Source: Planctomycetota bacterium (GTDB taxonomy: Bacteria > Planctomycetota > PLA2 > JAEUHO01). From it: a DNA stretch of 64,000 bases. How positions within the stretch are numbered: position 1 is the first letter of the stretch; each line of letters opens with the position of its first letter. The stretch is from positions 209,854 to 273,853 of the forward strand of contig CBDCWP010000039.1 of assembly GCA_965223505.1 (NCBI GenBank), given 5' to 3'. The notes under the pieces are model-generated. The model was not told where the DNA came from. It worked only from the letters and a program-made list of their open reading frames with translations, and ran no database searches. The position numbers and the translations under genes were made by a program. Of this stretch, positions 1 through 64,000 are shown in pieces.

Positions 1-215
1 TCATCGGACTCGTCGTCGGGATGGTGCAGCGTTCGCGCGAGCGGGCGCTCATTCGCGAGATCGATGCAACTGAAGATGCGGAGGAAAAGAAGGCGCTGCG
101 AAAGGAGCTGCGTGCGCTTCGTCGCAAGCACGGCAAGGGGGGCGGCGCCGCCGGCGGCTGCGGCGGTTGCGGCGGCTGCGGCGGTTGCGGCGGCTGCGGC
201 GGTTGCGGCGGTTGA
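1..215 (+). CDS. 3' end of a gene that starts upstream of the window. The predicted C-terminus has a hydrophobic segment, then a Lys/Arg/Glu-rich helix, then a (Cys-Gly-Gly)x7 tail.
   Basis: Open frame runs from position 1 to the stop at 213-215. The DNA has an 18-nt periodic ggcggctgcggcggttgc repeat at 142-212 that encodes CGGCGGCGG... Confidence 0.4.
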   Translation, partial: IGLVVGMVQRSRERALIREIDATEDAEEKKALRKELRALRRKHGKGGGAAGGCGGCGGCGGCGGCGGCGG

Positions 216-292
216 CGGCCGCGGGGGGCGCCGTGCCGATGTGCCTCACGGCCGGCCCGCATGTGTCTGCGACCGCCGGACGACGCTGATCG

Positions 293-1255
293 TCACTCGT
301 CGGCGCTCTGCGCCGCGGGACGCACGCTCGCGAGGACGCCGTAGTGGTCGGACAGGTCGCCGAAGGTCGTGGTACGAGGCGCGTGCACCTCGATCGCGGT
401 GGCTTCCACCGGGTGCAGCGGCGTGGGCGACTCGCCCGCCCGGCCCGGAACCGCGCCCATGCCGAAGACATAGTCGAGCCGCTCGCGGTCGTCCTCGTCG
501 TCGTCGTCGATGCGCGTGTTGGCCGGCGCGTCCCACGTGTAGCCCGGCGCCTCGGGATGCGCCTCCCGAAAGAGATCCACCGGGCGCCACTCGCTCTGCA
601 TCAACGCGCGATGCTCGTCCGTCTCTTCGAGCACGCCGTCGACGGTCCGTTCGCCCACGACGTTGAAATCGCCGACGAACAATCCGCATGTGCGTTCCGG
701 GTCGACCGTGCGCGCTAGGAAACGCTGCATGAAGCGCTCGCACTCCTGGAGCTGCCTCGCTCGAACCTCCGGGTGGGGATCGCGAATCGTGTGGTCGCTT
801 TGCAGGTGCGTTTGAAACACACCAAGCGTCGCATCGTCACCCCAGCGTTCACCGACATCGAGCGCCGCGCCGAACACGCCCTTGTCGGTGAAGTAGTCGG
901 ACGTGAAGGGCGCCGTCGCATCGAACTCGCGGAACCCGTGCCACGGTACGTCGCCTCGTTCACGAATGGGGAAGCGCGACGCGAAGAACAAGCCGCTGTC
1001 TTCGTCGAAGCTGAACCAGGTGCCGTCGTGACACTTCGGCACCTGGTGTGGGAAAGCTCCGTCGAGGGTCTGAACGAGCAAACTGCGGACGTCTTCGTTG
1101 AACACCTCTTGGAGGCATACGACGTCCACCACCGGCTGCATCCCGAGGATGTTCTCCGCGATGACAGCGGCGCGCATCACGTCGTCCGCGTCGCCGAACG
1201 GCGAGGGCAGGATCTTCACGTTATAGGCGAGTACACGAATCGGTTCCCCAGTCAC
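293..1255 (-). CDS. Endonuclease/exonuclease/phosphatase (EEP) family protein; sphingomyelinase or nuclease-like phosphoesterase.
   Basis: 320-aa ORF. EEP hallmarks are present: N-terminal LAYNV, C-terminal catalytic SDHYGV motif, and conserved Asp/His/Glu positions. A strong SD (GGAGGTG) sits directly upstream of the ATG at 1255. Confidence 0.8.
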   Translation of the reverse strand: MTGEPIRVLAYNVKILPSPFGDADDVMRAAVIAENILGMQPVVDVVCLQEVFNEDVRSLLVQTLDGAFPHQVPKCHDGTWFSFDEDSGLFFASRFPIRERGDVPWHGFREFDATAPFTSDYFTDKGVFGAALDVGERWGDDATLGVFQTHLQSDHTIRDPHPEVRARQLQECERFMQRFLARTVDPERTCGLFVGDFNVVGERTVDGVLEETDEHRALMQSEWRPVDLFREAHPEAPGYTWDAPANTRIDDDDEDDRERLDYVFGMGAVPGRAGESPTPLHPVEATAIEVHAPRTTTFGDLSDHYGVLASVRPAAQSADE

Positions 1256-1369
1256 CTCACACCTCCGACAACGGGTGCGAGCATAGCGGCGGGAGCGCTC
1301 ATTTGCGCGCCAGACTGCAAATCCGTATGCTCACGGCTACTGGTGTAGCGACTGATCGAGGGAAAGCGT

Positions 1370-4219
1370 GTGAAGCCCGAACCCGTGCTCCGCGTCCTTG
1401 CGGGCCTCCTGTTTCTCGGAGGGCTGGCCTATCTCGTCGGCCCGTGGGTGCTTCCGGACATCGTTCGCGAGCGACCGTTCCTGCCGCACTCCGTGGTCAA
1501 GGTGATCGTGCTCGGGTTGTGTTGTCTGCACGGAAGCGGGTGGCTCGTGCGGCACCGTCCGCTCATCGGCGCGACGCTCCTCGCGCATCTGGTCTCGATC
1601 GGCGCGATGGTGCTGTACATCGTGGCGCTGCCCGCCGCGGGCGCCATGGGGCGCGATGGCGACGGCTGGCCGGTGCGCGACGTGCTGATCGGCGCGATCG
1701 TGCTCGACGGCGTGATCACGCTCGTGCTTCTGTGGTCCTGGCTGCGCGCGCGCGGCGCGACACGGCCCCCGACCCCCGCGCCGCCGGGGCCCGACGACGG
1801 TGCGCTTCGTCGCGTGCTCGTCGTCGTCGGTGTCTTCTTCGGCGCGGCGACCGTCGCGCTCGTCGCGCTGCCGTTCTTGTGCCCGGGCATCGCCGTGGAG
1901 CTGCCGTTCGTGTCCAACGCAGGCGTTCGTACGGCGATCCTGGCGCTGCTGTGCTTCGTCGCCTGTCGAAACCCGCGGCGCCATGCGGCCGCGCTCGACA
2001 TCCTCGTCGTCGGTCAGCTCGTCGCGGTCCTCGCCGGCCTCGCGCTTCTGCCGGGCTCGGACGGCTCGGCGTGGTTCCACGTCGGCTCGGTCGAGCTGTC
2101 CCGGCGTCTCGTCCTGCTGCTTGTTGTCGGGGTGGACGCCGTGCTGGGCCTGCTCCTCCTGCTGGGCGCGGTGCGTGCGTGGCGCCGGCGCGAGAAGCTG
2201 AAGTTCCTGCGGCCCGTCGAGTTCCGCGCGCTCGAAGCGTTGGCCGATCTGCTCGTGGACGTCCGTTCGCCCGGCATGCCCTCGGCGGGCGACGTGGCTC
2301 GACACACGGACGCGCACCTCGCGCCGATCCGGGCGGCCAAGCTCTGGCTCTTTCGCGCTGCGCTCTTCGGTACGCAGCTGTTGCCCGTCTTCCGCTTGCG
2401 GCCGCCCATGTCCGAGATGGAACCCGAGCTTCGCCGCAAGGACCTGCAGCAGCGCTTCGGCTACAAGCCGCTGAGCGAGCTCGACGACGACCGCGGTCGC
2501 CAGATCCTGCAGGCGCTGATCCGCATCTCGAAACAGCTCGTCTACGTCGGCTACTACAACGATCCCAAGGTGCATCCGAGCATCGGCTACACGCCGTTCT
2601 CCCAGCGTCCCGAGCGCGACTTCGAGGATCCGCCCGGCCGCGAAGTCTCTACGACGAAGCTCGACGTGACACCGGCCGACGAGCTACCCGACATCGTCGC
2701 GACGGAGGTCTGCGTGATCGGAAGCGGGGCGGCCGGCTCGACGCTCGCGCACGAGTTCACCCAAGCCGGGCATCGCGTCCTGTTGATCGAGCGCGGCGGG
2801 TACACGGAGCCGAGCGCGTTCACCGAGAACGAGCTCGACATGGTCGGGCGCCTCTATGCCGACGGTATCACCGGCCAGACGGAGGACTTTCGCTTCACGA
2901 TCCTGCAGGGGAGCTGCGTGGGGGGCGGCACGACGATCAACAACGGTGTCATCTTCGATCCACCCGCGTATCTGCTCGATCGTTGGAACCAAGAGCACGC
3001 AGCCGGGATCGACGTCGCCGAACTGCAAGCGAGCGTCCAGGCCATGCGCGCCCATCTGCGTGTGCAACGGCAAACGCCGTACAACGAGACCGGTGTGGAT
3101 CCGGACAACGCGTCCTTTCTGAACCCGTCCGGCTTCCCGTTCATCGAAGCCCTCCGCAAGCATGCCGGCGCGCTGTACCCCGACAACGGCGCGGTCGAGG
3201 CCAACATCGAGAACAACCTCGGCACCGGCTACGAGAACATCGGCGACCGCTACGGGCGCAAGCTCGGGACGCTCGAGACGCTGCTTCCCAAGGCGCAAGC
3301 GACGGGCCGGCTCACCGTTACGGCGGGGTTGGACATCGACCGGCTGCTGACGGGCGGCGGCGCGCGCGTGCGTGAAGCCCAGGGCGCCACGCCCGGCGGA
3401 CGCCGCATTCGCGTTCACGCCGAAAGGTTCGTCATCGCGGCAGGGGCGGTCGCGTCCTCCTGGTTGCTGATCCGCAACGGCATCCGTCTCGGCGGGCGGG
3501 TGGGCCGGGGATTCTCGGCCAACATGGGGTCCTATCTCACCGTCGACTTCGGGCGCGAGGTCGGCAGCGAAGAAGGCCTGCAGATCTCGCACTACGCGAT
3601 TCCGAAGCCGTGGCCCGAGGGTGAGCCGCCCTACGTGCTCGAGACGTGGTGGAACCCGCCCGCGATCCAGGCGACGAACATGCCCGGTTGGTTCGAGGAT
3701 CACCAGAGCAACATGCAGGCCTACCGCAACATGATGGCGGTCGGCGTGATCGTCGGCACCGCGGCCACCGGCACGGTGCGGCCGGCGCTGACGGGCGGCG
3801 CCGAGGTGGTGTTCAAGCCCGGGGCGCAGGAGCTGGATCGGCTTGCCGCCGGCCTGCGATCCGTGGCCGAGATCTCGATCAAGGACGGCGCCGAGCGGGG
3901 CGAGGCCGTACGCGTCATGCCGAACACGTGGCAGTACGACGCGTTCACGAAGCTGGATGAGCTGGACCGTCTCGACCGGCTCGTTCGCAAGAGCGACTAT
4001 CTGACGCTGGGCACGGGCCATCCGCAGGGCGGCAACGCGATGAGCTCCGACGCTGGACGGGGCGTGGTCGATCCGAACTTCCGCGTGCACGGCATGGACA
4101 ACCTCTACGTCTGCGACGCGAGCGTCTTCCCGACGAGCGTCGGCCTCAATCCGCAGATGACGGTGTTCGCGCTCGCGCACTACGCAGCGCGCCGGATCAC
4201 CGACGGGGGTGGATCGTGA
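1370..4219 (+). CDS. Fusion protein: an N-terminal polytopic membrane domain of about 330 aa joined to a C-terminal GMC-family FAD-dependent oxidoreductase.
   Basis: 949-aa ORF with a GTG start after GGAAAG. Multiple hydrophobic helices precede a Rossmann FAD motif, GSGAAGS. The C-terminus carries the GMC signature, ...HGMDNLYVCDASVFPTSVGLNPQMT..., with His/Asn active-site context. Confidence 0.8.
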   Translation: MKPEPVLRVLAGLLFLGGLAYLVGPWVLPDIVRERPFLPHSVVKVIVLGLCCLHGSGWLVRHRPLIGATLLAHLVSIGAMVLYIVALPAAGAMGRDGDGWPVRDVLIGAIVLDGVITLVLLWSWLRARGATRPPTPAPPGPDDGALRRVLVVVGVFFGAATVALVALPFLCPGIAVELPFVSNAGVRTAILALLCFVACRNPRRHAAALDILVVGQLVAVLAGLALLPGSDGSAWFHVGSVELSRRLVLLLVVGVDAVLGLLLLLGAVRAWRRREKLKFLRPVEFRALEALADLLVDVRSPGMPSAGDVARHTDAHLAPIRAAKLWLFRAALFGTQLLPVFRLRPPMSEMEPELRRKDLQQRFGYKPLSELDDDRGRQILQALIRISKQLVYVGYYNDPKVHPSIGYTPFSQRPERDFEDPPGREVSTTKLDVTPADELPDIVATEVCVIGSGAAGSTLAHEFTQAGHRVLLIERGGYTEPSAFTENELDMVGRLYADGITGQTEDFRFTILQGSCVGGGTTINNGVIFDPPAYLLDRWNQEHAAGIDVAELQASVQAMRAHLRVQRQTPYNETGVDPDNASFLNPSGFPFIEALRKHAGALYPDNGAVEANIENNLGTGYENIGDRYGRKLGTLETLLPKAQATGRLTVTAGLDIDRLLTGGGARVREAQGATPGGRRIRVHAERFVIAAGAVASSWLLIRNGIRLGGRVGRGFSANMGSYLTVDFGREVGSEEGLQISHYAIPKPWPEGEPPYVLETWWNPPAIQATNMPGWFEDHQSNMQAYRNMMAVGVIVGTAATGTVRPALTGGAEVVFKPGAQELDRLAAGLRSVAEISIKDGAERGEAVRVMPNTWQYDAFTKLDELDRLDRLVRKSDYLTLGTGHPQGGNAMSSDAGRGVVDPNFRVHGMDNLYVCDASVFPTSVGLNPQMTVFALAHYAARRITDGGGS

Positions 4220-4719
4220 TCACGCTCGGGCGGGTGGCCATCGTCGTCGGCGTGTACGCGGTGCTGTGGCTGTCGTTTCGCCTCTTCACGCGCAGCCCCG
4301 ACAAGTCCGAGCGCACCACCTTCCTGGTGTTGGGGGGCGGCTGGGCGCTCAGCACGTTCGTCGGGAACTGGCTCCTGTCGTTGATCGGGGCGATGAGCTT
4401 CATGCCTTGGATCACCAACGCGTTGCACACATTCGTGTGGATCGGCTTCTGCCTCACCTGGCTCTACTTCGGCGTGCGCTTCCGGTACGGGCTGCTGGCG
4501 CAGTTCTCGTTCTTCGCGGGTTTCAGCCTCGTGGTCAAGGTGGCGGAGCGCCTGCTGTTCGGAACGTGGGAGCACGACCACTTCATCTGGCTCGTGGACG
4601 GCAACGTCGCGTACATCGTGGGCTGGTCCCTGATGGACGGGCTCTATCCGTTCATCAGCATCATGTTCCTACGGCTGCTTGCACAGCGGTTGCCGAAGCT
4701 GCGCCTCGTCATTCGGTAG
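4216..4719 (+). CDS. Small polytopic membrane protein, translationally coupled to the GMC oxidoreductase.
   Basis: The ATG overlaps the upstream stop as an ATGA quartet. The 167-aa product has 4-5 predicted TM helices. Confidence 0.6.
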   Translation: MITLGRVAIVVGVYAVLWLSFRLFTRSPDKSERTTFLVLGGGWALSTFVGNWLLSLIGAMSFMPWITNALHTFVWIGFCLTWLYFGVRFRYGLLAQFSFFAGFSLVVKVAERLLFGTWEHDHFIWLVDGNVAYIVGWSLMDGLYPFISIMFLRLLAQRLPKLRLVIR

Positions 4720-4900
4720 CGGGGCCGGAACGCCCGCGATCGCGAGCCTTCTCGCCCACGCAGTCGTTACCGCCTATCCGCTGCAGCCCGCGCGCGGGAC
4801 CGGGCGCCGTGCGGCCGGAGGTCGGATCCGCCAGGGGCGCGGTGTAACGGCGGCTGGCGTTCGACGTGGTTGGACTCGTCCCCTTCCAAGGAGAATCGCC

Positions 4901-5305
4901 ATGCATCACATCGCGCGCACCACCGTCCTCGTCCTTCTGGGCATCGCCGCAGCGGCGCCTTGTGCGGCCGCGCCTGCGCCCAGTCCGTTCGCCGGCAGCT
5001 ACAGGGGAGACATCGGCAATTGGGATGCCAGCCTCACCATCGACGACGGCGGCAGCATCGTCGGCGCGGCCCAGCCGTCGTGGAACAGTTTCTGCTCAAA
5101 GGCGAGCATCAGCGGGCGCGTGACGAACGATGGTTCGATCCGCATCGTGCTCCGGTACACCTGCCTCGACTTCAGCCGCAGGTTCCTGGGCGACAAGCGC
5201 ATTCGATGGGTGATCGACGGTACGGCGTCCCTCGACGCCGAGGGCAACCTGGACGTCGACTCGAGCGACCCCGTAGCCGGTGCGTTCACCCTGAACGTTC
5301 GCTGA
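4901..5305 (+). CDS. Secreted hypothetical protein of 134 aa with a signal peptide.
   Basis: AAGGAG SD lies 6 nt before the ATG at 4901. The N-terminus reads MHHIARTTVLVLLGIAAAAPCAA. I recognise no known domain. Confidence 0.6.
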   Translation: MHHIARTTVLVLLGIAAAAPCAAAPAPSPFAGSYRGDIGNWDASLTIDDGGSIVGAAQPSWNSFCSKASISGRVTNDGSIRIVLRYTCLDFSRRFLGDKRIRWVIDGTASLDAEGNLDVDSSDPVAGAFTLNVR

Positions 5306-5396
5306 CGCTGACGGTCGGCCGCTACGACGGAGACGGCTCCCTTGCGAGGGGGGTCGTTTCAGGTTCGGCGCCTCCAGTACCCTGTGCGGGAGAAAC

Positions 5397-8300
5397 ATGG
5401 CGCGACGGACGGCTCCCCTTTTTCTGGTGCTCCTGCTTTCGGTGCTCGTGCTGTCGACGTCGCGGGTCGGGGAGGCCGAAGAGCCCGTCGCGCCCACCCC
5501 GGCCCAACGCTTCGTCGACGCCTACCGAGCAGACGACGAGACGGCACAGAAGAAGATTGCCGGCGACCCTGCAATCGACCCGGTGGACGTGGTCGCGACG
5601 CTGTGGCTCTGGCGGCTCGCGGTGCTCCCGGACGAGCCGGACTCGGAGTTCCTTCCCGCGGCGACGGCGTTCGCGAGGCTGGCGGCCGCGCGCCCCGATG
5701 CGCCCAAGCTCGCCGTCGTCGTGGAGGCGCACGTTGCGATCACGGGGGAGCGCCTGGCAGCTGAGCTCGAGCGCGCCGAGGCCTGGAGCCGAGCCCGCGA
5801 CCTGAAGGCGACGCAGGAGCGTCTCGCCGCCCACGCCGAGCTCGCGCTGGCCACGGCGAACGCACAGCCCACACTGCTCACGGCGGCGATCCTGTCCCGA
5901 TGCGCCGAGGTCCTCGAGGCCGGTGGACGCCGTGCGGAGGCCGCGCGCGCGCACGGGCTCGCGGCGCGTCACGCCGACGCCTTACCTTTTGGCTGGGCCT
6001 GGCGGCCAAGGCGTGGCAATCGACGGCGCGCCTCGCAACGATGCGCGCCGCGTGGGACGACGCGGCCGCCGCGCTCGAGCGCGCTGCGGTCCGGATGGAG
6101 TCCGCGGGGTGGCACCGGCCGGCGGCTTCCATCCTGGCCAATCTCGCGCTCGTCCAGCGCCGGCAGGGCCGGCCCGATGCGTCCGCCGGCGCGGCGGCGC
6201 GCGCCGAAGACAATGCCCGCCGCGCAGGCGACGACGCCATGCGGAGGCGCGCCCGGCTTGCGCGCGCCTCCGCCTGGATCGACCAGGCGCGGTGGGAGGA
6301 GGCCGCGGCCGTGCTTCGAGAGGTCGCCGACGCCGCATCGGCGGCCGGCGACGAGCGTTCGGCCCGTACGGCGCGGCTGAACCTGGGTCTGCTGTTCTTG
6401 CGCAGCGGCCGGTTCGCCGAGGCCTTGACCGTCCACGAGCAGGAGCTGTCACGCCTTGCGTCGGAGCCGCCCAGCCAGGCCAAGGCGGCGGCGCTGCGCA
6501 ACGCCGGCATCGTCCTGCGCGAGCTGGGTCGTCTGTCGGAGGCGCGTGATCTCCAAGCGCGGGCCCTCGAGACCTACCTGGCCCTGCGGGACCGCGCGGG
6601 CGCGGGCGCCGCGCGCCTGAATCTCGGTGCGCTGGCGCTTGCCATGGGCGACCCGGCGCTCGCGAGCACCCATTACCGCGCGGCCGCCGACGCCGCGTGG
6701 GGCGCGGGGGACTTCGAGGTGGGATCCCTTGCGACCCTGAACCTCGCCGCCATCGAGCGCCTTGCGGGCAATCCGGATGCCGCGATCAAGACCCTCGAGG
6801 GCGTCGTACACCGCTGCGAGGCCGCCGGGCGTCCGGTGCCCGCCGTTGCCTTGAGCGAGCTCGGCAAGGCGCGTATGGATCACGGACAGATCGATCGCGC
6901 CCTCGAGCACTTCGCCGCGGCCGTCGAGGCCCTCGACTCGAGCGCGGAGGGACCGCGTCGTGCATCGGCGGTCCTGGCGAGCCAGGCCGCGGCGTTGCGC
7001 GAGGCGGGGCGGCTCGCCGCCGCTCTGGCTCCCGCCCGGCGTGCGCTCGAGCTGCGGCGCGCGTCGCTCGCCGGCCTCGAGGCCGGAGAGGCGGACGGAC
7101 TCGGCCTGCGCGTGGCGGAGCTCGCCGCGCTCGGCCTCGCGATCACCGCGCGGCTGTGCGCGGCGGGCACGCTCAGCGAGGCCGCCGCGGCGGCGGAGGC
7201 GTTCCGGTTCGTCGAGTGGGCCCGCGCCCTCTTGCTGGTCGAGTCCCTGCGAACAACCGGCGCGCTGGTCCATGCCACGCTCCCCGACGATTTGCGTCAC
7301 GCGCTCGAGGCGGCGTCCGCAGCACTGGACCGCGCGCGCCGGGGGCTCGCCCGCGCGTTGGCGCGGGGCGACACCGGCGCCGTCGACGCCGCCCGTGCGC
7401 GCCGCGACCGTGCATACGAGGCCCGCGAGGTCGCCTTGGCACGCGCCCACCGCCACGCGGGGCGACTCGCGCAGGTCGTGTGGCCACGACCGCTCGAGCT
7501 GGAAGCGGTTTGCGAGCTGCTCGGTCCAGGCGAGGCGCTCGTGCTGTACCAGATCGCCGAGGACCGTCTCCATGCCATCGTAGTGCGGGCGGATCGAGCG
7601 CGGCTCGTGGACCTCGGGGACACCGATGGACTCGCCGAGGATGCGCTGGCCTGGCGGCGGTTGGCGTCGGTGCCGCGGGGCCCGGAAGCGCTGCTCGCCG
7701 CCCGGCTGCACGAGCGCCTGATCGCACCGCTCGACGCAGAGCTGGCAGGGACTACATCGCTGCTCGTATCGCCTGACGGTCCGCTCACCTTCGTGTCCTT
7801 CGATGCGCTGCTCGATCGCGGAACGGGGAGGCGCCTGGTCGAAGAGTGGGTCGTGCGCGCCGTACCCTCGGCCAGCGTGCTTTCGCTGCTGCGGACGCAG
7901 GCACCGCCGGCGCGCGCGCACCAGCGCTTGTTGGCGCTCGGCGATCCCGCTCGCCCTGCGGCGCTCTCGCTTCGCGCGCAGGGGCTCGGCTTCGCGCTGC
8001 CGCGGCCGCTTCCGGGCGGTCGCCGAGAGGCCGCGGCGGTGGTGGACCGGCCCCCGCCGGAAGGAACACGTTCTCTTGCTCGGGACGGAGGCGAGCCGCG
8101 CCCGTCTTCTCGAGACCCTGGCCGCCGCGGACGAGCCCTGGCGCGCGATCCACCTCGCCTGCCACGGCCGCCTCGACGGCGAGCGTCCGCGCCTGACGGG
8201 ACTCCTGCTCGCGGGCGGGGACGTGCTCGACGTCGACGACGTGCACCGGCTGCAGGCGCCCGCCGATCTCGTCGTCCTGTCGGCGTGCGAGACCGGACGC

Positions 8301-8558
8301 GGCGGTCTCGTGCGGGGCGACGGCGTGCTCGGTCTCGTACGCGGGTTCTTCGTGGCAGGGGCGCGAGCCGTGGTGGCCTCGACCTGGAAGGTCGCCGACC
8401 GGCCGACGCTCGATCTCATGCGTCGCTTCTACGAGGCGCTCGACACGGGGGCTTTGCCGGCGGAGGCGCTGGCGCGCGCCAAGCGCGAGGTACTGGCCGG
8501 CGGGGGCGAGGCGGCCCACCCTGCCCATTGGGCCGGTTTCGTCCTCTGGGGGCCGTGA
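5397..8558 (+). pseudogene. Secreted TPR-repeat protein with a C-terminal CHAT (caspase-like) protease domain; the reading frame is broken by two apparent frameshifts.
   Basis: A signal peptide (MARRTAPLFLVLLLSVLVLS) and TPR-like Ala/Leu-rich repeats are in frame 0 up to ~5990. The protein continues in frame 2 (WLGLAAKAWQ...), with the shift near the ccttacctttt run. It returns to frame 0 near the ggccccccgcc run at ~8050. The last ~170 aa is a canonical CHAT domain: HLACHG...LVVLSACETG...AHWAGFVLWG. Confidence 0.6.
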
Positions 8559-8613
8559 CCCGCACGGCGCCGGCGCCGGGGTCGTATGATCGCGGTGCGG
8601 AGGCGCGTGCGCG

Positions 8614-9537
8614 ATGAGCGAGGTTTCGACCGACGAAGGCCAGCTCCTCGAGGCCCTGGCCGCTTCGTATGCGGCGGGCCGTCTCGCCCACGCCGAGCTC
8701 GCCCTCCCGCGGAAGGCATTCGACGATCATGCACGAGCCGCCGCGTCGCGGCGCCGGGCGCGTCGCGCCGGTGATGACGCGCCGTCGCTGTCCGACGTCG
8801 TGGCGTCAGCCGTCGCCTCGGATCTCTACCTTGCGACGGCGGCGATCCACGGCGTGGAGGGCGCCTGGGAAAGGCTCGAAGGAGGGCTCCGCCCGCGACT
8901 CCTCGCCTTGGCGCGCGCGCGCGGCGCGGGCACCGTCGAGGCCGAGCGGCTCGTGACCGACCTGCTCGGTGACCTCGCGCTGCCGGGCGGCGGAGCGCCG
9001 CGGCTGCTGGCGACCTACGACGCCACGGGCAGCCTTTTCGGCTGGTTGGCGACGACGCTCGTGCGGCGCTGGTGGCGAAACGCGCGTGCAACCCGAAAGG
9101 GACCCCGCGCGCTCGAGGACAGGGCCTCCATGCTGCCGCCGGCGACCGCCCCCGGTCCCGCTGCGACGGCGGCCACGCGCGAGTGGGGCGGGCACGTTCG
9201 AACCGCCCTGCTCCGCGCGTTGGAACGACTCACCCCCCGGGAGCACGCCGTGCTGGTCATGCGGCACGTCGACGGGCGCACCGGCCGGGACATCGCGCGG
9301 ATCCTGGGCGTCGGACCGCCGCGCGTCAGCCGCCTGCTGCAGCAGGCGACCGGCAAGGTGCGCGAGGGGCTGCTGCCCCTGGTTCGGTCGGCCGGCGTCC
9401 GCGGGCGACTCGACGAGGAGAGCTGGGAAGCGCTGCGCGACGGCGTGGGCGAGGCGCTGCAGATGGCAATTCCAAGAGAAGACGCGCCCCTTCCTCACGA
9501 AGGCGCCAGGGGCAAGGAGGGCACCTCCGATGCATGA
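8614..9537 (+). CDS. RNA polymerase sigma-70 family sigma factor, ECF-like.
   Basis: Region-4 HTH is present: LTPREHAVLVMRHVDGRTGRDIARILGVGPPRVSRLLQQA. A region-2-like segment is also present. Confidence 0.8.
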   Translation: MSEVSTDEGQLLEALAASYAAGRLAHAELALPRKAFDDHARAAASRRRARRAGDDAPSLSDVVASAVASDLYLATAAIHGVEGAWERLEGGLRPRLLALARARGAGTVEAERLVTDLLGDLALPGGGAPRLLATYDATGSLFGWLATTLVRRWWRNARATRKGPRALEDRASMLPPATAPGPAATAATREWGGHVRTALLRALERLTPREHAVLVMRHVDGRTGRDIARILGVGPPRVSRLLQQATGKVREGLLPLVRSAGVRGRLDEESWEALRDGVGEALQMAIPREDAPLPHEGARGKEGTSDA

Positions 9538-10453
9538 GACACCCCCGTCCGGACTCGATCGCCTCCTCGCCGAGGCGGCCGACGGGGCCGCGCCCTGCCC
9601 CGATCCCAACGACCTCGCGGGATTCGTCGAGGGCCGTCTGGACGAGGCCGCCGAGGACGCGGTCCTCACGCACCTTGCCGCGTGCGCGCTGTGTCGTGAG
9701 GTCATCGACGCGGTGGGCGCAGCCGATACCCCCGTTGCGTCACCCGGCGCCCCGTCCCGTCCGTCGTGGTTCCGCTGGACCGCGGCCGCGGCGGCCTTGC
9801 TGCTGGCGGCCGTCGGCGCGGGCGTCGCCCTGCAGTCCCGGGACGGTGGCACCGAGGAGGGCACGCGAGCGCGCCTGGTTGCCGCGGCAGGCCGGATCGC
9901 CGATCGCGACGCGTCGCTGGCCGCCCTTCTTGTGCCGCTCTCCGACGAGGAGCTCAGGCGCCGCGACGCGGACGAGCTGCGAGGGGACGGCGAGGCGATC
10001 CTGCCCGTGGGGCGCGTCACAACGACCCGGCCGACGTTTTCGTGGCCGGCGGTGCCGGGGGCGCGCAGCTACACGATCACGCTGCTCGGCGAGCAAGGGA
10101 CCCTCTGGTCGAAAACGGTCGAGGGAACGATCTACACCGCCGAGGCGCCGCTGACCGCGGGCGCCAGCCACGTGTGGTATGTCGAATCCGACGATCCCCA
10201 TGCCACCTCGCGCAGCGCGGCCTTCGACGTCATGGCGGCCGACGAGGCCGAGGCGTGGTCGCGAGCCGTGTCCGAGGTGGAGCAGGACGTCTCGGAGCCG
10301 CTCTCCTGGCTTCTGCTTGCCCACGCGGCGCTTCGCCGCGATCTGCGGCAGGAGGCCCTCGCGTTCGCCCGCCGCTACGCGGACGCGTCGCCCGAAGACG
10401 ATCTCGGCGAGGCCACGCTCGCCCGCGCGCAGGACCGTCTGAACGCTCGCTGA
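9530..10453 (+). CDS. Putative anti-sigma factor with a zinc-finger-like HxxxCxxC motif and a single TM helix.
   Basis: The ATG at 9530 overlaps the sigma stop by 8 nt. Motif HLAACALCREV is present. A TM segment (WTAAAAALLLAAVGAGVAL) is followed by a periplasmic domain. Confidence 0.65.
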   Translation: MHETPPSGLDRLLAEAADGAAPCPDPNDLAGFVEGRLDEAAEDAVLTHLAACALCREVIDAVGAADTPVASPGAPSRPSWFRWTAAAAALLLAAVGAGVALQSRDGGTEEGTRARLVAAAGRIADRDASLAALLVPLSDEELRRRDADELRGDGEAILPVGRVTTTRPTFSWPAVPGARSYTITLLGEQGTLWSKTVEGTIYTAEAPLTAGASHVWYVESDDPHATSRSAAFDVMAADEAEAWSRAVSEVEQDVSEPLSWLLLAHAALRRDLRQEALAFARRYADASPEDDLGEATLARAQDRLNAR

Positions 10454-10531
10454 GAAACACCACCGGCAATTCCGGGGGAGCGGGCGACTCCGACCTCCAT
10501 TCGGCGCCGATGCGCCCCGGAGGACCCGCCC

Positions 10532-12667
10532 ATGCTTCGCGCCATCGCGATCGGAACGTTGCAGTTCGCCCTTTCCCTGTCCCTTGCCGCCTGCGGTGCG
10601 TCGAACGGCGGAGACGCTGACGGCAATGCCGGCGGTGGCGGCAATGGGGGCGGCACCACGAACCTCGGCCCGGCGTCGGCCACGATCACCTGGCCGCCGG
10701 CGGGCTTCCTGACCGACCACCCCTTCATTCGTGTGCGCGGCACCGCCGCCGATCCGGACGGCGTCGCTGGCGTGACGGTGAACGGTACGGCCGCCACGAG
10801 TATGGACGGCTTCGCCCACTGGGAGGCGCTGGTGCCGCTCGCCGGCGGAACGGTGTCACTCGTCACTGCCGTCGAGGACACACTCGCCGCCGTCACGAGT
10901 CCAGCGGCCCCCGCGCTGACCGCGACGCGAGTCCCCTACGTGTCAGCGCATCCGGAGGCGATGGCATGGCACGCACCGAGCCAGCGTCACGTCATCCTGG
11001 ACAGCGAACGGCGGTCCCTCGTCGCCGTGGACCCCGTCACCGGCATGGGGGCCGAGCTCAGCGGTCCGTTCGTCGGCACCGGGCTCGACCTGATCGACCC
11101 GCGGGACTTCGTCCTGGACCCCGCGTCGCCGAATCACGCGTATGTCGTGGACCGGACGCAGCAGGCCGTGCTCCACGTGGACTTGCTCACCGGGGACCGG
11201 CTGATTCACTCGGGCCCCGCGGTGGGCACCGGCGTGGCCTTGTCCCGGCCGATCTCGATCGACTACGACACGGCGGGAGCCCGACTGCTCGTCGGCGACG
11301 CGCAGCTCGACGCCCTGCTGGCCGTGGACCCGGCGACCGGCAATCGCACGGAGCTGTCGGGCCCGAGCGTGGGCACGGGACCTTCGTTGGCGGAGCCGAA
11401 GCGCTTGACCCTGTGGCAGGGCAAGGCCCTGGTCCTGGAGACGTGGCAGCGGGTGCTGATCACGGTGGACCTCGCGACGGGTCACCGCACCATCGTTTCC
11501 AACTTCCTCGATGCCAACCAAGGGCTCGTCGTCGGCGCGCCCGCCGGTTGCCTGGTCGACGAGACGACGAGCACGGCCTACTTCGGCGCCTTCCCGGGCA
11601 ACGTCCTCGAGGTCGATCTCACGACCGGCCTGCGCACACTCCTTTCGGCTCCGTCGATCGGTTCGGGCCCCGTCCTTCGCAACGTGGCCGCGCTGACCCA
11701 CGGGCCCGGCGCGAACGAGATTTCCGCGTTCGATTGGGAGTTCGGCGCCATCCGCAGCATCGATCGAACGACGGGCGACCGCACGGCGGTGTACCGGCCC
11801 GCGCGCGGAACCGGCACGCACATCGAGCGTCCCGCCGGTCTTGCGCTGGCGGCCGACGGCCAGTCGCTCTACCTCATGGACGCGTACACGCAGCTGCTGC
11901 GTGTCGACGTCGCCACCGCGGATCGCGTCTCCGTGCCGGTCTCGGGTTCGCCCGTGATCTCGGCGCAGGGTCTCGCGTTGGACGCGTTGGGCAACCGCCT
12001 CTTCACGCGTGGCTCCATCGGCGGGCTGCCGGTGATCCATGCCGTGGATCTGCTCACGAACACGAAGAGCGTCATCGCCGGCAACGGCGTGGGCACGGGC
12101 CCGATGGACTACCTGCGCGGCCTGGTCTTCGACCCACTCCAGGCTCGGCTCCTCGTCGCCCGCTACACCCCCGGATCGATCCTCGGCGTCGATCCCGCGA
12201 TCGGAGACCGCGTCGAGCTGTCCGGGCCGAACGTCGGCACCGGCTACGCCACGTCTGTCGTCGATCTCGACCTCGTTCCCGGCACCGGCGACGCGTTCGT
12301 GGCGGCGTCCAATGGGTACGTCATCGCTGTGGATCCGACAACGGGCGACCGTACGGTCGTGAGCAGCATCGTGGTGGGGACGGGGCCGAGCATCCCGGTC
12401 AGCGGCACGATCCGCCTCGTGTTCGACGGCACAGCGGGGCGCGTGCTGGTCGTGTCCCGGGGGAAGGTGATGTCGGTCGACCCGGTCAGCGGTGAACGCG
12501 TGGTCGTGAGCGACGTTGCAACCGGCGTCGGCCCCGTCATCTCGGCGTTCGGCGGCGACATCGCCCTCGACGCGCAGCGTGGCGTGCTCTGGATCGCCGA
12601 CAACGGCACGAATTCGTTGACGGCCGTCGACCTGACCTCGGGCGATCGCGTCGTCGTCTCCCGCTAG
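10532..12667 (+). CDS. Lipoprotein with more than 12 degenerate repeats of the consensus VDPxTGDRxxxSGPxVGTGP (beta-propeller-like).
   Basis: Lipobox LSLAAC follows the signal peptide, then a Gly/Asn-rich linker. The periodic motif recurs about every 45-55 aa. Confidence 0.7.
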   Translation: MLRAIAIGTLQFALSLSLAACGASNGGDADGNAGGGGNGGGTTNLGPASATITWPPAGFLTDHPFIRVRGTAADPDGVAGVTVNGTAATSMDGFAHWEALVPLAGGTVSLVTAVEDTLAAVTSPAAPALTATRVPYVSAHPEAMAWHAPSQRHVILDSERRSLVAVDPVTGMGAELSGPFVGTGLDLIDPRDFVLDPASPNHAYVVDRTQQAVLHVDLLTGDRLIHSGPAVGTGVALSRPISIDYDTAGARLLVGDAQLDALLAVDPATGNRTELSGPSVGTGPSLAEPKRLTLWQGKALVLETWQRVLITVDLATGHRTIVSNFLDANQGLVVGAPAGCLVDETTSTAYFGAFPGNVLEVDLTTGLRTLLSAPSIGSGPVLRNVAALTHGPGANEISAFDWEFGAIRSIDRTTGDRTAVYRPARGTGTHIERPAGLALAADGQSLYLMDAYTQLLRVDVATADRVSVPVSGSPVISAQGLALDALGNRLFTRGSIGGLPVIHAVDLLTNTKSVIAGNGVGTGPMDYLRGLVFDPLQARLLVARYTPGSILGVDPAIGDRVELSGPNVGTGYATSVVDLDLVPGTGDAFVAASNGYVIAVDPTTGDRTVVSSIVVGTGPSIPVSGTIRLVFDGTAGRVLVVSRGKVMSVDPVSGERVVVSDVATGVGPVISAFGGDIALDAQRGVLWIADNGTNSLTAVDLTSGDRVVVSR

Positions 12668-12787
12668 GCCTGCGGTACACCCGCCGTCCGAACGCCCTCG
12701 TCGACGCTGAAGGAAGCGTCCTCGAATGGCGCCGGCTGCCGAGGTCGGGCTCGGCAGCCGGGCGTCGACCTGCCGTCGTCGCGAGTG

Positions 12788-13966
12788 CTAGTCGTCGTCC
12801 CTGCGGGAGCGGCGGCGGTCGTTCCGCTCTCGGCGGTCCCGGTGGTCGCGCACCTTCCGACGATGATCTCGCACGACGGGCTCGCGACGATCGCGGTGAT
12901 CGCGGACGATCGGCTTGCGGCGGTCGCGGTGATCGCGGACGATCGGCTCGCGGCGGTCGCGGTGATCGCGGACGATTGGCTCGCGGCGGTCGCGATGGTC
13001 ACGGACGACGGGCTCGCGACGGTCGCGGTGATCACGGACGACCGGCTCGCGGCGGTCACGGTGGTCCCGGACGACGGGCTCGCGGCGGTCGCGAAGGTCC
13101 CGGACGACCGGCTCGCGGCGGTCGCGATGGTCCCGGACGACGGGCTCGCGGCGGTCGCGGTGATCACGGACGACGGGTTCGCGGCGGTCACGGTGGTCCC
13201 GGACGACGGGCTCGCGGCGGTCGCGGTGGTCCCGGACGACGGGCTCGCGGCGGTCGCGGTGGTCCCGGACGACGGGCTCGCGGCGGTCGCGATGGTCACG
13301 GACGACGGGTTCGCGGCGGTCGCGATGGTCCCGGACGACGGGCTCGCGGCGGTCACGGTGATCACGGACGACGGGTTCGCGGCGGTCACGATGGTCCCGG
13401 ACGACCGGCTCGCGGCGGTCGCGATGGTCACGGACGACGGGTTTGCGGCGGTCACGGTGGTCCCGGACGACGGGCTCGCGGCGGTCACGGTGATCACGGA
13501 CGACGGGTTCGCGGCGGTCACGGACGACCGGCTCGCGGCGGTCGCGATGGTCCCGGACGACCGGCTCGCGGCGGTCGCGATGGTCGCGCACGACCGGCTC
13601 GCGGCGGTCGCGATGGTCCCGGACGACGGGCTCGCGGCGGTCGCGGGGCGCGGGCACGCCGCGCTCGTGCCCCGTCACGATCGGCGGACGACGACGGTCA
13701 CGGTGATCACGGACGACCGGCTCGCGGCGGTCGCGGGGCGCGGGCACGCCGCGTTCGTGCCCCGTCACGATCGGCGGACGACGACGGTCACGGCGGTCGC
13801 GCGGCGCGGGCACGCGGTGCTCGTCCCTACGTACCGGCGCTGCCCGCGGGGAGCCGGAGTCCGTTCGTGAAGGGGATTGGGGCGTTTCGCCGTCCTCCCC
13901 GGCAAGGGCCAGGGCGGGGGCCGTCAGGATGGCAGCGAGGATCGCGGGGAGACAGAGGGACTTCAC
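12788..13966 (-). CDS. Secreted protein made mostly of ~25 tandem copies of an 11-aa charged repeat, consensus VVRDHRDRREP.
   Basis: GTG start at 13966, preceded by AAAGGAG with 5-nt spacing. A classic signal peptide (MKSLCLPAILAAILTAPALALA) is in the same frame as the 33-nt DNA repeat. GC3 in this frame is about 100%. Confidence 0.6.
   Translation of the reverse strand: MKSLCLPAILAAILTAPALALAGEDGETPQSPSRTDSGSPRAAPVRRDEHRVPAPRDRRDRRRPPIVTGHERGVPAPRDRREPVVRDHRDRRRPPIVTGHERGVPAPRDRREPVVRDHRDRREPVVRDHRDRREPVVRDHRDRREPVVRDRREPVVRDHRDRREPVVRDHRDRRKPVVRDHRDRREPVVRDHRDRREPVVRDHRDRREPVVRDHRDRREPVVRDHRDRREPVVRDHRDRREPVVRDHRDRREPVVRDHRDRREPVVRDHRDRREPVVRDHRDRREPVVRDLRDRREPVVRDHRDRREPVVRDHRDRREPVVRDHRDRREPIVRDHRDRREPIVRDHRDRRKPIVRDHRDRREPVVRDHRRKVRDHRDRRERNDRRRSRRDDD
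12868..13640. repeat. Tandem 33-bp repeat, about 23 copies, unit roughly gtgatcgcggacgatcggctcgcggcggtcgcg.
   Basis: Directly visible periodicity. Copy-to-copy differences are mostly third-position or single-codon changes. Confidence 0.9.
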
Positions 13967-14167
13967 GTCGGCTCCTTTCGAGCGGGGTTCGCGACCTAAC
14001 TCCCCGCTCGCCTCGAGGGGGGACCCACATTTCCGGATTCGTTCAGCGACGCGGCGCCTGCGGCGCGGGCAGCGCCGACGTGGCCCGCACGCTGCGTGCT
14101 CGACGATCCCTGCCGTTGGCGCGGATGACGGCCCGTTTCGAGGTGGCGACGGACCCCTGGTCACGCC

Positions 14168-15631
14168 TCAATCGAGTGCGAGCGGCTCACGGGCGAGCTT
14201 CCAGCCGCTCAGCTCGATCACTCTGGAAGTCGTCTTCGAACCGATCTTGACCTTGAACAGGATCCGCCTCGGTGCGAGTACGCCGTGCGTCTTCGTGTAG
14301 GTCACCTCGGCTTCGCGAACGATCTCGTCGGGGCCGCCTTTGTCTACGACTTCGCGCCACGTGACCGGCACATGGTGAGGAAACGGCACCGTCTCGTGGA
14401 AGCCGGGCTCCCGGACCTGCCGGTGGTACCGGAACGTGGTCACGTTCAGCATCTCGATGTCGTAGGCGTCCTCGTAGATCGTCGAGAGGACTCCATTGGG
14501 TTCGAACACGAAGGTCGAGATCGCGTCGCCCGGGGCGTCCAGTCCCTCGGTGATCTCAACACGTCCGTCTTTCTTGTTCGTCTTCACGGGCTGGGACCCC
14601 AGCTGCCTGCGAACCCAGTAGCGCTGGAAGCAGTGGTCAAGGAGCTTGCGCCAGTGTTGCGTGACGTACACGAACGTCAGACCGAACGGCTTCGTCTCGG
14701 CCGGCTCGTCCCAGTCCACCCGTCCCTGCTCGGACTCGAAACGGTAGGTTCCCCGGATCGTCCGCTCACCCTCCGTGAATGAGACGCGACAGTTCGCGTC
14801 GCGGTACCGCCACAGCCCGGGGTGGTATCCGATCGCCTCCCAGCGCTCGATGGCCTTGCGCGCATCGGCATCGAGCTCGGGCCCTCGCTCCCTGCCGAAC
14901 TTCCACTGCCGCAATGTGAGGGCGAGGGGCACGGTCTGCGACGCGGTCTTCATCTCCAGTGCGACGCGGACCGGGACGGCGTGCCCCCGAACACGCACCC
15001 ACGTCAGCGTGCCGTCCTCGCTCATCGTGCCGTAGCTGGGGATCGTCCGAGTGACCCGGTACTGCCGCAGCAGGTGCAGATCGTGCCACTTGCGGTAGCC
15101 GAGGGAGATCTCGACCGGGTGCGGCTTCACGCCGGGCATGCGCGCCGTTGCCGAGATGCCGACGAGTACTCCGGTCCGATCGAAGCGGAACGCGCGGTAG
15201 GGCGACTTCCCTTCGACGATCACATCGGTGCCTGCTGCGCCGGGTCTGGACCGAAGCCTGCAGTTTCTCAGGTACTGTTCCCGTCCGGTGGCGCGCAGCA
15301 GCGTCTCGAGCACCATCATCCACGAACCGTGCTCGTACGCACCGCCGTCTGCGGATACGTGCCAGGCGTACTTCAGACCTCTGAAACCGAACCTCAGAAT
15401 GCCGTCGAGCACGGTCCGCCGCGGCGACGTCGTGGTGTAGAGCTGGAGTTTACACTCTCCACTCCCGGCGCCGCCTCGATCGAGGTTGTATTCCTTCGCC
15501 CGCCACCCGTTCAGCAGTTCTTTCGACCGCGCATCCATCTCGAGCCCGGGGATGGAGAGATCCTTGGCGAGGACGCAGGCGTCGTGTGAAAGGAAGACGA
15601 GGATGGGGAGGACGAGGCGAGACACGGACAT
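14168..15631 (-). CDS. Secreted hypothetical protein of 487 aa.
   Basis: GGAGGT SD lies 4 nt upstream of the ATG at 15631. Signal peptide MSVSRLVLPILVFLSHDACVLA. The composition is balanced and non-repetitive. Confidence 0.65.
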   Translation of the reverse strand: MSVSRLVLPILVFLSHDACVLAKDLSIPGLEMDARSKELLNGWRAKEYNLDRGGAGSGECKLQLYTTTSPRRTVLDGILRFGFRGLKYAWHVSADGGAYEHGSWMMVLETLLRATGREQYLRNCRLRSRPGAAGTDVIVEGKSPYRAFRFDRTGVLVGISATARMPGVKPHPVEISLGYRKWHDLHLLRQYRVTRTIPSYGTMSEDGTLTWVRVRGHAVPVRVALEMKTASQTVPLALTLRQWKFGRERGPELDADARKAIERWEAIGYHPGLWRYRDANCRVSFTEGERTIRGTYRFESEQGRVDWDEPAETKPFGLTFVYVTQHWRKLLDHCFQRYWVRRQLGSQPVKTNKKDGRVEITEGLDAPGDAISTFVFEPNGVLSTIYEDAYDIEMLNVTTFRYHRQVREPGFHETVPFPHHVPVTWREVVDKGGPDEIVREAEVTYTKTHGVLAPRRILFKVKIGSKTTSRVIELSGWKLAREPLALD

Positions 15632-16203
15632 GCGACCTCCAGCGCCCAGGATGCCCGCAGGCGGAGGTGGACTGCAAGCCTGCGCGCGCTCGCTCTTTCG
15701 TGGGGGCCCTGCGCCCGAGTCTCAGGCTCGTGGAGGCTGCATCTCTGGGTCCGGCGACAGGTTCATCGTGCTGGCATTGATCGCGGGCCGCCATCACGAC
15801 CTCAGTTTGAGACATCGGCCGAAGTGCTCGAGGGCAGGGCCGAGCGGCGATCGCGCCATTCGTGGAGAGACGATCCACGAGCCGGCGGGTGGCGGGCCCC
15901 TGTCGTCCAAGAAATGGGGGCCCAGCGAGGTTCAGTTGCCAAGAGCCGATTCGGACGTTCAGGCCGCTCGCACGCAACCGTCTAGGTGTTGACGTCGAAC
16001 CGCCGCTTGAGCAGGATCGCGGATCGTGAGAAGGACGAAAGTACGTCGGGGGCCGGCTGGGGACCCGAACGCTGCATGCGGCGCGGCCGCGACTCCAGGG
16101 CGGCGCCTCGTTCACGCGATGACCGCTTTCGTCGCGCAGATGGATTTCACTGTTTCGTCGTCAGATCCTGTATCTGCGCGGCGACTTGCTTGGAGGAAGT
16201 GAA

Positions 16204-16737
16204 GTGGCAGTCAGTAGAATTCTGAAGAGTGCAGTGCTTGTCGCGGTTTGTTCGGCCGTAACGGCAAGTGGGGGCGTGTCCCACGCGGGTGGTGACGGTG
16301 CGGTTCGCTTCGACGGAGTCGGGCACGGAACCATTCTCCCGCAGCCCGACCCGACAAAGGAGATCGCTGCGCTTTCGGGTGTGGCGACAGTCCTGGGCAG
16401 GTTCACGGCCCTGCTCGAGACCGACAAGACCTTGATCGAGTTCGTCGGTTTCGATCCGAAGACGGGCGCGCCCATTCTCCGAGGTTTCTCCGAGATCACG
16501 CTCACAGACGCGAACGGCGATGAGCTGTGGGCGCTCGGCATCATCGAGGGCGTCTTCGATGTCGTGGACGAGAACTGGCCGCAGTTCGAGCTGCACATGG
16601 AGTTGATCGGGGGCACCGGGCGCTTCGCCGGTGCAACCGGGTCGGCCGACGGCAAGGGTGGTCAGGCCACAATTCCCGGAGAGGACAACGACCTGATTCG
16701 CGGCAGGTGGACGGGCACGCTCTGCCTGGACGAATAG
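16204..16737 (+). CDS. Small secreted hypothetical protein.
   Basis: GTG start after GGAGGA. Signal peptide VAVSRILKSAVLVAVCSAVTASG. The ORF tool called a TTG start at 16186, which I consider less likely. Confidence 0.55.
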   Translation: MAVSRILKSAVLVAVCSAVTASGGVSHAGGDGAVRFDGVGHGTILPQPDPTKEIAALSGVATVLGRFTALLETDKTLIEFVGFDPKTGAPILRGFSEITLTDANGDELWALGIIEGVFDVVDENWPQFELHMELIGGTGRFAGATGSADGKGGQATIPGEDNDLIRGRWTGTLCLDE

Positions 16738-16745
16738 GAGGCGCT

Positions 16746-16775
16746 GCGGCAGGTCGGAACTCCTGCCGCATTTCC
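16746..16775 (+). terminator. Putative intrinsic terminator hairpin.
   Basis: GCGGCAGG-tcggaact-CCTGCCGC stem-loop followed by ATTTCC, sitting 9 nt after the stop at 16737. Confidence 0.35.
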
Positions 16776-17381
16776 TCGCGCGATCAGTTCGTGGCGTTCT
16801 CCGCGGCCGCCCTCAGCTGAGCGACCAGTTCGCCCAGGACGATTTGCGCCTCGGCCGTTGCGCCCGGGCGCCGGCACCGGGTTTGGGACGCCGCGAATAT
16901 GCGCGAGGAGCTCCACCATCTCCGGGAGCTTGGGGGGGCTTGTCGAGGTTCGCCAGCCTGCCGACCAGATGCCGCTGCGCGCGGCGAGCCGTGCTGTGTG
17001 CCTCGACATTCGGGTGGAACGTGTCGAGCACTCGACACGCCGGCCATTCAAGTCGCGGCCGGGTATGGTCGGGGCGACCCGAGTCGATACACATCCGCGA
17101 CCCGTGCTGGGGGCGGTGCGGTTGGTCCTGTAGGTCGGCTGTTCTGGCGCCCCGGAGGTGGGTCGTGCCGGAGGAGAGGCAGCAGGACGCCGGCGCCCTT
17201 GCCTCCCGAGCACCGCTGGCGTGAAATGCATGTGGCGAATCCCCGCCTCGTTGACGGAGCGCGTGCGCGTAGTAGCAGTTGTCACCGTCTGTGTGCTGAC
17301 GCTCCTCGGCCCCGCTGCCGCTGAGGACGACAAGCGGGAGCCCAAGGCTCCGCCTGAGCCTCTCACCACGGAGCAGGCCGC

Positions 17382-18443
17382 CGCCGCGGCTACGCCAACG
17401 GCTTCAAGCGCAAGCGCGTCAGAACCCGCTTGGGCGAGATCGACGTCCAGGTGCCCCAGGTTCGCGACGTCGAGGGCGGCGACACGTTCTACCCCTCCAG
17501 CCTCGAACGCGGCCAGCGAAGCGAGAGAGCGCTCACGCTGGCCCTGGCGGAGATGTACGTCCAGGGCGTCTCGACGCGGCGTGTCGAGGCGATCACGAAG
17601 GTGCTTTGCAACGGCCTGGAGATCAGCTCCACGAGCGTGTCTCGAGCAGCTGCGCTGCTCGACGAGGAGCTCGAGCGCTGGCGCACACGTCCGCTCGGCG
17701 CGTTCAAGTACCTCGTACTCGACGCTCGCTACGAGAAGGTGCGCCACGGCGGATCGGTGCGCGACTGCGCTGTGCTGATCGCCATCGGCGTCGATTCTCA
17801 CGGCAAGCGCAGCGTGCTGGGAACGAGCGTGAGCCTCTCGGAGGCCGAGGTCCATTGGCGCGAGTTCCTCGCTTCTCTCCAGGATCGCGGCCTTCACGGC
17901 GTCGAGCTCATCACCAGCGACGGCCACAAGGGCATTGCGGCCGCGCTGGCGGCGCGGTTCGCCGGCGTGGCCTGGCAGCGCTGCCAGTTCCACCTGCAGC
18001 AGAACGCGCAGAGCTACGTTCCGCGCCAGAAGCTTCGACGCGACGTTGCCGCTGACCTTCGCGCCGCGTTCAATGCGACGTCGCGTCGCGAGGCCGAAGA
18101 GAAGCTCAAGGCCTTCGTGAAGAAGTGGGACAAGCCCGCGCCCGACCTGGCGCGCTGGGCCGAAGAGAACATTCCGCAGGGCTTCACCGTGTTCGATCTC
18201 GGCCTGAACGAAGCGCAGCGCAAGCGCCTTCGCACCACCAACAGCCTCGAGAACCTGAATCAGCAGATCCGCCGCCGCACTCGCGTTGCCGGACTCTTTC
18301 CAAACGAAGCGTCCTTGCTGCGGCTCGCAAGCGCGGTGCTCATCGAGATCAGCGAGGAATGGGAAACCGGACGGAGGTACTTGCCGAGGGACGACGCTTG
18401 ATCAACCGCTCAGCGATTTACAGAAAGAACGTTGCTCTGCCCT
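17382..18443 (+). mobile_element. 5'-truncated remnant of an IS256-family insertion sequence (only the right ~1.06 kb).
   Basis: The segment matches the two intact copies (20719-22116 and 60291-61688) in the aligned stretches checked at both ends, from the point where the flanking sequence diverges (~17382) to the shared right terminus ...gaacgttgctctgccc at 18443. No left IR is present. Confidence 0.8.
17430..18401 (+). pseudogene. IS256-family transposase missing its N-terminus (C-terminal 323 aa only).
   Basis: Identical to residues 91-413 of the 413-aa transposases at 20834 and 60406. Confidence 0.8.
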
Positions 18444-18722
18444 GAACTTCCGTAGGGCCTTCTTGATGCGGAGGTAGGGAACCTTGGTGTAGTCCAAGGA
18501 TCCGCCCTGGATGTGGTCGTAACTGGTGGGTGCCGGGCAGTCCTTCACTTCGCAGAGGAGGAGGCCACTCGCGTGCTCGATGCCGTAGTCGGGGCCGCGA
18601 TGCTGCTGGCCAGGTGCCGGTGGTGGCAGTCCGGGGCGAGGTTCTCGAAGCAGGTCCGGGTACTCGATCGAGTCCATGTACTCCTCGAAGAGGAGTTCAG
18701 AGGGGCGGTCGTCGTTGTCCAC
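18402..18722 (-). pseudogene. Hypothetical protein, paralog of the gene at 38992-39743; its 3' end is replaced by IS256-remnant sequence.
   Basis: The N-terminal ~95 aa (VDNDDRPSELLFEEYMDSIEYPDLLREPRPGLPPP...) are about 85% identical to the island gene at 38992-39743. The last 11 codons (AEQRSFCKSLSG) are encoded by the IS terminus. Confidence 0.5.
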
Positions 18723-18811
18723 GCGGGAAGCCTACCGGCCTCGGGCGACGTGGGGACACACGACTTCTTGGCATGGGGCAGATGCGCTCGATGTCCTGTA
18801 GCCTCGGAAGC

Positions 18812-19192
18812 ATGTCCGAGACCTCGGCCTCCCACCGCCATTCGTTCTCCGTCTCCATGATCGCGCCTGATGGCCTGGCGTGCATGGAGGAGCACCTCGC
18901 TGCGACAGCGCTGCCCCTCGTGCTCTGGCGCTCCGGATACAACGGGAAACACATCCTGCGTTCTGCCCCCGGGAGCGCGCGCGACTTCGATCTCGACATG
19001 GACTCAAACGACGATGATTGCATGTTCGCCTCCGGCGCCGTCAGGGGGGGGCTCGACGACGCTGCTCGGCTGCTTGAGTCCCTGTCCACCTGCTTGAGGG
19101 CGGCATCGGTTCCGCACGAGATTCTGTTGGACGATCCCAAGGGTGCCCTGGCCAAACGATGGGGTTGGCGCTGGTTGGAGCGAAAACCGTGA
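18812..19192 (+). CDS. Hypothetical protein of 126 aa.
   Basis: ATG at 18812. Composition is protein-like. The stop overlaps the GTG of the next gene as GTGA. Confidence 0.5.
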   Translation: MSETSASHRHSFSVSMIAPDGLACMEEHLAATALPLVLWRSGYNGKHILRSAPGSARDFDLDMDSNDDDCMFASGAVRGGLDDAARLLESLSTCLRAASVPHEILLDDPKGALAKRWGWRWLERKP

Positions 19193-20103
19193 CCCCCAAG
19201 GCTCTAGAGGAACTCACACGCGATGCCTTGGAGGCCACAGCGGTTCTGGACGACAGCAGGGAACTTGAACCGTTCCTGTTCAGGGTGCTGGACGCTCTCA
19301 AGCGGAACACCGGCCTACGGGACTTCGCTGCACCGATGTTCATTGCAGAACTTGAGTGCTACCGCACCTTCGTTGCCGATCTGTTGGCGTACTGCATGCA
19401 TGAGTTGCGGTGGCCCGAGATCCAGCGACGAGTGACCGAACTCATGCAGCCCGAGGACACAGAGCGATGGCGCCGCAAGAGCATGGAGTACCGCTACGTG
19501 TTGGCGTCGTACGAGGACGACTGGTCGTCGCGCGACTTGTACGCCTACTACGACGAGGGGGTACCTCCTGTGCTTTCGTCTTCGGCGCGGGAGGCAGTGC
19601 CGAGGGGGAAGACCGTCCGTATCGACTTCGATGACCTTGTTGTCCACGTCTACGGCGGCGATGGAAAGACCGCTCATCGTCCGCTCTCAGAACTCACGCC
19701 TGAGTCCAGGCACGTCCACGGGCGTCTCACGATCTGCATCGGTGGGCGCACGGTTCCTGGGTTGGGGTACTGGGGGCCCAGCGACGTATGCATGGTTGAT
19801 TGGCTGGCTGAGATGAGGAGTGTCTTGCAGGCATTCGAGAGCGACGATGTCGGCCAGCACGCCTTTGACGAGGGTGAGCAGGGGCAGCCATCCTTCGTCT
19901 TCCGCCGCATGAGAGATCGCGGTTTCTTCACGATCGCCGACTCAGCGATCTCGGACGGCGTTGCAGATCCGGACTGGCAGGACGTGGAGTTCGTCGCGGG
20001 GGACCTAGCCCTTGAGGTCCGTCTCCTGCTCGCGCGTTGGCTCTACGAACTCCGGGCGGGAGCACCTCGGGTTGCTGATGCCTGGATGGATAGGTGGCTC
20101 TAG
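19189..20103 (+). CDS. Hypothetical protein of 304 aa.
   Basis: GTG start overlaps the upstream stop. Composition is balanced and no known motif is recognised. Confidence 0.55.
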   Translation: MTPKALEELTRDALEATAVLDDSRELEPFLFRVLDALKRNTGLRDFAAPMFIAELECYRTFVADLLAYCMHELRWPEIQRRVTELMQPEDTERWRRKSMEYRYVLASYEDDWSSRDLYAYYDEGVPPVLSSSAREAVPRGKTVRIDFDDLVVHVYGGDGKTAHRPLSELTPESRHVHGRLTICIGGRTVPGLGYWGPSDVCMVDWLAEMRSVLQAFESDDVGQHAFDEGEQGQPSFVFRRMRDRGFFTIADSAISDGVADPDWQDVEFVAGDLALEVRLLLARWLYELRAGAPRVADAWMDRWL

Positions 20104-20124
20104 CCGCGCCCGGCTCGGAAGTGA

Positions 20125-20646
20125 CTACTTTCGACCTGTAATCCGAATGTAGATGTCCTCGATCAAGAGCAGCGCGAGTCGGAACAGCAGGAACACGAGC
20201 ATGACGGGGACGACGATTGGGGCCGCCATCCACCACCACTTACTCGCAGGTGGTGCGTCGGGATCGACAACACGTCGCTGAGGCGATCTGCTCTGTGAGA
20301 TCCGCCCGTCCATGTCCCTGAGGTCGTACTCGAAACTGATGTTGCCTTCCTGATCGACCAGTGTCTCGGCGTCTTCGTCGCTGGCGAGAGCCTGCATGAA
20401 CGCAAGGTTCGTGCGGTCTAGCACGTCGATGAACTCGGGCCACCGCCCCGACTGGCGCATCCACTCCTTTGACTCCCCGAGTCCGAAGCCGGTGCGGTGC
20501 AGGATTGTCAGGATGTTCCAGGGGTGGGTGCTACGCTGGTCGAGCATTAGGGCAATCTGCTCCCGCGTTGCACCTCGTCCGTGTGCTTGCCGCGCAACGC
20601 GTTCAAGGCGCTTGAACTCGCGGCTCTCGGTGCGGAGGGGTTCCAT
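20125..20646 (-). CDS. Hypothetical protein with a C-terminal TM anchor.
   Basis: 173 aa. The C-terminus carries a hydrophobic helix, AAPIVVPVMLVFLLFRLALLLI. Confidence 0.55.
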   Translation of the reverse strand: MEPLRTESREFKRLERVARQAHGRGATREQIALMLDQRSTHPWNILTILHRTGFGLGESKEWMRQSGRWPEFIDVLDRTNLAFMQALASDEDAETLVDQEGNISFEYDLRDMDGRISQSRSPQRRVVDPDAPPASKWWWMAAPIVVPVMLVFLLFRLALLLIEDIYIRITGRK

Positions 20647-20718
20647 GTCTCTTCGATCTTGACCGGGACTGTGACGTTCTGATCAGGGTAGCGGCTCTCT
20701 CCGGCGCTCCTCGTCGAG

Positions 20719-22116
20719 AGGGTGTACCGTTCTTTCTGTAAATGGCTCCCCGGAGGAGAGGCGCTCGCTTCGCTTGAATCAGCTAGCTGATTCAAGCGAA
20801 GCGGGCGCGCCGCCATCTCCCGGGGCGAACTGAGTGGCGGATCAACGCCGTACCTTTGCAGGTAACGACACCACGCAAAGGAGGAACGACGTGACCCACC
20901 ACGAACAGCGTACGCCTTGGGGCGACGCACTGGAAGCGCTCAGCGAGAACGGGTTCGACGGCATGGCTGAGGCGATGCGGGTGCTGGTGAACGAGGCCAT
21001 GAAGGTCGAACGCAGTGCCTTCCTCGGCGCCGAGCCCCACGAACGCACGGATCAGCGCCGCGGCTACGCCAACGGCTTCAAGCGCAAGCGCGTCAGAACC
21101 CGCTTGGGCGAGATCGACGTCCAGGTGCCCCAGGTTCGCGACGTCGAGGGCGGCGACACGTTCTACCCCTCCAGCCTCGAACGCGGCCAGCGAAGCGAGA
21201 GAGCGCTCACGCTGGCCCTGGCGGAGATGTACGTCCAGGGCGTCTCGACGCGGCGTGTCGAGGCGATCACGAAGGTGCTTTGCAACGGCCTGGAGATCAG
21301 CTCCACGAGCGTGTCTCGAGCAGCTGCGCTGCTCGACGAGGAGCTCGAGCGCTGGCGCACACGTCCGCTCGGCGCGTTCAAGTACCTCGTACTCGACGCT
21401 CGCTACGAGAAGGTGCGCCACGGCGGATCGGTGCGCGACTGCGCTGTGCTGATCGCCATCGGCGTCGATTCTCACGGCAAGCGCAGCGTGCTGGGAACGA
21501 GCGTGAGCCTCTCGGAGGCCGAGGTCCATTGGCGCGAGTTCCTCGCTTCTCTCCAGGATCGCGGCCTTCACGGCGTCGAGCTCATCACCAGCGACGGCCA
21601 CAAGGGCATTGCGGCCGCGCTGGCGGCGCGGTTCGCCGGCGTGGCCTGGCAGCGCTGCCAGTTCCACCTGCAGCAGAACGCGCAGAGCTACGTTCCGCGC
21701 CAGAAGCTTCGACGCGACGTTGCCGCTGACCTTCGCGCCGCGTTCAATGCGACGTCGCGTCGCGAGGCCGAAGAGAAGCTCAAGGCCTTCGTGAAGAAGT
21801 GGGACAAGCCCGCGCCCGACCTGGCGCGCTGGGCCGAAGAGAACATTCCGCAGGGCTTCACCGTGTTCGATCTCGGCCTGAACGAAGCGCAGCGCAAGCG
21901 CCTTCGCACCACCAACAGCCTCGAGAACCTGAATCAGCAGATCCGCCGCCGCACTCGCGTCGCCGGATTGTTTCCGAACGAAGCGTCCTTGCTGCGGCTC
22001 GCAAGCGCGGTGCTCATCGAGATCAGCGAGGAATGGGAAACCGGACGGAGGTACTTGCCGAGGGACGACGCTTGATCAACCGCTCAGCGATTTACAGAAA
22101 GAACGTTGCTCTGCCC
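20719..22116 (+). mobile_element. Intact IS256-family insertion sequence (1398 bp) flanked by an 8-bp TSD, tcgtcgag.
   Basis: Termini are agggtgtaccgttctttctgtaaat... and ...atttacagaaagaacgttgctctgccc, imperfect IRs sharing a 15-nt core. The 8-bp direct repeat is at 20711-20718 and 22117-22124. Confidence 0.9.
20834..22075 (+). CDS. IS256-family (mutator-type) transposase, 413 aa.
   Basis: Family-typical motifs are present: GYANGFKRKRVRTRLGEI, VQGVSTRRVE, LVLDARYEKVR, AIGV, WQRCQFH. AAAGGAGGAAC SD lies upstream. Confidence 0.9.
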   Translation: MADQRRTFAGNDTTQRRNDVTHHEQRTPWGDALEALSENGFDGMAEAMRVLVNEAMKVERSAFLGAEPHERTDQRRGYANGFKRKRVRTRLGEIDVQVPQVRDVEGGDTFYPSSLERGQRSERALTLALAEMYVQGVSTRRVEAITKVLCNGLEISSTSVSRAAALLDEELERWRTRPLGAFKYLVLDARYEKVRHGGSVRDCAVLIAIGVDSHGKRSVLGTSVSLSEAEVHWREFLASLQDRGLHGVELITSDGHKGIAAALAARFAGVAWQRCQFHLQQNAQSYVPRQKLRRDVAADLRAAFNATSRREAEEKLKAFVKKWDKPAPDLARWAEENIPQGFTVFDLGLNEAQRKRLRTTNSLENLNQQIRRRTRVAGLFPNEASLLRLASAVLIEISEEWETGRRYLPRDDA

Positions 22117-23162
22117 TCGTCGAGCCGCTTCCTGGCCTCTCGCAGGTCAGCCCAGAGCCTCTCGGGGGCGCCCTCTCCGGCAGACCGAATCGCATCGTAG
22201 GCGGCGCAGACAGCCCTCTTGGCTTCGAGCACGGCCTGCGTGTCCGGTGTGCGCTGATCGTCTGGCGAGTACATGATCCCGAACGCGGCGAAGTTCGAGC
22301 GTGCCTGCGAGAGGGAGTAGGAACCATTGGGGCCGCCCCAGACCTCATCGGCACGGGGGTCGTCTTGCCCATCGTCTTCCCAATCGCACAGAGGGCAGAT
22401 TTCGTAGCCACCGCGCTCTGAAAGGGTCGGGTAGCCACAACAGGGGCAGGAGTACGTCACGCCTGGCTCCTCCGGCTTCATGACTCCTTCGTCGATACGC
22501 TGGCAGTACTGCGAGAACCAGTCAGTGCGGTCGGACATGATGACGAAGTTGTCGCCTTGGATGGTCCCCGGCTCCTCCCCTGATCCCTCGACCCTGCGAA
22601 AGTACGGCTTCGGATGCAGGGAAGTCGATCCCATGTTGTTGACCACGATGTACATCCCAAGTCGCTCGCCGAGGATGACGTAGGTCTCTCCTACGGTCAG
22701 CAGTACGGAGTCTCGCTCGCCGGGCTCAGCCGCCACGAGGACACCATTGCGATCAGCCATGAGCGCCTGGTCGCTTGTGCAGACAGCAGCGAAGGGATAG
22801 TCGCCACGATTGACGCGACGTTCTCCCGCCGATTCCCACCGCTTCCAGTACGTGAGGGCCTCGCCCTTGAGGTGAGCATGGAGGGGGTGGTCTGGCGCCG
22901 CGAGGTTCTCCAAGAAGCACGTGCAGGCTGCGTTGCTCAAGCGCTCGTCTTCACCGCCGACGATACGATTCAGAATCGGCCCCAGCGAACTCCAGGCGTC
23001 TTCGGCGACCTCGTGATCTCGCAAGAAGTGTGAGCAGGCGGCGAACACACCATGGACGGAGGTCTTGTCGAAGAGGTTCTCGGGCGACTGGACGTATTCT
23101 CGGAAGCCGGGCAGGACTCCATCAAGCACGTTGACCAGGCTCTCGGCGGTCTTCGAGTTCAT
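22092..23162 (-). CDS. Hypothetical protein of 356 aa with a CxxC...CxxC zinc-ribbon-like segment; its C-terminus is altered by the IS256 insertion.
   Basis: The N-terminal ~110 aa (SVHGVFAACSHF...AACTCFLENLA.P.HP) is shared with the gene at 24567-25195. CPCCGYPTLSERGGYEICPLCDWEDD is present. The last 9 codons and the stop come from the IS terminus. Confidence 0.6.
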   Translation of the reverse strand: MNSKTAESLVNVLDGVLPGFREYVQSPENLFDKTSVHGVFAACSHFLRDHEVAEDAWSSLGPILNRIVGGEDERLSNAACTCFLENLAAPDHPLHAHLKGEALTYWKRWESAGERRVNRGDYPFAAVCTSDQALMADRNGVLVAAEPGERDSVLLTVGETYVILGERLGMYIVVNNMGSTSLHPKPYFRRVEGSGEEPGTIQGDNFVIMSDRTDWFSQYCQRIDEGVMKPEEPGVTYSCPCCGYPTLSERGGYEICPLCDWEDDGQDDPRADEVWGGPNGSYSLSQARSNFAAFGIMYSPDDQRTPDTQAVLEAKRAVCAAYDAIRSAGEGAPERLWADLREARKRLDEGRATFFL

Positions 23163-23404
23163 CAGGAGTGACCATCGGGGCGTCGTTCGTCACGTCGGGG
23201 CTCCACCCGGAAGCGTGCATGCGTACAGCCCGCTTCACATGTGACGTAGATCGCCCCGGCCTCGGGCAAGCGCTCAACGGTGACGGGGTCGCCGCACCAA
23301 GGACACGATACTGCACCGGCTTCAGTGCGATCCGCCTCCAGAGCCGCATCAACCACCGACCTCAGGCGGCGTTGCCGGTCATCAGGACGGTCGGTGCTCA
23401 TGCT
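23162..23404 (-). CDS. Small zinc-ribbon protein of 80 aa.
   Basis: GGAGAG SD before the ATG at 23404. CPWCG...C..C motif. The stop overlaps the downstream start (TGATG). Confidence 0.45.
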   Translation of the reverse strand, partial: SMSTDRPDDRQRRLRSVVDAALEADRTEAGAVSCPWCGDPVTVERLPEAGAIYVTCEAGCTHARFRVEPRRDERRPDGHS

Positions 23405-23417
23405 CTCCAGACTCAAC

Positions 23418-24563
23418 TCAGAAGTGTGACAGCCCGCCCAGCAACTCCATCCGGACGGGCTCGAACTCTGGCACGCCGAAGAGCCCGGGAAACCCCGCAC
23501 ATTCCAGGATGGTCGTTCTCAAGTACTCGATCAGAGTCGGCGCTCCCTTGGGAGCCGACATCGGCACGGCGGCTCCAGCCCATCGAAACTCCCGCCAGAT
23601 CGGGTCCCAGTCTGCCCCGGGCCAGACACCATAGGCAGGGCCGCCGCTGATGTTGTCCTTGTGGTACCCGTCCGGTGAGAGGGACATCACAAAGCCGCCG
23701 TGGCCTTCGGGGATTCCCGTCGGCTCGGGGTTCTCTGCCATCCAGTCGCGATGCTCTCGGAAGTCCTCACGGACCATGTCGATCCACTCCTCCGAGATGC
23801 CGTCAATGTGCAGCGCGTCAGAGAACCCGTTCGGCCCCTCGATGCGACGGTCTTCCCAGAACCTGCAATGCGTGTAGCCGTCCCCGTTCCCAGAGAACTC
23901 GACGAACGAGATACTCCCGACGATCCGCCAGAAGGCTGCGAGTGCGGGAGGAACCAACGCCGTCTCTGGCTCGATGAACTCCCGGATCGCGTCCTCCAGC
24001 GAGGCGATGAGAGCATCCACGTCCTGAGGTGGATCGATGACGACCGCTCTGGGATAGCCTAGGTCTGTGAGACGCCGAGCGAGTTCGATTGCCGTGGTGC
24101 GGCACCGCTTGAACAGATCCGGGGCGTTCTTCAAGGCATGTTCGGCGAGCGCGCCCCCCGCGAGAAGGTCCTCACGGAACCGTACCGAAGACTCGCGGAT
24201 GTGCTCGGGGTTGGGGTGATTGCCCGAGTGCCAGTAACCGTCCTCCGCGAGGCGCTCAACGATCTCCCGGGCTCCTCTGGCGTACCAGCGGTAGTCAGGC
24301 GAGTCGTTGGCGACGTACCGGATGGCCTCGCAGCCGTACATCGTACCGAGCCGCCCGTTGGCCTCGTGGATCGCCTCAACGATGACTGACTTCAACCTGC
24401 CGATGTCGAAGGTGCCGTGATCGCAGCCTCCGATCGGATCAAGACGTACAACCTCGGGGTCTGCCTCGGGCGTGTCGTTGATACGGAGACTGACCAAGGC
24501 GTGTCCAGGTCCCCAGATGTAGGCGACTTGGTACCAGCCGTCGAGAAGGGAGAACGAGGGCAT
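23418..24563 (-). CDS. Hypothetical protein of 381 aa.
   Basis: Long ORF with balanced composition. It sits in a tight operon, with a 3-nt gap to the upstream gene. Confidence 0.6.
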   Translation of the reverse strand: MPSFSLLDGWYQVAYIWGPGHALVSLRINDTPEADPEVVRLDPIGGCDHGTFDIGRLKSVIVEAIHEANGRLGTMYGCEAIRYVANDSPDYRWYARGAREIVERLAEDGYWHSGNHPNPEHIRESSVRFREDLLAGGALAEHALKNAPDLFKRCRTTAIELARRLTDLGYPRAVVIDPPQDVDALIASLEDAIREFIEPETALVPPALAAFWRIVGSISFVEFSGNGDGYTHCRFWEDRRIEGPNGFSDALHIDGISEEWIDMVREDFREHRDWMAENPEPTGIPEGHGGFVMSLSPDGYHKDNISGGPAYGVWPGADWDPIWREFRWAGAAVPMSAPKGAPTLIEYLRTTILECAGFPGLFGVPEFEPVRMELLGGLSHF

Positions 24564-24566
24564 CCG

Positions 24567-25195
24567 TCAGCCCCTCCGCTTTCGATCTTGCGCTTGACGC
24601 CCGTCCGGATGAGTCCAGAACTCACGACAAGACGGAGGCCAGTCCGGGTCTTCCCGATCGTGGATGGCGCACACCGGGCAGCCTTCCATGACCTGCCGCA
24701 CTAGGGCAACTTCATCGGGGCTCGTAGGCTGCTTGTATACGATGGCAGTCAGAGTGGCCGCCTGAAGGGCAAAGAAAGCGGGCGCATCGTCAACACAGCA
24801 CTCGTGCGTCAGGCACGCTTCCGGGTCTACGTAGAATCGACCCTCGGCAGCGGGCGCCATCGTGACCTTTGGATCTGCTTGCGACCGCCAGAAGTCCAAA
24901 GCACTTCCTCGAAGGTGGACCAGTATCGGATGGCCCGGCTGAGCCAGGTTCTCCAAGAAGCAGGTGCAGGCTGCTTCGTCCAACTCCCCGTCCTGTCCTC
25001 CAATCATCTCATTCAGCACTTCCGCGAGCGCCTTCCACCCCTCAGGCTGTACCTCCTTCTCCCGGACGAAGTGAGAGCAAGCGGCAAACACCCCGTGGAC
25101 CGAGTCCGAGTCGAACGGGTTGTCGGTCGAGCGGACGTACGCCTGGAAGCCCTGCAGCACGGCATCGAGACGGGCGGTGAGGTCATCGGGTGTCA
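24567..25195 (-). CDS. Hypothetical protein of 209 aa sharing its N-terminal domain with the gene at 22092-23162.
   Basis: ATG at 25195 (MTPDDLTARLDAVLQGF...). Conserved block DSVHGVFAACSHFVREKEV...LNEMIGGQDGELDEAACTCFLENLAQPGHP. Confidence 0.55.
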
Positions 25196-25374
25196 TGATC
25201 GAGTTCGACGCCAGCCTATCCGGACCGCCTGCGCCCCGCCCGGCGACCCGAAGTAGGCGGGGGCTGGCGGGTGCGCTCGTATCTATCGACTTCCCTACCC
25301 CTCCGATCCATGATCTGGAACATGCTCTGCGAGGGCCCAGGACCGCACCGCCAGAGCACACGGAGACAGGGACG

Positions 25375-25590
25375 GTGACCAACGATGTGAAACGGGCCAT
25401 CTTGCAGGTGCTGCGCGAGAGCGGGCCAATCGGCTGGTACGGCATCGAACTTAGGCTGCGGGTTCCACGGTCTGCGTTCGGTGACGGATACACCCTGATG
25501 ACCTACGTTGAGGAGTTGATCGCGGCCGGATCTGTCGCGCGCGTCACCGTCGATGGCGAGGAGCGCTTCGTGGCCGCCGACCAACGCTAG
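25375..25590 (+). CDS. Small hypothetical protein of 71 aa, possibly winged-helix-like.
   Basis: GTG start after GGAGACAGGGA. Product: ...AILQVLRESGPIGWYGIELRL... Confidence 0.35.
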   Translation: MTNDVKRAILQVLRESGPIGWYGIELRLRVPRSAFGDGYTLMTYVEELIAAGSVARVTVDGEERFVAADQR

Positions 25591-25712
25591 TCTGCTGCGG
25601 GGTCCGGAGCCGCGAAAGGTCCTTTCACGCTCCAAACTGCGAGGCGCCAATCTGCAACAAGATTTCCCGGCTCGGTACGCCGTGAGGTGGCGACGGCACG
25701 GGCACGGATAGG

Positions 25713-26081
25713 TCACTCTGGCTGTCCCTCCGCCATGAGGGTCTCTACGGATTCTCTGACACGCGGCGGCTCGATGTCATAGCCGCGCGCTCGGGCGCCG
25801 CTCCAATTGACCCCGACCTTCATGCCATCTTCGTTTAGCCCCGGCACCCTCCGATCGCAGAACTCCTGCCACGAAACCTCATACGGCTGGAAGCCTGAAT
25901 AGGCGGGGACCGTGTCGATGATGCTCTCCACGCGCGAGCGTGAAGACCAGAAGGGCTGGGCGCGCGTGCCGTCAGAGGTCCGAGGCGCCGGGAATCCACG
26001 CTCGTCCTTCAAGGTCCACAGCACCCGTGTGCGAGCGACTTCGCGGTAGAACGCCCATGCCTGAGAACCTGCTTGGCTCAT
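25713..26081 (-). CDS. DUF2750-like small protein of 122 aa (family assignment from memory).
   Basis: Motifs AFYREVA...LWTL.DE.G.PAP....G..A.PFWSSRSR...I......YSGF.P.E.SW..F match my recollection of DUF2750. The start overlaps the upstream stop (ATGA). Confidence 0.5.
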   Translation of the reverse strand: MSQAGSQAWAFYREVARTRVLWTLKDERGFPAPRTSDGTRAQPFWSSRSRVESIIDTVPAYSGFQPYEVSWQEFCDRRVPGLNEDGMKVGVNWSGARARGYDIEPPRVRESVETLMAEGQPE

Positions 26082-26374
26082 GGCCCACTCGACCCCGGCT
26101 CAGTTGCGTGCAGGTACTTGCCATCGACTTCGCCGCCCTTGTACGGGCCGTCACCGGACCCGTCATCGGTGGGCTCGTCAAACCACACCCAGTAGGTGAG
26201 GCTCACCCCCTTGGGCGTGACGAGTGTCCGAGGCTGGCCCTCCTCCCACTGTTCACCGGTGAGATTCCTGACCTCCTTGGGCCAATTGGCGACCGTGCCA
26301 GTAGTGCCGTCGGGCCACTCGGCGTGCCCGTGGATCGAGACCTTGGTTCCCGGGGGATGGACGTGATTGCTCAT
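26078..26374 (-). CDS. Hypothetical protein of 98 aa.
   Basis: ATG at 26374 overlaps the stop of the upstream membrane-protein gene. Composition is Trp/Gly-rich (…TYWVWFDEPTDDGSGDG…). Confidence 0.45.
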   Translation of the reverse strand: MSNHVHPPGTKVSIHGHAEWPDGTTGTVANWPKEVRNLTGEQWEEGQPRTLVTPKGVSLTYWVWFDEPTDDGSGDGPYKGGEVDGKYLHATEPGSSGP

Positions 26375-26655
26375 GCGAACCCGCCGTAGTCCGGCCTCGA
26401 CCAAGCCGATGACCCGTACTGTTCGCAAGGTCGAAGCCGGTTCTTGACCATCGCTGCCCAACGGGGAGCCTCCCAGAGCACCCAGGAGATCAGGAACCAG
26501 AGCGGTACGGCGGCGAGCCAGGGCCACACGGATTCCGGACCGACCAGCGCAACGGCGGTGCCGGTCATGGCTGCGGCTGCCCCGAACAGGACGAGCGGCA
26601 TCGGCGTGGAGGACACTCCCCTGACAGCACCGCACTCCCGGCATCGAGACTGCAT
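26371..26655 (-). CDS. Small membrane protein of 94 aa with 2 TM helices.
   Basis: Hydrophobic segments PLVLFGAAAAMTGTAVALVG and LAAVPLWFLISWVLW. It is first in a three-gene coupled operon. Confidence 0.4.
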   Translation of the reverse strand: MQSRCRECGAVRGVSSTPMPLVLFGAAAAMTGTAVALVGPESVWPWLAAVPLWFLISWVLWEAPRWAAMVKNRLRPCEQYGSSAWSRPDYGGFA

Positions 26656-26723
26656 GCATCCAGGGTACCCAGGCTGGCCTCCACGTGCGCCGTCGCGGCT
26701 CGTATCAACCGAAGCGCCATGCC

Positions 26724-26936
26724 ATGCTTGGGGCCATGAAGATCCACCGTCACGCTCCCAATGTGTATGTCATCTCGTCGTCCGAGCCCCAGGAGGTGAA
26801 GCAGTTCTTCGAGTCGCTCGGGCTCGTGTTTCAGGCTGAGAAGCATGGTGATGGACCTGAACATGTCGCGTGCGAGCGCAACGGTGTAGTCCTCGAAATC
26901 TACCCACTCGCCGCGCCGGAGAAGTCGCCGGAGTAG
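26724..26936 (+). CDS. Short VOC/glyoxalase-like fragment protein.
   Basis: …HAPNVYVISSSEPQEVKQFFESLGLVFQAEKHGDGPEHVA.E.NGVVLEIYPL resembles half of a VOC fold. There is no clear SD. Confidence 0.3.
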   Translation: MLGAMKIHRHAPNVYVISSSEPQEVKQFFESLGLVFQAEKHGDGPEHVACERNGVVLEIYPLAAPEKSPE

Positions 26937-26937
26937 T

Positions 26938-27537
26938 CTACGGCCACTCGACGAGTCGCTCGGACGGGCCCTCAAGTTCGAGCCACAACCCAGGATGTGA
27001 CTCGCCTGGATCACACCGGACGACACAATCGAGTTCCGCCGCAGCCGAACGAGCACAGTCTGCGTCCGTGTCCCACGGACGATGCACCGTGTTGAACCAA
27101 ACGCTCAGCCAGGGACCATCTTCGATCTTGGGTGTGAGGATGATTGCGCCTGTTGAAGGGTAGAGCGCGACCGCTCCGTCGATGTCCTTGGGGCCATCGA
27201 GGGCTCCGGTGGCGGAGGACTTCACCCACTTGATGGCTCGTTCGATCGCGCAGTTACGCAGGTAGACCTCAACGTCATCCTGCCGTGCGGGATGCTCTGT
27301 CGTCTCGGCCCTGGGAGACTCCTGCTCTGGGGGCAAGACCTCCAAGTCAGCCCTCTGCACGATCTGCTCAACGTAGAGACCGTGCTCGGATCCGTCAGGC
27401 TTGTGAAACTCGACCTCGACGTGCTGCGGGTCATCGTCGAAAAGGTCCAGCACCCGTCCCACAGCGCCACGACGCAATCCCGCCTCAGGCATGTCCACAC
27501 GCAGTCGCACAGGCTGGAAGAGTTGCACGATTGCCAT
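26938..27537 (-). CDS. Protein with an N-terminal DUF4926-like domain.
   Basis: …RLRVDMPEAGLRRGAVGRVLDLFDDDPQHVEVEFHKPDGSEHGLY… fits the DUF4926 pattern (DLPE.GL..G.VGTVV.VY.DG...EVEF) as I recall it. Confidence 0.5.
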   Translation of the reverse strand: MAIVQLFQPVRLRVDMPEAGLRRGAVGRVLDLFDDDPQHVEVEFHKPDGSEHGLYVEQIVQRADLEVLPPEQESPRAETTEHPARQDDVEVYLRNCAIERAIKWVKSSATGALDGPKDIDGAVALYPSTGAIILTPKIEDGPWLSVWFNTVHRPWDTDADCARSAAAELDCVVRCDPGESHPGLWLELEGPSERLVEWP

Positions 27538-27786
27538 CTTCGGAGAAGCGGCCAGCGCCCGCCAGCGCGAAGGGGCTCGGAGCAACCTCCGTGAATCGTC
27601 GGCATCGATCGCGTGGCCGCGTCCATGTACCTACCACGCTTCCTATCCAGAACGGTGCCCGCCGGATGCACACGGCTGCCGCTCGTTTCCGGTCCGGCCC
27701 GTGGGCGCTCGGAGACCCGATCTCCCCGAAACGGCCCGCAGACATGGAGAGAGCCCGGAAGAACGGTGTCTCCCGGGCTCTCAAGA

Positions 27787-27828
<42 letters not shown>

Positions 27829-28079
27829 CTCCACGGTCTGATCCCTACGCGCCTGTCTCGCTAGACAGTGGATGCTATCACCCTCCGATTGGGCACCACC
27901 ACCACCTCCCGCCGCCGCGCCCTCCAACGAGGACAACGGTGAATTGGAGAGGGTAGGCCGAGCCCCAGACAACGAACCCGGCGCTAGTTCCTGAGGCTTC
28001 GAGCCGCTGTCCGGCCTGCCGCCTAGACTCCGCTACCGCGCCCACCCTTCCCGGTGCTCGCGCCACCTGGAGGGCCAAA

Positions 28080-28895
28080 GTGGCGCCTACACAGTTCCCG
28101 ACCGCCGAGCTTCAGGGGATCGCCAATGCGATGCAGGAGTTCGAGGCTGGCGCTTCCGTTGCAAACACCGGCACGGGCAGCCGCCGCGAGGGGAACCAGT
28201 TTGAGAAACTCGTCGGTGAGCTTTGGACCGAAGCGGCCACCTACCTCATCGCCAAGGGCGCCACGCCAACCAACGTCACGGGGCCGAAGGGCCACCGCTG
28301 GACGAAGCTGGAGTACGAGAGCAGGACGCTCTACCTCCCATCAGTCGATGCGATCCCAATGGTCTCCAACCTGACGGAAGAGCGCTGGCTGGGCCTCACC
28401 TATATGGTCAGCGATCTCATCGCAGCCTTCCCGGGGGAGGCCGAGGCCATCGAGCGATACGGTCCCGACATAGGCCCCTTCCAAGGCGAGGACTACCCCA
28501 AGATGTACGGCAAACGGTCAACGAGGTTTGACGACGCCATCGTCTTGGAAGATGACGGAGTGCTCAAGGAGAAGATCCTCCTTGAATACAAGACGGCCAA
28601 GAGCACAAGCAAGCGAGCCATCGACGGCAACGCGCACGAACGCCTCTCATTCCAGGTCCTTCAATACCTCGAAATCGCTACGCGCTACACTTGCTGCACG
28701 ATGGCGGTGCTCGCCAATGCAGCCTTCGTCAAGTACCTCAACAAGTACCACGTCAGCTTCCACGTCCAGGCAGATCGGCTAGCCAACTTCAAGTGGTTCA
28801 CGATGCAGCATGCCTGCACCGCGTTGGAATACGCGGGATTCGTCAACGGCCTCTTTGACTGGTTGCTCACGGGACGCGAAAGGGAGACCAAGTAG
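28080..28895 (+). CDS. Putative Type II restriction endonuclease with a PD-(D/E)xK-like motif.
   Basis: GTG start after GGAGGG. The motif …RFDDAIVLEDDGVLKEKILLEYKTAK… is present. The stop is 1 nt from the start of the downstream Dam-like MTase. Confidence 0.45.
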   Translation: MAPTQFPTAELQGIANAMQEFEAGASVANTGTGSRREGNQFEKLVGELWTEAATYLIAKGATPTNVTGPKGHRWTKLEYESRTLYLPSVDAIPMVSNLTEERWLGLTYMVSDLIAAFPGEAEAIERYGPDIGPFQGEDYPKMYGKRSTRFDDAIVLEDDGVLKEKILLEYKTAKSTSKRAIDGNAHERLSFQVLQYLEIATRYTCCTMAVLANAAFVKYLNKYHVSFHVQADRLANFKWFTMQHACTALEYAGFVNGLFDWLLTGRERETK

Positions 28896-28896
28896 A

Positions 28897-30075
28897 GTGC
28901 CCGTCAAGTACATCGGTTCCAAGCGCAAGCTCATCCCCGTCATCCTTCAAACAATCCGCGAGCTAGGTAGAGACTGCACGGTCCTCGATCTCTTCTCCGG
29001 CACGGCGCGCGTCGGCCACGCCCTCAAACGCGAGGGCTACCGCGTCATCTCCAACGACTATCTTGCCAGCGGGAAGACCATTGCCGAGTGCTACGTCCAG
29101 GCGGATGCGGAAGACTGGCTGCGCCAAGCGGAGATGCTCGTCAACGAGTTCAACGCCATCAAGGGGGAGCCGGGCTACTTCACCGACACCTTCTGCGTGC
29201 AGAGCCGCTACTTCCAGCCCAAGAACGGTGAGCGCGTCGATGCCATCCGCGAAGAGATTGAGCGCAAGGACTTGGAGCCCGAGCTGAAGGCCATCATGCT
29301 CGTTTCACTCATGGAGGCGGCCGACCGCATCGACTCCACCACGGGCGTCCAGATGGCGTACCTCAAGAAGTGGGCCGCCCGCGCCCACAACGATCTGGAA
29401 CTCCGAGTGCCGGACATCCTCCCGCGCGCCCGAGGCGGCAAAGGCGAGGCGCACCAGACTGACGCCCACACTGGCGCCGGGAACTTTGAAGCCGACATTG
29501 CGTATCTCGATCCGCCGTACAACCAGCACAGCTATCTGGGCAACTACCACATCTGGGAGTCGCTCGTCATGTGGGACAAGCCAGAGTTCTACGGCATCGC
29601 CTGCAAGCGGATGGACTGCCGGGAGCGAAAGAGCGCGTTCAACTTCAAGCGGAAGTTCTACGAGGCATGGAGCAGGGTTGTCCGCGAGGTGAAGGCGAAG
29701 CACCTTGTTATCTCGTTCAACAACGAGGGCTACATCAAGCGCGAAGCGATGGAGAGGCTCCTCTCCCGTCGCGGCGAAGTCTTGGTCATCGAGAACGACT
29801 ACAAGCGCTACGTCGGTGCGCAAATCGGCATCCACAACCTCAAGGGCGAGCGCGTTGGCGAGGTGAGCCACCTTCGCAACAAGGAGTACATCTACGTCGT
29901 CAGCCCCGAGCGCGCCATCAGGGAGACGGAAGCGCAGACTAACGGGACGCCCGTGCCGGACGCGACCCCTGAGCCCGACCCGAAGCCGAAACCCTCCCGC
30001 GTCTGCGAACACCTGCCCGAGCGCAAGCCCACCGGGCTCCCGGTCAAAGGGAAGCAGCTAGACCTGTTTTCGTAG
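28897..30075 (+). CDS. N6-adenine DNA methyltransferase, Dam-like D12 class.
   Basis: N-terminal KYIGSKRKL and catalytic DPPY motifs are present. AGGGAG SD precedes the GTG. Confidence 0.8.
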   Translation: MPVKYIGSKRKLIPVILQTIRELGRDCTVLDLFSGTARVGHALKREGYRVISNDYLASGKTIAECYVQADAEDWLRQAEMLVNEFNAIKGEPGYFTDTFCVQSRYFQPKNGERVDAIREEIERKDLEPELKAIMLVSLMEAADRIDSTTGVQMAYLKKWAARAHNDLELRVPDILPRARGGKGEAHQTDAHTGAGNFEADIAYLDPPYNQHSYLGNYHIWESLVMWDKPEFYGIACKRMDCRERKSAFNFKRKFYEAWSRVVREVKAKHLVISFNNEGYIKREAMERLLSRRGEVLVIENDYKRYVGAQIGIHNLKGERVGEVSHLRNKEYIYVVSPERAIRETEAQTNGTPVPDATPEPDPKPKPSRVCEHLPERKPTGLPVKGKQLDLFS

Positions 30076-30243
30076 CAGGCTCGCCATTCCGCCCGAAGAG
30101 GTCGAAGACGCATCGGAAGTGCAAGTGCTCAGCGCGGGTCTGGGCCATGCTGTTTCCCCGCGCAACCTGGATAGGTGCAAGCGAGGCATCATATACCAGC
30201 GAGCAGAGTGGCCCGTGGGGCCAAGCGATTGCAAGGCATTGGC

Positions 30244-32397
30244 CTAGGTGGCAACCACCCAGGTCGTGAAGCGCCCGGCGACGCTGGCAGACGGCCTCTT
30301 GTCTGTGTCCCAGCCGTTCTCGCCAAAGATCGATGTCATGGCTTGCGGCACGAGCCTATAGGCGACGTCATCTCGGTCCTCCATGACGTCGGGCAACTCC
30401 TCCTTGATCCTCTCCAAGACGCCGCGCCACGGGACCCCTCGCTCCCTGATCCGCTCGATGAATGCTTCATCTTCCTGAACTGCGCGAATTGCGGCTGACT
30501 GATAGGTGGCAAGTGCGTCTTCGGGTTCATCGGCATCGGCGAACGGGTCTTCGTCGGGCTCAGCGCTAGGGGGCTCCGCAGGTTCCACAGGTTCCCCGGA
30601 CACCTGAGGCACTGGCGCCTCGGCTGGAGCAGGGGCTGACCGCTTCGAGGCGAGTGCGCTCGCGAACCTCTGTTCGAGCTTTACCGCAGCGGTCTCGACA
30701 GCGCCCATCTCGTAGTTCGGGTCTCGTGTTTCGTAGAGGCCCTCGAACAGCATCACCCTAAGAGGAATCGGATAGCTCTTCCCTCCCACGCTGCTCCAGA
30801 AGACGCCATGTCCTGGAATCGGCTCGTTCAGAAGCGAAGACAGTATGTCGTTGCTGAAGTGCGCATTTGCCTTCCGAACCGCTTGAAGATCACCGGCTGA
30901 CAGCAGATGGAAGATGAACCAGTTGTCCCCCTGGCTCAGGATTTCGTGCGTAATCGCGCCCGGCTGCTGGGTGATCAACACTGCTCCTAGGTCGTACTTG
31001 CGTCCCTCCTTGACCCACTCTACGTATGGCCCCTCGCCAGAGCTTCCGCGCGATCCCAAGACCGACTGCGCCTCCTCCACGACAGCGATCACCGGCACAG
31101 TCTGGGGATCCGCCTTCGTGAATTCTTGCTGGTTTCGATCGAAGATCCGGCGCAGGATCAAGCCAGACAGCACAAGGGCTGGAGTCCCGCGCATTTGAGA
31201 GACATCGACGATGCAGATGCAGCCCTGTGCTAGGGCCGCGAAGAGCATGTCGATCAACTGGCTGCTTGGATCGTGGAGCATTCGCACGACAGTTGTCATG
31301 TTGGCTCTCGCCGCGACCATTTCCGCGTCTTGACCATCCTCCAAGCGCATGAGGCGCCTGACAGTGTTCCCGTCAGCACCATTGCCGTCGCGATGTATGA
31401 GATCTACTAGCTCCTTCCAATCCGCGTCGTTCAGCCCTTTCAACTTCCGGACGTTCTGCTGCTCCTGTTTTTCGGGCGTGAGTGCGATGGAGAGCACATC
31501 ACTGGGACGGAGTCGGCGGATGTCCAGTCGGATGTCGCCAGCAACGAACGACTGGTAGAACGGACTAGGTCCACTCTTTGGAGTGAAGACTACTACTCGG
31601 TCCTCCAGCGCCGGAACGTCACAGAGCCCCGGCCGGTTCTTGTCGTCCGGCCAGAAGTACTCCCCATCCGGATCGAAGATCAAGGTCCCGACGGGTACCT
31701 CCCGCCCTCCACGTTTGGGAACCGTCGGCGTATCCGCGTAGAGGTCAGCGAACAGCAGCTTGACGAGATTCGACTTGCCGAAGCCTGCGCGCGCAAACAC
31801 GAGTGTGCGACGGGCCACGAGGTGCGACACTTCGAATCGGGGAACGACGCAAGGTGCCTTGATCTGCATCCAAGGCTGCGACTCGAATCGCGAATCGCCC
31901 GATGCGTAGACGAACTCGCCCAGCGCAAGGTGTCCAAGCTCGGCGGCACCGGCTGAGTTGTGACCAGCTACTTCTTGCAGCACGTCGTCCGGAAGGAAGC
32001 CAACCTTGCTGCCGACGTGCGGCAACCGACGATGCGATGCCGCAAAGATCAGGTTGCCGTTCTCCACGCGCAGGACACCGAGAACTCGCATGTTGATCCG
32101 GTACTTGAGGTACTGCTCGCGTAGATCCTCCGGTACGACGCGCTCCTCTGAGACGGCCCGAATCCCGTAGTCCTCTCCAGCGGGAGATGCGAGTCGGCCT
32201 TGGGACGCGATCGAAGTGATGCGTCCCAGCACAGCCTCCTCATCGTGCTCCAACTGGACAAGAAGGAACTGCCCGTGCATCGGGATGCTCTGGAATTCGC
32301 TCCGATACGGCAGAATGAGGTCAGCGTGAAACTCCATGCCTCCTTCGCTGAATCCCCTGAAGATCCCGACGGTCGTCGCACGGGTAAATAGATTCAC
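30244..32397 (-). CDS. HerA/FtsK-like P-loop ATPase (DUF87 / HerA helicase family).
   Basis: Walker A FARAGFGKSNL, Walker B CICIVDVSQ, and the conserved ITQQPGAI...LSQGDNWFIFHLLSAGD block. GTG start overlaps the NurA-like stop (GTGA). Confidence 0.75.
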   Translation of the reverse strand: MNLFTRATTVGIFRGFSEGGMEFHADLILPYRSEFQSIPMHGQFLLVQLEHDEEAVLGRITSIASQGRLASPAGEDYGIRAVSEERVVPEDLREQYLKYRINMRVLGVLRVENGNLIFAASHRRLPHVGSKVGFLPDDVLQEVAGHNSAGAAELGHLALGEFVYASGDSRFESQPWMQIKAPCVVPRFEVSHLVARRTLVFARAGFGKSNLVKLLFADLYADTPTVPKRGGREVPVGTLIFDPDGEYFWPDDKNRPGLCDVPALEDRVVVFTPKSGPSPFYQSFVAGDIRLDIRRLRPSDVLSIALTPEKQEQQNVRKLKGLNDADWKELVDLIHRDGNGADGNTVRRLMRLEDGQDAEMVAARANMTTVVRMLHDPSSQLIDMLFAALAQGCICIVDVSQMRGTPALVLSGLILRRIFDRNQQEFTKADPQTVPVIAVVEEAQSVLGSRGSSGEGPYVEWVKEGRKYDLGAVLITQQPGAITHEILSQGDNWFIFHLLSAGDLQAVRKANAHFSNDILSSLLNEPIPGHGVFWSSVGGKSYPIPLRVMLFEGLYETRDPNYEMGAVETAAVKLEQRFASALASKRSAPAPAEAPVPQVSGEPVEPAEPPSAEPDEDPFADADEPEDALATYQSAAIRAVQEDEAFIERIRERGVPWRGVLERIKEELPDVMEDRDDVAYRLVPQAMTSIFGENGWDTDKRPSASVAGRFTTWVVAT

Positions 32398-33557
32398 GAG
32401 TACCTCCGCCCCGACACATCGCTCTTCAACTGAATGCCCTCGAAGAGTTCGCGCTCCTCATCGCCGAGGAGACTGCGGACGGCGCCAGACACTTCGTCCT
32501 GGAGTATGTCGAGGTCGAAGTCCACCACCTCTGCGTGCTCGTGTGCCTTCTGAAGGCATCGCGGGTAGAGCGGAACTGGAAACCCGTCCGTGGCATCCGC
32601 CAGCAGATAGGCGAACACCTCGGCGGCGCTGCCCGACTGGCTACTCAGGAGATCGACGGGCCAGATCGGATCGCCATCGCGTTCACCAAACCTCACGAGG
32701 TACATATCCCCTGCCACGAACTTTGGCGCTTCTCCCGCCGCCCCTTCTTCTTCGCTGCCGCGAGCGTACTCGGGCCAGACGTACGCCTTCGCCTCGATCG
32801 CACGCGGGACGCGCACGTACCGAGGGGATCCCGCTGCAAGCACCTTCTCCAGGGCCAGAGCCAAGCCGTACCGCACCAGCACCTTGCTGTGTTTGGCCAA
32901 GCCGACAAGGAACACGCGCCGCCTGTGGTCTGCGTGAATCCGCTCGATGGCAGATTCGATTCGGCGCCGGAAGTCGATGAACAACTCTCCTCGGAATACT
33001 TTGCTCCGCAACAGCCCGTCCCGGACCATGAGGGTGTCGGTCGCAAACTCGCGGTAGCAGATCCGCTCGTAGAGTGCCGCCCACTCACACAGGTCACGGT
33101 AGACGAGCACCCACGATGGCGAGATTGAGTGCGGCTCTTCCCGCACCCGCCTGCCTGAGGGGATCATGTGGCTGAGCCGCGTGAGGGTCCTCGGCTCGCT
33201 CAAGAGATCAGCCATGAGCGTGCCCAGAGCGGTCTGGGGTTCCCCATGTTCATCAAACTGGGCGCGGCTCAGCGCATCCGTATCCGTGGTCGGCGTGACG
33301 GCGTCGAGGCACAACTGCTCACCGTACGAATCGACGACTCTCACGAGTTGCACGTGAAAGGGATCGAACACCAGTTTGTTGTTTCCGCCGTCGCTTGCAA
33401 CAAGCGACACAGATGTCGTCGTTCGAGGTCGGATAGTGCGAGCTTCTGGCCGCAATACGCGAACGTCCGCCCGAAGCTCATCGAGAATCCGCCTGTCCCT
33501 AACTGTGGCGTTGCGAATCGCCGCGCGCAGGCCAGGAAGTTCGGCAGGGTCAAACAT
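32394..33557 (-). CDS. NurA-like nuclease, the predicted partner of the HerA-like ATPase.
   Basis: …SLVASDGGNNKL… resembles the NurA xxDGS catalytic motif. Position between the MTase and HerA supports the call. The assignment is from memory, not a profile search. Confidence 0.5.
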   Translation of the reverse strand: MFDPAELPGLRAAIRNATVRDRRILDELRADVRVLRPEARTIRPRTTTSVSLVASDGGNNKLVFDPFHVQLVRVVDSYGEQLCLDAVTPTTDTDALSRAQFDEHGEPQTALGTLMADLLSEPRTLTRLSHMIPSGRRVREEPHSISPSWVLVYRDLCEWAALYERICYREFATDTLMVRDGLLRSKVFRGELFIDFRRRIESAIERIHADHRRRVFLVGLAKHSKVLVRYGLALALEKVLAAGSPRYVRVPRAIEAKAYVWPEYARGSEEEGAAGEAPKFVAGDMYLVRFGERDGDPIWPVDLLSSQSGSAAEVFAYLLADATDGFPVPLYPRCLQKAHEHAEVVDFDLDILQDEVSGAVRSLLGDEERELFEGIQLKSDVSGRRYS

Positions 33558-34640
33558 GCCAGCCCCTCCACTTTGCGGTCACATCGATCTCACGCACGGG
33601 GTCGCTCGCGGAGGCAGAAAACTGCCTCGATTGGCGCTTGCCACTTGACGCGGAGCCTGCGTCACGAACCGAGGTGACCCTCCATCGCCCACCGACTCCA
33701 CGAAGCGACTCTCGGATCATCTCCTCAGGGTCAACAGGGAGACAGGGCAAGCAGCCGAATCTCACTACGAGCGTGGCATTCCGGGCACACACACCCGCAA
33801 CATTCTTCCAGACCGTGCGTAGCTCCCTCACGAACTCCGCCTCGGTGTGCTGGAGTTGAGCGTCCTGTGCGTAGTCCACTCGTGGCGGGCCTCCCAGGAA
33901 CCAGTTCCTTAGCCACTGATCTGGGACGTATGTGCGCATGCCGAAGTAGGGAGGCGACGTCACTACCCAATCGAACTGTGTGCTCATGCTCGCCGCAAGC
34001 TCAGTAGTCCTAGCGTCCGCCTGCACAACAGCACCTCTTGTCGGTGCCGGTAGGCTCTCCAAGCAGAAGCGCGCCCGACGCGAAATGGCGTCGAGAACAT
34101 CTACCCTCGGCGGACGAGATAGAGCATTCCGCCCCCAGTAGCCCAGCGCAGGTCCTGGCTTTGTGGCGTACGTCCTTGGCATCTGATTCGAGAGGTACGT
34201 CGGTAGTCCCTTGTTCATCGGGCCGTGGAGGATGCCCAAGACGAGCGCTCTCAAGATGACGTCTGTCTGCGTGCGCACGCCCTCCAGGAAGGCGTCACGG
34301 AGCCTGCAAATGTCTCGCAAGGTCGATGGCGCGTAGCAGCTTCGCCAGAACTTCCCGGTCGGCGTGGAGCCTGGGACCCGATCGTTGATCAACTCGACTG
34401 CGCGATCAACGACGTCATCTGGCGTTGCTGACGCCAGCTTTGCCGCAGCAACGGCGGCGGCGACTGGGCTACTATCGATGCCAACGGTGGGCAGTCCGAG
34501 TAGGCGCGCGGCAAACGTCGTCGTCCCCCGGCCACAGAACGGATCCAACACCCACTGTCCCGGAGTAGCTCTCTCTAGCGCGGACAGGGGGAACTCCACT
34601 GGGAACATCGTGTAGTAAGGGCATATCGTGTGAAGGCGCA
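33550..34640 (-). CDS. DNA methyltransferase of the N4/N6 (PF01555-like) type.
   Basis: Motif I-like WVLDPFCGRGTTTFAARLLG and motif IV SPPY (…VVTSPPYFGM…). The stop overlaps the NurA-like start by 8 nt. The alternative upstream start at 34755 has no SD. Confidence 0.75.
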
Positions 34641-35033
34641 TCGACTTGCCGCTCGTCGTCGGTGCAGACGATGGCGGCCTAGGTGTCACCCGCCGCCTAA
34701 ATGCAACGGGGCGAGCCGAGGACCGTGCTTCGGAGAATGTGACACCGTCAACCAAACCAGCAGACCTCTCACGCCACGATTACGACCGACTCCACGCCCT
34801 TCACGTGGCGCACAAGCATATTGGCGCCGTCGGACTGCGGCATAGCCCCGAAGTCAACCGCCAGACGCCTGACAGTTCAGGGATTCATGATCCCCTTCGA
34901 AGTGCTGGCGCGCTCGCCGGACCGGATCGCTCGCCAGCCCCAAGAACTGGCCACTTCAGGAGAATCTGAGAAACATCGCCGTGCCGTCCTGGAGGCCCGC
35001 ATTTGACCTCGTGGCGCCAAAGGACGCCGCGAC

Positions 35034-35264
35034 ATGCCCAAGAACAACCCCAAGCAGGACCCGGACGGGCTCTTCACCCTGGAGAGAGCCGCCGCGTACC
35101 TCACCATCTCCCAGAGGACCCTTCGCTCGCATCGACAACTGGGACTGATCCCCGTCGTCCAGGTCAGCAAGCGCCGAATCGCTTTCGACAAGGCCGATCT
35201 CGACGCCTACCGCGAGCAGCAAAAGCAGCGCGGCCCACGCCGTCGCTTCGGGAGGCGGTCATGA
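35034..35264 (+). CDS. Excisionase/AlpA-like HTH DNA-binding protein.
   Basis: …LFTLERAAAYLTISQRTLRSHRQLGLIPVVQVSKRRIAFDKADLDAY… The stop overlaps the integrase ATG (ATGA). Confidence 0.65.
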   Translation: MPKNNPKQDPDGLFTLERAAAYLTISQRTLRSHRQLGLIPVVQVSKRRIAFDKADLDAYREQQKQRGPRRRFGRRS

Positions 35265-36697
35265 TTCCGCCTCGGGGACTTGGCCAAAGTGGGAATCGTG
35301 GCCAACTGGGGGACGCGATGACCAACGCATCTCCTCGACTCCCGCTCGCCGGTGTGATCGAAGCGCGCGCCGCCTCCGTGCCCAAGAAGAAGATCAAGCG
35401 CAGGCCCAAGGCTCCCACCGGCCTCTACCGACCCCCGTACGTCTGCAAGAAGTGCGACGTCTGCGTCCGGCGGAAGGCGAAGCAGGCCAAGAAGGGCGAG
35501 CGCTGCCTGGAACCGAAGAGGGTGAGGACCTGGTGGTACCGCAAGTCGATTCGCGGAGTCCGCCGCAAGCCAGTAAGCACAGGCTGCACGGATCTCCGCA
35601 ACGCCATCGAGGTCGCGGCCCAGCTACGCGATGAGTGGGAACGGCAAGCAGTCGGGCTCAAGCGCCGTGGCCGCATGAGCATCGAGGAGGCCAAGGAGGG
35701 CTTCCGTAAGTACCTCACGACGCAGAAGGGCAGCCCCCAGTACATCGACACGCAGATGGGTTACTTGGACGAAGTGCTCATCGCCGCCGGGATCCGCTTC
35801 GTAGACGAACTCGACGAGGGGGTCTTTGCTGACTGGCTTCCGATCGCCAAGAAGAAGAGGCTTCGGGCTCGCGGGAAGAACGTACGCCTCTACCCCCTCA
35901 AGCGCCTGGGAGAGTGGCTGCTCAAGAAGGGCGAGTGCATCGATCCCTTCGCGCTGCTTGTGCCCTACGACGAGGAGAAGGACCGCGCCCACGTCCGACG
36001 GGCCATGTGGCCGGGAGAGTGCGCTCGGTTCCTGAAAGCCGTGAGGACACGTCAGATCGAGCGGGCTCGGGAGTACCGGGTGCGCGCGGGTCTCTCGCGT
36101 GGGGCCATGATCAAGATGCGGCGTGAGGGCCGAGTCCGGGCGCTGGTCTACAACACGGTGGCCCAGACGGGGCTGCGGCGCAAGGAGACGCGGCTGCTCC
36201 TGATCAAGAACGTGGACTTCGACGCCGGGGTCATCTGGATCCCCCAAGGCGTGGCGAAGTCCAGACACGAGCAGTACGTGCGGCTCAACAGCGATCTGGC
36301 TCGGCGCCTGAAGTCATACCTCCGGACGCTCGGTGATGTGTCCGACGAATCGCCCCTCTTCCCAGCGACCAGGACGCACTCGGGCAAGCGCGCGCCGAAG
36401 TCGGCCGTCCCCACGATCAAGACGTTCGACAAGGACCTGGAGGCTGCGGGCCTGCCTAAGAAGGACGCCCGCGACCGCGTCCTGGACTTCCACGCCCTCC
36501 GGATGACCTACATTACGCACCTTCGTGTAGCGGGCGTCGAGCTAGGAATGGCGAAGCGGTTGGCCCGACACTCCGACATCAAATTGACCGAGGACATCTA
36601 CACGGACTTCGACCTGATGGCTGGGCCGGAGCGCGAGGCCGCCGAGATGCTGGTGCCGGAGCGGCGGCGGCAGCGGTTCGTGCCGGAGGTGAGGTAG
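35261..36697 (+). CDS. Tyrosine recombinase/phage-type integrase, full length.
   Basis: GGAGG lies 5 nt before the ATG. The catalytic box is …FHALRMTYITHLRVAGVELGMAKRLARHSDIKLTEDIYTD… (R…H..R…Y). Confidence 0.8.
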   Translation: MIPPRGLGQSGNRGQLGDAMTNASPRLPLAGVIEARAASVPKKKIKRRPKAPTGLYRPPYVCKKCDVCVRRKAKQAKKGERCLEPKRVRTWWYRKSIRGVRRKPVSTGCTDLRNAIEVAAQLRDEWERQAVGLKRRGRMSIEEAKEGFRKYLTTQKGSPQYIDTQMGYLDEVLIAAGIRFVDELDEGVFADWLPIAKKKRLRARGKNVRLYPLKRLGEWLLKKGECIDPFALLVPYDEEKDRAHVRRAMWPGECARFLKAVRTRQIERAREYRVRAGLSRGAMIKMRREGRVRALVYNTVAQTGLRRKETRLLLIKNVDFDAGVIWIPQGVAKSRHEQYVRLNSDLARRLKSYLRTLGDVSDESPLFPATRTHSGKRAPKSAVPTIKTFDKDLEAAGLPKKDARDRVLDFHALRMTYITHLRVAGVELGMAKRLARHSDIKLTEDIYTDFDLMAGPEREAAEMLVPERRRQRFVPEVR

Positions 36698-36719
36698 GAG
36701 GCCGAAGACGGACTCTCCG

Positions 36720-37358
36720 TCAGTCTGCTGGACCGTCTTCCGCATCCGCGTGTGGATCTTCAGACTTCGTTTGCGCCTCGAAGGCACTGAGGGCGATTCG
36801 AGTGTGTGCGTTCGGATCCTCGGCGGGCCGATCGTCAGCGTCTTCATCAGAGAGGACTCCCACCTTCTCGACGATGGCCTCGAAGATCAGGTAGTTGTGG
36901 CCCTTGACGGTCTCCAGATCAATGTGCGCAAATTCAGGGTCAGCGCCGATCTCCATCTTGGTCCGATACTGGCTCAGCCTGTAGAGCGCCCGCTCAGCGT
37001 TGATCCACAGATCCCGATGGTCCGTGGGGTGGAGACGGGCGAGCCGGTCAACTACGTCATGGGCGATGACGTTCCTGTGCGCTCGCAGTGCCTGGATGGC
37101 ATCGAAATCTTGGTCGTTGATGGCCTCCATGAAGTCGCGCAAGTACATGAGGCACGCCTCGAACTCGTTCTTGTGCCGCGACTTCACATCATCATCGTAG
37201 TTCTTGAAGGGGCCGCCGGTGAACGTGACGTCCTCGTAGAAGAACTTAATCGGGCGAACGATCATGCTCGTCATCAACTCGTTCGCCACGAGGACGAACC
37301 CCGCGTACGTGAGCGCACGCGAGAGTCGCTCGGGGGGGAGGTCCTTGACGTGCTCCAT
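36720..37358 (-). CDS. Hypothetical protein of 212 aa.
   Basis: Balanced composition; no family recognised. Confidence 0.5.
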   Translation of the reverse strand: MEHVKDLPPERLSRALTYAGFVLVANELMTSMIVRPIKFFYEDVTFTGGPFKNYDDDVKSRHKNEFEACLMYLRDFMEAINDQDFDAIQALRAHRNVIAHDVVDRLARLHPTDHRDLWINAERALYRLSQYRTKMEIGADPEFAHIDLETVKGHNYLIFEAIVEKVGVLSDEDADDRPAEDPNAHTRIALSAFEAQTKSEDPHADAEDGPAD

Positions 37359-37380
37359 TTACAGGTCTCCTGCTGACCGG

Positions 37381-38080
37381 TTAGTTGCCCTCAGCTACGC
37401 CCAGCACCTTCCGAACGTGCTGAGCTTTCACGTCGTAGGTGTAGTCCGCCGCCGAGAGCAGTGACCTTGCCTGCCCAGCGATCTCGCCCCCCGCCAAGTC
37501 CAGGAAGCGAGGTACCGCAACCATGCGGCCTTGGTTCTTCACCGCCTTGATTGCCGGGATGAAATCGGCATCGCCGGAGACGACAACGGCGATTTCGTAG
37601 ATCGGAGCAAGTGTCACCATCTCGACGGCCATGGCAACGTCAAGCCCCTTCTCCTTGCCCCACGTTTCGTCGCTCGCTTTGAAGAAGCGGTGCCCGACGG
37701 GCCGGAACTCGATGTACGGACATGAACGCTCGATCTCCCGGATGTGGTTGCGAGCCTTCACCCACAGTTTCCCTGCTTTGTCTCTAAGGTCGTCTCGCCG
37801 ATCCTCCGCAAGATCCCAGTGGCCCTGAAGTTCGAAACCCTCGGGGATGTACCAGTAGCAGCGAACGAGGTGCGCGGGGGAATACTGCCAAGCACTGTCA
37901 GCCAGCATCTGCCAGAGCGTTGTCCAGTAGTACTCCGACGGCCAGGGATCACCTGCTGGATCGAAGCTGGATACGATCTGCGCGAACAGATTCCGGAAGT
38001 TCGTGCTGTCTACGAACACGCATGTGCGGGGCTTCTGGGGCGGCCCGCCTGTCCCTTGGGGCGGGAAGCCTGCTCCAGCC
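37381..38080 (-). CDS. NYN-domain (PIN-like) putative RNase.
   Basis: …CVFVDSTNF…GLDVAMAVEM…IAVVVSGDADFIPAIKAVKNQGRMV… matches the NYN signature as I recall it. Confidence 0.65.
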
Positions 38081-38289
38081 ATGGGATCCTCCAGGGAACG
38101 CGCCGCGACGATTAGCAGTTCCCGTGGCGCTTGGCCCAGCACTGTACTCGGGTCTACCCCGGCTGCGGTTGCCCCGAGCGCGAGGCGGCCGAGATGTTCG
38201 TGCCGGAGCGGCGGCGGCAGCGGTTCGTGCCGGAGGCGCGGTAGGGGCTACGACTGCATCTCCTGCCGCAGAACAGACGGGCTATCGGG

Positions 38290-38958
38290 TTAGGCGTCCG
38301 CGTCCTCACCCGGGTGGAACGGCCGCTCCTCTGCGATCGTGAGCGGTGGGAGGTCCTTCTGGCAGATGTGCATGCTGTCGCCCTCTTGCCTGCTCCATTG
38401 GCCGGTTCTGAGGGACACGACGAAGTTAACGTAGTCAACCGTCGGCGATAGCTGCGCAGGGAGTTCCGACATCAGGGCTTCGAGATCACGATACGTACCC
38501 AGGAACTCCTGCTCGTCGAGGCTCCAGTCCATGTGAGCGCTGATCTTGTTGCGCACCTGCTTGAGCGCTCCCATGTGCAGATCGGCGGCCTTCGTGAGGT
38601 CGTAGAGCGCCGTCTCGCGCTCGATGTCCTTCTCGGCTTGCCCGCGCCATCCCACCGACTGGAACCACTGGTGGAACTTCTTGACCGAGTCCAAGAGGGA
38701 GTAGGCCGCGACGACGAGCGCCTTCTTGACCGCGACAAGTTGGCTCGCATCAGTCTGGCCGTTGGCCACCGCGATCATGGCGGAGACATCCTCTGTCGCG
38801 ATGGCGAGACGGTGGAGGCGACGGGCGTTCTTGTCGATCGGCTGCCAGAACGATGGCCCCGGGCGATGCACGGGGTGGAAGTAAGGCACGCCGCCAAGCG
38901 CACCGCCTGAGTCGTGAGGTGAGGCTCGCATAGCGCGGCCCAAGGTAGCGCTCCGCAC
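38290..38958 (-). CDS. Hypothetical protein; the start is ambiguous (GTG at 38958 or ATG at 38931).
   Basis: ORF with protein-like composition from about residue 30 onward. Confidence 0.45.
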   Translation of the reverse strand: MRSATLGRAMRASPHDSGGALGGVPYFHPVHRPGPSFWQPIDKNARRLHRLAIATEDVSAMIAVANGQTDASQLVAVKKALVVAAYSLLDSVKKFHQWFQSVGWRGQAEKDIERETALYDLTKAADLHMGALKQVRNKISAHMDWSLDEQEFLGTYRDLEALMSELPAQLSPTVDYVNFVVSLRTGQWSRQEGDSMHICQKDLPPLTIAEERPFHPGEDADA

Positions 38959-38991
38959 CGACCGGGCGTCGAGCGCCCACCATCGGGGGAC

Positions 38992-39743
38992 TTACGACAG
39001 CCGCCGCCGCAGCGCCGGAGGCGCGTCCTCCCTGGCCTCGGGACCGCGCCAGACCTCCTCGAAGTCGCGCTCGCCCATGGCCCACCGGATGTCAGCCGGG
39101 CCACGAAAAAGATCGTCGGGAACAGGGCGAACCGCATGGGGGTTCTCGTAGACGGTGACCCAGGGCAGGGACTCGACAGGATCGGGCTCGCTGGTGACGA
39201 GGTCCAGATACGCCCTTGACCGCATGCCGTCAGCGTCTGCCAGCCGCCGGAGTTCGACAGCGTGCCGCTCCTCGGCCAAGTCACGGATGCCGAGGACGAC
39301 CACAGCCGACACACGGGTGTTCGACCGCTCCGTCAGAATCGCCGGGCGATCGACGGGCCCGCCCCCGAATGCCGCGAGAAGGACGGCGGCGGGAAAGTCG
39401 AACACGGCGTCGGGTCGTCCCGCATTGCACAGGGCGACGTAGCACCCGTGGTCCGTGAACGCCTTGAACTTCTTCAGGGCGTCCTTGATGCGCGACCACG
39501 GCACCTTCGTGTAGTCCAAGGACCCGCCCGGGAGGTGGTCGTAGTTGGTGGGGGCCGGGCAGTCCTTCACTTCGCAGAGGAGGAGGCCGGTGGCGTGCTC
39601 GATGCCGTAGTCCGGCCCGCGATGCTGCTGGCCCGGGGGCGGCGGTGGCAGTCCCGGACGCGGTTCTCGAAGCAGGTCCGGGTACCCGATCGAGTCCATG
39701 TACTCCTCGAAGAGGCGTTCGGAGGGGCGGTCGTTGTTGTCCA
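38992..39743 (-). CDS. Hypothetical protein, the full-length paralog of the truncated gene at 18402-18722.
   Basis: GTG start. The N-terminal ~95 aa are about 85% identical to the 18.4-18.7 kb copy. The protein then continues …FKAFTDHGCYVALCNAGRPD…. Confidence 0.55.
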
Positions 39744-39794
39744 CGGTGGAAGCGTACCGGCTCTGGCCGACGGGTGGAAATGCGACCGCTGGGC

Positions 39795-40154
39795 TCAGGC
39801 GGGCTTGGCTGCATAGACTTGCAGTGCGTAGCACCCCGGCTCTGACGTGCCATCGCACCAGAGACTAAGACTGTTGCTGATCTCCTCGACCTTGGGCGCT
39901 CCGCCAACACACTGCACGAACTCGATGACATCAAGGACGATCTCGGGCCAGGTTCCTCTGTGGTTTGTCTCAAACAGGGAGAGGAAGTACCCGTCGTGGT
40001 GGCGCTCGATCCTCGGAGGGCTCGTTGGCTCTCGGAGACGCTTGAGAAACCCATGCAGAACACGCTCGGCCTTCTGGGGCGTGCGAGCGTCGATGAAGAG
40101 ACGCCATGAGCATGCCACGTCCAAGCGATCAGGGTCACCCACAGATGTCCGCAT
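39795..40154 (-). CDS. Hypothetical protein of 119 aa.
   Basis: ORF with a plausible globular composition. Confidence 0.4.
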   Translation of the reverse strand: MRTSVGDPDRLDVACSWRLFIDARTPQKAERVLHGFLKRLREPTSPPRIERHHDGYFLSLFETNHRGTWPEIVLDVIEFVQCVGGAPKVEEISNSLSLWCDGTSEPGCYALQVYAAKPA

Positions 40155-40543
40155 CCGTCAGCCCCTCCGTAAGGGAGCCACTGACCTGGATCATGTGCCC
40201 CCAGAACAGGTCACCATCGTTGAACCAGAACTCGACCTCTCCTGTGGGGGACACGCTGATGGTCTCGATGATCATCCGCTTTGCGAAGGTGGTCTCTCAC
40301 GACAGGCTCCTGCTGCTTCGCAGCAAGCGCTTCAAGTTCTTCGTCTCCCTCGACTTCACCAGTGATCCTCTTGACGAGGGCGTACAGATCCGGGGCCTGT
40401 AGGAGACCTAGCACCAGCCGTCGCTGCGGGAGAACGAGGCCACGGATCAGCCCTCTGCCTGATCAGGCGGAAACTCGTCAGCCGTTGGCGGGCGCACCGA
40501 GCCGACACGCCTCGGTGCCGAAGCCCCCATCTCCCGGTAGTTC

Positions 40544-41533
40544 TTGCGGGCCTCGTTCAGACTGACTGGGTTCGGGCCAACCGCCCGGTCGGGACGCGCT
40601 CTGACCGAAGGAGAACTGACACAGCTCCTCGACGTGGCCCGCCAAAGACCGGTGCTAGACGCCACCACCATCCGCCGGGGTGCTCGGAAGGGACAGCGAG
40701 TGGCCCGGATCAGTGACAAGACTCGGCGAGACAAGGAGCGGTTGGGGCTGGAGCGGGCCTTGATCTACAAGACGCTCGTCTTGACTGGATTGAGACGAAA
40801 CGAACTCGCGTCGCTCACCGTCGCCTCTCTCGTTCTCGATGCCCCGGTCCCGCATCTTGTCCTCGACGCGCGCGATGAGAAGAACCGTCAGGGCGCTGAG
40901 ATCCCCCTCAGAGCGGACCTTGCCGCCGACCTAGCGCAGTGGACAGACGAGACTCTTCAACGCGCCAGAGCAGCAGCCAGAGCGTCAGGCGAAGCCGTCC
41001 CGGCTCGCCTCCCCGCAGATGCGCCGCTCTTCTACGTTCCCAAGGCGCTCGTCAAGATTCTTGACCGTGACTTGAAGTTGGCCGGGATCGCCAAGAAGGA
41101 CAATCGTGGGCGCAGCGTCGACATCCACGCGCTCCGGCACAGCTTCGCAAGTCACCTCAGCAAGGGCGGCGTCGCACCGCGAACCGCGCAGGCCGCGCTA
41201 CGACACAGCGACATCAATCTCACGATGGTCACCTACACGGATCCTGCGTTGCTGGACGTAGCGGGCGCGTTGGATGCCCTGCCGTCCCTATCCCTCGGCG
41301 AGGAGGCCTCTGACCGGGCACGTGCAGGGACCGGCACCGATGGCAAGACCGAAGCGTCGGGACCGCTTGCACCAACGCTTGCACCAAACTGGCACAAGCG
41401 TGGGCAATCGCTGTCAACGCCTGACAAAGCTGAGAGCTTCAATGCGAGTGCGAGGAAGCGCCGCGCATCGCCACCGAGCCGCAAGAAGTTGGCTGCTGCG
41501 GCCATTGGCTCCCCCCGGGAGGGGGAGAGAGAA
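40544..41533 (+). pseudogene. N-terminally truncated tyrosine integrase (catalytic domain only) abutting tRNA-Pro.
   Basis: Only the C-terminal catalytic region is present: …DIHALRHSFASHLSKGGVAPRTAQAALRHSDINLTMVTYTD… There is no N-terminal core-binding domain, and upstream frames are non-coding-like. The ORF runs through the tRNA. Confidence 0.6.
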
Positions 41534-41609
<76 letters not shown>

Positions 41610-41745
41610 GACTCCACGTCGGACGACGGAGGATACCCGGCCCCCTACGATCCCGGACCAATTGCAACCCCCCGACAAACCCCAACAAATAGGGCATCCC
41701 GAAAAAACTCTCGTACGACCCCGCCCCCCATGCATCTGAAAGGGC

Positions 41746-44700
41746 ATGAAGCAGGACCAAGAACTCCTCCAAGCCTGGCTCGCCCACGAAGACCGCGATG
41801 CCCTCGGAGAGCTCTTCGGACGCCACTACCCCGCCGTCTATCAGGTCGTCCTGCGCCTCGTCCACCACGAAACCGACGCCCGCGACGTCGTCCAATCCAC
41901 CTTCCTCAAAGCCCTCCGCAAAGCCGACACCATCCGTCAACCCGACCGCCTGCGCTTCTGGCTCCTGCGCATCGCCGTCAACGAAGCCCGACAACACCAC
42001 CGCCGCGCACGACCCGCCGTCTCGCTGGATGACCTCGCCGACGTCTTCGAAGAAGCCCGACGCGCCACCGTCGAGCACCGCGCCAGCCGCCGCGAGTTCG
42101 AGCTCGCACTCGAACAAGCGCTCGAGACCATGCCCGAACGCCTAAAGACGCCGCTCGTCCTGCACTACTACCAGAGCCTCTCCCTCGCCGAGGTCGCGCA
42201 CATCCTCGAGCTGCCCAAGTCCACGGTGCAGAGCCGCTGCGAACGCGCCGTTCGCTTGCTTCGCAAACGATTCCGCCGTTCCGACAACGCCGCGCTTCTT
42301 CCCGGTCTCGCCGCCTACCTCCCCGACCTCGCGTCGACCGCATCGACGTCCGCCGTCCCGCTCGCCGCAGGAGCCCTCCTCGTGAAAGTCTGGATCCCCA
42401 TCGCCGCCGTCGTGTTCGCCCTCGCCTGGTTCCTCGTTGGCGCGCTTCAAAGCGGCGACCCGGATCGAAACGACATGGCGCGCGACCCGTCCCCGCAGCT
42501 TGGCGACCTTCCCGCCGATGCCGCGACGAACGGCGCTCCCCGACTGCAACCCACGGATCGAGATCCGCCCCGCGAACCCGACGTCGCGAAGCGCGTCGTC
42601 GCCTCCGAAGGGCCCGGCCGCATTCGCGGGCGCGTCGTAGCCCTTCGAACCGGCCGCGGCGTTTCCGGCGCCGAGATCCGTCTCGTTCGAAGCGCCGCCG
42701 CGCGCAGCGCGCCGCGCGAAGCCGCGTCGTTCGAGAACGTCTACGTCTCCGGCCCCGACGGGCGCTTCGTGTGCGACGAGCTGCCGGCGCCGGACGTGTT
42801 CGACCTCTGCGTGCGTCATCCCGACTTCGGCTACGCCGAAGCGTTCGCGGTGCCGACCGCGACCGAAGGCGAAGCGCGGGACCTGGGCGTCGTCTTCCTT
42901 CGCGCCCCGCACCGACTCGAAGGGCGCGTCGTCGACGAGCGGGGCAAGCCCGTCGCGGGCGCGGACGTCCGCGCCGGAACCTGGCGCGAGCAACGCGACG
43001 CGGTGACGTTCGAGCTCTCCGCCTTCGCGCTCCGGGGCGCGACCACGACCAGCGACGCGGCGGGACGCTTCGCGCTCGACGGACTCCCCGCGGGCGTTCA
43101 TCGACTGCGGATCGACCGCACCGGCTACGCGACGGCCCTGCTCGGCGCCGTGCGCGTTCCCGACGCCGGCGTGCTCGACGTCGTCCTGCTCGCGCAGTCG
43201 AACGTCCTCGGACGGATCGTTGACGACGCCGGAGAAGCCGTCGAGGGAGCGCGCATCATGCTGTCGATCTCCGAGTCCCGTCGCCGGGGTGCGCAGGGCG
43301 TGGTGCGCACGGTGCCCTGGAAGACCGTTCGAAGCGATGCGGGCGGTCGCTTTCCCATGTCGCCGCTCCCCGGCGGCGAAGGCTTCGAGCTCGTCGTCGA
43401 GGCGTCGCATCCGGGCCACGCCGACCTCTGGATGGAGCAGCCGATTCCGCAGCAAGGCGTCTTCGAGGTGACGCTTCAGCGGCGCGTCATCCCGAGCGGC
43501 CATCGCGTTCGCGTCACGCCGGTCGTAGCGTCGGGCGCCATCGCGCGGGACGCCAAAGGACGTCTGGTGCTGTTGCAACAGGAGGGCGATCTCGAGCTCG
43601 CCGTCGCCTTCGATGCCGACCGCGGGTTGTTCGAGATCGACGATGTCGCGCCGGGTGCGTGGTACGCGCGACTCGCGGTCAGCGGCTTCGCCCCGGTCGC
43701 GCAGTCCATCGACGTCGGCGACGGGCCGCTGGAGTTGAACATCACGCTTCAGCGCGGTCGAACGCTTCGCGGTCGCATCCTCGACGCCGTGACCGGCGAG
43801 CCGATCGCGGGCGCCACCATCGGGCGTCCCGACAGCGAAGCCCACGTCGTGGTGAGCGACGAGACGGGCGCGTATCTGCTCCCCGGCTTGGACCTCGCGG
43901 AAGGACGGCTCCACGTCGGCGCGCTTCACGCGTACGCACCCGGTTACCTCGCGCGCGGAGTGAACGTTCGATGGCCGAGCGGTGACGTCGCCGAGCAGGA
44001 CGTAAAGCTCCTGCCGCGAAGCGCGCTCGTCTCCGTGCCGGGAACGGTGACGGTCGATGGGCAGCCGGTGCTCGGCGCGCGCGTCGCACTGCAGCCGACG
44101 CGGGGGTCGAGCACGAGGTACGGCGCGAGCTCCCGCGCGGACGGCTCGTTTCGGCTCACGGGGCTTCATCCGGATCACCTCGCCGCGCCCGCGATCCTGC
44201 GTGTCGATCACCCCCGCTTCGCGCCGCACACAGCGCTTCGCGTCGTCGCCGCCGGCGAACCGCTTCAGATCGTCCTCGAGAGCGGCCGGTCCGTATCAGG
44301 GCGTGTCGTCGACATCGAGAACCGGCCGGTGGCGGGCGCGACCGTCGGTTTCGTGACCGGGACCGACGCGGGCGTCATCCAGGAGGATCAGGTCTGGGCG
44401 CTCTCCGGACGGCTTCAGCGCGCGGGCACGAGCATGCCGGACGGCCGCTTCGTGTTGGATCGCGTTCCGTCAGGGGCTGGGCGCGTGCTCGCCTTTCATC
44501 AGCACGGTCGGTGGGTCGCGAAGGACGGGGACGCGGCGGGCGCTACGATCGCCGCCGCCGGCGACGTGGACGGTGTCGAGCTTCGGCTCGAGATCGGACG
44601 CACGCTCAGAGGGGTCGTCGTAGACGACGACGGGCGACCGCTCGCCGGCGCCCGGGTGCGCGCCGACGGCGTCGTCGTCGCCACGCGCACCGACGCGCGC

Positions 44701-45093
44701 GGCCGGTTCGATCTCACCCCTCACTTCGGTGGCGAAGCCCGCGTCACCGTGACCGTCACCCACGAGCGCTATCGAGCCGCCGTCAACGTGCCGGCGCCGG
44801 ACCTTTCGCGCGTGCGCGTACAGGCGCGCGCGACGGGGACGATCGCGGGCCGCGTCGTCGCCGCCGGCGGCAATCCGCTCTCCGGCATGTCCGTTCGGCT
44901 CGTGTACGACGACCCGCCTCCCGTTCGGGCCGTGACGGACGCCGACGGCGTCTTCGTGTTGGCCGGCGTGTACGCGGGCCGAGGACGCATCGAGCTGCGG
45001 ACGAACGCCGAGCAGGACACGGCGGACGTTGGCAGGGAGGTCGACATCCCGCGGTGGACACGCCTCGACCTCGGCGATCTGGTCATGCCGTAG
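41746..45093 (+). CDS. ECF sigma factor fused to a TM segment and a ~900-aa extracytoplasmic region of carboxypeptidase-regulatory-like (CarboxypepD_reg/Cna-B-like) repeats.
   Basis: Residues 1-190 are a sigma-70 region 2 + region 4 (…LSLAEVAHILELPKSTVQSRCERAVRLLRKRF…). A TM helix (IPIAAVVFALAWFLVGAL) follows. Then come at least 9 repeats of the G(R/V)V(V/L)D..G.P(V/I)AGA.V type. Confidence 0.65.
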   Translation: MKQDQELLQAWLAHEDRDALGELFGRHYPAVYQVVLRLVHHETDARDVVQSTFLKALRKADTIRQPDRLRFWLLRIAVNEARQHHRRARPAVSLDDLADVFEEARRATVEHRASRREFELALEQALETMPERLKTPLVLHYYQSLSLAEVAHILELPKSTVQSRCERAVRLLRKRFRRSDNAALLPGLAAYLPDLASTASTSAVPLAAGALLVKVWIPIAAVVFALAWFLVGALQSGDPDRNDMARDPSPQLGDLPADAATNGAPRLQPTDRDPPREPDVAKRVVASEGPGRIRGRVVALRTGRGVSGAEIRLVRSAAARSAPREAASFENVYVSGPDGRFVCDELPAPDVFDLCVRHPDFGYAEAFAVPTATEGEARDLGVVFLRAPHRLEGRVVDERGKPVAGADVRAGTWREQRDAVTFELSAFALRGATTTSDAAGRFALDGLPAGVHRLRIDRTGYATALLGAVRVPDAGVLDVVLLAQSNVLGRIVDDAGEAVEGARIMLSISESRRRGAQGVVRTVPWKTVRSDAGGRFPMSPLPGGEGFELVVEASHPGHADLWMEQPIPQQGVFEVTLQRRVIPSGHRVRVTPVVASGAIARDAKGRLVLLQQEGDLELAVAFDADRGLFEIDDVAPGAWYARLAVSGFAPVAQSIDVGDGPLELNITLQRGRTLRGRILDAVTGEPIAGATIGRPDSEAHVVVSDETGAYLLPGLDLAEGRLHVGALHAYAPGYLARGVNVRWPSGDVAEQDVKLLPRSALVSVPGTVTVDGQPVLGARVALQPTRGSSTRYGASSRADGSFRLTGLHPDHLAAPAILRVDHPRFAPHTALRVVAAGEPLQIVLESGRSVSGRVVDIENRPVAGATVGFVTGTDAGVIQEDQVWALSGRLQRAGTSMPDGRFVLDRVPSGAGRVLAFHQHGRWVAKDGDAAGATIAAAGDVDGVELRLEIGRTLRGVVVDDDGRPLAGARVRADGVVVATRTDARGRFDLTPHFGGEARVTVTVTHERYRAAVNVPAPDLSRVRVQARATGTIAGRVVAAGGNPLSGMSVRLVYDDPPPVRAVTDADGVFVLAGVYAGRGRIELRTNAEQDTADVGREVDIPRWTRLDLGDLVMP

Positions 45094-45191
45094 CCCGGAT
45101 CCACTACTTCAGTCCCGATGCATGCGTCGGTGTCGCATCAGCCCGGTGCCACGACGGACGGATCGGCGTTACCTGCAGAGGAGAAACCGCA

Positions 45192-45896
45192 ATGATCACC
45201 AGAGTGTTCGTCGTGTCCGCATGTCTCGTGCTCCTCTTCGCCTCGCCGGCGTCGGCCGAAAATGCGAAGCAGCCCGACACACCGAAGTCCCTTGCCAAAG
45301 CGCTCAAGAAGGGCCTTGGCGACGGCAAGACCGGCGGGCTGTGGGAGCGCGCGGCGGCGTTGAAGGGGAAGTTCTCCGACAAGGAGATGCAGCCCCTCGT
45401 CAAGGCGCTCGGCCGCGCGTTCAATCAGAGCAACAAGAACTTCAAGATCCTCGCTCTGAAGACGCTCGCCGAGCTCGGCGTTCCCGGGTCGTACGGGCAG
45501 TTCTCGAAGCTGATGAAGATCCCCAAGAAGGTCGAGGGCCGAGAGACGCGGGCGATCTACCTGCAGGCGATCAAGTCCGCGGGGGCGCTGCACGAGGAAA
45601 ACGCCCTGGCCGACATCGAGAAGCTGCTCGAGCATCCGGACACGTCCTTCGCGCGCGGCGCAGTCTGGGCGCTGGCCGGGTACGTCGATCTGGAAGCGAA
45701 GAAGAAAGACAAGCTGATTCAGCGCCTCGTGAAGAACCTTGCGGCGCTCGAGCGCCAGACGAAGGACAAGAAAACCGAGATCAGCAAGCGCGCGACGACG
45801 CTCGTTCCGCACGTGAACACGACGCTCGAGAAGCTGACCGGCGAAGAGGGGCCCAAGACCGCCGCGGAGTGGGAAGAACGCCTCGCCGGCAAGTAG
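45192..45896 (+). CDS. Secreted HEAT/ARM-like repeat protein of 234 aa.
   Basis: GGAGA SD. Signal peptide MITRVFVVSACLVLLFASPASA. Lys/Ala/Leu-rich helical repeats follow. Confidence 0.6.
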   Translation: MITRVFVVSACLVLLFASPASAENAKQPDTPKSLAKALKKGLGDGKTGGLWERAAALKGKFSDKEMQPLVKALGRAFNQSNKNFKILALKTLAELGVPGSYGQFSKLMKIPKKVEGRETRAIYLQAIKSAGALHEENALADIEKLLEHPDTSFARGAVWALAGYVDLEAKKKDKLIQRLVKNLAALERQTKDKKTEISKRATTLVPHVNTTLEKLTGEEGPKTAAEWEERLAGK

Positions 45897-45968
45897 GTAC
45901 GGGGCGACCCGGATCGACATGCAAGGTGTCGGGTTTCAACCACCGTCCCGGCCCCTTACGCTACCCCG

Positions 45969-46343
45969 ATGGCGGAACACGACTTCGTCGTCCTCACCGA
46001 AGAGAGCTCGTCCGTGCGCGCGCACTGGATCGCGGGGGCGATCAAGGCGCACGACATTCCCGTTCACGTCGTCGAGGACGAACGAGCCGACGAGTTCGCC
46101 ATGGCGCAGAAGCTGATGGGCACCGCGCTCGTTCAGGTGCTCGTTCCCGAAGGCCGGCTCACCGAGGCGCGCACGATCTTCCTAAACCTCAGCCAGCCGA
46201 TTCCCCTGATCGACGACGAGAACGAAGGGGACGAAGAGGACGACGAACCGCCGCCTTCGATGATTCCGGCGCCGCTGCGAATCGCCGGCATGATCTTCGT
46301 CGCATTGCTCGTGCTCGGCACCCTGTGGATCTTGCTGGGCTGA
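45969..46343 (+). CDS. DUF2007-like domain protein with a C-terminal TM helix.
   Basis: …DFVVLTEESSSVRAHWIAGAIKAHDIPVHVVEDE… followed by an acidic linker and a TM tail (IAGMIFVALLVLGTLWILLG). Confidence 0.5.
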   Translation: MAEHDFVVLTEESSSVRAHWIAGAIKAHDIPVHVVEDERADEFAMAQKLMGTALVQVLVPEGRLTEARTIFLNLSQPIPLIDDENEGDEEDDEPPPSMIPAPLRIAGMIFVALLVLGTLWILLG

Positions 46344-46362
46344 CGAGCGGGCGCGGGCGGCG

Positions 46363-46729
46363 TCAGCCGTTCAAGGCTGCGACGAGCTTCTTCACCGAGA
46401 GCAGGCCGTACTCGAAGACGAACTCCTGATCGTTCGTGAGCCGGACGACGGCGCGCTTCATCAACCCCTTCCGCGCCGCTTCCGCCTGCTTGATCAACGA
46501 ACGGGGAATCACGATCTCCGCGTCCGAGCCCTCCTCGCGCAACGCCACTAGATTCCCACCGGTGCCGACGAACGAGCCCGCCGCCAGCCCGATGTTCTTC
46601 GCGATCGTCTTGAAGCTCGAGTCGTACAACGCGCGGAAGACGACGTCTTCCGCGCCGACGGTGAGCGTGCCCGTAAGGCGACCGCCCTCCGGGGGTAGGT
46701 AGTTGAGTGTCCACGACTTGCCTGCCATA
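46363..46729 (-). CDS. Small hypothetical protein, possibly with a bacterial PH-like fold.
   Basis: GGAGG lies 4 nt before the ATG at 46729. 122 aa. Confidence 0.5.
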
Positions 46730-46822
46730 GCGCCTCCGTTGTCGATCGTCGTCCCCACAGCGTAGCGGACCCCGAGCGATCGTGTCTCTCGAAGAAACGG
46801 CCGCGCGGTTCTGCGTCGCGCC

Positions 46823-47776
46823 CTACTCGACCCGGCTGAGCTTCCGCTTGCTCCCCGATGTCAGGACGACCTTGCCGCCGTGCGCGACCGGAAAGGGGCA
46901 GTGGGGAAACGTGTCCGGCTCGAGATGCCAGAGGTAGCGCTCTTTCTTCAGGTCGATTGCGATCACCCGCTTCTCGAACGAGACGATCAGGATGTCGCCG
47001 GTCTTCGCGAACACCGCCAGGTTCAGGGCGCCGCCGAACAGCCCCTCGTCGAACGAAAGGCCCAGATCCTTCGAGAGATCACGGTGCCACACGAGCTTGC
47101 CCGTCGCGGGCTCGAAGCAGAAGAGATGCTCGTTCGCCTCGACATAGAGCTCGTCATCGATGACCTGGAAGATCATCCGCGCCAACGGCTTCTTGCGCCC
47201 GGTGACGATGTCGTTGAGATCGACCGCCCAAGCCTCTTCTTTCGCGCCGGCCTCGAGCGCGTGAATCACGCCCTCGTCGCTCATGTAGCTGAAGGCGTAG
47301 TACAAGAGGTTCTTCCAACAGGCCGCCCGATGCGGATACCCCTTCGTGTCGACCTTCCACACCACGTCGCCCGACTTGTCCTCGAACACGAAGGACTTGT
47401 CGTTGCCCGGGTTGAACACGCGCAGCCGCCAGCCGTTCGCGAGCTCGATCTTCGGCAGCGGCCAGAACACCCCCGAGCGCGCCTTCGCCTTGGAGGCATC
47501 CGCTTGAAAAGCGTCCGTCTTCTTGCCGGTCGCGGGGTCGAGATGGACGGGCTTCGTTCGATTCGCGCCGTCGTAATGGGGGAACATGACGACGCCGCGA
47601 TCGTGCCACTCGAAATGCGCGTCGCTCAGCTTCGCCGGTGTGTGCGTCCACAGCAGCTTGCCGGTGCGCGCGTCCAGACAGATGACCTCGTTGTCGGTCT
47701 TCGCCTCCCAAGAGTCGGCCCAGGCGGGTAGGACCAGCAGCAAGATCAGCAGCGAAGCGTGTACGGCGCGACCCAT
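46823..47776 (-). CDS. Secreted PQQ-like beta-propeller repeat protein.
   Basis: Signal peptide MGRAVHASLLILLLVLPAWA. A repeated …G.LVW… pattern is present (LLWTH, VVWKV, LVWHR, YLWHL). Confidence 0.65.
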   Translation of the reverse strand: MGRAVHASLLILLLVLPAWADSWEAKTDNEVICLDARTGKLLWTHTPAKLSDAHFEWHDRGVVMFPHYDGANRTKPVHLDPATGKKTDAFQADASKAKARSGVFWPLPKIELANGWRLRVFNPGNDKSFVFEDKSGDVVWKVDTKGYPHRAACWKNLLYYAFSYMSDEGVIHALEAGAKEEAWAVDLNDIVTGRKKPLARMIFQVIDDELYVEANEHLFCFEPATGKLVWHRDLSKDLGLSFDEGLFGGALNLAVFAKTGDILIVSFEKRVIAIDLKKERYLWHLEPDTFPHCPFPVAHGGKVVLTSGSKRKLSRVE

Positions 47777-47848
47777 GGCTCAAAGGCTAGACGGATTCCG
47801 GGCCGCCGTTCGTGCGCGGGCGACCGAACCGGTACTCACGCCCCGGGG

Positions 47849-48415
47849 CTAGACGTCGGCCCAGGTCGTGCGCGCGACCGCGGCGCAGGCGCCGATACTC
47901 AGGAATACCGGGATGAGCGCGACGTAGAAGGAGCGATCGAGTGGAACGAGAAGCACCGAGATGACGGCACCCAGCGCGACCGCCAGCACGGACGCGGCGC
48001 CGGCCATGACGGAGGGAATCCACCCGGCGAAGTTCACCGCGTCGTTCAAGCCGCGTCCGAAGACCAAGCCGACCGTCACTCCCGAGGCCAGGCTGAAACA
48101 TGCGATCATGATCATGAATGCGGAGAACTCGTCGGCGACGGCGCCCAGGTTGGCCCAAAGGCTGAGTATCAGCATGAGCGCTGCCGCCAGCAGGACGCCC
48201 CAGGGCGCCCGCCTGGTGAGGAACCGGCGCACGTCGTGAACGCCCTCGGTGAGCGTCCATGGCTCGTGTTCGTTCACGGCGCGATGATACAGGGCCAGGC
48301 GCCGGTTCACGGGCCGACCGAAGCGCATCCGTTCGAGGACGCCGGGGTATCTTCGGCCCCTCATGGATGAGACGCTCACACGCGCGCGGGAGATTCTCGA
48401 CCGGCGCACCGCCAT
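47849..48415 (-). CDS. Membrane protein; start uncertain.
   Basis: Several hydrophobic helices lie in the C-terminal two-thirds. The N-terminal ~50 aa is Arg-rich and may not be translated. Confidence 0.4.
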   Translation of the reverse strand: MAVRRSRISRARVSVSSMRGRRYPGVLERMRFGRPVNRRLALYHRAVNEHEPWTLTEGVHDVRRFLTRRAPWGVLLAAALMLILSLWANLGAVADEFSAFMIMIACFSLASGVTVGLVFGRGLNDAVNFAGWIPSVMAGAASVLAVALGAVISVLLVPLDRSFYVALIPVFLSIGACAAVARTTWADV

Positions 48416-48791
48416 TGCGATGCTGGCGACGACCGCGCCGAACGGTCAGCCGGACGTGTGCCTGCTCATCGCGCCGCGCCTCACCGACGACGACAAGCTC
48501 GCCGGCGGCGAAGAGGAGTCCGTCTGCGGGCAGGCCTTCAAGAACCTGCGGCGCAGCCCGCGCGCGACGGTGCTCGTGCTCGATCCGATCATGGACCCGC
48601 GCGCGCGTGACGGCGTGCGTCTGGAGGTCGAGTTCCTCGGCGCTGAAGAAGACGGCGAAGAGCTCGGTCACCTCAGCCAGTGGCTCGAGAGCTTCGCGCC
48701 AGGACGACGCGTCGTTCGCCGGCTGATCTTCAAGCTGCTCAACGTGAGCCCGTACCGGCCGCCCGAGAAGGGGCCCGTGCTCCTGCGGTAG
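48363..48791 (+). CDS. Pyridoxamine 5'-phosphate oxidase-like FMN-binding family protein.
   Basis: …AIAMLATTAPNGQPDVCLLIAPRL… is a typical PNPOx-like split-barrel N-terminus. Confidence 0.55.
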   Translation: MDETLTRAREILDRRTAIAMLATTAPNGQPDVCLLIAPRLTDDDKLAGGEEESVCGQAFKNLRRSPRATVLVLDPIMDPRARDGVRLEVEFLGAEEDGEELGHLSQWLESFAPGRRVVRRLIFKLLNVSPYRPPEKGPVLLR

Positions 48792-49769
48792 CTACGGCGT
48801 CGGCTGCGAGACCGGCCGCTGCTCCATCTTCAGCCGCATTCGGACTTCCGTGCCCGACTCGTTCCAGCTCACGTCGTCCATGTAGTGCTGCATCAGCGTG
48901 ATGCCGCGGCCGTGGAGCGCCGTGGTGTCCGCGAGCGGCTGCACGCGCGCCTTTTGGTGGTCGAAGCCCCGGCCTTCGTCGCGAACGCGAAACTCCACGC
49001 TCCCGTGACCGTATTCGACGGACACGTGAATCTCGCGCTTCGCGAGCTCCTCGTCCTGCATGCGCTGCTGGATCAACGCGCCGACGCCACCGGGCTCCGC
49101 CATCGCCTTCGTCTTCTCGTCGAAGCTGATTCCGAGATTGCCGTGCTCGAGCGCGTTCGCGAGCGCTTCGTACAACGCGAGCTTGATCTCGGTGACGGGG
49201 ATCTCGTAGGTCGGGTAGTTGTTCTGAAGCTCGCGGCCGAGGTAGGCGACGATCTTCGAGAGCATGGCCTGGTCGTTCGGGATGCTCAGCTCCGTCACGC
49301 GTCGCTCGACCGAGGCGAGCATCTCGACGACGTCGGCGTCTTCCTCGATCGCGCGATAGACGCGGTCGAGGACGAACTCGATCTCGTCGGGGATCAGCGG
49401 CTTCTGGAGGAAGTTGACGGCGCCCAGCTCGAGCGCCTCTTCGACCATCTCCTTGTCGTTCGCCGCCGAGATGATCACGACCGACACGTGCGGGTCGAAT
49501 TCGCGGATCTCCGAGAGGGCGGTGATCCCGTCCATCTTCGGCATCTGGATGTCGAGCAGGATCAGATCAGGGCGCCGCGCCCGCGTGATCTCCAGCGCGG
49601 CTTCGCCGTCCGCCGCCTCGAGCACGTCGAACTGATGGCGTTCCGCGAGGGCGACGAGGATCGCTCGAATGTCCGGCGCGTCGTCGACGATGAGAGCGAG
49701 CGGGGTGCGACGTGACTCGATGGCTCTACTCCTTCGCACCCATGATGTCGATCTCCGGTCGGCATTCAA
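48792..49769 (-). CDS. Response-regulator receiver domain fused to a GHKL (HATPase_c-like) domain.
   Basis: Receiver: …LALIVDDAPDIRAIL…DLILLDIQMPKMDG…ISAANDK… C-terminal: …EALANALEHGN…VRDEGRGF… The start is TTG (49769) or a downstream GTG. Confidence 0.65.
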   Translation of the reverse strand: MNADRRSTSWVRRSRAIESRRTPLALIVDDAPDIRAILVALAERHQFDVLEAADGEAALEITRARRPDLILLDIQMPKMDGITALSEIREFDPHVSVVIISAANDKEMVEEALELGAVNFLQKPLIPDEIEFVLDRVYRAIEEDADVVEMLASVERRVTELSIPNDQAMLSKIVAYLGRELQNNYPTYEIPVTEIKLALYEALANALEHGNLGISFDEKTKAMAEPGGVGALIQQRMQDEELAKREIHVSVEYGHGSVEFRVRDEGRGFDHQKARVQPLADTTALHGRGITLMQHYMDDVSWNESGTEVRMRLKMEQRPVSQPTP

Positions 49770-49933
49770 CCCGGCCGTTCGCCACTCTCCAAGGCTCCCG
49801 TTTCGGGGAAGCCTGGCGCCGCCCCGGCCGGTTCCCTATTCTCCCTCAGCCTCTCAGAATCCAGGGTGCGGGTCGACCCCCCGCCGCGTTCTTGAGAGGG
49901 GCGGACCCGAACCAACTGCCGCGCGGAGGACGC

Positions 49934-52735
49934 TTGAGCACCGACGACCGAGTCGCCTGCCCGAGCTGCGGGACGCGCTTTCGCGTCGCATCCGCCGACG
50001 TCCCCGAAGGCGGCAAGGGCCTCAAGGCCCGCTGTCGGCAGTGCAAGAACGAGTTTCGGGTGACGAACGTCGGCGGCGCGCTGTCCGTTCGGTCCGAGGC
50101 CGCAGCGGCGCCCGCCGAAGCGCCCCCGGAGCCGGCGAAGAAGAAGGCGGCGTCCCGCAAGCGGGCCGCGCGCAAGCGCAAGCGTGTCGCCACCGCGCCG
50201 CCGGCCGAGAACGACAAGCCGGCGATCGACCCGCGCGTCGGGATGTCGACGGAGGGATTCGACACCGGCGACCGAGCCGGCCGCTACGAGATCGAAGGCG
50301 TGCTCGGCCGCGGCGGCATGGGCACCGTCTATCAGGCCTACGATCCCGCCGCCAACCGGCACGTCGCGTTGAAGATCCTGTCGACCAACACCCATGAGCT
50401 CGACGCCCTTCGGTTCCAGCGCGAGGTCGAGGTCCAGGGCAACATCCAGCACGCCCACATCATGCCGATCTTCGACTCGGGCATGGTGGGCGACCGGCGC
50501 TTCTACACGATGGAGCTTCTGAAGGACCCGCTGGACCTGCGCGCGATCACGTCGATGGCGCGCACAGGCGAGCTTCAGAAGGACCCGCGTTTGCGTTCGT
50601 TGGCGCGCATCGAGGGCATGATCGAGCGCATCATGCTCCCGATCTGCGAGGCCGTGTATCACGCGAACGTGAACGAGGGCGTCCTGCACCGCGACATCAA
50701 GCCCGCCAACGTGCTGCTGGACCGCAAGGGCCTGCGCCCCTGGCTCATCGACTTCGGCGTCTCGACGATCCTCGACAAGAGCAATGCGCGGCTCGCTCAC
50801 CTCGACCGCGAGAATCCGATTCCGCTGAGCGGCACGGGGATCCGCGTGACGGGCACGCTGGCGTTCATGCCGTCGGAGCAGGCGCGGGGCGAGGCGAGCC
50901 GGCGCGGCGACGTCTGGGCGCTTGGCGCCTTGCTGCACTACCTGGTCACCGGTGAGCCGCCGCTCGAGCCCGCGGTGCGACCGCAGGTTCCTCGAGCGGA
51001 GCGCATTCGTGGTCTGAAGATGCTGATCGAGATGGCGCGGCGGGACGGCCGCGACGACGAGATCGCCGAATTCGAGCGCAAGCTGGACGAGATCGAGTCG
51101 GGGAGCGAGCGCACGGTCGAGGACCTTCAGCGCGACGTCTCGCTCGGCCGGTATCAGCAGCGCCCGCAGGGACTGAGCCGCGGGTTGGATGCCATCATCG
51201 AGAAGGCGATGTCGGTGGACACCGCCCGCCGCTATCGACATGCCTTGGAGCTCAAGGGCGATCTCATTGCGTGGCTCCAAGGCCGGCCGGTGCGCGCCCT
51301 GGTCAAGTCGTCCGGCGCGGCCGGGAGCGCTTGGTACCGGACGCGCCTCTACCTACGACGCCATCGCACCGGACTCCTCGCGCTCGGCGCCATCGCCTTG
51401 GCCGTGTTGGCGGTGGTCTTCTGGCCGTCGTCCGACGGCCGCGACATCGAAGCGGAGGTCGCGAAGCAGCTCGACGCCGCCTACGCCCACGAAGCCGCGG
51501 GTCGAATCGTCGATGCGCGCAACGCGGGCAAGGAAGCGCTGGTCCTCGATCCACGCAACGAAGACGTGTTCGCGCTGCTCCAGCGCCTCGACCGCGCGAC
51601 CCGGCTCTTGATCGACTTCGAGCGCGCACGCGCGTTGCGCAAGGAAGCCGCGACGGCGTTCGCCGCGAACGAGACGGACACCGCGCTTGGCAAGCTGGCG
51701 GCGCTCGACGAAGTCCTGCGGGAACGGATTCTTCCGGTGCTGCCGGGGACCGCGCCAAAGGAGCGCCACGCCGAAGCCGAAGCGCTGCTGGCCTTCGCGA
51801 GAGCCGAGCAGCCGCTCGTCGTCACGAACGCGCCGCCGAACGCCGCATACTTCCTGATTCCGGTTCTCGGAAGCGTCGGACCGACGCGCTGGGACGAGGC
51901 GCGCGAGCTCACGACCACGGACGGACAGCTCGTCGACGCCCGTGTTCGGTTCGGCAAGTGGATCCTGCGCATCCAAGCCGGCGAGGGCGAGGTGCTCGTT
52001 CCGTTCGAAGCCGACCCCGGCGCGCAGGGCGTGACGCTCGCGTGCCCGTTCGATCCGTCCAAGCTCGACGGCGGCACTCGCTACGTCGGCGCGGGGCGCC
52101 CGCGCTGTCCGCTCGGCGTGGTTCCGGTGACGGCCCTGCTCTGGGACCGCACCGAGGTGACCGTGGAGCGCTACGCGCGGTTCCTGGACACGCTCGCGCC
52201 GGAGGAACGTCGCCGCCGCGTACCGCGCGTCGCCGGTGTGCTCGGCGCGCCCGAGCGCGTGCTCTGGGAACGTGACGGGGATCGCTTCAAGCCGCCGGCG
52301 GGGGCGTTGCGACTGCCGGTGGACGGCATCTCGCTCTACGACGCGCGGGCCTTCGCGCGCTGGGAGAAGAAGCGTTTGCCGACCGCGGCGGAGTGGAGCT
52401 GGGCGGCGACCGGTCCCGATGGACGCCTGTGCGCCGTCGGTCCCATCGAAGACCTCTGGAACGATACGGCGCACGTGGGCCGGCCGAGCGACGGCGTCGG
52501 CAGCATCGGCGTCATGTCGGCCGACCAAAGCCCGTTCGGTCTGCTCGACATGGCCGGCAACGTCGCCGAGCTCACGTCCACCCTGACGACGCTCGACGGC
52601 GTGAACGGTTGGATCGTGATGGGGGGCTCGTACCTCGAAGGCCCAGCGCGCGCGATCGTGACCAACGGCCGCACCGTGCCCGGATGGCTGCCGCTGCAGG
52701 GCGTCGGGTTTCGCTGCGTGCGCGACGCCGAATGA
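49934..52735 (+). CDS. Ser/Thr protein kinase with an N-terminal zinc-ribbon and a C-terminal FGE-sulfatase (SUMF1-like) domain.
   Basis: TTG start after GGAGGA. Zn ribbon: CPSCGTRFRV…CRQCKNEFRV. Kinase: GRGGMGTVYQA…ALK…HRDIKPANVLL…DFG. C-terminal: …LPTAAEWSWAATG… and …MAGNVAELTS…. Confidence 0.75.
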   Translation: MSTDDRVACPSCGTRFRVASADVPEGGKGLKARCRQCKNEFRVTNVGGALSVRSEAAAAPAEAPPEPAKKKAASRKRAARKRKRVATAPPAENDKPAIDPRVGMSTEGFDTGDRAGRYEIEGVLGRGGMGTVYQAYDPAANRHVALKILSTNTHELDALRFQREVEVQGNIQHAHIMPIFDSGMVGDRRFYTMELLKDPLDLRAITSMARTGELQKDPRLRSLARIEGMIERIMLPICEAVYHANVNEGVLHRDIKPANVLLDRKGLRPWLIDFGVSTILDKSNARLAHLDRENPIPLSGTGIRVTGTLAFMPSEQARGEASRRGDVWALGALLHYLVTGEPPLEPAVRPQVPRAERIRGLKMLIEMARRDGRDDEIAEFERKLDEIESGSERTVEDLQRDVSLGRYQQRPQGLSRGLDAIIEKAMSVDTARRYRHALELKGDLIAWLQGRPVRALVKSSGAAGSAWYRTRLYLRRHRTGLLALGAIALAVLAVVFWPSSDGRDIEAEVAKQLDAAYAHEAAGRIVDARNAGKEALVLDPRNEDVFALLQRLDRATRLLIDFERARALRKEAATAFAANETDTALGKLAALDEVLRERILPVLPGTAPKERHAEAEALLAFARAEQPLVVTNAPPNAAYFLIPVLGSVGPTRWDEARELTTTDGQLVDARVRFGKWILRIQAGEGEVLVPFEADPGAQGVTLACPFDPSKLDGGTRYVGAGRPRCPLGVVPVTALLWDRTEVTVERYARFLDTLAPEERRRRVPRVAGVLGAPERVLWERDGDRFKPPAGALRLPVDGISLYDARAFARWEKKRLPTAAEWSWAATGPDGRLCAVGPIEDLWNDTAHVGRPSDGVGSIGVMSADQSPFGLLDMAGNVAELTSTLTTLDGVNGWIVMGGSYLEGPARAIVTNGRTVPGWLPLQGVGFRCVRDAE

Positions 52736-52798
52736 GGTGGAAGGGCGGCGCTCGCGCACCGCCCTTCCGTGTTCGAGGTTCGTCAGCCTGTCTACGCC

Positions 52799-54865
52799 TC
52801 AGATGATCGTCAACACCTCGGCCATCAGGTCGCAGTGTGCGCGGTAGTTGACGTTCTTGCTGATGCGGGCGAGCGACGGGATCGACTCGAGGTCCCCGAT
52901 GACGCCCAGACCCGCGCAAGCCAGCGCGCGTGTCAGTCCCTGCTCCTTGGGGTTGCGCAGGAGCATCTCCATCGGCTCGACGGCGCGCTCGTCGCCGATC
53001 TTCGCGAGCGCCAGAACGACCTGGCCCTTCACGCTCTGGCTACGCGCGTTCTGCAGCTCCTCGAGCAGGAGATTGACGGCTTCGCTGTCGCGCAGAAGCC
53101 CCAGCGCCGTCGCGCACTGCACGCGCATCTCCTCGGAGCGGCGTTCCTTCATGGCCTTGCGGATCGCGACGAGCGAGTCCTTGCGCGCGTAGCCGATCAG
53201 GCCGAGGCCGAGCGCCGCGTAGCCGCGCAGCTGGTGGTCGCCGTTCCGGTCGGCCACGATCTCGGTCAGCGCCTTGACGCTGCGCTTGTCGCGGCCGATG
53301 CCGAGCGCGGTCGCGAACGCCGCGCGCCGGCGGGTGTCGAGCTTTTTGCTCGTCAGCCCGGAGCGCAACGCGTCCAGGTACTGCTGGCGCAGCTCGCCGT
53401 ACGCGATGATGTCGGCCTCTTCGCCGATCTCCCGAACGATGAGGGCGGTCGCCATCGCACCGTAGGGGCGTTCGGCGTACTTGCCGTCCTCGCACATCTC
53501 GAGCAGATACGTCTCCGCCTGCGTGCCGTCGATGACGTCGGTCTTGTTGGCCTTCACGTCTTCGTTGATGCAGTACGCCAGGCTGATCATGGCGAAGTTG
53601 CGCGCACCGATGTCCTTCACCCGCTTCTTCGAAGCCAGCAGGCTCTCGGCGACCGCAACGCGGTCCGCGCCCGTCACCAGACGGCTCATGACGCCCAGGC
53701 CGATCGCGGCCGAGCGCTGGATGACCGGGCTCTTGCCGCGACCGCTCAGCAGCGCGCCGCGTAGCACCGGGATGTCGCTCGTGTTGCCGATGCGGCCGAG
53801 GGTCAGCGCGGCGTAGGAGCGCACGAGCTCGCTCGCGTCGAGCGTGTACAGGCGCCCGCGCATCACGCAGTCGTGCAGGACCTTGCGTTGGTTCTCGTCG
53901 ACGCTGTCGCCGCTCTGCATGCCGATCGCCATCAGCAACCCGATGGGGAGATCCTCCTGGCTGTAGCGCGACTTGAGCGCCTCGAACAGCTGGGCCGTGG
54001 TGGCCTTGGCGGCGCCGCGCGCGTCGCTCGCGTACGTTCCGGAGCCCGTGGGCTGATCGCCGAGGAGACCGATCGACAACGCGGCCATGCCGCGCGTGCG
54101 AGTCGGGTACTCGTCGTCGGCGAACACCTCGAACAGGAACGCGCGCACGCGGTCGAGCTCGGACGCGCTCAGCTGCTCTGTCGGATCGGCGCGTCGCAAG
54201 AGACCGAGGCCCAGCGCCGCGCTCTCCATCACGATGTTGTGGTGGTTCATCCGCAGATCCAGGCCCTTCTTGACGTGCTCGATGTGAACCGGGCCCCGCG
54301 CGACCTTGGCGAGCGCGATGTAGGCCGCCGACTCGACGTCGGCGTTCCCCGCGTTCTTCGGATCCATGGCCCACAGAAGCGCCGGGATGATGGTGGACTT
54401 CACCTTCGCGCGAATCTCGTGGGTGTTGTCCGGCCGGTTGCCCGCGCCGCGGTCACCCGCGTCTTGGAGGATGCTGCCCGTGTTGACGCCGAAGTAGATC
54501 GCGTCCTTCAGGAACTCGATGTCCGAGTTGTTGTGCGCGTACCAGAAGCTGAAGTCGTCGTACGTGAGCGCGCGGCTGGAGCGCGGGCGCCCGCCGACCG
54601 GTGCCCCGGTGATCGGCGGCGTACCGGCGGGGGTCGGCGTACTCGTGGGGTTCGGATTGCTGCCCCCCGTCGACGGCGTTCCGGGCGTGACGGGCGGCCC
54701 CGGCGAGACCGGAGGCGGCGGGGGCGGCGTGGGGTCGTGCGGCTCGCGCATTCGCGGCGGCACGCTGCCGCCGGGGCCGCGGAACTGGCCGCCATGGGCC
54801 CACGCGTCGGTTGCGATCAGGCTCAGCGCCAATAGGCCGAGCAACGTCACGGATAGCAGTCTCAT
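52799..54865 (-). CDS. Secreted PBS-lyase/HEAT-repeat protein, paralog of 55179-57008.
   Basis: GAGGAGAAG SD. Signal peptide MRLLSVTLLGLLALSLIATDAWA, followed directly by HGGQFRGPGG and a Pro-rich linker. Many …ALGLLG/…AAxALG… HEAT-like repeats. Confidence 0.7.
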   Translation of the reverse strand: MRLLSVTLLGLLALSLIATDAWAHGGQFRGPGGSVPPRMREPHDPTPPPPPPVSPGPPVTPGTPSTGGSNPNPTSTPTPAGTPPITGAPVGGRPRSSRALTYDDFSFWYAHNNSDIEFLKDAIYFGVNTGSILQDAGDRGAGNRPDNTHEIRAKVKSTIIPALLWAMDPKNAGNADVESAAYIALAKVARGPVHIEHVKKGLDLRMNHHNIVMESAALGLGLLRRADPTEQLSASELDRVRAFLFEVFADDEYPTRTRGMAALSIGLLGDQPTGSGTYASDARGAAKATTAQLFEALKSRYSQEDLPIGLLMAIGMQSGDSVDENQRKVLHDCVMRGRLYTLDASELVRSYAALTLGRIGNTSDIPVLRGALLSGRGKSPVIQRSAAIGLGVMSRLVTGADRVAVAESLLASKKRVKDIGARNFAMISLAYCINEDVKANKTDVIDGTQAETYLLEMCEDGKYAERPYGAMATALIVREIGEEADIIAYGELRQQYLDALRSGLTSKKLDTRRRAAFATALGIGRDKRSVKALTEIVADRNGDHQLRGYAALGLGLIGYARKDSLVAIRKAMKERRSEEMRVQCATALGLLRDSEAVNLLLEELQNARSQSVKGQVVLALAKIGDERAVEPMEMLLRNPKEQGLTRALACAGLGVIGDLESIPSLARISKNVNYRAHCDLMAEVLTII

Positions 54866-55178
54866 CGTCTTCTTCTCCTCGTTTCGTAGCGCAAAGGCCG
54901 GACGTCGCCCACCGCGTCCGGCGACCTGCAAGTCGCACAGCCGGTGCCGATCGCCGGGCGGCCCTGACGAATGAGGACGTGCGCGACACGGTCGTGCGGT
55001 CTTCGTTTCCCGTAGGTTCCGCCGTTCCGACACACGTGTGTCGTGGTCGATGCGCTCGCCGTCGATCGACGGCGAGCTGCCTCGCCGAGAGCGCTACCCG
55101 TACGTAGCAATCGGGCGATCAGGGAACGTTCTCGCGGCCGGTGGGGGTGCTACGTCGCGGTAGCGTGTCCGCCTGGCG

Positions 55179-57008
55179 CTACAGCAATGAGAAGAGCTCG
55201 TTGACGACGTCGGTCGAAGCGCGGTAGTTGCCGCCCGCGGTGACGATCGCGTACGGAGACGGCTCCTCCCGGGCGCACGCGAGGCCCAGCGCAGAGATCG
55301 CGACGGCGCGCGTGAGATCCTGTTGACCGTCGTCGACGGCGAGCTCGATCAGCTGAGACACGGCTTGATCGTCGCGCATGCGCGCGAGCGCGCGTCCGGC
55401 CTCGCCCTTCACCACGTGCGATCGGGCTTCCTCCAGCTCCTTCAGGAGGAGCGCTCTCGACGTCGCGCTCGGAAACGAGGACAACGCGCTCGCCGCCAGG
55501 ACGCGCAACCACTCGTTGCGTCGCTCCTTCACGGTCGCCTCCAACGCCGACCCGATGTCGGCCGGCGGCTTCGACGCGTACGAGAGCGCGAGCGCCGCGT
55601 ACCCGCGCAGCGAGTGCTCCCGCTTGGGATCACGGAGGATCGCCGCGAGCGCCGGGAGCGATGCCTCGTCGTCGGCGATCCCCAATGCGACCGCGAAGGC
55701 GTTCTGGCGGCGCGGGTCCAGCTTCTTGGTCGTCAATCCCATCCGCAGCGTCGCGATCGACGCCTTGTGTCGTTGCGCGAAGCGCGCCTGGTTGCCCGCC
55801 TCCCGGAGGAAGAGCGAAAGCGCCAGGGCGGCGTGGGGCCGGTTGAGGTAGTGCCCGTTCCGGGCGATCTCGACCAGATGATCGACCGCCTCCGCGTCGA
55901 AGGTGGCCGCCTTGGTGCGCGCAGCATGCGCTGACAGCACACCCAGGCTCATCAGCGCGAAGTTGTTCGTCGTCAGGTCCCGTGTCTTGAGGTGGCTGTC
56001 GATGAGCCCCTTCGCGATCCGGCTTCGTCCCTTGGCGGAGACGTGCCGGCTGAGCGTCCCCAGCGCCACGGCGGCGCTGCGGCGAATGGTCCGATCCCCG
56101 CGACGGCTCCCGATCCGGCGTAGCAGGGGGGTGATGTCGTCCTCCGTACCCAGCGAACCGAGCGCCAGGGCGATGTAGCTCGCCGAGACGCTCGTGAAGG
56201 TCGAAGGGGTCGAGCGACGGCGGTGTTCCCGCATCCACGCGCGTAGTTGCTCGCGCTGCGGCTCCGTGATCGAGCTGCGGGGTTGCGACCGCAAAGCCAA
56301 CAGCAGTCCGATGTAGAGGTCCGGGTAGGGATAGCCGTCGCGATCGAGTCGATCGAACAGCCGCGCCGTCGTCTTGGCCGCGTCGCCCGTGGGCTGGTCG
56401 CCCAACATGCCGATGGCGATCGCCGCGAATGCCCGTGCGCGACCCTGGAAGTCGCCGTCGTCGAAGATCCCGAACAGGAATTGGCGAACGCCGTCGAGCG
56501 TGGCCGCGTCGAGCTGGTGCGCGGGATCGTCGCGGCGCAGCAGACCCAGCGACAGGGCCGCCGCCTCGAGCACAATCACGTCGTACATCTTGTGCTTGGC
56601 TCTCTTCTCGAGGCCTTCTTTCAAGAGCTCGATGTCGGACGCATCGCGTCGAGGCATCCGAGCGAACGCGAGAAATGCCGCCGACTGCGTGTCCTGATGA
56701 CCGGCCGCCTTCGCGTCCGACATCAACCGGAGGGTCGCCGCGCGCGCTCTCTCGAGCGTTTCGGCCTTCAGCGCGGGACGCGGCTCCTCGCGAACGCGCC
56801 GCTCGATGGGCTCGACGTTGTAGTGCAACCAGAACGGCCAGTCGTCGAACGTCATGCTGCGCGGGCTGTGCCCGGCGCCCGGCGGCACCATGCCGCCGGG
56901 ACCGCGGAAGCGACCCCCGTGCGCGTGTGCGTCCGCCGCAAAGAGTGAGAGCGCCCATGCGACGAGCACGACGCGTCGCATCACCACCGCGGTCTTCGAT
57001 CCCTGCAT
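55179..57008 (-). CDS. Secreted PBS-lyase/HEAT-repeat protein, paralog of 52799-54865.
   Basis: The signal peptide (…MRRVVLVAWALSLFAADAHA) is followed by HGGRFRGPGG. The start is at 57008 or 56981. The 127-bp tandem repeats lie immediately 5' of the gene. Confidence 0.65.
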   Translation of the reverse strand: MQGSKTAVVMRRVVLVAWALSLFAADAHAHGGRFRGPGGMVPPGAGHSPRSMTFDDWPFWLHYNVEPIERRVREEPRPALKAETLERARAATLRLMSDAKAAGHQDTQSAAFLAFARMPRRDASDIELLKEGLEKRAKHKMYDVIVLEAAALSLGLLRRDDPAHQLDAATLDGVRQFLFGIFDDGDFQGRARAFAAIAIGMLGDQPTGDAAKTTARLFDRLDRDGYPYPDLYIGLLLALRSQPRSSITEPQREQLRAWMREHRRRSTPSTFTSVSASYIALALGSLGTEDDITPLLRRIGSRRGDRTIRRSAAVALGTLSRHVSAKGRSRIAKGLIDSHLKTRDLTTNNFALMSLGVLSAHAARTKAATFDAEAVDHLVEIARNGHYLNRPHAALALSLFLREAGNQARFAQRHKASIATLRMGLTTKKLDPRRQNAFAVALGIADDEASLPALAAILRDPKREHSLRGYAALALSYASKPPADIGSALEATVKERRNEWLRVLAASALSSFPSATSRALLLKELEEARSHVVKGEAGRALARMRDDQAVSQLIELAVDDGQQDLTRAVAISALGLACAREEPSPYAIVTAGGNYRASTDVVNELFSLL

Positions 57009-57061
57009 GCCCCGCACGCCGCACCTCGCGTGCCACTCTGGCCACGTGTGTCGAACGCAGG

Positions 57062-57540
57062 CGTTCTTCGTTGCGGTCTTTCGAGGGGCGAGGAAGCGTC
57101 CTCGTGATGTAGGTGCGATGCGAGCGAGGACGCGGACGCTCACCCTTCGGAGGGGGGCCTGGGGGCACGTGCGGAGTGGGCCTTGAACCTCGATGGAGAC
57201 GTTCTTCGTTGCGGTCCTTCGAGTGCCGCGAGGAAGCGTCCTCGTGATGTAGGCGCGATGCGGAGCAAGGACGCGGGCGCTCACCCTTTAGAGGGGGTCC
57301 TGGGGGCAGCGCCCCCAGAGTGGAGACGTTCTCCGCCGGGGTCTTTCGAGCGCCGCGAGGAAGCGTCCTCGTGATGTAGGCGCGATGCGGAGCAAGGACG
57401 CGGGCGCTCACCCTTGAGAGGGGGTCCTGGGGGCAGCGCCCCGAGTGGAGACGTTCTCCGCCGGGGTCTTTCGAGCGCCGCGAGGAAGCGTCCTCGTGAT
57501 GTAGGCGCGATGCGGAGCAAGGACGCGGGCGCTCAGGCTT
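57062..57540. repeat. Four tandem copies (137, 128, 125 and ~89 bp) of a hairpin-rich ~127-bp repeat element.
   Basis: Unit: cgttct(t/c)cg…tttcgag.gccgcgaggaagcgtcctcgtgatgtaggcgcgatgcggagcaaggacgcgggcgctcaccctt.gagggggg.cctgggggca.cgcccc…gagtggaga. Internal palindromes are gaggaagcgtcctc and ctgggggcagcgcccccag. Confidence 0.85.
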
Positions 57541-57612
57541 TGGACGCTAGTTGGAGTACTTAGGGAAGAAAAGGGCAGGTAGTTCAGCTTCAGAACCACC
57601 TCCTCCTTCCCG

Positions 57613-57870
57613 ATGCGGATGTCGACACTCGATGACAGAATCGAGACCCTTACTCTGCGCCAAACAGAAGCTGAAGAGCGAGCGACGCATGAGATCTGGA
57701 AGTCGCGGGAGCTGAACAAGTCCGGTGACACTGATGCCGGGAAGTCCGCTGAGGAGCGCGCCCAAGAACTCCTTGCCGATGTGAAGCGCATTGGGGCTGA
57801 GATTGACGAAGCGCTTGATGAACGCAGCAAAGTCAAGCGACTTCTCGCCTCGTTGGGCGAGTCCCCATAG
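57613..57870 (+). CDS. Possible small coiled-coil protein of 85 aa.
   Basis: Charged helical ORF; no SD seen. Confidence 0.25.
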   Translation: MRMSTLDDRIETLTLRQTEAEERATHEIWKSRELNKSGDTDAGKSAEERAQELLADVKRIGAEIDEALDERSKVKRLLASLGESP

Positions 57871-58393
57871 CGCTTCGGCTGAAGGGACCCCATGCGTGGC
57901 CCGCGTCGTTTACGGCACTGGATCATCCAACAGCTCTAGGCGCCTAGCTGCTAGCTGTGAGATTGGGACGCTTCGGACGCTTCGCATACGACGCAGTCTT
58001 GAGACGTCTGACCACCTGGCTACAGTCCGAACGTGGTCGCGTCAGTAGTTTCTCGAACTCGTTCGAGCTCTACCCAGTGTCTGTCTTGCAACTGCTCTTG
58101 GTGGAATGGCTGCTGGCGCGCCACACCCACTTCCCGGACTTTGGTTTCTCAGATTTGGTCTTGACGGCCCCAAGCGCCTGAATACCGTGGAGCTTGCAAG
58201 ACAGACACGGCTAGCTGGGAGCTAGAGCGTTCGAGGGGGACTGGGGTTCTCTTCGCGGCGACTTGTGCGCCGGCGGCCACTTCGGCCATTCGTGAAGTCG
58301 ATGCTGCAACCGCTGCACATCGACGCGGGATGGTCATTGGAAAGACATGTTGGCGAGAGCGGCCTCGAGAGCGTTGCCGAAAGCGCAGCGACG

Positions 58394-58855
58394 ATGGAGA
58401 CACTGAGCGTGTCGCCGATCGCATACCCCAGCCAGCAAGACCAGCTTCGGCATGGGCACTCCAACTCCTTCGGCCGTCCGCCTCTGACGTTGCTCAAGAA
58501 CTTTCCCTATGCCGCGGACCTCGTTCAGCCTTTTCGCACGAAGTGGGTCCCTGTTGACTCCGAGTTTCAGTTCGCGACAGTGCACGTCCATTGCCAGACG
58601 CTCTTTCCCGCAACGTTGCCTTCGCCGGGCGTAACGATCGGCGTGTTCACTTCATTCGATACCGTCGAGTTCACTTCATTCGATACCGTCGAGTTCTATC
58701 TGATCGGAACGTCAGTCAACGTGACGGGGACGGGCTCTCAAAGTGTCCCCGTAACGACAGATCTTGGCCCAATGGTGCGCGTGGAGATCGCGAATGGTGC
58801 AACTGTGCCCGTCTTCGCCACGCTCAGTGTTTGGCTGCAACCCAAGAGTACCTAG
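58394..58855 (+). CDS. Member 1 of the tandem small-protein paralog family; the start is uncertain and the gene has an internal 24-nt tandem duplication.
   Basis: The C-terminal 125 aa align with members 2-4: LLKNF…HVHCQT…FDTVE…SVWLQPK. The only in-frame ATG is at 58394, which gives a 28-aa N-terminal extension. Confidence 0.45.
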   Translation: METLSVSPIAYPSQQDQLRHGHSNSFGRPPLTLLKNFPYAADLVQPFRTKWVPVDSEFQFATVHVHCQTLFPATLPSPGVTIGVFTSFDTVEFTSFDTVEFYLIGTSVNVTGTGSQSVPVTTDLGPMVRVEIANGATVPVFATLSVWLQPKST

Positions 58856-58871
58856 TCGAAGAGCAAGGGAG

Positions 58872-59234
58872 ATGAGTATGGGACCGCTAGTATTGGCAAA
58901 GAACTTTCCCGCCGTCGTGGATGAGAATCAGACATTCGTCAGTGATTGGCTCCCCATGGACAGCGAGTTCCAGAACGGAACCATCCACGTCCATTGCCAG
59001 ACGATCTCGCCGAACTCGGGCGTTACGACGGGATTCGAAGTCCAGGTCGAGACGTCCTACGACACAGTCGAGTCGAACCAGATCGGGACGACGATCAATG
59101 TGATCGCAACAGGCAGCTCCAACTCTGCGATCAGCGCCAACATCGCCGCGATGGTGCGCCTGAAGATCGAGAACTCCGAGACCTTCCCGATGTTCGGCAT
59201 CCTGAGCGTGTGGCTCCAGCCCAAGAGCGAATAG
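58872..59234 (+). CDS. Member 2 of the tandem small-protein paralog family (~120 aa).
   Basis: AAGGGAG SD. Product: MSMGPLVLAKNF…IHVHCQT…YDTVESNQIGTTI…VRLKIEN…ILSVWLQPKSE. Confidence 0.6.
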   Translation: MSMGPLVLAKNFPAVVDENQTFVSDWLPMDSEFQNGTIHVHCQTISPNSGVTTGFEVQVETSYDTVESNQIGTTINVIATGSSNSAISANIAAMVRLKIENSETFPMFGILSVWLQPKSE

Positions 59235-59254
59235 TTCGCCGGAGGGCTCGGTAG

Positions 59255-59614
59255 ATGGCGCCGATCGTTTTAGCCAAGAACTTCTCATTCGTTGCAGCCT
59301 CCGGGCAGACGCTGCTTGGCGACTGGATCTTCATTGGGGATCTGAGTGAGTTTCAGAACGCGAACGTTCACGTGCACAGCCAGACGCTATCGCCGTCAGG
59401 CGGAGTCTCGGGTCTTGCGGTGGATGTGCGCAGCTCATTCGATCGAGTCGAGAGCTATCAAGTTGGAGGGAGCGTCTCTGTGACTCTCCCTGGCAGTTAC
59501 GACCAGACCATCTCCGCCAATCTCGCTGATTACGTGCGACTGGCCCTTACGAACAACACGGGTGGATTGCTCATCGGGATCGTCAGCGTGTGGCTGCAGA
59601 TGAAGGCAGAGTAA
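59255..59614 (+). CDS. Member 3 of the tandem small-protein paralog family.
   Basis: GGAGGG SD. Product: MAPIVLAKNF…VHVHSQT…FDRVESYQVG…VRLALTN…VSVWLQMKAE. Confidence 0.6.
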   Translation: MAPIVLAKNFSFVAASGQTLLGDWIFIGDLSEFQNANVHVHSQTLSPSGGVSGLAVDVRSSFDRVESYQVGGSVSVTLPGSYDQTISANLADYVRLALTNNTGGLLIGIVSVWLQMKAE

Positions 59615-59639
59615 GGTTTGAGAGAGAAGGGCTTGGAAG

Positions 59640-59993
59640 ATGGGACCGCTGGTTCTGGCGAGCAACTTCCTGATGGCAGCTGGTTCAGGCCAGGTGTTTA
59701 TCGGAGATTGGCTGCCGATCAACAGCCAGTATCAGCTCGCCACGATCCACGTTCACTGTCAGACGATCACGCCGTTCCCGCCCGTCACGGGCTACGAGGT
59801 GATGGTGGATAGTTCATTCGACACCGTCGAGAGCAATCAGATCGGAACCACGATCGTCGTGTCGACGACGGGGAGCCTGAGTTCCCCGGTGACAACCAAC
59901 CTTGGACCGTTTGTGCGCTTGCGAATCGAGAACCCTGAGTCGGTGGCGATGCTGGCGATCATGAGTGTCTGGTTGCAGTTGAAGAAGACGTAA
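59640..59993 (+). CDS. Member 4 of the tandem small-protein paralog family.
   Basis: AGAAGGG SD. Product: MGPLVLASNF…IHVHCQT…FDTVESNQIGTTI…VRLRIENPES…MSVWLQLKKT. Confidence 0.6.
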   Translation: MGPLVLASNFLMAAGSGQVFIGDWLPINSQYQLATIHVHCQTITPFPPVTGYEVMVDSSFDTVESNQIGTTIVVSTTGSLSSPVTTNLGPFVRLRIENPESVAMLAIMSVWLQLKKT

Positions 59994-60290
59994 GTAGCCG
60001 TCGAGTCGATGCCATGGTTCGCGGGTAGCGAGGAGCTAAACAAGAATGCCGGATTTCACACAGACTTACTCGCGTAACAACGACGACCTTAACGGCGTGG
60101 ACGCCACGAACAACAGTGAGTACGAAACAGCCAAGCTGACTGTGACGTTGTCGGCCAACACGGACGACTGTAAGTCGATAGCGAGGACGACGACTCCGAC
60201 GAGAACTGATACGCCGTCGTCAACTGATACGCCGGCGGATCTGTCGCGCCCGCTGGGGTTCACCGAGGAGGATAGACTTCCGGGAGGTGG

Positions 60291-61688
60291 AGGGTGTACC
60301 GTTCTTTCTGTAAATGGCTCCCCGGAGGAGAGGCGCTCGCTTCGCTTGAATCAGCTAGCTGATTCAAGCGAAGCGGGCGCGCCGCCATCTCCCGGGGCGA
60401 ACTGAGTGGCGGATCAACGCCGTACCTTTGCAGGTAACGACACCACGCAAAGGAGGAACGACGTGACCCACCACGAACAGCGTACGCCTTGGGGCGACGC
60501 ACTGGAAGCGCTCAGCGAGAACGGGTTCGACGGCATGGCTGAGGCGATGCGGGTGCTGGTGAACGAGGCCATGAAGGTCGAACGCAGTGCCTTCCTCGGC
60601 GCCGAGCCCCACGAACGCACGGATCAGCGCCGCGGCTACGCCAACGGCTTCAAGCGCAAGCGCGTCAGAACCCGCTTGGGCGAGATCGACGTCCAGGTGC
60701 CCCAGGTTCGCGACGTCGAGGGCGGCGACACGTTCTACCCCTCCAGCCTCGAACGCGGCCAGCGAAGCGAGAGAGCGCTCACGCTGGCCCTGGCGGAGAT
60801 GTACGTCCAGGGCGTCTCGACGCGGCGTGTCGAGGCGATCACGAAGGTGCTTTGCAACGGCCTGGAGATCAGCTCCACGAGCGTGTCTCGAGCAGCTGCG
60901 CTGCTCGACGAGGAGCTCGAGCGCTGGCGCACACGTCCGCTCGGCGCGTTCAAGTACCTCGTACTCGACGCTCGCTACGAGAAGGTGCGCCACGGCGGAT
61001 CGGTGCGCGACTGCGCTGTGCTGATCGCCATCGGCGTCGATTCTCACGGCAAGCGCAGCGTGCTGGGAACGAGCGTGAGCCTCTCGGAGGCCGAGGTCCA
61101 TTGGCGCGAGTTCCTCGCTTCTCTCCAGGATCGCGGCCTTCACGGCGTCGAGCTCATCACCAGCGACGGCCACAAGGGCATTGCGGCCGCGCTGGCGGCG
61201 CGGTTCGCCGGCGTGGCCTGGCAGCGCTGCCAGTTCCACCTGCAGCAGAACGCGCAGAGCTACGTTCCGCGCCAGAAGCTTCGACGCGACGTTGCCGCTG
61301 ACCTTCGCGCCGCGTTCAATGCGACGTCGCGTCGCGAGGCCGAAGAGAAGCTCAAGGCCTTCGTGAAGAAGTGGGACAAGCCCGCGCCCGACCTGGCGCG
61401 CTGGGCCGAAGAGAACATTCCGCAGGGCTTCACCGTGTTCGATCTCGGCCTGAACGAAGCGCAGCGCAAGCGCCTTCGCACCACCAACAGCCTCGAGAAC
61501 CTGAATCAGCAGATCCGCCGCCGCACTCGCGTCGCCGGATTGTTTCCGAACGAAGCGTCCTTGCTGCGGCTCGCAAGCGCGGTGCTCATCGAGATCAGCG
61601 AGGAATGGGAAACCGGACGGAGGTACTTGCCGAGGGACGACGCTTGATCAACCGCTCAGCGATTTACAGAAAGAACGTTGCTCTGCCC
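60291..61688 (+). mobile_element. Intact IS256-family insertion sequence (1398 bp) with a 9-bp TSD, gggaggtgg.
   Basis: Same termini as the copy at 20719-22116, and identical in the terminal and flanking stretches compared. Direct repeats are at 60282-60290 and 61689-61697. Confidence 0.9.
60406..61647 (+). CDS. IS256-family transposase, 413 aa.
   Basis: Protein is identical to the transposase at 20834-22075. Confidence 0.9.
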   Translation: MADQRRTFAGNDTTQRRNDVTHHEQRTPWGDALEALSENGFDGMAEAMRVLVNEAMKVERSAFLGAEPHERTDQRRGYANGFKRKRVRTRLGEIDVQVPQVRDVEGGDTFYPSSLERGQRSERALTLALAEMYVQGVSTRRVEAITKVLCNGLEISSTSVSRAAALLDEELERWRTRPLGAFKYLVLDARYEKVRHGGSVRDCAVLIAIGVDSHGKRSVLGTSVSLSEAEVHWREFLASLQDRGLHGVELITSDGHKGIAAALAARFAGVAWQRCQFHLQQNAQSYVPRQKLRRDVAADLRAAFNATSRREAEEKLKAFVKKWDKPAPDLARWAEENIPQGFTVFDLGLNEAQRKRLRTTNSLENLNQQIRRRTRVAGLFPNEASLLRLASAVLIEISEEWETGRRYLPRDDA

Positions 61689-62398
61689 GGGAGGTGGGTG
61701 GCCGGCGAAGATCCCCGGCGGTGTCCCTTGGGGTTCGCCGGACGCGGAAACCATCGAAGAGCCGCCTCCAGTCGAGACAGAGGACGACGAACCTGCTGGA
61801 ACAGAGGGTGGTGGAGACACTTCTGTCGTTTGGAGATGCACCGGCGAAGTCAAGATCACGCTTACCGTGAAGGCAGAGCAGAAGACCAGTGATCCTCTAT
61901 TCATGGAGGGGGGGCAGGGCTACCGACTGAGAGGTGCAGTCATTGGGAGGAGAGAACCGATCATCACCGGTCCCTTCGTGCAGCCTCCTCCTCCGGGCCT
62001 CGGAGAGCCAGCCCCCTTGGAGTTGACCGCGACGATTGATCTAGGTACGTTGCCGTGTACGGGTGGTCGCCTGCGAGGGACAGTGTACGCCAACATGATA
62101 AACAGCAGGCACCGAGTTCGACTGCCCGCGAGTAACGGGCGCCCAGAGAGAACTAGGGTCCTGCCTCGAACGCAGTTGCAGATCAGTTTCACATTGAACG
62201 TCAAGGAATGCGGAGATGTGGAGTGCCAAAGGTTGGAGACCGAAGTACCTGCGTGGTTGCACCAGACCTATGACCGTCGATTCCGGATGCGGCGCTCCAA
62301 CATGCTCAGACACACGGGAAGCAACTTCGAACGTGCCCCCGCGACCGGTTGGCCTCAACCGTTCCGTAGGAAGGTGGAGCGTTAGGCGAGGGGGGGGT

Positions 62399-62866
62399 GT
62401 GCACGAACGTAGACTCTTGGCTTCATCGCTGTGCTTGCTGGCACTCGTCCTGAGTGCTTGCGCAAGTGCCTCCAGTCAGCGACTGCCCGCATACGAGCCC
62501 TACGTGTTTCCTGTGCTCGAGTGCCGTCTTGTCCGCGCGGAGGAGTACGTCATGGTCGTGCGATCGAACCGGACGTGGTGGATTGTGGACCAAACGCTCT
62601 CGGATCATGACAAGAACAAGGTACAAGTGGGCACTTGGCGGGCGCTTGATCAATCTGTGTTGCAGTTTCGGCGATACGGTAGCCGGCGGCCAACCGGCTA
62701 TCTAAGGTGCGATCTATCGGACCGCTCCGGAACAACGTGGGCCTTCTCTCGCGATCAGGGATTCCAGCGTTCGACTCGCTTGGTCGTGTCCGACCCGAGT
62801 GAAGTCCATATCCTATGGAATGCGCTCTCTCCGGTGAAAGACCGACTAGCTCTGGCCGCCCGATGA
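62399..62866 (+). CDS. Lipoprotein of 155 aa.
   Basis: GTG start after GAGGGGGGG. Signal peptide with lipobox LVLSAC. Confidence 0.55.
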   Translation: MHERRLLASSLCLLALVLSACASASSQRLPAYEPYVFPVLECRLVRAEEYVMVVRSNRTWWIVDQTLSDHDKNKVQVGTWRALDQSVLQFRRYGSRRPTGYLRCDLSDRSGTTWAFSRDQGFQRSTRLVVSDPSEVHILWNALSPVKDRLALAAR

Positions 62867-63011
62867 CCCAGTTTTCGCGCTGCGGCTTGAAGCATCCCCT
62901 TGCCGAGAACGACAGCCAGACGTCCGTATCCACAGGAGCTTGAAGGAGACACGGACACGCGGCGACGGCTGCAGTCGCTCGTGGCGGGCAGCGATAGCAC
63001 TCTCCGAGTTC

Positions 63012-63524
63012 CTACTTGACGTTTGCTTGCTCCTTCGTCAGCGCAGTCGCAGCAACCGCGATAGCGTCAAACATGTTGGAGTGATAGCGCGTCTTCCATT
63101 TGCGGTTGAGGCCGAGAAAGGCCCGAAGCCGCGGGTATCCCTGACAGATAGCGGAAGCGACTCGAGCCTTGCTGGCGTTTCCGTCTCCGGTGACTCGTTT
63201 TTTCGCTGTGCTCGGGGAGACCAGCACGACGCGCACTCCCAGCGCCTCCGCTAGTGACTGGATCTCGTCGGCAACCAGGCGCAGCAAGCCAGAGTGAGAG
63301 CTTGCTGAGAAGAAGATGCGCTCGATGACCACAGCCTCGGGTTGATAGGCCTCGATGAGGCGGCCAACGACCTTGCGTGCTGCCGCCAGAGTCTGTTGCG
63401 GTCGGCACTCCCAGATCTCAAAGACCTGATGATGAATGAGCTCACGGCCTTCAAGCACAGCCGTACCCAGATACCTCGTTCCCGGATCTATCCCCAGCAC
63501 CCTTTCTGGTCTTGGACCCTTCAT
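63012..63524 (-). CDS. RuvC-like Holliday-junction resolvase family protein.
   Basis: N-terminal VLGIDPGTRYLGTAVLEG matches the RuvC ILGIDPGsrvtGyGV motif. The protein is ~170 aa and carries acidic residues at RuvC-like positions (E…D). Confidence 0.65.
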   Translation of the reverse strand: MKGPRPERVLGIDPGTRYLGTAVLEGRELIHHQVFEIWECRPQQTLAAARKVVGRLIEAYQPEAVVIERIFFSASSHSGLLRLVADEIQSLAEALGVRVVLVSPSTAKKRVTGDGNASKARVASAICQGYPRLRAFLGLNRKWKTRYHSNMFDAIAVAATALTKEQANVK

Positions 63525-63594
63525 GAAAGCAGGGTGCGGTACTTCTCCAGGCAAGCCAGCCAGGAAGAGTTCCCAAGGAAGATCGAATCCGCTC

Positions 63595-63804
63595 CTAGGG
63601 CCCAGGTGGATCGCCCAGAAGCGCTCTGAGCTTCCACCAATAGCGCCGAGCCACTCGGTACTCGCTCAGTTCCCAGGCCTTCCAGGTGCGGTGAGCGACA
63701 CCCACCCGGACTGCAGCCTCACGCTGCAATAGACCGAGCCGTCGTCGGGACCGGCGAATCCAGTTGCTCTCAGCTCGTCCGTCGAGCCGAGGAAATGGCG
63801 GCAC
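63595..63804 (-). CDS. Possible XRE-like HTH protein (69 aa, GTG start).
   Basis: …RRRLGLLQREAAVRVGVAHRTWKAWELSEY… resembles an XRE-family HTH. No SD is evident. Confidence 0.3.
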   Translation of the reverse strand: MPPFPRLDGRAESNWIRRSRRRLGLLQREAAVRVGVAHRTWKAWELSEYRVARRYWWKLRALLGDPPGP

Positions 63805-63839
63805 CGGGACTGACAAAGTGGCATTCCAACAAGGCTCCA

Positions 63840-64000
63840 AACCCCTCACCCTTCGGAGGGGGGCCTGGGGGCACGTGCGGAGTGGGCCTTGAACCTCGAT
63901 GGAGACGTTCTTCGTTGCGGTCCTTCGAGTGCCGCGAGGAAGCGTCCTCGTGATGTAGGCGCGATGCGGAGCAAGGACGCGGGCGCTCACCCTTTAGAGG
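63840..64000. repeat. A further copy (partial or more than one) of the ~127-bp hairpin repeat seen at 57062-57540.
   Basis: ccctcacccttcggaggggggcctgggggcacgtgcggagtgggccttgaacctcgatggagacgttcttcgttgcggtccttcgagtgccgcgaggaagcgtcctcgtgatgtaggcgcgatgcggagcaaggacgcgggcgctcaccc is essentially identical to copies a and b at 57.1-57.3 kb. It runs off the window end. Confidence 0.8.

What the first reader, a model, noticed from the sequence alone, without database searches (positions are those of the whole stretch)
12788..13966. Secreted protein built from ~25 tandem copies of an 11-aa Arg/Asp/His repeat (VVRDHRDRREP).
A 33-bp DNA tandem repeat is translated, in the frame that carries a canonical SD, a GTG start and a signal peptide, into a highly charged, zwitterionic, His-containing repeat polypeptide. 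The ~390-aa product is almost entirely R/D/H/E/P/V. I know of no characterised family with this repeat. A secreted polyampholyte could bind extracellular DNA, polyphosphate or metals, or take part in matrix or biomineral interactions. The repeat number is likely hypervariable between strains.
Basis: partly seen in the sequence, partly recalled or inferred. Interest (0 to 1): 0.6.

Follow-up and report, generated by a model that had tools for sequence, protein, structure and literature searches.

The report
Exported 24-copy PVVRDHR repeat protein
This is a real gene for an exported, strongly positively charged, probably unstructured protein that carries 24 copies of a short motif (Pro-Val-Val-Arg-Asp-His-Arg). 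I found the same motif in hundreds of unnamed exported bacterial proteins from several phyla, and its function is unknown.

Summary
A 33-bp tandem array (TRF 12873-13646, 23.7 copies) lies inside a minus-strand ORF, 13966..12788, of 392 aa. The ORF has a GTG start, an AAAGGAG Shine-Dalgarno site 5 nt upstream, and a signal-peptide-like N-terminus.

Of 57 nucleotide differences between the units, 51 are synonymous in the VVRDHRDRREP frame (26% expected). In the opposite DDGLAAVAVVP frame only 5 are.

The main new result concerns the functional core. It is the heptapeptide P-[VI]-[VI]-R-D-H-R, not the 11-mer. A profile search recovers at least 821 unnamed protein clusters with this motif, from Alphaproteobacteria, Myxococcota, Planctomycetota and others. 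Almost all have signal or lipoprotein leaders. Their linkers vary, they share no conserved gene neighbour, and no Pfam family, NCBIfam family, PDB entry or paper covers them.

The window protein is the extreme case: 24 motifs against a maximum of 16 elsewhere, with a unique charged linker (DRREP). The mature protein is net +43 with pI 11.6, so it is polycationic, not zwitterionic. AlphaFold2 predicts no secondary structure in the repeats.

My best guess is a multivalent, histidine-tunable binder of an anionic envelope or matrix polymer. Metal binding and a multi-copy peptide precursor are live rivals. Copy-number hypervariability could not be tested because no close relatives exist in the collections searched.

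The parts
12788..13966 (-). Coding sequence, 392 aa plus TAG stop (12788-12790). GTG start at 13964-13966.
   Evidence: ORF and translation. Frame confirmed by 51 synonymous to 6 non-synonymous differences between units (binomial P = 1.6e-23) and by motif homology.
13972..13978 (-). Shine-Dalgarno AAAGGAG, with a 5-nt spacer (CCGAC) before the GTG.
   Evidence: Read directly from the sequence.
13901..13966 (-). Signal peptide, aa 1-22 (VKSLCLPAILAAILTAPALALA, predicted cleavage ALA|GE). There is no lipobox.
   Evidence: Sequence. AF2 models aa 6-14 as a helix. 137 of 148 Met-initiated family members have a comparable hydrophobic N-terminus.
13628..13900 (-). N-terminal mature region, aa 23-113. 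It holds a short unique segment and then two copies of a 30-aa/90-bp unit (RDRRRPPIVTGHERGVPAPRDRREPVVRDH) that includes the first VVRDHR.
   Evidence: TRF 90-bp repeat at 13605-13817. The two nucleotide differences in the shared part of the copies are both synonymous.
12878..13627 (-). Core array, aa 114-363: 22 full 33-bp units encoding [VI]VRDHRDRR[EK]P and one truncated unit.
   Evidence: There are 18 distinct DNA units but 17 identical peptides. Mean pairwise difference is 3.75 of 33 nt. The longest exact internal repeat is 68 bp.
13505..13528 (-). Truncated 24-bp unit VVRDRREP. It looks like a 9-bp in-frame deletion that removed D-H-R.
   Evidence: The VRDHR pattern is missing here.
13076..13108 (-). 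Variant unit VVRDLRDRREP (His to Leu). This is the only second-codon-position change in the array.
12791..12877 (-). C-terminal tail, aa 364-392 (VVRDHRRKVRDHRDRRERNDRRRSRRDDD). It has two more VRDHR motifs and no Pro. It is predicted helical over aa 373-391 (12794-12850).

Best explanation
The ORF 13966..12788 (minus strand) is a genuine translated gene. Its product is exported by the Sec pathway and is a 46.5-kDa, polycationic (net +43, pI 11.6), probably disordered chain. The chain displays 24 copies of the short linear motif P-[VI]-[VI]-R-D-H-R at a fixed 11-residue pitch, separated by the charged linker DRREP. The motif, not the 11-mer, is the conserved functional unit. It defines a large, undescribed family of exported proteins and lipoproteins in several bacterial phyla, and this protein is its most expanded and most regular member. 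Inferred mechanism, not shown: each motif is a small binding site, with two Arg plus an Asp-His pair whose charge changes near neutral pH. The array would then act as a multivalent, pH-tunable binder or cross-linker of an anionic polymer outside the cytoplasm, such as peptidoglycan, LPS, exopolysaccharide, eDNA or polyphosphate. My sub-probabilities are about 0.9 for a real exported repeat protein of the VRDHR family, about 0.6 for the motif being a multivalent binding site of some kind, and about 0.35 for the ligand being a polyanionic envelope or matrix polymer.
For: Frame and selection: 51 of 57 differences from the unit consensus are synonymous (26% expected), and 9 of 12 variable columns are third codon positions. 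Both the motif and the linker are constrained. Translation signals: SD, GTG and a signal-like N-terminus. Family: phmmer gives E = 8e-25 to P0001, and all true hits share repeated [VI][VI]RDHR. A profile search gives 821 clusters at E <= 1e-3 among only 8000 scored candidates. I judged about 50 of them real, in Bradyrhizobium, Microvirga, Hoeflea, Roseibium, Kofleriaceae, Archangiaceae, Planctomycetota, Ignavibacteriales and Pseudonocardia. Motif strictness: in 566 motifs from 104 non-redundant proteins the logo is P65% [V47/I28] [V84/I12] RDHR. After P[VI][VI], 330 of 386 cases continue RDHR, and single-residue variants are rare. Codons at the motif vary freely (GAC 126/GAT 99, CAC 115/CAT 110), so conservation is at the protein level. 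Export: 137 of 148 members have hydrophobic N-termini and 29 have lipobox-like ones. Modular use: the motif array occurs alone or fused to different domains, including a jacalin lectin, W-rich BcpO-like domains and other C-terminal domains. That is the pattern seen for anchoring and binding modules. No cross-phylum conserved neighbour exists, which argues for a generic ligand over a dedicated partner. Disorder: AF2 with an 18-sequence alignment gives pLDDT 51 and no secondary structure in aa 23-372. Charge.
Against: There is no expression, localisation or binding data. The signal peptide was judged by eye. Low pLDDT is weak evidence for disorder. The window protein differs from typical members: it has a uniform, highly charged DRREP linker instead of variable P/T/S-rich linkers, and it lacks the GG[VT]xV[TS] motif present in 99 of 164 members. 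Its role could therefore differ from theirs. Two cationic Arg beside Asp-His fit anion binding, but this is reasoning from chemistry only. The strict identity of whole 11-mers would also fit a multi-copy peptide precursor. The neighbouring genes are orphans and give no functional context.
Confidence: 0.5

Rival explanations
1. Metal-binding sponge or chaperone. Each Asp-His pair (one His per 11 residues, 27 His in total) anchors Cu(II), Ni(II) or Zn(II), as in the prion octarepeats, the GHHPH repeats of histidine-rich glycoprotein, or the periplasmic protein SmbP. The protein would buffer or store metal in the periplasm or matrix.
For: Asp and His are invariant in every motif. The proteins are exported. 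The chain is flexible. Many members are tiny periplasmic peptides, for example the roughly 59-aa Bradyrhizobium gene with 4 motifs and a terminal His.
Against: The two invariant flanking Arg and the net +43 charge disfavour cation binding. No metal-homeostasis genes recur next to family members. There is only one His per motif and no His clusters, Cys or Met.
Confidence: 0.2
2. Polyprotein precursor. The array is cut after each RDHR by a trypsin-like or other extracytoplasmic protease. This would release about 22 identical 11-mers (DRREPVVRDHR) here and nonapeptides in most relatives, acting as signals or antimicrobials. The analogues are eukaryotic multi-copy peptide precursors.
For: 17 of 22 units are identical at the protein level despite 11% synonymous DNA divergence, and the linker is as constrained as the motif. 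45 of 104 family proteins end within 3 residues after the last RDHR, and many mature chains begin at a unit boundary. The modal spacing gives 9-residue units. An M14 carboxypeptidase gene follows the VRDHR gene in two Kofleriaceae-type loci.
Against: No processing enzyme, exporter or receptor is conserved next to family genes across taxa. The M14 adjacency is seen only in two related, syntenic loci and is absent from four other annotated loci. Linkers in other members vary from 2 to more than 20 residues, which is unlike conserved peptide products. The motif arrays are often fused to folded domains.
Confidence: 0.12
3. Non-specific physical role. A well-mixed polyampholyte coil could act as an entropic spacer, hydration agent or desiccation protectant (hydrophilin-like), or as a periplasm-spanning tether, with no specific ligand.
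For: 60% of residues are charged, the chain has a regular Pro and no predicted structure. The 11-residue period recalls LEA-3 and ApoA-I repeats, and there is a weak ApoA-I hit at E = 0.003.
Against: A purely physical role does not explain a cross-phylum invariant heptapeptide whose single-residue variants are rare. There is no Pfam LEA hit. Pro in every unit and two beta-branched Val, together with AF2, give no helices.
Confidence: 0.1
4. Not a functional protein. The array would be non-coding or selfish repetitive DNA, or the expressed product would come from another of the four open frames (for example DDGLAAVAVVP on the plus strand).
For: In 73% G+C DNA, four overlapping frames stay open across the array, so ORF length alone proves nothing. 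No promoter or terminator was detected. There is no ortholog.
Against: Synonymous to non-synonymous counts are 51:6 in the VVRDHRDRREP frame, against 5:52, 1:56, 5:52 and 1:56 in four others. The sixth frame (44:13) shares third positions and gives no ORF of 60 aa or more. Only this frame has an SD, a signal peptide and homologues. No Rfam family matches.
Confidence: 0.03

Closest known systems
Unnamed 'hypothetical' proteins with repeated PVVRDHR. Examples: HEU0030560.1 (Kofleriaceae), MBS1119209.1 (Deltaproteobacteria MAG), MBO1904468.1 (Microvirga sp. 3-52), WP_322990300.1 (Hoeflea sp.), and the roughly 59-aa Bradyrhizobium gene.
   Same: N-terminal export signal; repeated, near-invariant [VI][VI]RDHR usually preceded by Pro; low complexity; no Pfam or NCBIfam domain over the repeats.
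   Different: Relatives carry 3-16 motifs (median 6). Their linkers are variable and P/T/S-rich, and 60% have a GG[VT]xV[TS] motif. Many also carry W-rich, PepSY-like or Cys-motif modules. The window protein has 24 motifs, a uniform DRREP linker, none of those extras, and no Trp at all.
Short-repeat envelope-anchoring modules of exported bacterial proteins, such as choline-binding repeats and GW, SLH or LysM modules (from general knowledge).
   Same: Repeated units are appended to varied functional domains of exported proteins, with multivalency. This is the architectural logic seen across the VRDHR family.
   Different: Those modules are folded units of 20-60 residues with known ligands and Pfam models. 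VRDHR is a 6-7-residue linear motif in a chain predicted to be disordered, and its ligand is unknown. This is an analogy, not membership.
Histidine-containing tandem repeats that bind metals: the prion octarepeat PHGGGWGQ, the GHHPH repeats of histidine-rich glycoprotein, and SmbP of Nitrosomonas (from general knowledge).
   Same: One His per short unit in a flexible, extracytoplasmic tandem array, which could make behaviour pH-dependent.
   Different: There is no sequence similarity. In the window protein the His is flanked by Asp and two Arg, and the chain is strongly cationic.
TonB-type Pro-rich charged spacers, (Glu-Pro)n and (Lys-Pro)n (from general knowledge).
   Same: Periplasmic location, regularly spaced Pro, alternating charges, and an extended conformation.
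   Different: There is no membrane anchor and no TonB C-terminal domain. The window protein has an invariant VRDHR core, not dipeptide repeats.
Apolipoprotein A-I and LEA-3 11-mer repeats.
   Same: An 11-residue period punctuated by Pro. ApoA-I is the only PDB sequence hit (E = 0.003).
   Different: The match rests on periodicity and composition. The window protein has no amphipathic hydrophobic face and no predicted helix.

Membership tests
   VKSLCLPAILAAILTAPALALA|GE. The same feature is present in 137 of 148 family members. Judged heuristically; SignalP was not run.
   24 VRDHR motifs, with Pro before nearly all of them. Family logo.
   E = 8e-25 to P0001 and 47 hits that all carry the motif. 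The profile search retrieves 821 clusters.
   The linker is a uniform DRREP. The GG-V-T motif is absent here but present in 99 of 164 members. I treat the window protein as an atypical, expanded member.
RTX calcium-binding nonapeptide repeats (Pfam PF00353) | Tandem GGxGxDxUx repeats matching the Pfam model | tested here: not met
   No Pfam family at E <= 0.01. The protein has only 7 Gly.
LEA group 3 / hydrophilin 11-mer repeats (Pfam LEA_4) | An 11-mer amphipathic-helix repeat matching the model | tested here: not met
   No Pfam hit. Pro occurs in every unit, and AF2 predicts no helix in the repeats.
Apolipoprotein A-I-like 11/22-mer repeats | Amphipathic helical 11/22-mers and significant homology | tested here: not met
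   The best PDB hit has E = 0.003 and 19.8 bits, driven by periodicity. No helices are predicted.
DivIVA/Wag31 (NF050102) and pneumococcal PspC (NF033839) | Score at or above the NCBIfam curated cut-off | tested here: not met
   48.6 bits against a cut-off of 260, and 21.4 bits against 500. Both are low-complexity matches.
YXWGXW/BcpO-like lipoproteins with VRDHR tails (myxobacterial relatives P0020, P0033, P0035) | Lipobox plus a Trp-rich domain upstream of the VRDHR tail | tested here: not met
   The window protein has no Trp and no lipobox. The relatives give weak BcpO hits.
Histidine-repeat metal-binding proteins | Demonstrated stoichiometric metal binding by the repeat | not testable with these tools
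   Needs ITC, ICP-MS or spectroscopy on the protein or on peptides.
Known anti-phage defence proteins (PADLOC) | Match to a PADLOC model | tested here: not met
   No hits for the protein or for three neighbouring proteins.

The most novel reading that the evidence does not exclude
P-[VI]-[VI]-R-D-H-R is a previously unrecognised extracytoplasmic short linear motif. It would be conserved from Alphaproteobacteria to Myxococcota, Planctomycetota and some monoderms because it binds one universal ligand, either a cell-envelope polymer or a small anion or metal. Bacteria would use it as a portable, multivalent anchoring or binding tag. The window protein would be a 24-valent, free-standing version with a lineage-specific polyampholyte linker.
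Probability: 0.4. Interest if true: 0.7.

Novelty: new variant of a known kind. Interest (0 to 1): 0.55.

Why it matters
Conserved short linear motifs are rarely described in exported bacterial proteins. This one is a nearly invariant heptapeptide. It occurs in at least 800 protein clusters from soil and aquatic lineages that include well-studied genera such as Bradyrhizobium, and no database or paper names it. If the motif is a binding tag for a common envelope or matrix component, or for a metal or anion, it would assign a role to many 'hypothetical' small periplasmic proteins. It would also give a compact, engineerable affinity module. The window protein is 24-valent and almost perfectly regular, which makes it the natural reagent for finding the ligand. 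The 59-aa Bradyrhizobium gene offers a tractable genetic test.

Tried and rejected
- **Curated libraries.** Pfam, NCBIfam and PADLOC scans of the protein, its neighbours and 10 diverse family members found nothing real. The only matches were sub-threshold low-complexity hits to Wag31 and PspC.
- **Exhaustive phmmer against 1.8 billion representatives.** The top hits (P0048-P0065 and others) contain no RDHR at all. They match only through repeat periodicity and composition, so I rejected them as relatives.
- **PDB search.** It returned only weak ApoA-I matches caused by periodicity.
- **The search for related loci with alignments.** I replaced it with a three-motif degenerate DNA pattern. About half of those hits are wrong-frame noise in high-G+C Actinomycetota, and I discarded them by inspection.
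- **Search for close relatives or alleles.** The exact protein and two other window proteins are not in the assembly index. The metagenome scan by protein found pattern matches but no tblastn-confirmed relative, possibly because of low-complexity masking. An explicit pattern for DHRDRR[EK]P[VI]VRDHR found nothing. Copy-number variation therefore could not be assessed.
- **Conserved gene neighbourhood.** An all-against-all comparison of ORFs from 120 loci found no cross-phylum partner. Six annotated contexts differ from one another, apart from M14 peptidase, SOUL and ADH genes shared by two syntenic Kofleriaceae-type loci.
- **Upstream same-strand ORF 14168-15631.** It has no homologue and no domain.
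- **Promoter, terminator and Rfam scans.** All were empty.
- **AF2 of family member P0039**, run to test for a C-terminal outer-membrane barrel. The result was pLDDT 33, which is uninformative.
- **Viral contigs.** Seven pattern hits, none belonging to the PVVRDHR family.
- **Literature.** Searches for 'VRDHR' and for 'RDHR' plus 'repeat' returned nothing relevant.
- **Source organism.** It was not identified. The gene content looks myxobacterial, but this is an impression, not a test.
Full report
**1. The observation**

The window carries a 33-bp tandem array at 12873-13646 (23.7 copies, 87% matches, TRF score 1072). It is flanked on the 5' side of the gene by a 90-bp two-copy repeat at 13605-13817. 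The array lies inside a minus-strand ORF.

Read from the GTG at 13964-13966 to the TAG at 12788-12790, the ORF encodes 392 aa. The minus strand reads GAAAGGAGCCGAC-GTG just upstream. That is an AAAGGAG Shine-Dalgarno site with a 5-nt spacer.

The product starts VKSLCLPAILAAILTAPALALA|GEDG. It has a basic n-region, a long hydrophobic core and A-x-A before the likely cleavage site, and it has no lipobox. I judged this by eye because no SignalP was available.

The body of the protein consists of:
- two 30-aa units;
- 22 full 11-aa units, 17 of them exactly VVRDHRDRREP;
- one truncated unit, VVRDRREP;
- a Pro-free tail, VVRDHRRKVRDHRDRRERNDRRRSRRDDD.

A degenerate DNA pattern for V-R-D-H-R matches 24 times in the 64-kb window. 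All matches are in this gene and on this strand, and shuffles give 0.24. The description is therefore correct and far beyond chance.

**2. Which frame is real**

Four overlapping frames stay open across the array in this 73% G+C DNA, so ORF length proves nothing. The pattern of variation between units decides the question.
- The 22 full units comprise 18 different DNA sequences. They differ pairwise at 3.75 of 33 positions on average.
- Of 57 differences from the consensus, 51 are synonymous in the VVRDHRDRREP frame, where 26% is expected (binomial P = 1.6e-23).
- Nine of the 12 variable columns are third codon positions.
- The six exceptions are V to I (three times), E to K (twice) and one H to L.
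- In the opposite DDGLAAVAVVP frame only 5 of 57 differences are synonymous.
- One antisense frame scores 44:13 because it shares third positions, but it gives no ORF of 60 aa or more.
- The motif and the DRREP linker are equally constrained.

**3. What the protein looks like**

The mature chain is 370 aa and 46.5 kDa. Its composition is 35% Arg, 16% Asp, 15% Val, 11% Pro, 8% Glu and 7% His. Sixty percent of residues are charged. The pI is 11.6, and the net charge is about +43 at pH 7 and about +66 at pH 5.5. It is a polycationic polyampholyte, not a charge-balanced zwitterion.

AlphaFold2 with an 18-sequence alignment gives a mean pLDDT of 51. It predicts no secondary structure anywhere in aa 23-372. 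Only the signal peptide and the C-terminal tail (aa 373-391) are modelled as helices. This agrees with an extended or disordered chain but is only weak evidence for it.

**4. Relatives: the core is a heptapeptide**

Pfam gives nothing for the protein. NCBIfam gives only low-complexity matches far below threshold: Wag31 at 48.6 bits against 260, and PspC at 21 against 500. PADLOC gives nothing. PDB gives only weak ApoA-I hits caused by the shared 11-residue, Pro-punctuated period.

The word-indexed search of 5.8 billion proteins returned 47 hits, the best at E = 8e-25. Inspecting them shows what they share. It is not the 11-mer but a repeated [VI][VI]RDHR, usually preceded by Pro and separated by linkers of variable length and composition.

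The exhaustive phmmer search gave higher-scoring hits. Those long proteins contain no RDHR at all, so I rejected them as periodicity and composition artefacts.

A profile built from 14 motif-bearing proteins retrieved 821 clusters at E <= 1e-3 from only 8000 scored candidates. Every one is named 'hypothetical', apart from one JGI 'uncharacterized protein (DUF433 family)' label, and almost none has a Pfam domain.

By inspection about 50 are real exported VRDHR proteins. They come from:
- Bradyrhizobium, many species, with a conserved roughly 59-aa gene: signal peptide, four motifs and a terminal His;
- Microvirga, Hoeflea, Roseibium, Hyphomicrobiaceae and Xanthobacteraceae;
- Kofleriaceae, Archangiaceae and other Myxococcota;
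- Planctomycetota;
- an Ignavibacteriales MAG;
- a Pseudonocardia MAG.

The remaining loci are wrong-frame noise, mainly from Streptomyces.

**5. How strict the motif is**

Across 566 motifs in 104 non-redundant proteins the logo is P(65%)-[V47/I28]-[V84/I12]-R-D-H-R-[T30/D20]. The linkers are rich in P, T and S. The commonest spacing gives a 9-residue unit.

After P[VI][VI], 330 of 386 occurrences continue RDHR. Single-residue variants of RDHR number about 30 in total. The codons vary freely (GAC 126 against GAT 99, CAC 115 against CAT 110, six Arg codons), so conservation is at the protein level.

Of 148 Met-initiated members, 137 have a hydrophobic signal-like N-terminus and 29 have a lipobox-like one. 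In 45 of 104 proteins the chain ends within three residues of the last RDHR. A second motif, [S/A/Q]GG[VT]xV[TS], occurs in 99 of 164 members but not in the window protein.

The motif arrays occur alone or next to different modules. These include a jacalin lectin, Trp-rich BcpO/YXWGXW-like domains behind a lipobox, a two-Cys C-terminal motif, and a PepSY-like-looking domain (my impression; Pfam found no match).

Named members are all 'hypothetical protein'. Full-text literature searches for VRDHR, and for RDHR with 'repeat', find nothing relevant.

**6. How the window protein differs**

It has the most motifs seen: 24, against a maximum of 16 and a median of 6. It also has the longest regular run: 22 or more units at period 11, against at most 11 units at period 9 elsewhere. 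Its linker is a uniform, highly charged DRREP.

No other sequence in the 241-million-record metagenome collection contains DHRDRR[EK]P[VI]VRDHR. The protein-based metagenome scan confirmed no relative. Neither the protein nor two other window proteins are in the assembly index.

It is therefore a lineage-specific expansion. The array is not freshly duplicated, because units show 11% synonymous divergence, yet it has been kept almost identical at the protein level. Exact internal repeats of up to 68 bp remain, so unequal recombination is possible. Hypervariability itself could not be tested.

**7. Genomic context**

The gene is convergent with a 711-aa lipoprotein gene (10532-12667) that has internal beta-propeller-like repeats. 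It lies 200 bp downstream of a same-strand 487-aa ORF with a signal-like N-terminus. That ORF has no domain and no homologue. No promoter-like site, terminator-like site or Rfam match was found.

Elsewhere the window encodes a Ser/Thr kinase fused to an FGE-sulfatase domain, an ECF sigma factor fused to CarboxypepD_reg repeats, three copies of an IS256-family element, a phage integrase and a HerA-like ATPase. This looks myxobacterial, but I did not establish the taxon.

Across 120 loci, no neighbouring gene family recurs with VRDHR genes across phyla. Six annotated contexts differ from one another. The exception is an M14 carboxypeptidase directly downstream in two syntenic Kofleriaceae-type loci.

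**8. Mechanism**

*Shown:* a translated frame under purifying selection; export signals; membership of a large motif family; a polycationic chain that is probably unstructured.

*Inferred:*
- A near-invariant heptapeptide, repeated on flexible linkers and attached to varied exported domains in several phyla, with no dedicated neighbouring gene, is most simply a small binding site for something common to all these organisms. The arrays would supply avidity.
- Two Arg flanking an Asp-His pair suggest an anion-binding, pH-tunable site. Cation binding looks less likely for the same reason.
- My leading proposal is therefore multivalent binding or cross-linking of an anionic envelope or matrix polymer, at about 0.35.
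- The rivals are metal binding through Asp-His (about 0.2), a multi-copy peptide precursor cut after RDHR (about 0.12), a non-specific spacer or hydration role (about 0.1), and a non-functional array (about 0.03).
- The precursor model is supported by the identity of whole units and by proteins ending at RDHR.

None of these can be decided with the tools available here.

**9. Verdict**

It needs correction on charge and on the claim that nothing shares the repeat. It is untested on ligands and on hypervariability.

The gene is an extreme, atypical member of an undescribed but widespread PVVRDHR-motif family of exported proteins. I rate it moderately interesting (0.55). The function is unknown, but the motif's strictness, breadth and lack of annotation make it a well-defined experimental target.

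Noticed in passing
window ~17382-17681, 20718-22075, 60290-61647: An IS256/Mutator-family insertion sequence (413-aa transposase, PF00872, E = 5e-101) is present in three copies. They are 100% identical over the compared 300-nt stretches.
   Followed up: partly
window ~18000-41600: A lower-G+C block (0.61-0.64 against 0.68-0.75) carries a phage-type integrase (35003-36697), a HerA/DUF87 ATPase (30244-32397) and a Cys-rich CPCC protein. It ends next to tRNA-Pro(cgg) at 41534-41610. It is probably an integrated mobile element.
   Followed up: no
window 57139-57546 and 63845-64000: A 127-bp tandem repeat (2.7 copies, 95% matches) has a further 156-nt copy, 100% identical, at the very end of the window.
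   Followed up: no
window 10532-12667 (+): A 711-aa lipoprotein (LAAC lipobox) is built of repeats of roughly 45 aa, of the form D..TG.R..lSGP.VGTG. It has no Pfam hit and only a faint YncE beta-propeller match. It is convergent with the repeat gene.
   Followed up: partly
window 14168-15631 (-): A 487-aa ORF with a signal-like N-terminus lies directly upstream on the same strand. It has no domain and no homologue among 5.8 billion proteins, so it is an orphan and possibly co-transcribed.
   Followed up: partly
L005, L022, L032, L035, L037, L056, L085, L092, L095, L110 (Bradyrhizobium spp.): A conserved gene of about 59 aa encodes a signal peptide followed by four xxVRDHR units and a terminal His. 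In L032 it sits beside a LuxR-type regulator, with an ECF sigma factor and a ChrR-like anti-sigma pair a few kb away. This is a tractable model for the motif.
   Followed up: partly
Family proteins, e.g. P0001-P0004, P0013, P0075, L006, L039, L111: Two further recurrent elements occur in VRDHR proteins. One is [S/A/Q]GG[VT]xV[TS], found in 99 of 164 and loosely like a TonB box. The other is a C-terminal RRGGSPCIRSVFGGPCFGL two-Cys motif, found in about 33, mostly the Microvirga type.
   Followed up: no
L001 8678-10414 and L129 5766-7499: An M14 carboxypeptidase gene lies immediately downstream of the VRDHR lipoprotein gene in two syntenic Kofleriaceae-type loci whose proteins end in ...RDHR or ...RDHRH. 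A SOUL haem-binding gene lies upstream in both.
   Followed up: no
L125 (IMG/VR contig, 151 kb), 1-5501: At least six paralogous ORFs are made of (R/Q/L)ERDHR hexapeptide repeats and end in ...LKVIFA. They have no signal peptide and belong to a different repeat family from PVVRDHR.
   Followed up: no
L038 5829-7068 (Caldilineaceae MAG): This protein has four N-terminal VRDHR motifs, no signal peptide, and a duplicated C-terminal domain (GRWK..G..W..DFEG...). It may be a cytoplasmic exception to the export rule.
   Followed up: no

Follow-up and report, generated by a model that had tools for sequence, protein, structure and literature searches.

In thermophiles, TdpABC provides defence based on DNA phosphorothioation (An et al., Nat Chem Biol 2025, PMID 39820821; PDB 8wet, 8wfd, 8y1k), and TdpAB has been described as the restriction part of this modification-based system. 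Phosphorothioates reportedly stop or prevent the action of TdpAB on DNA (An et al., 2025, PMID 39820821). A second precedent is ICEth1 of Thermus thermophilus HB27. This 14.9-kb element has an integrase and 47-bp direct repeats, and it occupies the 3′ end of a tRNA gene (PMC5365140). Its operon encodes, in order, TthHB27I, the NurA-like TTC1878, TdtA (TTC1879), and the methylase TTC1880 (Blesa et al., 2017, PMC5365140); TdtA is a HerA-like hexamer of 568 aa, and the methylase belongs to PF01555 (PMC5365140). In Thermus, transjugation (DNA donation) requires the NurA-like gene and tdtA, and loss of the methylase was reported to be nearly neutral and not lethal (PMC5365140, PMC7767461), contrary to what would be predicted for classical restriction-modification (R-M). 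ICEth1 remains the only experimentally studied operon with a NurA-like nuclease, a HerA-like ATPase, and a methylase, and it was found to be needed for donation, not defence (PMC5365140, PMC7767461).

Here we analyse a three-gene cassette within a 64,000-nucleotide stretch of DNA from a Planctomycetota bacterium (GCA_965223505.1 CBDCWP010000039.1:209854-273853), referred to below as the window, in which all coordinates are counted.

Results

Three overlapping genes encode a methylase, a nuclease, and an ATPase

ORF calling identified three minus-strand genes that overlap start to stop at positions 30244-34641: a DNA methyltransferase (33550-34641; 363 aa), a TdpB-like nuclease of the NurA/RNase-H fold (32394-33557; ATG start, 387 aa), and a HerA-like ATPase (30244-32397; GTG start, 717 aa). 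The methylase and nuclease genes share 8 nt (33550-33557), and the nuclease and ATPase genes share 4 nt (32394-32397). When read from its first TTG the methylase ORF spans 33550-34755, but alignment with 19 orthologues indicates that translation begins at the ATG at 34641 (MRLHTICPYY…). The genes are real and not chance ORFs of a GC-rich genome, because more than 3000 homologues of the nuclease and more than 4000 of the ATPase exist, and the best 120 listed for each are 66-77% identical over their full length.

The methylase contains the SAM-binding motif I (DPFCGRGTT, residues 33-41) about 190 residues ahead of the catalytic motif IV (TSPPY, residues 228-232), an order that is permuted relative to the Pfam model. 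Both DPFCGRG(T/S)T and TSPPY are invariant in an alignment of 20 orthologues. The protein matches Pfam PF01555 (N6_N4_Mtase; 8e-12, 46 bits against a gathering cutoff of 26.7) and, over residues 9-281, the PADLOC model MTase_II PDLC03325 (1.9e-16). These profile matches and invariant motifs show that it is an intact SAM-dependent N4/N6 DNA methyltransferase, although no methylation data are available. Its product can only be inferred and is likely to be N4-methylcytosine, since the catalytic motif is SPPY. Beyond the catalytic motifs, the orthologue alignment also revealed further conserved stretches (LHGP, SNQMPRTYATKP, DQWLRNWFLGG, and GKRQSxQF). No hypervariable target-recognition region was found in the methylases, unlike many diversifying R-M systems.

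The nuclease carries the motif VASDGGNN, and its candidate catalytic residues are Asp56, Glu158, Asp180, Lys222, and His339. The catalytic D/E/D/H residues are invariant between the family of the window nuclease and TdpB, and the protein meets the test for the NurA family, an RNase-H-like fold with conserved acidic and histidine catalytic residues. We conclude that it is a TdpB homologue. It did not match Pfam NurA (PF09376), the only Pfam match at E ≤ 1 being a chance one to His_Phos_1, nor did it match any PADLOC model, and Pfam, PADLOC v2, and NCBIfam all fail to detect it. One UniRef homologue is named 'NurA domain-containing protein'.

The ATPase matches Pfam DUF87 (PF01935) at 1.5e-16, above the cutoff, and PADLOC HerA models at 4e-18 to 1e-8. 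Its best sequence match in the PDB is TdpA (8wet_A, 1.9e-19), with archaeal HerA at 6e-11, and it is 25% identical over 519 aa (E 1e-23) to the TdpA of a Tdp locus in our set (L034); it is thus a TdpA homologue. The Walker A motif is ARAGFGKSN at residues 203-210, and GFGKSN is also the Walker A of TdpA. In the alignment to TdpA, ICIVD (residues 394-398) pairs with VVILD, and VIAVVEEAQ (residues 436-444) pairs with FLVVLEEAH, so the Walker B motif with its catalytic glutamate is likely to be VIAVVEEAQ rather than ICIVD. Similarity to DUF87 and TdpA lies within the N-terminal and RecA-like motor part (residues 1-560; 30718-32397, minus strand), the most conserved part of the cassette, with a mean pairwise distance of 0.24. 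In the translation this part is followed by a low-complexity linker rich in Pro, Ala, and Glu (approximately residues 561-625; 30523-30717), where column conservation drops to 0.39-0.55, and by a C-terminal winged-helix domain that is absent from TdpA (residues 626-717 plus the stop codon; 30244-30522). The winged-helix domain co-diverges specifically with the methylase, but only weakly (r 0.22), and it is possible that this signal reflects shared fast evolution.

An initial annotation, made from sequence alone, had proposed these three ORFs with their 8-nt and 4-nt overlaps, an N4/N6 DNA methyltransferase with DPFCGRGTT and SPPY, a NurA-like nuclease with VASDGGNN, and a HerA/FtsK-like P-loop ATPase of 717 aa. 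All of these held, the nuclease on its fold and catalytic residues, the Pfam PF09376 check being negative. Its Walker A (GFGKS) also held, its Walker B (ICIVD) is probably wrong, and its end coordinate of 34640 is one base short of the methylase start.

The trio is syntenic across phyla and resides here on an integrative element

The methylase gene adjoins the nuclease/ATPase pair in 27 of the 30 testable loci, which represent at least 16 phyla; isolates bearing the trio include Methylacidiphilum fumariolicum SolV, Thermovorax subterraneus, and Calderihabitans maritimus. Three loci (L023, L025, and L032) contain the pair with no methylase within 8 kb, and in four others (L022, L024, L029, and L033) the order is nuclease-ATPase-methylase. 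The three genes show congruent pairwise distances (Spearman 0.83-0.93), and the trio has been inherited as a unit across many phyla. The patchy distribution, together with 66-77% identity across unrelated phyla, points to horizontal transfer. The family is not limited to thermophiles but occurs in many mesophilic phyla. Of the 33 related loci, most lie outside recognisable mobile elements, neighbouring genes vary from locus to locus, and no conserved fourth gene was found in these neighbourhoods. Neighbours include Type I and Type III R-M systems, GmrSD-like proteins, SIR2-HerA, and PIN proteins.

In the window, the cassette lies within a 13.7-kb element of lower GC that is flanked by perfect 43-nt direct repeats of the 3′ part of tRNA-Pro. 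The tRNA-Pro(CGG) gene was identified by ARAGORN at 41534-41610 (minus strand); its 3′ part constitutes the proximal att repeat (41533-41575), which is matched perfectly by the distal repeat at 27786-27828. A 25-mer of the repeat occurs only at these two sites and was found 0 times in shuffles. A tyrosine recombinase/integrase gene (35003-36697, plus strand; Pfam Phage_integrase, 9.5e-15) is divergent from the cassette, and a second tyrosine-recombinase ORF (40544-41692, plus strand; Phage_integrase, 2.3e-15, residues 62-234 only) overlaps the tRNA-Pro gene on the opposite strand. Within the same element and outside the cassette is a Type II R-M pair (28080-30075), consisting of a plus-strand REase ORF (28080-28895; PADLOC REase_II PDLC03579, 3.8e-31) and a plus-strand methylase of the D12 class (Dam-like; 28810-30075; PADLOC MTase_II PDLC03298, 2.5e-150; Pfam MethyltransfD12, 2.4e-35). 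No PAPS-reductase gene was seen among the scanned ORFs of the element.

The cassette compared with described systems

Tdp loci are ordered DndC-like PAPS reductase (TdpC), TdpB, TdpA in 17 of the 17 cases with enough upstream sequence, and the window shares this order of modification enzyme, nuclease, and ATPase. The window ATPase meets the test for a TdpA-type protein and the nuclease that for a TdpB-type protein; the TdpC test is not met, as a SAM-dependent N4/N6 methylase stands where Tdp has its DndC-like TdpC. The TdpC of L034 is PAPS_reduct/DndC-like, and sequence comparison found no similarity between it and the window methylase. Furthermore, the shared proteins are only 25-28% identical, and the linker and winged-helix domain add about 155 aa that TdpA lacks.

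Judged by gene types alone, ICEth1 resembles the cassette in combining a NurA-like nuclease, a HerA-like hexameric ATPase, and a PF01555-family methylase in one operon. The ICEth1 order of nuclease, ATPase, and methylase recurs in the four loci noted above, and the window element is similar in its size, its location at a tRNA 3′ end, its 43-nt repeats, its integrases, and its adjoining R-M pair. ICEth1 differs in having a fourth co-transcribed gene, encoding a type IIG enzyme, in a TdtA of 568 aa that lacks the C-terminal winged helix, and in its published role in DNA donation during transjugation.

Other systems are less similar. The canonical HerA-NurA resection complexes of Sulfolobus, Thermococcus, and Deinococcus have no linked modification enzyme, occur in a repair-gene context (mre11/rad50), and are much more distant in sequence; Pfam NurA misses the window nuclease. 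SIR2-HerA and DUF4297-HerA likewise employ a HerA-like ATPase as the scaffold of a defence complex (PDB 8wiv, 8j4u, 8ziq, and others match), but they are not modification-based; the genes adjoining the window ATPase encode a NurA-fold nuclease and a methylase, and membership in these systems was rejected. MADS (methylation-associated defence system, mad1-8) comprises eight genes, of which mad6-8 are mandatory in its authors' model. Weak PADLOC matches to mad2 (9e-8) and mad8 (2e-10) fell short of those to the generic models for MTase_II and HerA, and none of the mad models matched the nuclease, so MADS membership was also rejected. Type I and Type III R-M systems similarly couple a methylase to an ATP-driven motor and a nuclease, but the window motor is a ring-forming HerA/FtsK-type ATPase and not an SF2 helicase, and its nuclease has an RNase-H/NurA fold and not a PD-(D/E)xK fold.

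The initial annotation had also placed the cassette in a tRNA-Pro island beside a conventional Type II R-M pair, which held, and the survey of homologue neighbourhoods that it proposed showed the trio to be syntenic. It had reported no match to BREX, DISARM, Dnd, Gabija, HerA-Sir2, or HerA-DUF4297, which held for the two HerA systems tested. Its view that the architecture is not a recognised one held only in part, because Tdp (a homologous pair in equal gene order) and the Thermus ICEth1 operon are precedents. It had named absence of a NurA/RNase-H-like fold, absence of synteny, and a match to a named system as grounds for refutation; none was met outright. Each testable part of its interpretation held, and overall that interpretation is supported.

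Discussion

The cassette is likely to be an undescribed, methylation-based relative of Tdp, because it is built like Tdp with a methylase as the DNA-marking enzyme. On balance, and by a modest margin, we favour the view that it functions as a methylation-dependent, Tdp-like R-M defence system carried on an integrative element. We infer this function from homology and context; there are no functional data for the cassette family, and both methylation and restriction await demonstration. The intact methylase with its TdpA- and TdpB-like partners, the Tdp-like gene order, and the linkage of the three genes as a unit support this reading, as do the att-bounded tRNA-Pro element with its integrases and Type II R-M pair and the R-M and defence neighbours at other loci. 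Against it stand the three loci without a methylase, the lack of a hypervariable target-recognition region, and the donation role of ICEth1.

In the proposed mechanism, the methylase would mark host DNA. The HerA-like protein would assemble as a hexameric ring, load on double-stranded DNA, and translocate using ATP, and the NurA-like nuclease docked on the ring would degrade unmarked DNA. By analogy with phosphorothioates and TdpAB, methylated sites would stop or prevent degradation. A ring that grips the backbone could not feel a base methyl group, and so two routes of sensing may be envisaged. In the more likely one, six tethered C-terminal winged-helix domains, which TdpA does not have, would probe sites, in keeping with the weak co-divergence of this domain with the methylase; in the other, the methylase itself would be the site-recognition subunit, like Mod in Type III systems.

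The second route leads to a possible but less favoured variant in which a Type III-like complex uses the methylase as its sole sequence reader, recruiting or licensing the NurA-HerA motor at unmethylated sites, with the winged helix serving only for protein contacts. The 8-nt overlap of the methylase and nuclease genes is consistent with such a complex, the conserved non-catalytic regions of the methylase could be interaction surfaces, and protein contacts are a frequent role of winged helices such as those in cullins and Cdt1. A more distinct rival is a DNA-donation machine, in which the ring ATPase exports chromosomal or element DNA after processing by the nuclease, the methylase is an accessory, and defence plays no part. 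Its support comes from ICEth1, in which transjugation depends on the NurA-like gene and tdtA but scarcely on the methylase, and which the window element strikingly resembles in outline. We nevertheless consider it unlikely: most related loci lie outside recognisable mobile elements and differ in their neighbours, genes for conjugation or secretion are absent from the cassette neighbourhoods, TdpAB, the closest relative with a characterised structure, has been described as a restriction component, and TdtA is without the C-terminal domain found in the window ATPase.

Housekeeping resection of double-strand-break ends by a canonical HerA-NurA pair that happens to lie beside an unrelated methylase is very unlikely. 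The archaeal and Deinococcus resection complex does share the HerA and NurA folds. However, the cassette is in an att-bounded mobile element of lower GC, its patchy distribution and cross-phylum identity indicate horizontal transfer, the methylase is linked at nearly all testable loci, the window proteins resemble TdpAB much more closely than they do repair HerA/NurA, and scores against curated NCBIfam repair-HerA models fall far short of the cutoffs.

Returning to the Tdp-like defence reading, a bolder form of it would take the TdpAB-like pair as a general 'restriction chassis' for unrelated marks, phosphorothioate via TdpC and base methylation via the methylase, with the six tethered winged helices reading the methylation state of particular sites and gating degradation coupled to translocation. 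We offer this tentatively, thinking it more probable that it is wrong. If true, it would define a new and widespread class of ATP-dependent R-M, and the 'transjugation' apparatus of ICEth1 would be a by-product of such a system; the Thermus operon could be reinterpreted in this light. It also raises the mechanistic question of how a ring translocase might sense a major-groove methyl group, for which the extra winged-helix domain is a candidate answer.

Members of the family number in the thousands and come from at least 16 phyla, mostly uncultured lineages with poorly known defence repertoires, and current defence-finding pipelines would miss the system because its nuclease is undetected by the profile collections searched. 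In hosts such as Methylacidiphilum fumariolicum, the methylase is likely to be a barrier or a marker for genetic work. If our interpretation is correct, modification-dependent restriction by HerA/NurA would be a modular design that also uses base methylation, and not a thermophile curiosity tied to phosphorothioation.

Gene layout and protein identities

The three ORFs of the cassette together occupy 30244-34755 on the minus strand. The upstream ORF has its first in-frame ATG at 34641 and ends at 33550, giving a methylase of 363 aa; its N-terminus, MRLHTICPYYTMFP, matches the N-termini of 19 orthologues in an alignment, which places the start at 34641. The methylase gene ends 8 nt inside the middle gene (32394-33557, minus strand, ATG start, 387 aa), which in turn ends 4 nt inside the gene for the HerA-like ATPase (30244-32397, minus strand, GTG start, 717 aa).

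The middle protein matched nothing in Pfam, PADLOC or NCBIfam, the last of which contains no TdpB model. When the PDB was searched with a profile of 33 homologues, the only match was TdpB (1e-3), the nuclease of the phosphorothioate-based Tdp defence system of thermophiles. Asp56, Glu158, Asp180, Lys222, and His339 (D56, E158, D180, K222, H339) are invariant across the middle-protein family and the TdpB homologues. The sole PDB match and these five shared residues uphold the initial annotation's designation of this protein as NurA-like, and specify it more exactly as TdpB-like. The ATPase scores above the Pfam DUF87 cutoff. Among proteins of solved structure, the closest to it in sequence is TdpA (1.9e-19), the HerA-like ATPase of the same system; Sulfolobus HerA (6e-11) ranks behind TdpA, as do the HerA components of the SIR2-HerA and DUF4297-HerA systems.

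Every motif that had been proposed for the three proteins was found, and the sole change concerns the Walker B motif of the ATPase, which had been assigned to ICIVD. ICIVD pairs with VVILD of TdpA, and the hhhhEE box VIAVVEEAQ pairs with FLVVLEEAH of TdpA in the alignment; ASCE ATPases usually carry their Walker B motif and catalytic Glu in a box of this kind.

The methylase exceeds the Pfam N6_N4_Mtase cutoff (46 bits vs 26.7), and its residues 9-281 match the PADLOC Type II methylase model. The SAM-binding motif DPFCGRG(T/S)T and the catalytic motif TSPPY are invariant in 20 orthologues, with motif I located ∼190 residues ahead of motif IV, an order permuted relative to the Pfam model. Because SPPY, not DPPY, is typical of N4-cytosine enzymes, m4C can be guessed as the product. 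A hypervariable target-recognition region was looked for in the methylase and none was seen.

Conservation of the trio

For the middle protein there are >3000 homologues; identity to it is 66-77% among the best 120, and these reach lineages as distant as Bipolaricaulota, Planctomycetota, Poribacteria, and Bacillota. A survey that took one genome per species gave 33 loci. The methylase lies upstream of the nuclease/ATPase pair in 23 of the 33 and downstream of the ATPase in four (L022, L024, L029, and L033); three truncated loci could not be assessed for its presence. In the remaining loci, L023, L025, and L032 (8001-11300 in each), no methylase was found within 8 kb of the pair. ORFs considered there as alternative modification enzymes were rejected as wrong-frame Arg/Pro-rich artefacts. 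These pairs could rely on a distant methylase, act alone, or be relics. In L023 a Mu-like transposase is located downstream of the pair.

The same trio is present in the isolate Calderihabitans maritimus (strain KKC1), and Methylacidiphilum fumariolicum SolV and Thermovorax subterraneus DSM 21563 are further hosts of the cassette. Pairwise distances are congruent among the three genes (Spearman 0.83-0.93), with divergence lowest in the ATPase motor (0.24), followed by the nuclease (0.35) and the methylase (0.45). Pfam and PADLOC scans of 104 pooled neighbouring ORFs revealed no conserved fourth gene, and the flanks vary by locus. Defence genes, namely Type I and III R-M, GmrSD-like, SIR2-HerA, and PIN genes, account for several of the neighbours. 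A GmrSD_N (DUF262) protein, a type of modification-dependent restriction enzyme, is encoded upstream in L022 (6213-7796) and L029 (4230-5960), both of which have the order nuclease-ATPase-methylase. Plasmid and phage collections contained no match to the cassette family and IMG/VR just three contigs carrying it, and these results led us to reject an origin on a plasmid or phage. A cluster look-up of distant family members returned no names.

Decay or interruption seems to have affected some family members. In L012 (9149-13935) the match to the HerA-like gene is split into two segments separated by several kb, the nuclease of L031 (8001-9781) is cut at residue 169 and fused to the ATPase from residue 387, and the nuclease matches of L027 and L033 are partial.

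A C-terminal winged-helix domain on the ATPase

The ATPase is ∼130 residues longer than TdpA, and a 92-residue C-terminal domain follows a weakly conserved Pro/Ala/Glu linker. Structure modelling predicts this domain to be a winged helix (pLDDT 92). No part of the cassette evolves faster (0.56). Once the component in common with motor and nuclease was removed, using Kimura-corrected distances and quadratic terms, the divergence of the domain still tracked methylase divergence (partial r 0.22, permutation p 0.005). Control pairs in the same test showed no correlation (0.02 and 0.10). The co-divergence is specific though weak, and it is compatible with a domain that may read the DNA sites of the methylase or touch the methylase itself. 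Ring translocases with a tethered winged helix have precedents in FtsK-gamma and Streptomyces TraB, the latter mentioned in PMC5365140.

The element and its surroundings

A perfect 43-nt repeat (27786-27828 and 41533-41575), a copy of the 3′ part of tRNA-Pro(CGG), flanks a 13.7-kb element with a GC content of ∼0.60-0.66, compared with ∼0.70 outside. Besides the cassette, the element encodes a Type II REase and D12 methylase pair, two tyrosine recombinases, a NYN-domain protein, and a weak HEPN-like ORF. The REase ORF (28080-28895) overlaps the D12 methylase ORF (28810-30075) by 86 nt; the PADLOC REase model covers only the C-terminal half of the REase ORF (residues 132-261), so that its start or frame may be misjudged. 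The tRNA-proximal integrase ORF (40544-41692) lies across the tRNA-Pro gene, which is on the other strand, and may be N-terminally truncated or frameshifted, since its Pfam match is confined to residues 62-234 of 382. The last 73 nt of the other integrase gene (35003-36697), at 36626-36698, recur with 92% identity 1.5 kb downstream at 38173-38245, perhaps left over from another recombinase gene or from a rearrangement inside the element.

GC content remains low (∼0.62-0.67) for ∼14 kb beyond the att-bounded element (14000-27785), a stretch that contains IS copies and encodes a Cys_rich_CPCC protein, a ferredoxin-domain protein, and a DUF4926 protein. This could be an older island in tandem; a further tRNA-Pro repeat was sought for it and not found. 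A repeat of at least 300 nt, 87% identical, links 18439-18738 in this region with 39461-39760 inside the element, within an unannotated ORF (38992-40138 region). Another of at least 300 nt, 100% identical, joins 17382-17681 and 21056-21355; since the second falls within the gene for a Mutator-family transposase (20834-22075; Pfam 5e-101), one IS element is probably present here twice.

Farther out, 12729-13811 is a head-to-tail array of ∼30 copies of a 33-nt unit, with 60-91% identity to a reference copy, and presumably encodes an 11-residue repeat protein; no other stretch of the window is as GC-rich (0.76), and long ORFs overlap there on both strands. Just outside the element, a 1115-aa ORF (41746-45093) combines ECF-type sigma-70 regions 2 and 4 with eight CarboxypepD_reg-like repeats, a fusion that would be unusual if this is indeed one gene.

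Proposed mechanism and alternative explanations

What is established for the cassette is its homology and architecture, the intactness of its catalytic motifs, its co-inheritance, and its mobile/defence context; the mechanism is inferred. In the model we favour, the methylase would mark host DNA, and a HerA-like hexamer with a NurA-like dimer would load on DNA, translocate with ATP, and degrade DNA lacking the mark, methylated sites blocking degradation by the complex. The TdpAB hexamer is reported to grip the backbone of one strand, with the phosphorothioate sulfur disturbing that grip (An et al. 2025). A base methyl could not be sensed through such a backbone grip, and therefore another reader is needed; the winged-helix domain would be the favoured candidate, with the methylase itself as the alternative.

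The main rival is that the cassette serves DNA donation, as in the Thermus thermophilus HB27 element ICEth1, which a full-text literature search turned up. The ICEth1 operon encodes a restriction enzyme, a NurA-like protein (TTC1878), the HerA-like ATPase TdtA (TTC1879; AAS82221), and a PF01555 methylase (TTC1880) within a 14.9-kb tRNA-integrated element (PMC5365140). In outline, without any sequence comparison, this strongly resembles the element studied here. The NurA-like and tdtA genes are needed for donation and the methylase is nearly dispensable (PMC5365140, PMC7767461). However, TdtA lacks the extra C-terminal domain of the cassette ATPase, and most related loci are not within recognisable mobile elements. 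We consider donation unlikely. A housekeeping role, in which the cassette would take part in repair, is also judged improbable.

Relation to known systems

PADLOC assigned only generic MTase_II and HerA labels and weak mad2/mad8 matches, with none for the nuclease; MADS was rejected on its definition. NCBIfam has no curated name for the cassette proteins, and no named methylase-NurA-HerA system was found in the full-text literature searched or in the PADLOC v2 or NCBIfam models. This unnamed status holds for those sources, and mention of methylase-linked TdpAB homologues in An et al. or in DefenseFinder updates is not excluded. The gene trio as such was already drawn for ICEth1 in 2017 (PMC5365140), and Tdp makes modification-dependent HerA/NurA restriction a known kind of system.

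A protein-database search with a 126-aa TdpB fragment gave no match. Tdp loci were gathered by a metagenome scan with a TdpA fragment from the PDB alignment, which yielded 21 loci, including L034, 100% identical to the PDB sequence. The first product of L034 is PAPS-reductase/DndC-like (344 aa; Pfam PF01507; NCBIfam DndC 2e-44) and must be TdpC; TdpB (375 aa) and TdpA follow. TdpC alone is reportedly enough to make phosphorothioates (PMC12914056). The order TdpC-TdpB-TdpA is present in all 17 Tdp loci with enough upstream sequence. The cassette has the same gene order with homologous second and third genes: its nuclease is 28% identical to TdpB over 149 aa (E 4e-8), and its ATPase is 25% identical to the L034 TdpA over 519 aa (E 1e-23). 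In contrast, the first gene encodes a methylase, for which no relationship to TdpC of L034 was found. From this homology and gene order, we conclude that the cassette and Tdp represent a swap of modification enzymes on a common nuclease/ATPase chassis.

Follow-up and report, generated by a model that had tools for sequence, protein, structure and literature searches.

The stretch of DNA considered here (the window) comprises 64 kb of a contig from a Planctomycetota bacterium, and at positions 58394-59993 it carries four genes of one family, P1 to P4, which lie in tandem and in the same direction. They are followed by a gene, X, that is split by an IS256-family insertion sequence (IS), and then by a gene for a lipoprotein; both had been listed in the original prediction, a reading of the sequence without database searches, and both were found. 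The positions of all features are collected in Table 1.

The tandem array of four paralogs described in that reading is borne out by an HMM of the family, which recognizes P1-P4 with E values from 4e-45 to 7e-56 and which, in a six-frame scan of the window, detects exactly four copies and no fifth. The paralogs share 39-57% pairwise identity and 32 invariant columns in a MAFFT alignment, and their genes are separated by spacers of 22 nt (P1/P2), 20 nt (P2/P3) and 25 nt (P3/P4). Not all four are of about 118 aa, as had been proposed, because P1 bears an N-terminal extension (Table 1). The homologous core of P1 begins near position 58475, where there is neither an ATG nor a Shine-Dalgarno (SD) sequence, and the ATG at 58394 is therefore the only sensible start; the resulting extension of 27-30 aa has a counterpart in P1-type proteins on other contigs. 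A clear SD sequence precedes P2, P3 and P4 only, so that the earlier claim of one for each gene holds for these three and fails for P1. On direct reading, none of the four N-termini resembles a signal peptide, in agreement with what had been stated. The tandem duplication in P1 doubles the motif FTSFDTVE within the most conserved loop of the family (SFDTVE) and is unique to this genome.

The IS in gene X is bordered by an 8-bp target duplication (GGGAGGTG, at 60282-60289 and 61689-61696), and an identical copy of the element lies at 20718-22116. When the element is cut out together with one of its two flanking duplicates, an ORF of 310 aa is restored. Its product can be aligned over the full length, junction included, to two uninterrupted proteins, one of 324 aa (E = 8e-65) and one of 310 aa (E = 1e-51), at 43% identity; the matches are to P0149 and P0150. 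Since such intact homologs exist, X is a real gene that was recently disrupted. Its product matches no curated family, its PDB-sequence search was empty, and it lacks a signal peptide, as do P1-P4. The GTG start of the lipoprotein gene lies thirteen nucleotides past the stop codon of X. Given that the IS splits X and that eight amino acids are duplicated in the most conserved loop of P1, the module in this genome is probably inactive and decaying.

All these genes lie on a low-GC island, with a GC content of 0.57-0.60 (the IS excepted) vs about 0.68-0.70 in the flanks. The sequence CTCA stands at both island junctions, the left flank ending in …gcgggcgCTCA and the right flank resuming with CTCAcccttcgg…, and when the flanks are joined a unit of the surrounding tandem repeat is rebuilt, which indicates a clean insertion into that unit. 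That the 127-bp repeats are att sites was also considered and set aside, the preferred reading being that the island entered a repeat unit already in place. Near the left end of the island, the 85-aa ORF has neither an SD sequence nor a homolog at other loci. When the island was scanned with Rfam, the sole match was to a miRNA, inside the IS and at the level expected by chance. The 4.9 kb of the island hold no genes for replication or packaging and no further virion genes. As for the HTH and RuvC-like genes at the right end, a conserved association of the two with the array was rejected, since at locus L018 an HTH gene is present and its 171-aa neighbour is not RuvC-like.

Table 1. Features of the island and its flanks in the 64-kb window.
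Feature	Position	Strand	Remarks
Left-flank tandem array	57059..57535		~127-138-bp repeat; one unit holds the island insertion
Low-GC island	57536..63848		6.3 kb; 4.9 kb without the IS
85-aa ORF	57613..57870	+	Charged, predicted coiled-coil; doubtful gene
P1 paralog	58394..58855	+	153 aa from ATG 58394
Tandem duplication in P1	58645..58696	+	Perfect, 24-bp, in-frame, 2.2 copies
P2 paralog	58878..59234	+	118 aa; SD AAGGGAG; signature MDS.FQNGT
P3 paralog	59255..59614	+	119 aa; SD GGAGGG; signature SFVAASGQ; HVHSQT
P4 paralog	59640..59993	+	117 aa; paralog whose structure was modelled
Gene X, 5' part	60046..60289	+	SD GAGGAG; N-terminus Asn/Asp/Thr-rich
IS256-family insertion sequence	60290..61688	+	Transposase_mut, PF00872, 413 aa, E = 5e-101
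Gene X, 3' part	61697..62385	+	
Lipoprotein gene	62399..62866	+	155 aa from GTG 62399; SD GAGGGGGG; lipobox LSAC
RuvC-like resolvase gene	63012..63554	-	PF02075, E = 3e-13; right end of the island
Small HTH ORF	63595..63810	-	Upstream of the RuvC-like gene; by direct reading only
Right-flank repeat continuation	63845..64000		100% identical to 57139-57294; runs off the window end

The family to which P1-P4 belong is rare. Among 5.8 billion proteins it forms 57 clusters (90% identity), all of about 117 aa and unnamed; among 1.84 billion sequences searched exhaustively with an HMM there are 86 representatives (50% identity), some of them forming a distant branch of 110-115 aa. The only named hosts are metagenome-assembled genomes (MAGs) labelled Planctomycetota and Chloroflexia. 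Searches of P1-P4 against Pfam, PHROG, NCBIfam, PADLOC and PDB sequences gave no match. When 47 + 42 members were scanned singly, no library match was better than E = 0.01 and none recurred across the members, the Pfam scan of both alignments giving scattered singletons only (DUF2242 three times, DUF6385 twice). No relatives are found in IMG/VR (2.9 million contigs), INPHARED (50,697 phage records) or the PLSDB plasmids, no member occurs in the JGI metagenome contigs that were scanned, and the literature searches brought up no description of the family. The description of the family as unrecognized is thus upheld, even with the 89 aligned members taken individually, and a match to a known family was looked for across these libraries and not found. 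None of the libraries queried describes this family, its fixed array of four genes or its cassette-like surroundings; its fold class is ordinary.

A second array of four family genes is found in another MAG, on the 77-kb contig L001, where the genes encode 144, 116, 120 and 117 aa, are separated by spacers of 18-28 nt, and follow the order P1-P2-P3-P4 seen in the window; a complete four-gene array is seen at these two loci only. Each type carries signatures common to both arrays, namely PYAAD, QPF.T.W and the N-terminal extension in P1, MDS.FQNGT in P2, SFVAASGQ in P3 and LM.A..GQ in P4. A neighbour-joining tree places the genes in four type clades and the single-copy genes in a separate clade, with bootstrap values of 55, 44, 72 and 46% for the four types and of 70% for the whole four-copy clade. 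Because this support is moderate and the P1 orthologs do not stand out by raw identity, the distinction of four types rests mainly on signatures and synteny. Contig L002 starts with P3-P4, and four short contigs each carry two family proteins, one with P1+P2, two with P2+P3 and one with P3+P4, the types being neighbours by tree placement and not by gene order read on the contig. In other lineages the family is present as one or two genes, with neighbours of a similar kind. The pattern shown by P1-P4 fits non-redundant subunits of a putative hetero-oligomer. Of the two roles originally suggested for the array, structural subunits or immunity/cargo diversification, the fact that types and order both recur in a second genome favours the former.

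At every locus examined, a gene for a protein of 200-516 aa without a signal peptide follows the family gene or genes closely and in the same direction. The partners that were read directly are rich in Pro and Gly, with Cys clusters, and look beta-rich or disordered, not helical. After the partner, several of the other genomes have a lipoprotein-like gene of ~180-216 aa; a gene of lipoprotein type follows in the window and at L001, L004, L015 and L017. Lipoproteins of different lineages are not demonstrably homologous. The partners themselves vary between lineages. All-against-all BLAST and phmmer comparisons gave matches within lineages (L001_460 with L012_273, E = 1e-48; L004_321 with L007_405, E = 1e-20; L006_158 with L007_128; L015_182 with L017_194) and detected no similarity between partners of different lineages, for which reason a shared hidden domain was rejected and the partners may not be functional equivalents. 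The family HMM matches no partner protein. L001_460 and L002_516 were searched in Pfam, NCBIfam and PADLOC, and L007_405 and L014_411 in NCBIfam and PADLOC, all without a match; PDB-sequence searches of neighbouring proteins, L001_460 among them, were empty. Proteins of the CarboxypepD_reg type flank the module, and on that account an Oar-like TonB-dependent exporter was considered; it was rejected, as these are multi-repeat 'beads on a string' proteins with no plug or barrel match.

Several of these loci bear marks of mobility. The array region of L001 shows the same GC dip as the island of the window, and an integrase, an excisionase-like HTH_17 protein and a DUF3987 protein are encoded 2-8 kb from that array. 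At four loci (L003, L004, L007 and L017) the module has tRNA genes at a distance of no more than about 1 kb, integrase genes or their remnants are present at L001, L003, L020 and P0127, and one database protein combines an integrase N-terminus with the C-terminal half of a family member. Directly behind the lipoprotein gene of L001 there is a relic of a P4-type 3' end (…AFPVVGILSVWLQLRRT and the stop codon), which suggests that the partner-lipoprotein cassette came into this locus by exchange, through recombination at the end of P4. The low-GC islands of the window and L001, the clean insertion, the proximity of tRNA genes and the integrases are counted in favour of mobility, and the lineage-specific downstream proteins and the L001 relic in favour of an exchangeable partner.

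The AlphaFold model of P4 is an eight-strand jelly-roll (pLDDT 90.9). A Foldseek search, one of the checks initially suggested, was run on this model and returned generic fold neighbours only: carbohydrate-binding modules (CBM22/29/16, TM 0.4-0.54), the Eph ligand-binding domain, PirA, birnavirus VP2 and small phage proteins. The PDB matches are weak, with TM about 0.5, and the solved structures that come closest are those of binding modules (type-B CBMs, the Eph ligand-binding domain, PirA and Cry5B domain III), the type-B CBMs and galactose-binding-domain-like beta-sandwiches (Eph, GOLD, furin P domain) being the most numerous. The highest TM values, 0.71-0.75 in BFVD, belong to small uncharacterized phage proteins and to tail or receptor-binding domains, and the BFVD matches include minor tail and host-specificity proteins. 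In a distant member, P0116, the family domain is fused N-terminally to a phage tail Collar domain (PF07484), and the identical fusion sequence is present in two samples; a Pfam search finds no Collar domain in P1-P4. The binding-module fold neighbours and the P0116 fusion are the observations counted in favour of a binding complex.

Near-invariant residues alternate in three strands of the family, L6/K8/F10 in strand 1, H37/H39/Q41 in strand 3 and S109/W111/Q113/K115 in strand 8, and the positions between them are hydrophobic. In a jelly-roll, strands 1, 3 and 8 adjoin in the BIDG sheet. From this adjacency and the alternation we infer a conserved exposed face, which may be either a ligand site or a subunit interface; W24, W111, H37, Q41 and K115 are placed solely by alternation in predicted strands. 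The HVHCQT motif of strand 3, once taken as strictly conserved and as a possible HxHC metal site, does not bear this out. It reads HVHSQT in P3, and across the family its Cys position is occupied by C, L, V, I, T or S, with Leu, Val or Ile in the single-copy clade and in most of the family; the Cys sits at an alternating hydrophobic position of the buried type, and the distant branch has other residues in place of both His. With the Cys not conserved and the His lost in that branch, a metal site is unsupported.

The explanation that accounts best for these observations, held tentatively, is that the module is mobile and combines a constant jelly-roll binding complex with an exchangeable partner and a lipoprotein accessory. 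P1-P4 would be four non-redundant subunits of one small, non-enzymatic complex of the jelly-roll type (a CBM- or PirA-like beta-sandwich), encoded in one operon with short spacers that also specifies a lineage-specific partner (X, 310 aa) and a small lipoprotein, and the whole module would be a horizontally mobile cassette. The jelly-roll oligomer, hetero-oligomeric in this clade, would form the constant part for binding or recognition, with its exposed BIDG-sheet face bearing the near-invariant K8/F10, H37/H39/Q41 and S109/W111/Q113/K115. The downstream partner would be the exchangeable working part, and the lipoprotein could serve as an envelope-located accessory or as a self-protection factor. 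Conserved gene order, type-specific residues and tight operon spacing are counted in favour of a hetero-oligomer. Counted against are the moderate bootstrap values (44-72%), the presence of only two full arrays and the weak, generic fold matches. The lack of a signal peptide in the jelly-roll proteins and in X also counts against this explanation, as it leaves their route to the envelope or to a target without an account.

A bolder version, to which a low probability is given, holds that P1-P4 build a new hetero-oligomeric jelly-roll particle or ring, acting as a mobile delivery or recognition machine with exchangeable partners. Such a particle could take two forms, either a polymorphic effector system of a new class or a capsid-like shell made of four 117-aa subunits.

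It is likewise unlikely that the paralogs are capsid, decoration or tail-fibre proteins of an unrecognized small integrated virus or satellite, in which four single-jelly-roll paralogs would form a pseudo-symmetric shell or a fibre tip. The eight-strand jelly-roll with its match to the birnavirus VP2 shell domain, the N-terminal arm of P1, the best TM values among small phage proteins and tail or receptor-binding domains, the discrete islands, and the integrase, HTH_17 and DUF3987 genes of L001 would all suit such an origin, and the fusion in P0116 recalls Collar-domain tail proteins of the T4 gp12 type. P1-P4, however, have no Collar domain and no adjacent phage genes, the family is absent from the viral, phage and plasmid collections and without a PHROG match, and the island carries no virion genes. 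At 117 aa the proteins are small for a capsid protein, far smaller than the known single-jelly-roll ones, the VP2 match is weak, and the integrase block of L001 is host-like in GC, unlike the array region.

A binary toxin resembling PirA/PirB of Vibrio parahaemolyticus and Photorhabdus, with the jelly-roll as receptor-binding part, the downstream protein as toxic part and the lipoprotein as immunity factor, is quite unlikely. PirA is likewise a jelly-roll of about 110 aa without a signal peptide (100 and 112 aa in the matched chains, vs 110-119 aa here), its gene lies directly upstream of a larger partner gene in mobile DNA, and the IS and mobile-element context, together with variable downstream cassettes and an orphan relic, would suit this reading; Foldseek also matches PirA itself (3x0t_A, E = 8e-4, TM 0.48/0.50; 7fcn_A, TM 0.51/0.58), Cry5B and 8hhe, the fold of PirA being Cry domain III-like. 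On the other hand, the PirA matches are no better than those to CBM or Eph domains, with TM only about 0.5 and no sequence similarity, and four fixed paralogs followed by a lipoprotein gene are not a feature of PirA, which is encoded by one gene. PirB is a partner of about 440 aa with Cry domain I/II-like parts, and no PirB/Endotoxin or other toxin domain was found in X or in the downstream proteins searched (Pfam, NCBIfam, PADLOC), the PDB-sequence searches of X and L001_460 were empty, and the Pro/Gly/Cys-rich partners lack PirB features, those read looking beta-rich or disordered and not helical.

The chances are also slim that the family is simply a soluble lectin or metal-binding protein, homo- or hetero-oligomeric, which acts alone and to which its neighbours are irrelevant. 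Its CBM-like fold, its H-x-H motif and the conserved Trp, His, Gln and Lys residues predicted to be exposed on one sheet face, which may correspond to the aromatic and polar residues lining the ligand cleft of CBMs, speak for this possibility; against it stand the loss of the His and Cys in the distant branch and the close, co-directional partner gene that is always present downstream, and, unlike CBMs, which are usually attached to a glycoside hydrolase, P1-P4 stand alone, with no enzyme domain and no profile match. Least probable of all, and by now very doubtful, is a lineage-specific expansion of immunity or cargo genes, each copy neutralizing or carrying a different partner, as originally suggested, for although the tandem diverged copies, the variable segments between conserved motifs and the mobile island would suit it, the same four types recur in the same order and with type-specific residues in a distant genome, no toxin gene lies upstream, and other lineages with one or two copies have the same kind of neighbours. 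The probability left after these readings belongs to something not yet imagined.

If the mobile module with a constant binding complex and an exchangeable partner is the correct explanation, P1-P4 would represent an uncatalogued family, absent from Pfam and its DUFs, without a solved structure and represented by under 100 sequence clusters among billions of proteins, in which a fixed four-subunit beta-sandwich complex is carried on small islands with swappable partner genes. The mobile polymorphic systems that serve high-GC environmental bacteria for binding and as effectors would then gain a small new module, and the passage from a homo-oligomer to an obligate hetero-oligomer would have a compact model. 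No long-standing question depends on the function of this array, and if it should encode merely an orphan lectin-like protein, its value would be that of a seed for a new family entry.

The low-GC island that carries P1-P4, the tandem array of rare, unnamed jelly-roll genes, is edged by a tandem repeat with a unit of ~127-138 bp; the repeat resumes beyond the island at positions 63845-64000, where 156 bp are 100% identical, and continues past the end of the window. This repeat, for which Rfam gave no match, creates spurious long ORFs (MSARVLAPHRAYITRTLPRG...). The small ORF preceding the RuvC-like resolvase gene is putatively of the HTH type, as judged by reading of the sequence only, and the two genes were not found as a pair adjoining family genes in other loci. 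At the opposite border, both HEAT-repeat paralogs combine a signal peptide with an AHGG(Q/R)FRGPGG motif. Two other contigs (L017 and L021) likewise have HEAT_2 proteins close to their family genes, which share the repeat type with the window pair. Further upstream, a tyrosine-recombinase gene, a tRNA-Pro and a broad stretch of reduced GC (about 0.61-0.65) at 18-42 kb with IS copies and a NYN-domain gene may together represent a larger genomic island. Because two of the IS256-family copies in the window are full and identical, and the third, a partial copy of 1061 bp, shows 99.6% identity, recent transposition of this element in the genome is indicated.

Features in the window and in contigs of other genomes or samples (L numbers) that carry family genes
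Feature	Location	Strand	Remarks
Tyrosine-recombinase gene (PF00589)	window 35003-36694	+	
tRNA-Pro	window 41534-41610	-	
~127-138-bp repeat	window 57059-57535		about 3.5 tandem copies
RuvC-like resolvase gene and preceding small ORF (putative HTH)	window 63012-63810	-	right end of low-GC island
Two paralogous ~700-aa HEAT-repeat proteins	window 52799-55033, 55179-57284	both -	directly left of island
IS256-family element, three copies	window 20718-22116, 17382-18442, 60290-61688		
Proteins directly 3' of family genes	L002 1265-2815, L001 10383-11765, L006 1378-1854, L007 3213-3599, L014 10382-11617, L021 2205-3272		
Relic C-terminal fragment of P4-type gene (ending …LGPAVLENTEAFPVVGILSVWLQLRRT and stop)	L001 ~12430-12516		downstream of lipoprotein gene
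P0116, family domain fused to phage tail Collar domain	L012 54-797; L013 850-1593		
P3-type gene, frameshift-split	L002 437-848		HMM positions 1-23 in one frame, 28-117 in another
Large multi-repeat CarboxypepD_reg (transthyretin-like) proteins	L002 2830-6000, L007 2-2374, L012 1218-3050, L014 7760-9928, L020 2634-5054		
CarboxypepD_reg protein fused to ECF-type sigma-70 domain	window 41746-45093	+	13 kb upstream of module
Ser/Thr kinase + FGE-sulfatase fusion protein	window 49712-52735	+	near family locus
Ser/Thr kinase + FGE-sulfatase fusion protein	L015 6628-10209		near family locus

In L001, which holds the full array of another MAG, the position of the P4-type relic beyond the lipoprotein gene suggests that a cassette was replaced via recombination at the P4 3' end. 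The database protein P0116 is identical in sequence in two samples, and in a second one, P0127, an integrase SAM-like N-terminus is followed in-frame by a family protein's C-terminal half; P0127 may have arisen through recombination or may be a chimera of the assembly. Either the P3-type gene of L002 is a pseudogene or its frameshift stems from an error in sequencing.

The proteins encoded directly 3' of family genes are unrelated in sequence, and yet nearly all contain a short Cys cluster (DCGCSEC, SCKCRSGC, HCGNCGLGCC, DCADCKSGCADC, DCGCCED and GCAQCGSG), whereas X, the partner gene downstream of P4 in the window, encodes only CGDVEC. The Ser/Thr kinase and FGE-sulfatase fusions may co-occur with family loci simply because such an architecture is common in these phyla. 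Oar-like TonB-dependent transporters were rejected as an identity for the flanking CarboxypepD_reg proteins. Such a protein directly flanks the family module in five loci outside the window, and the association looks more frequent than expected by chance.
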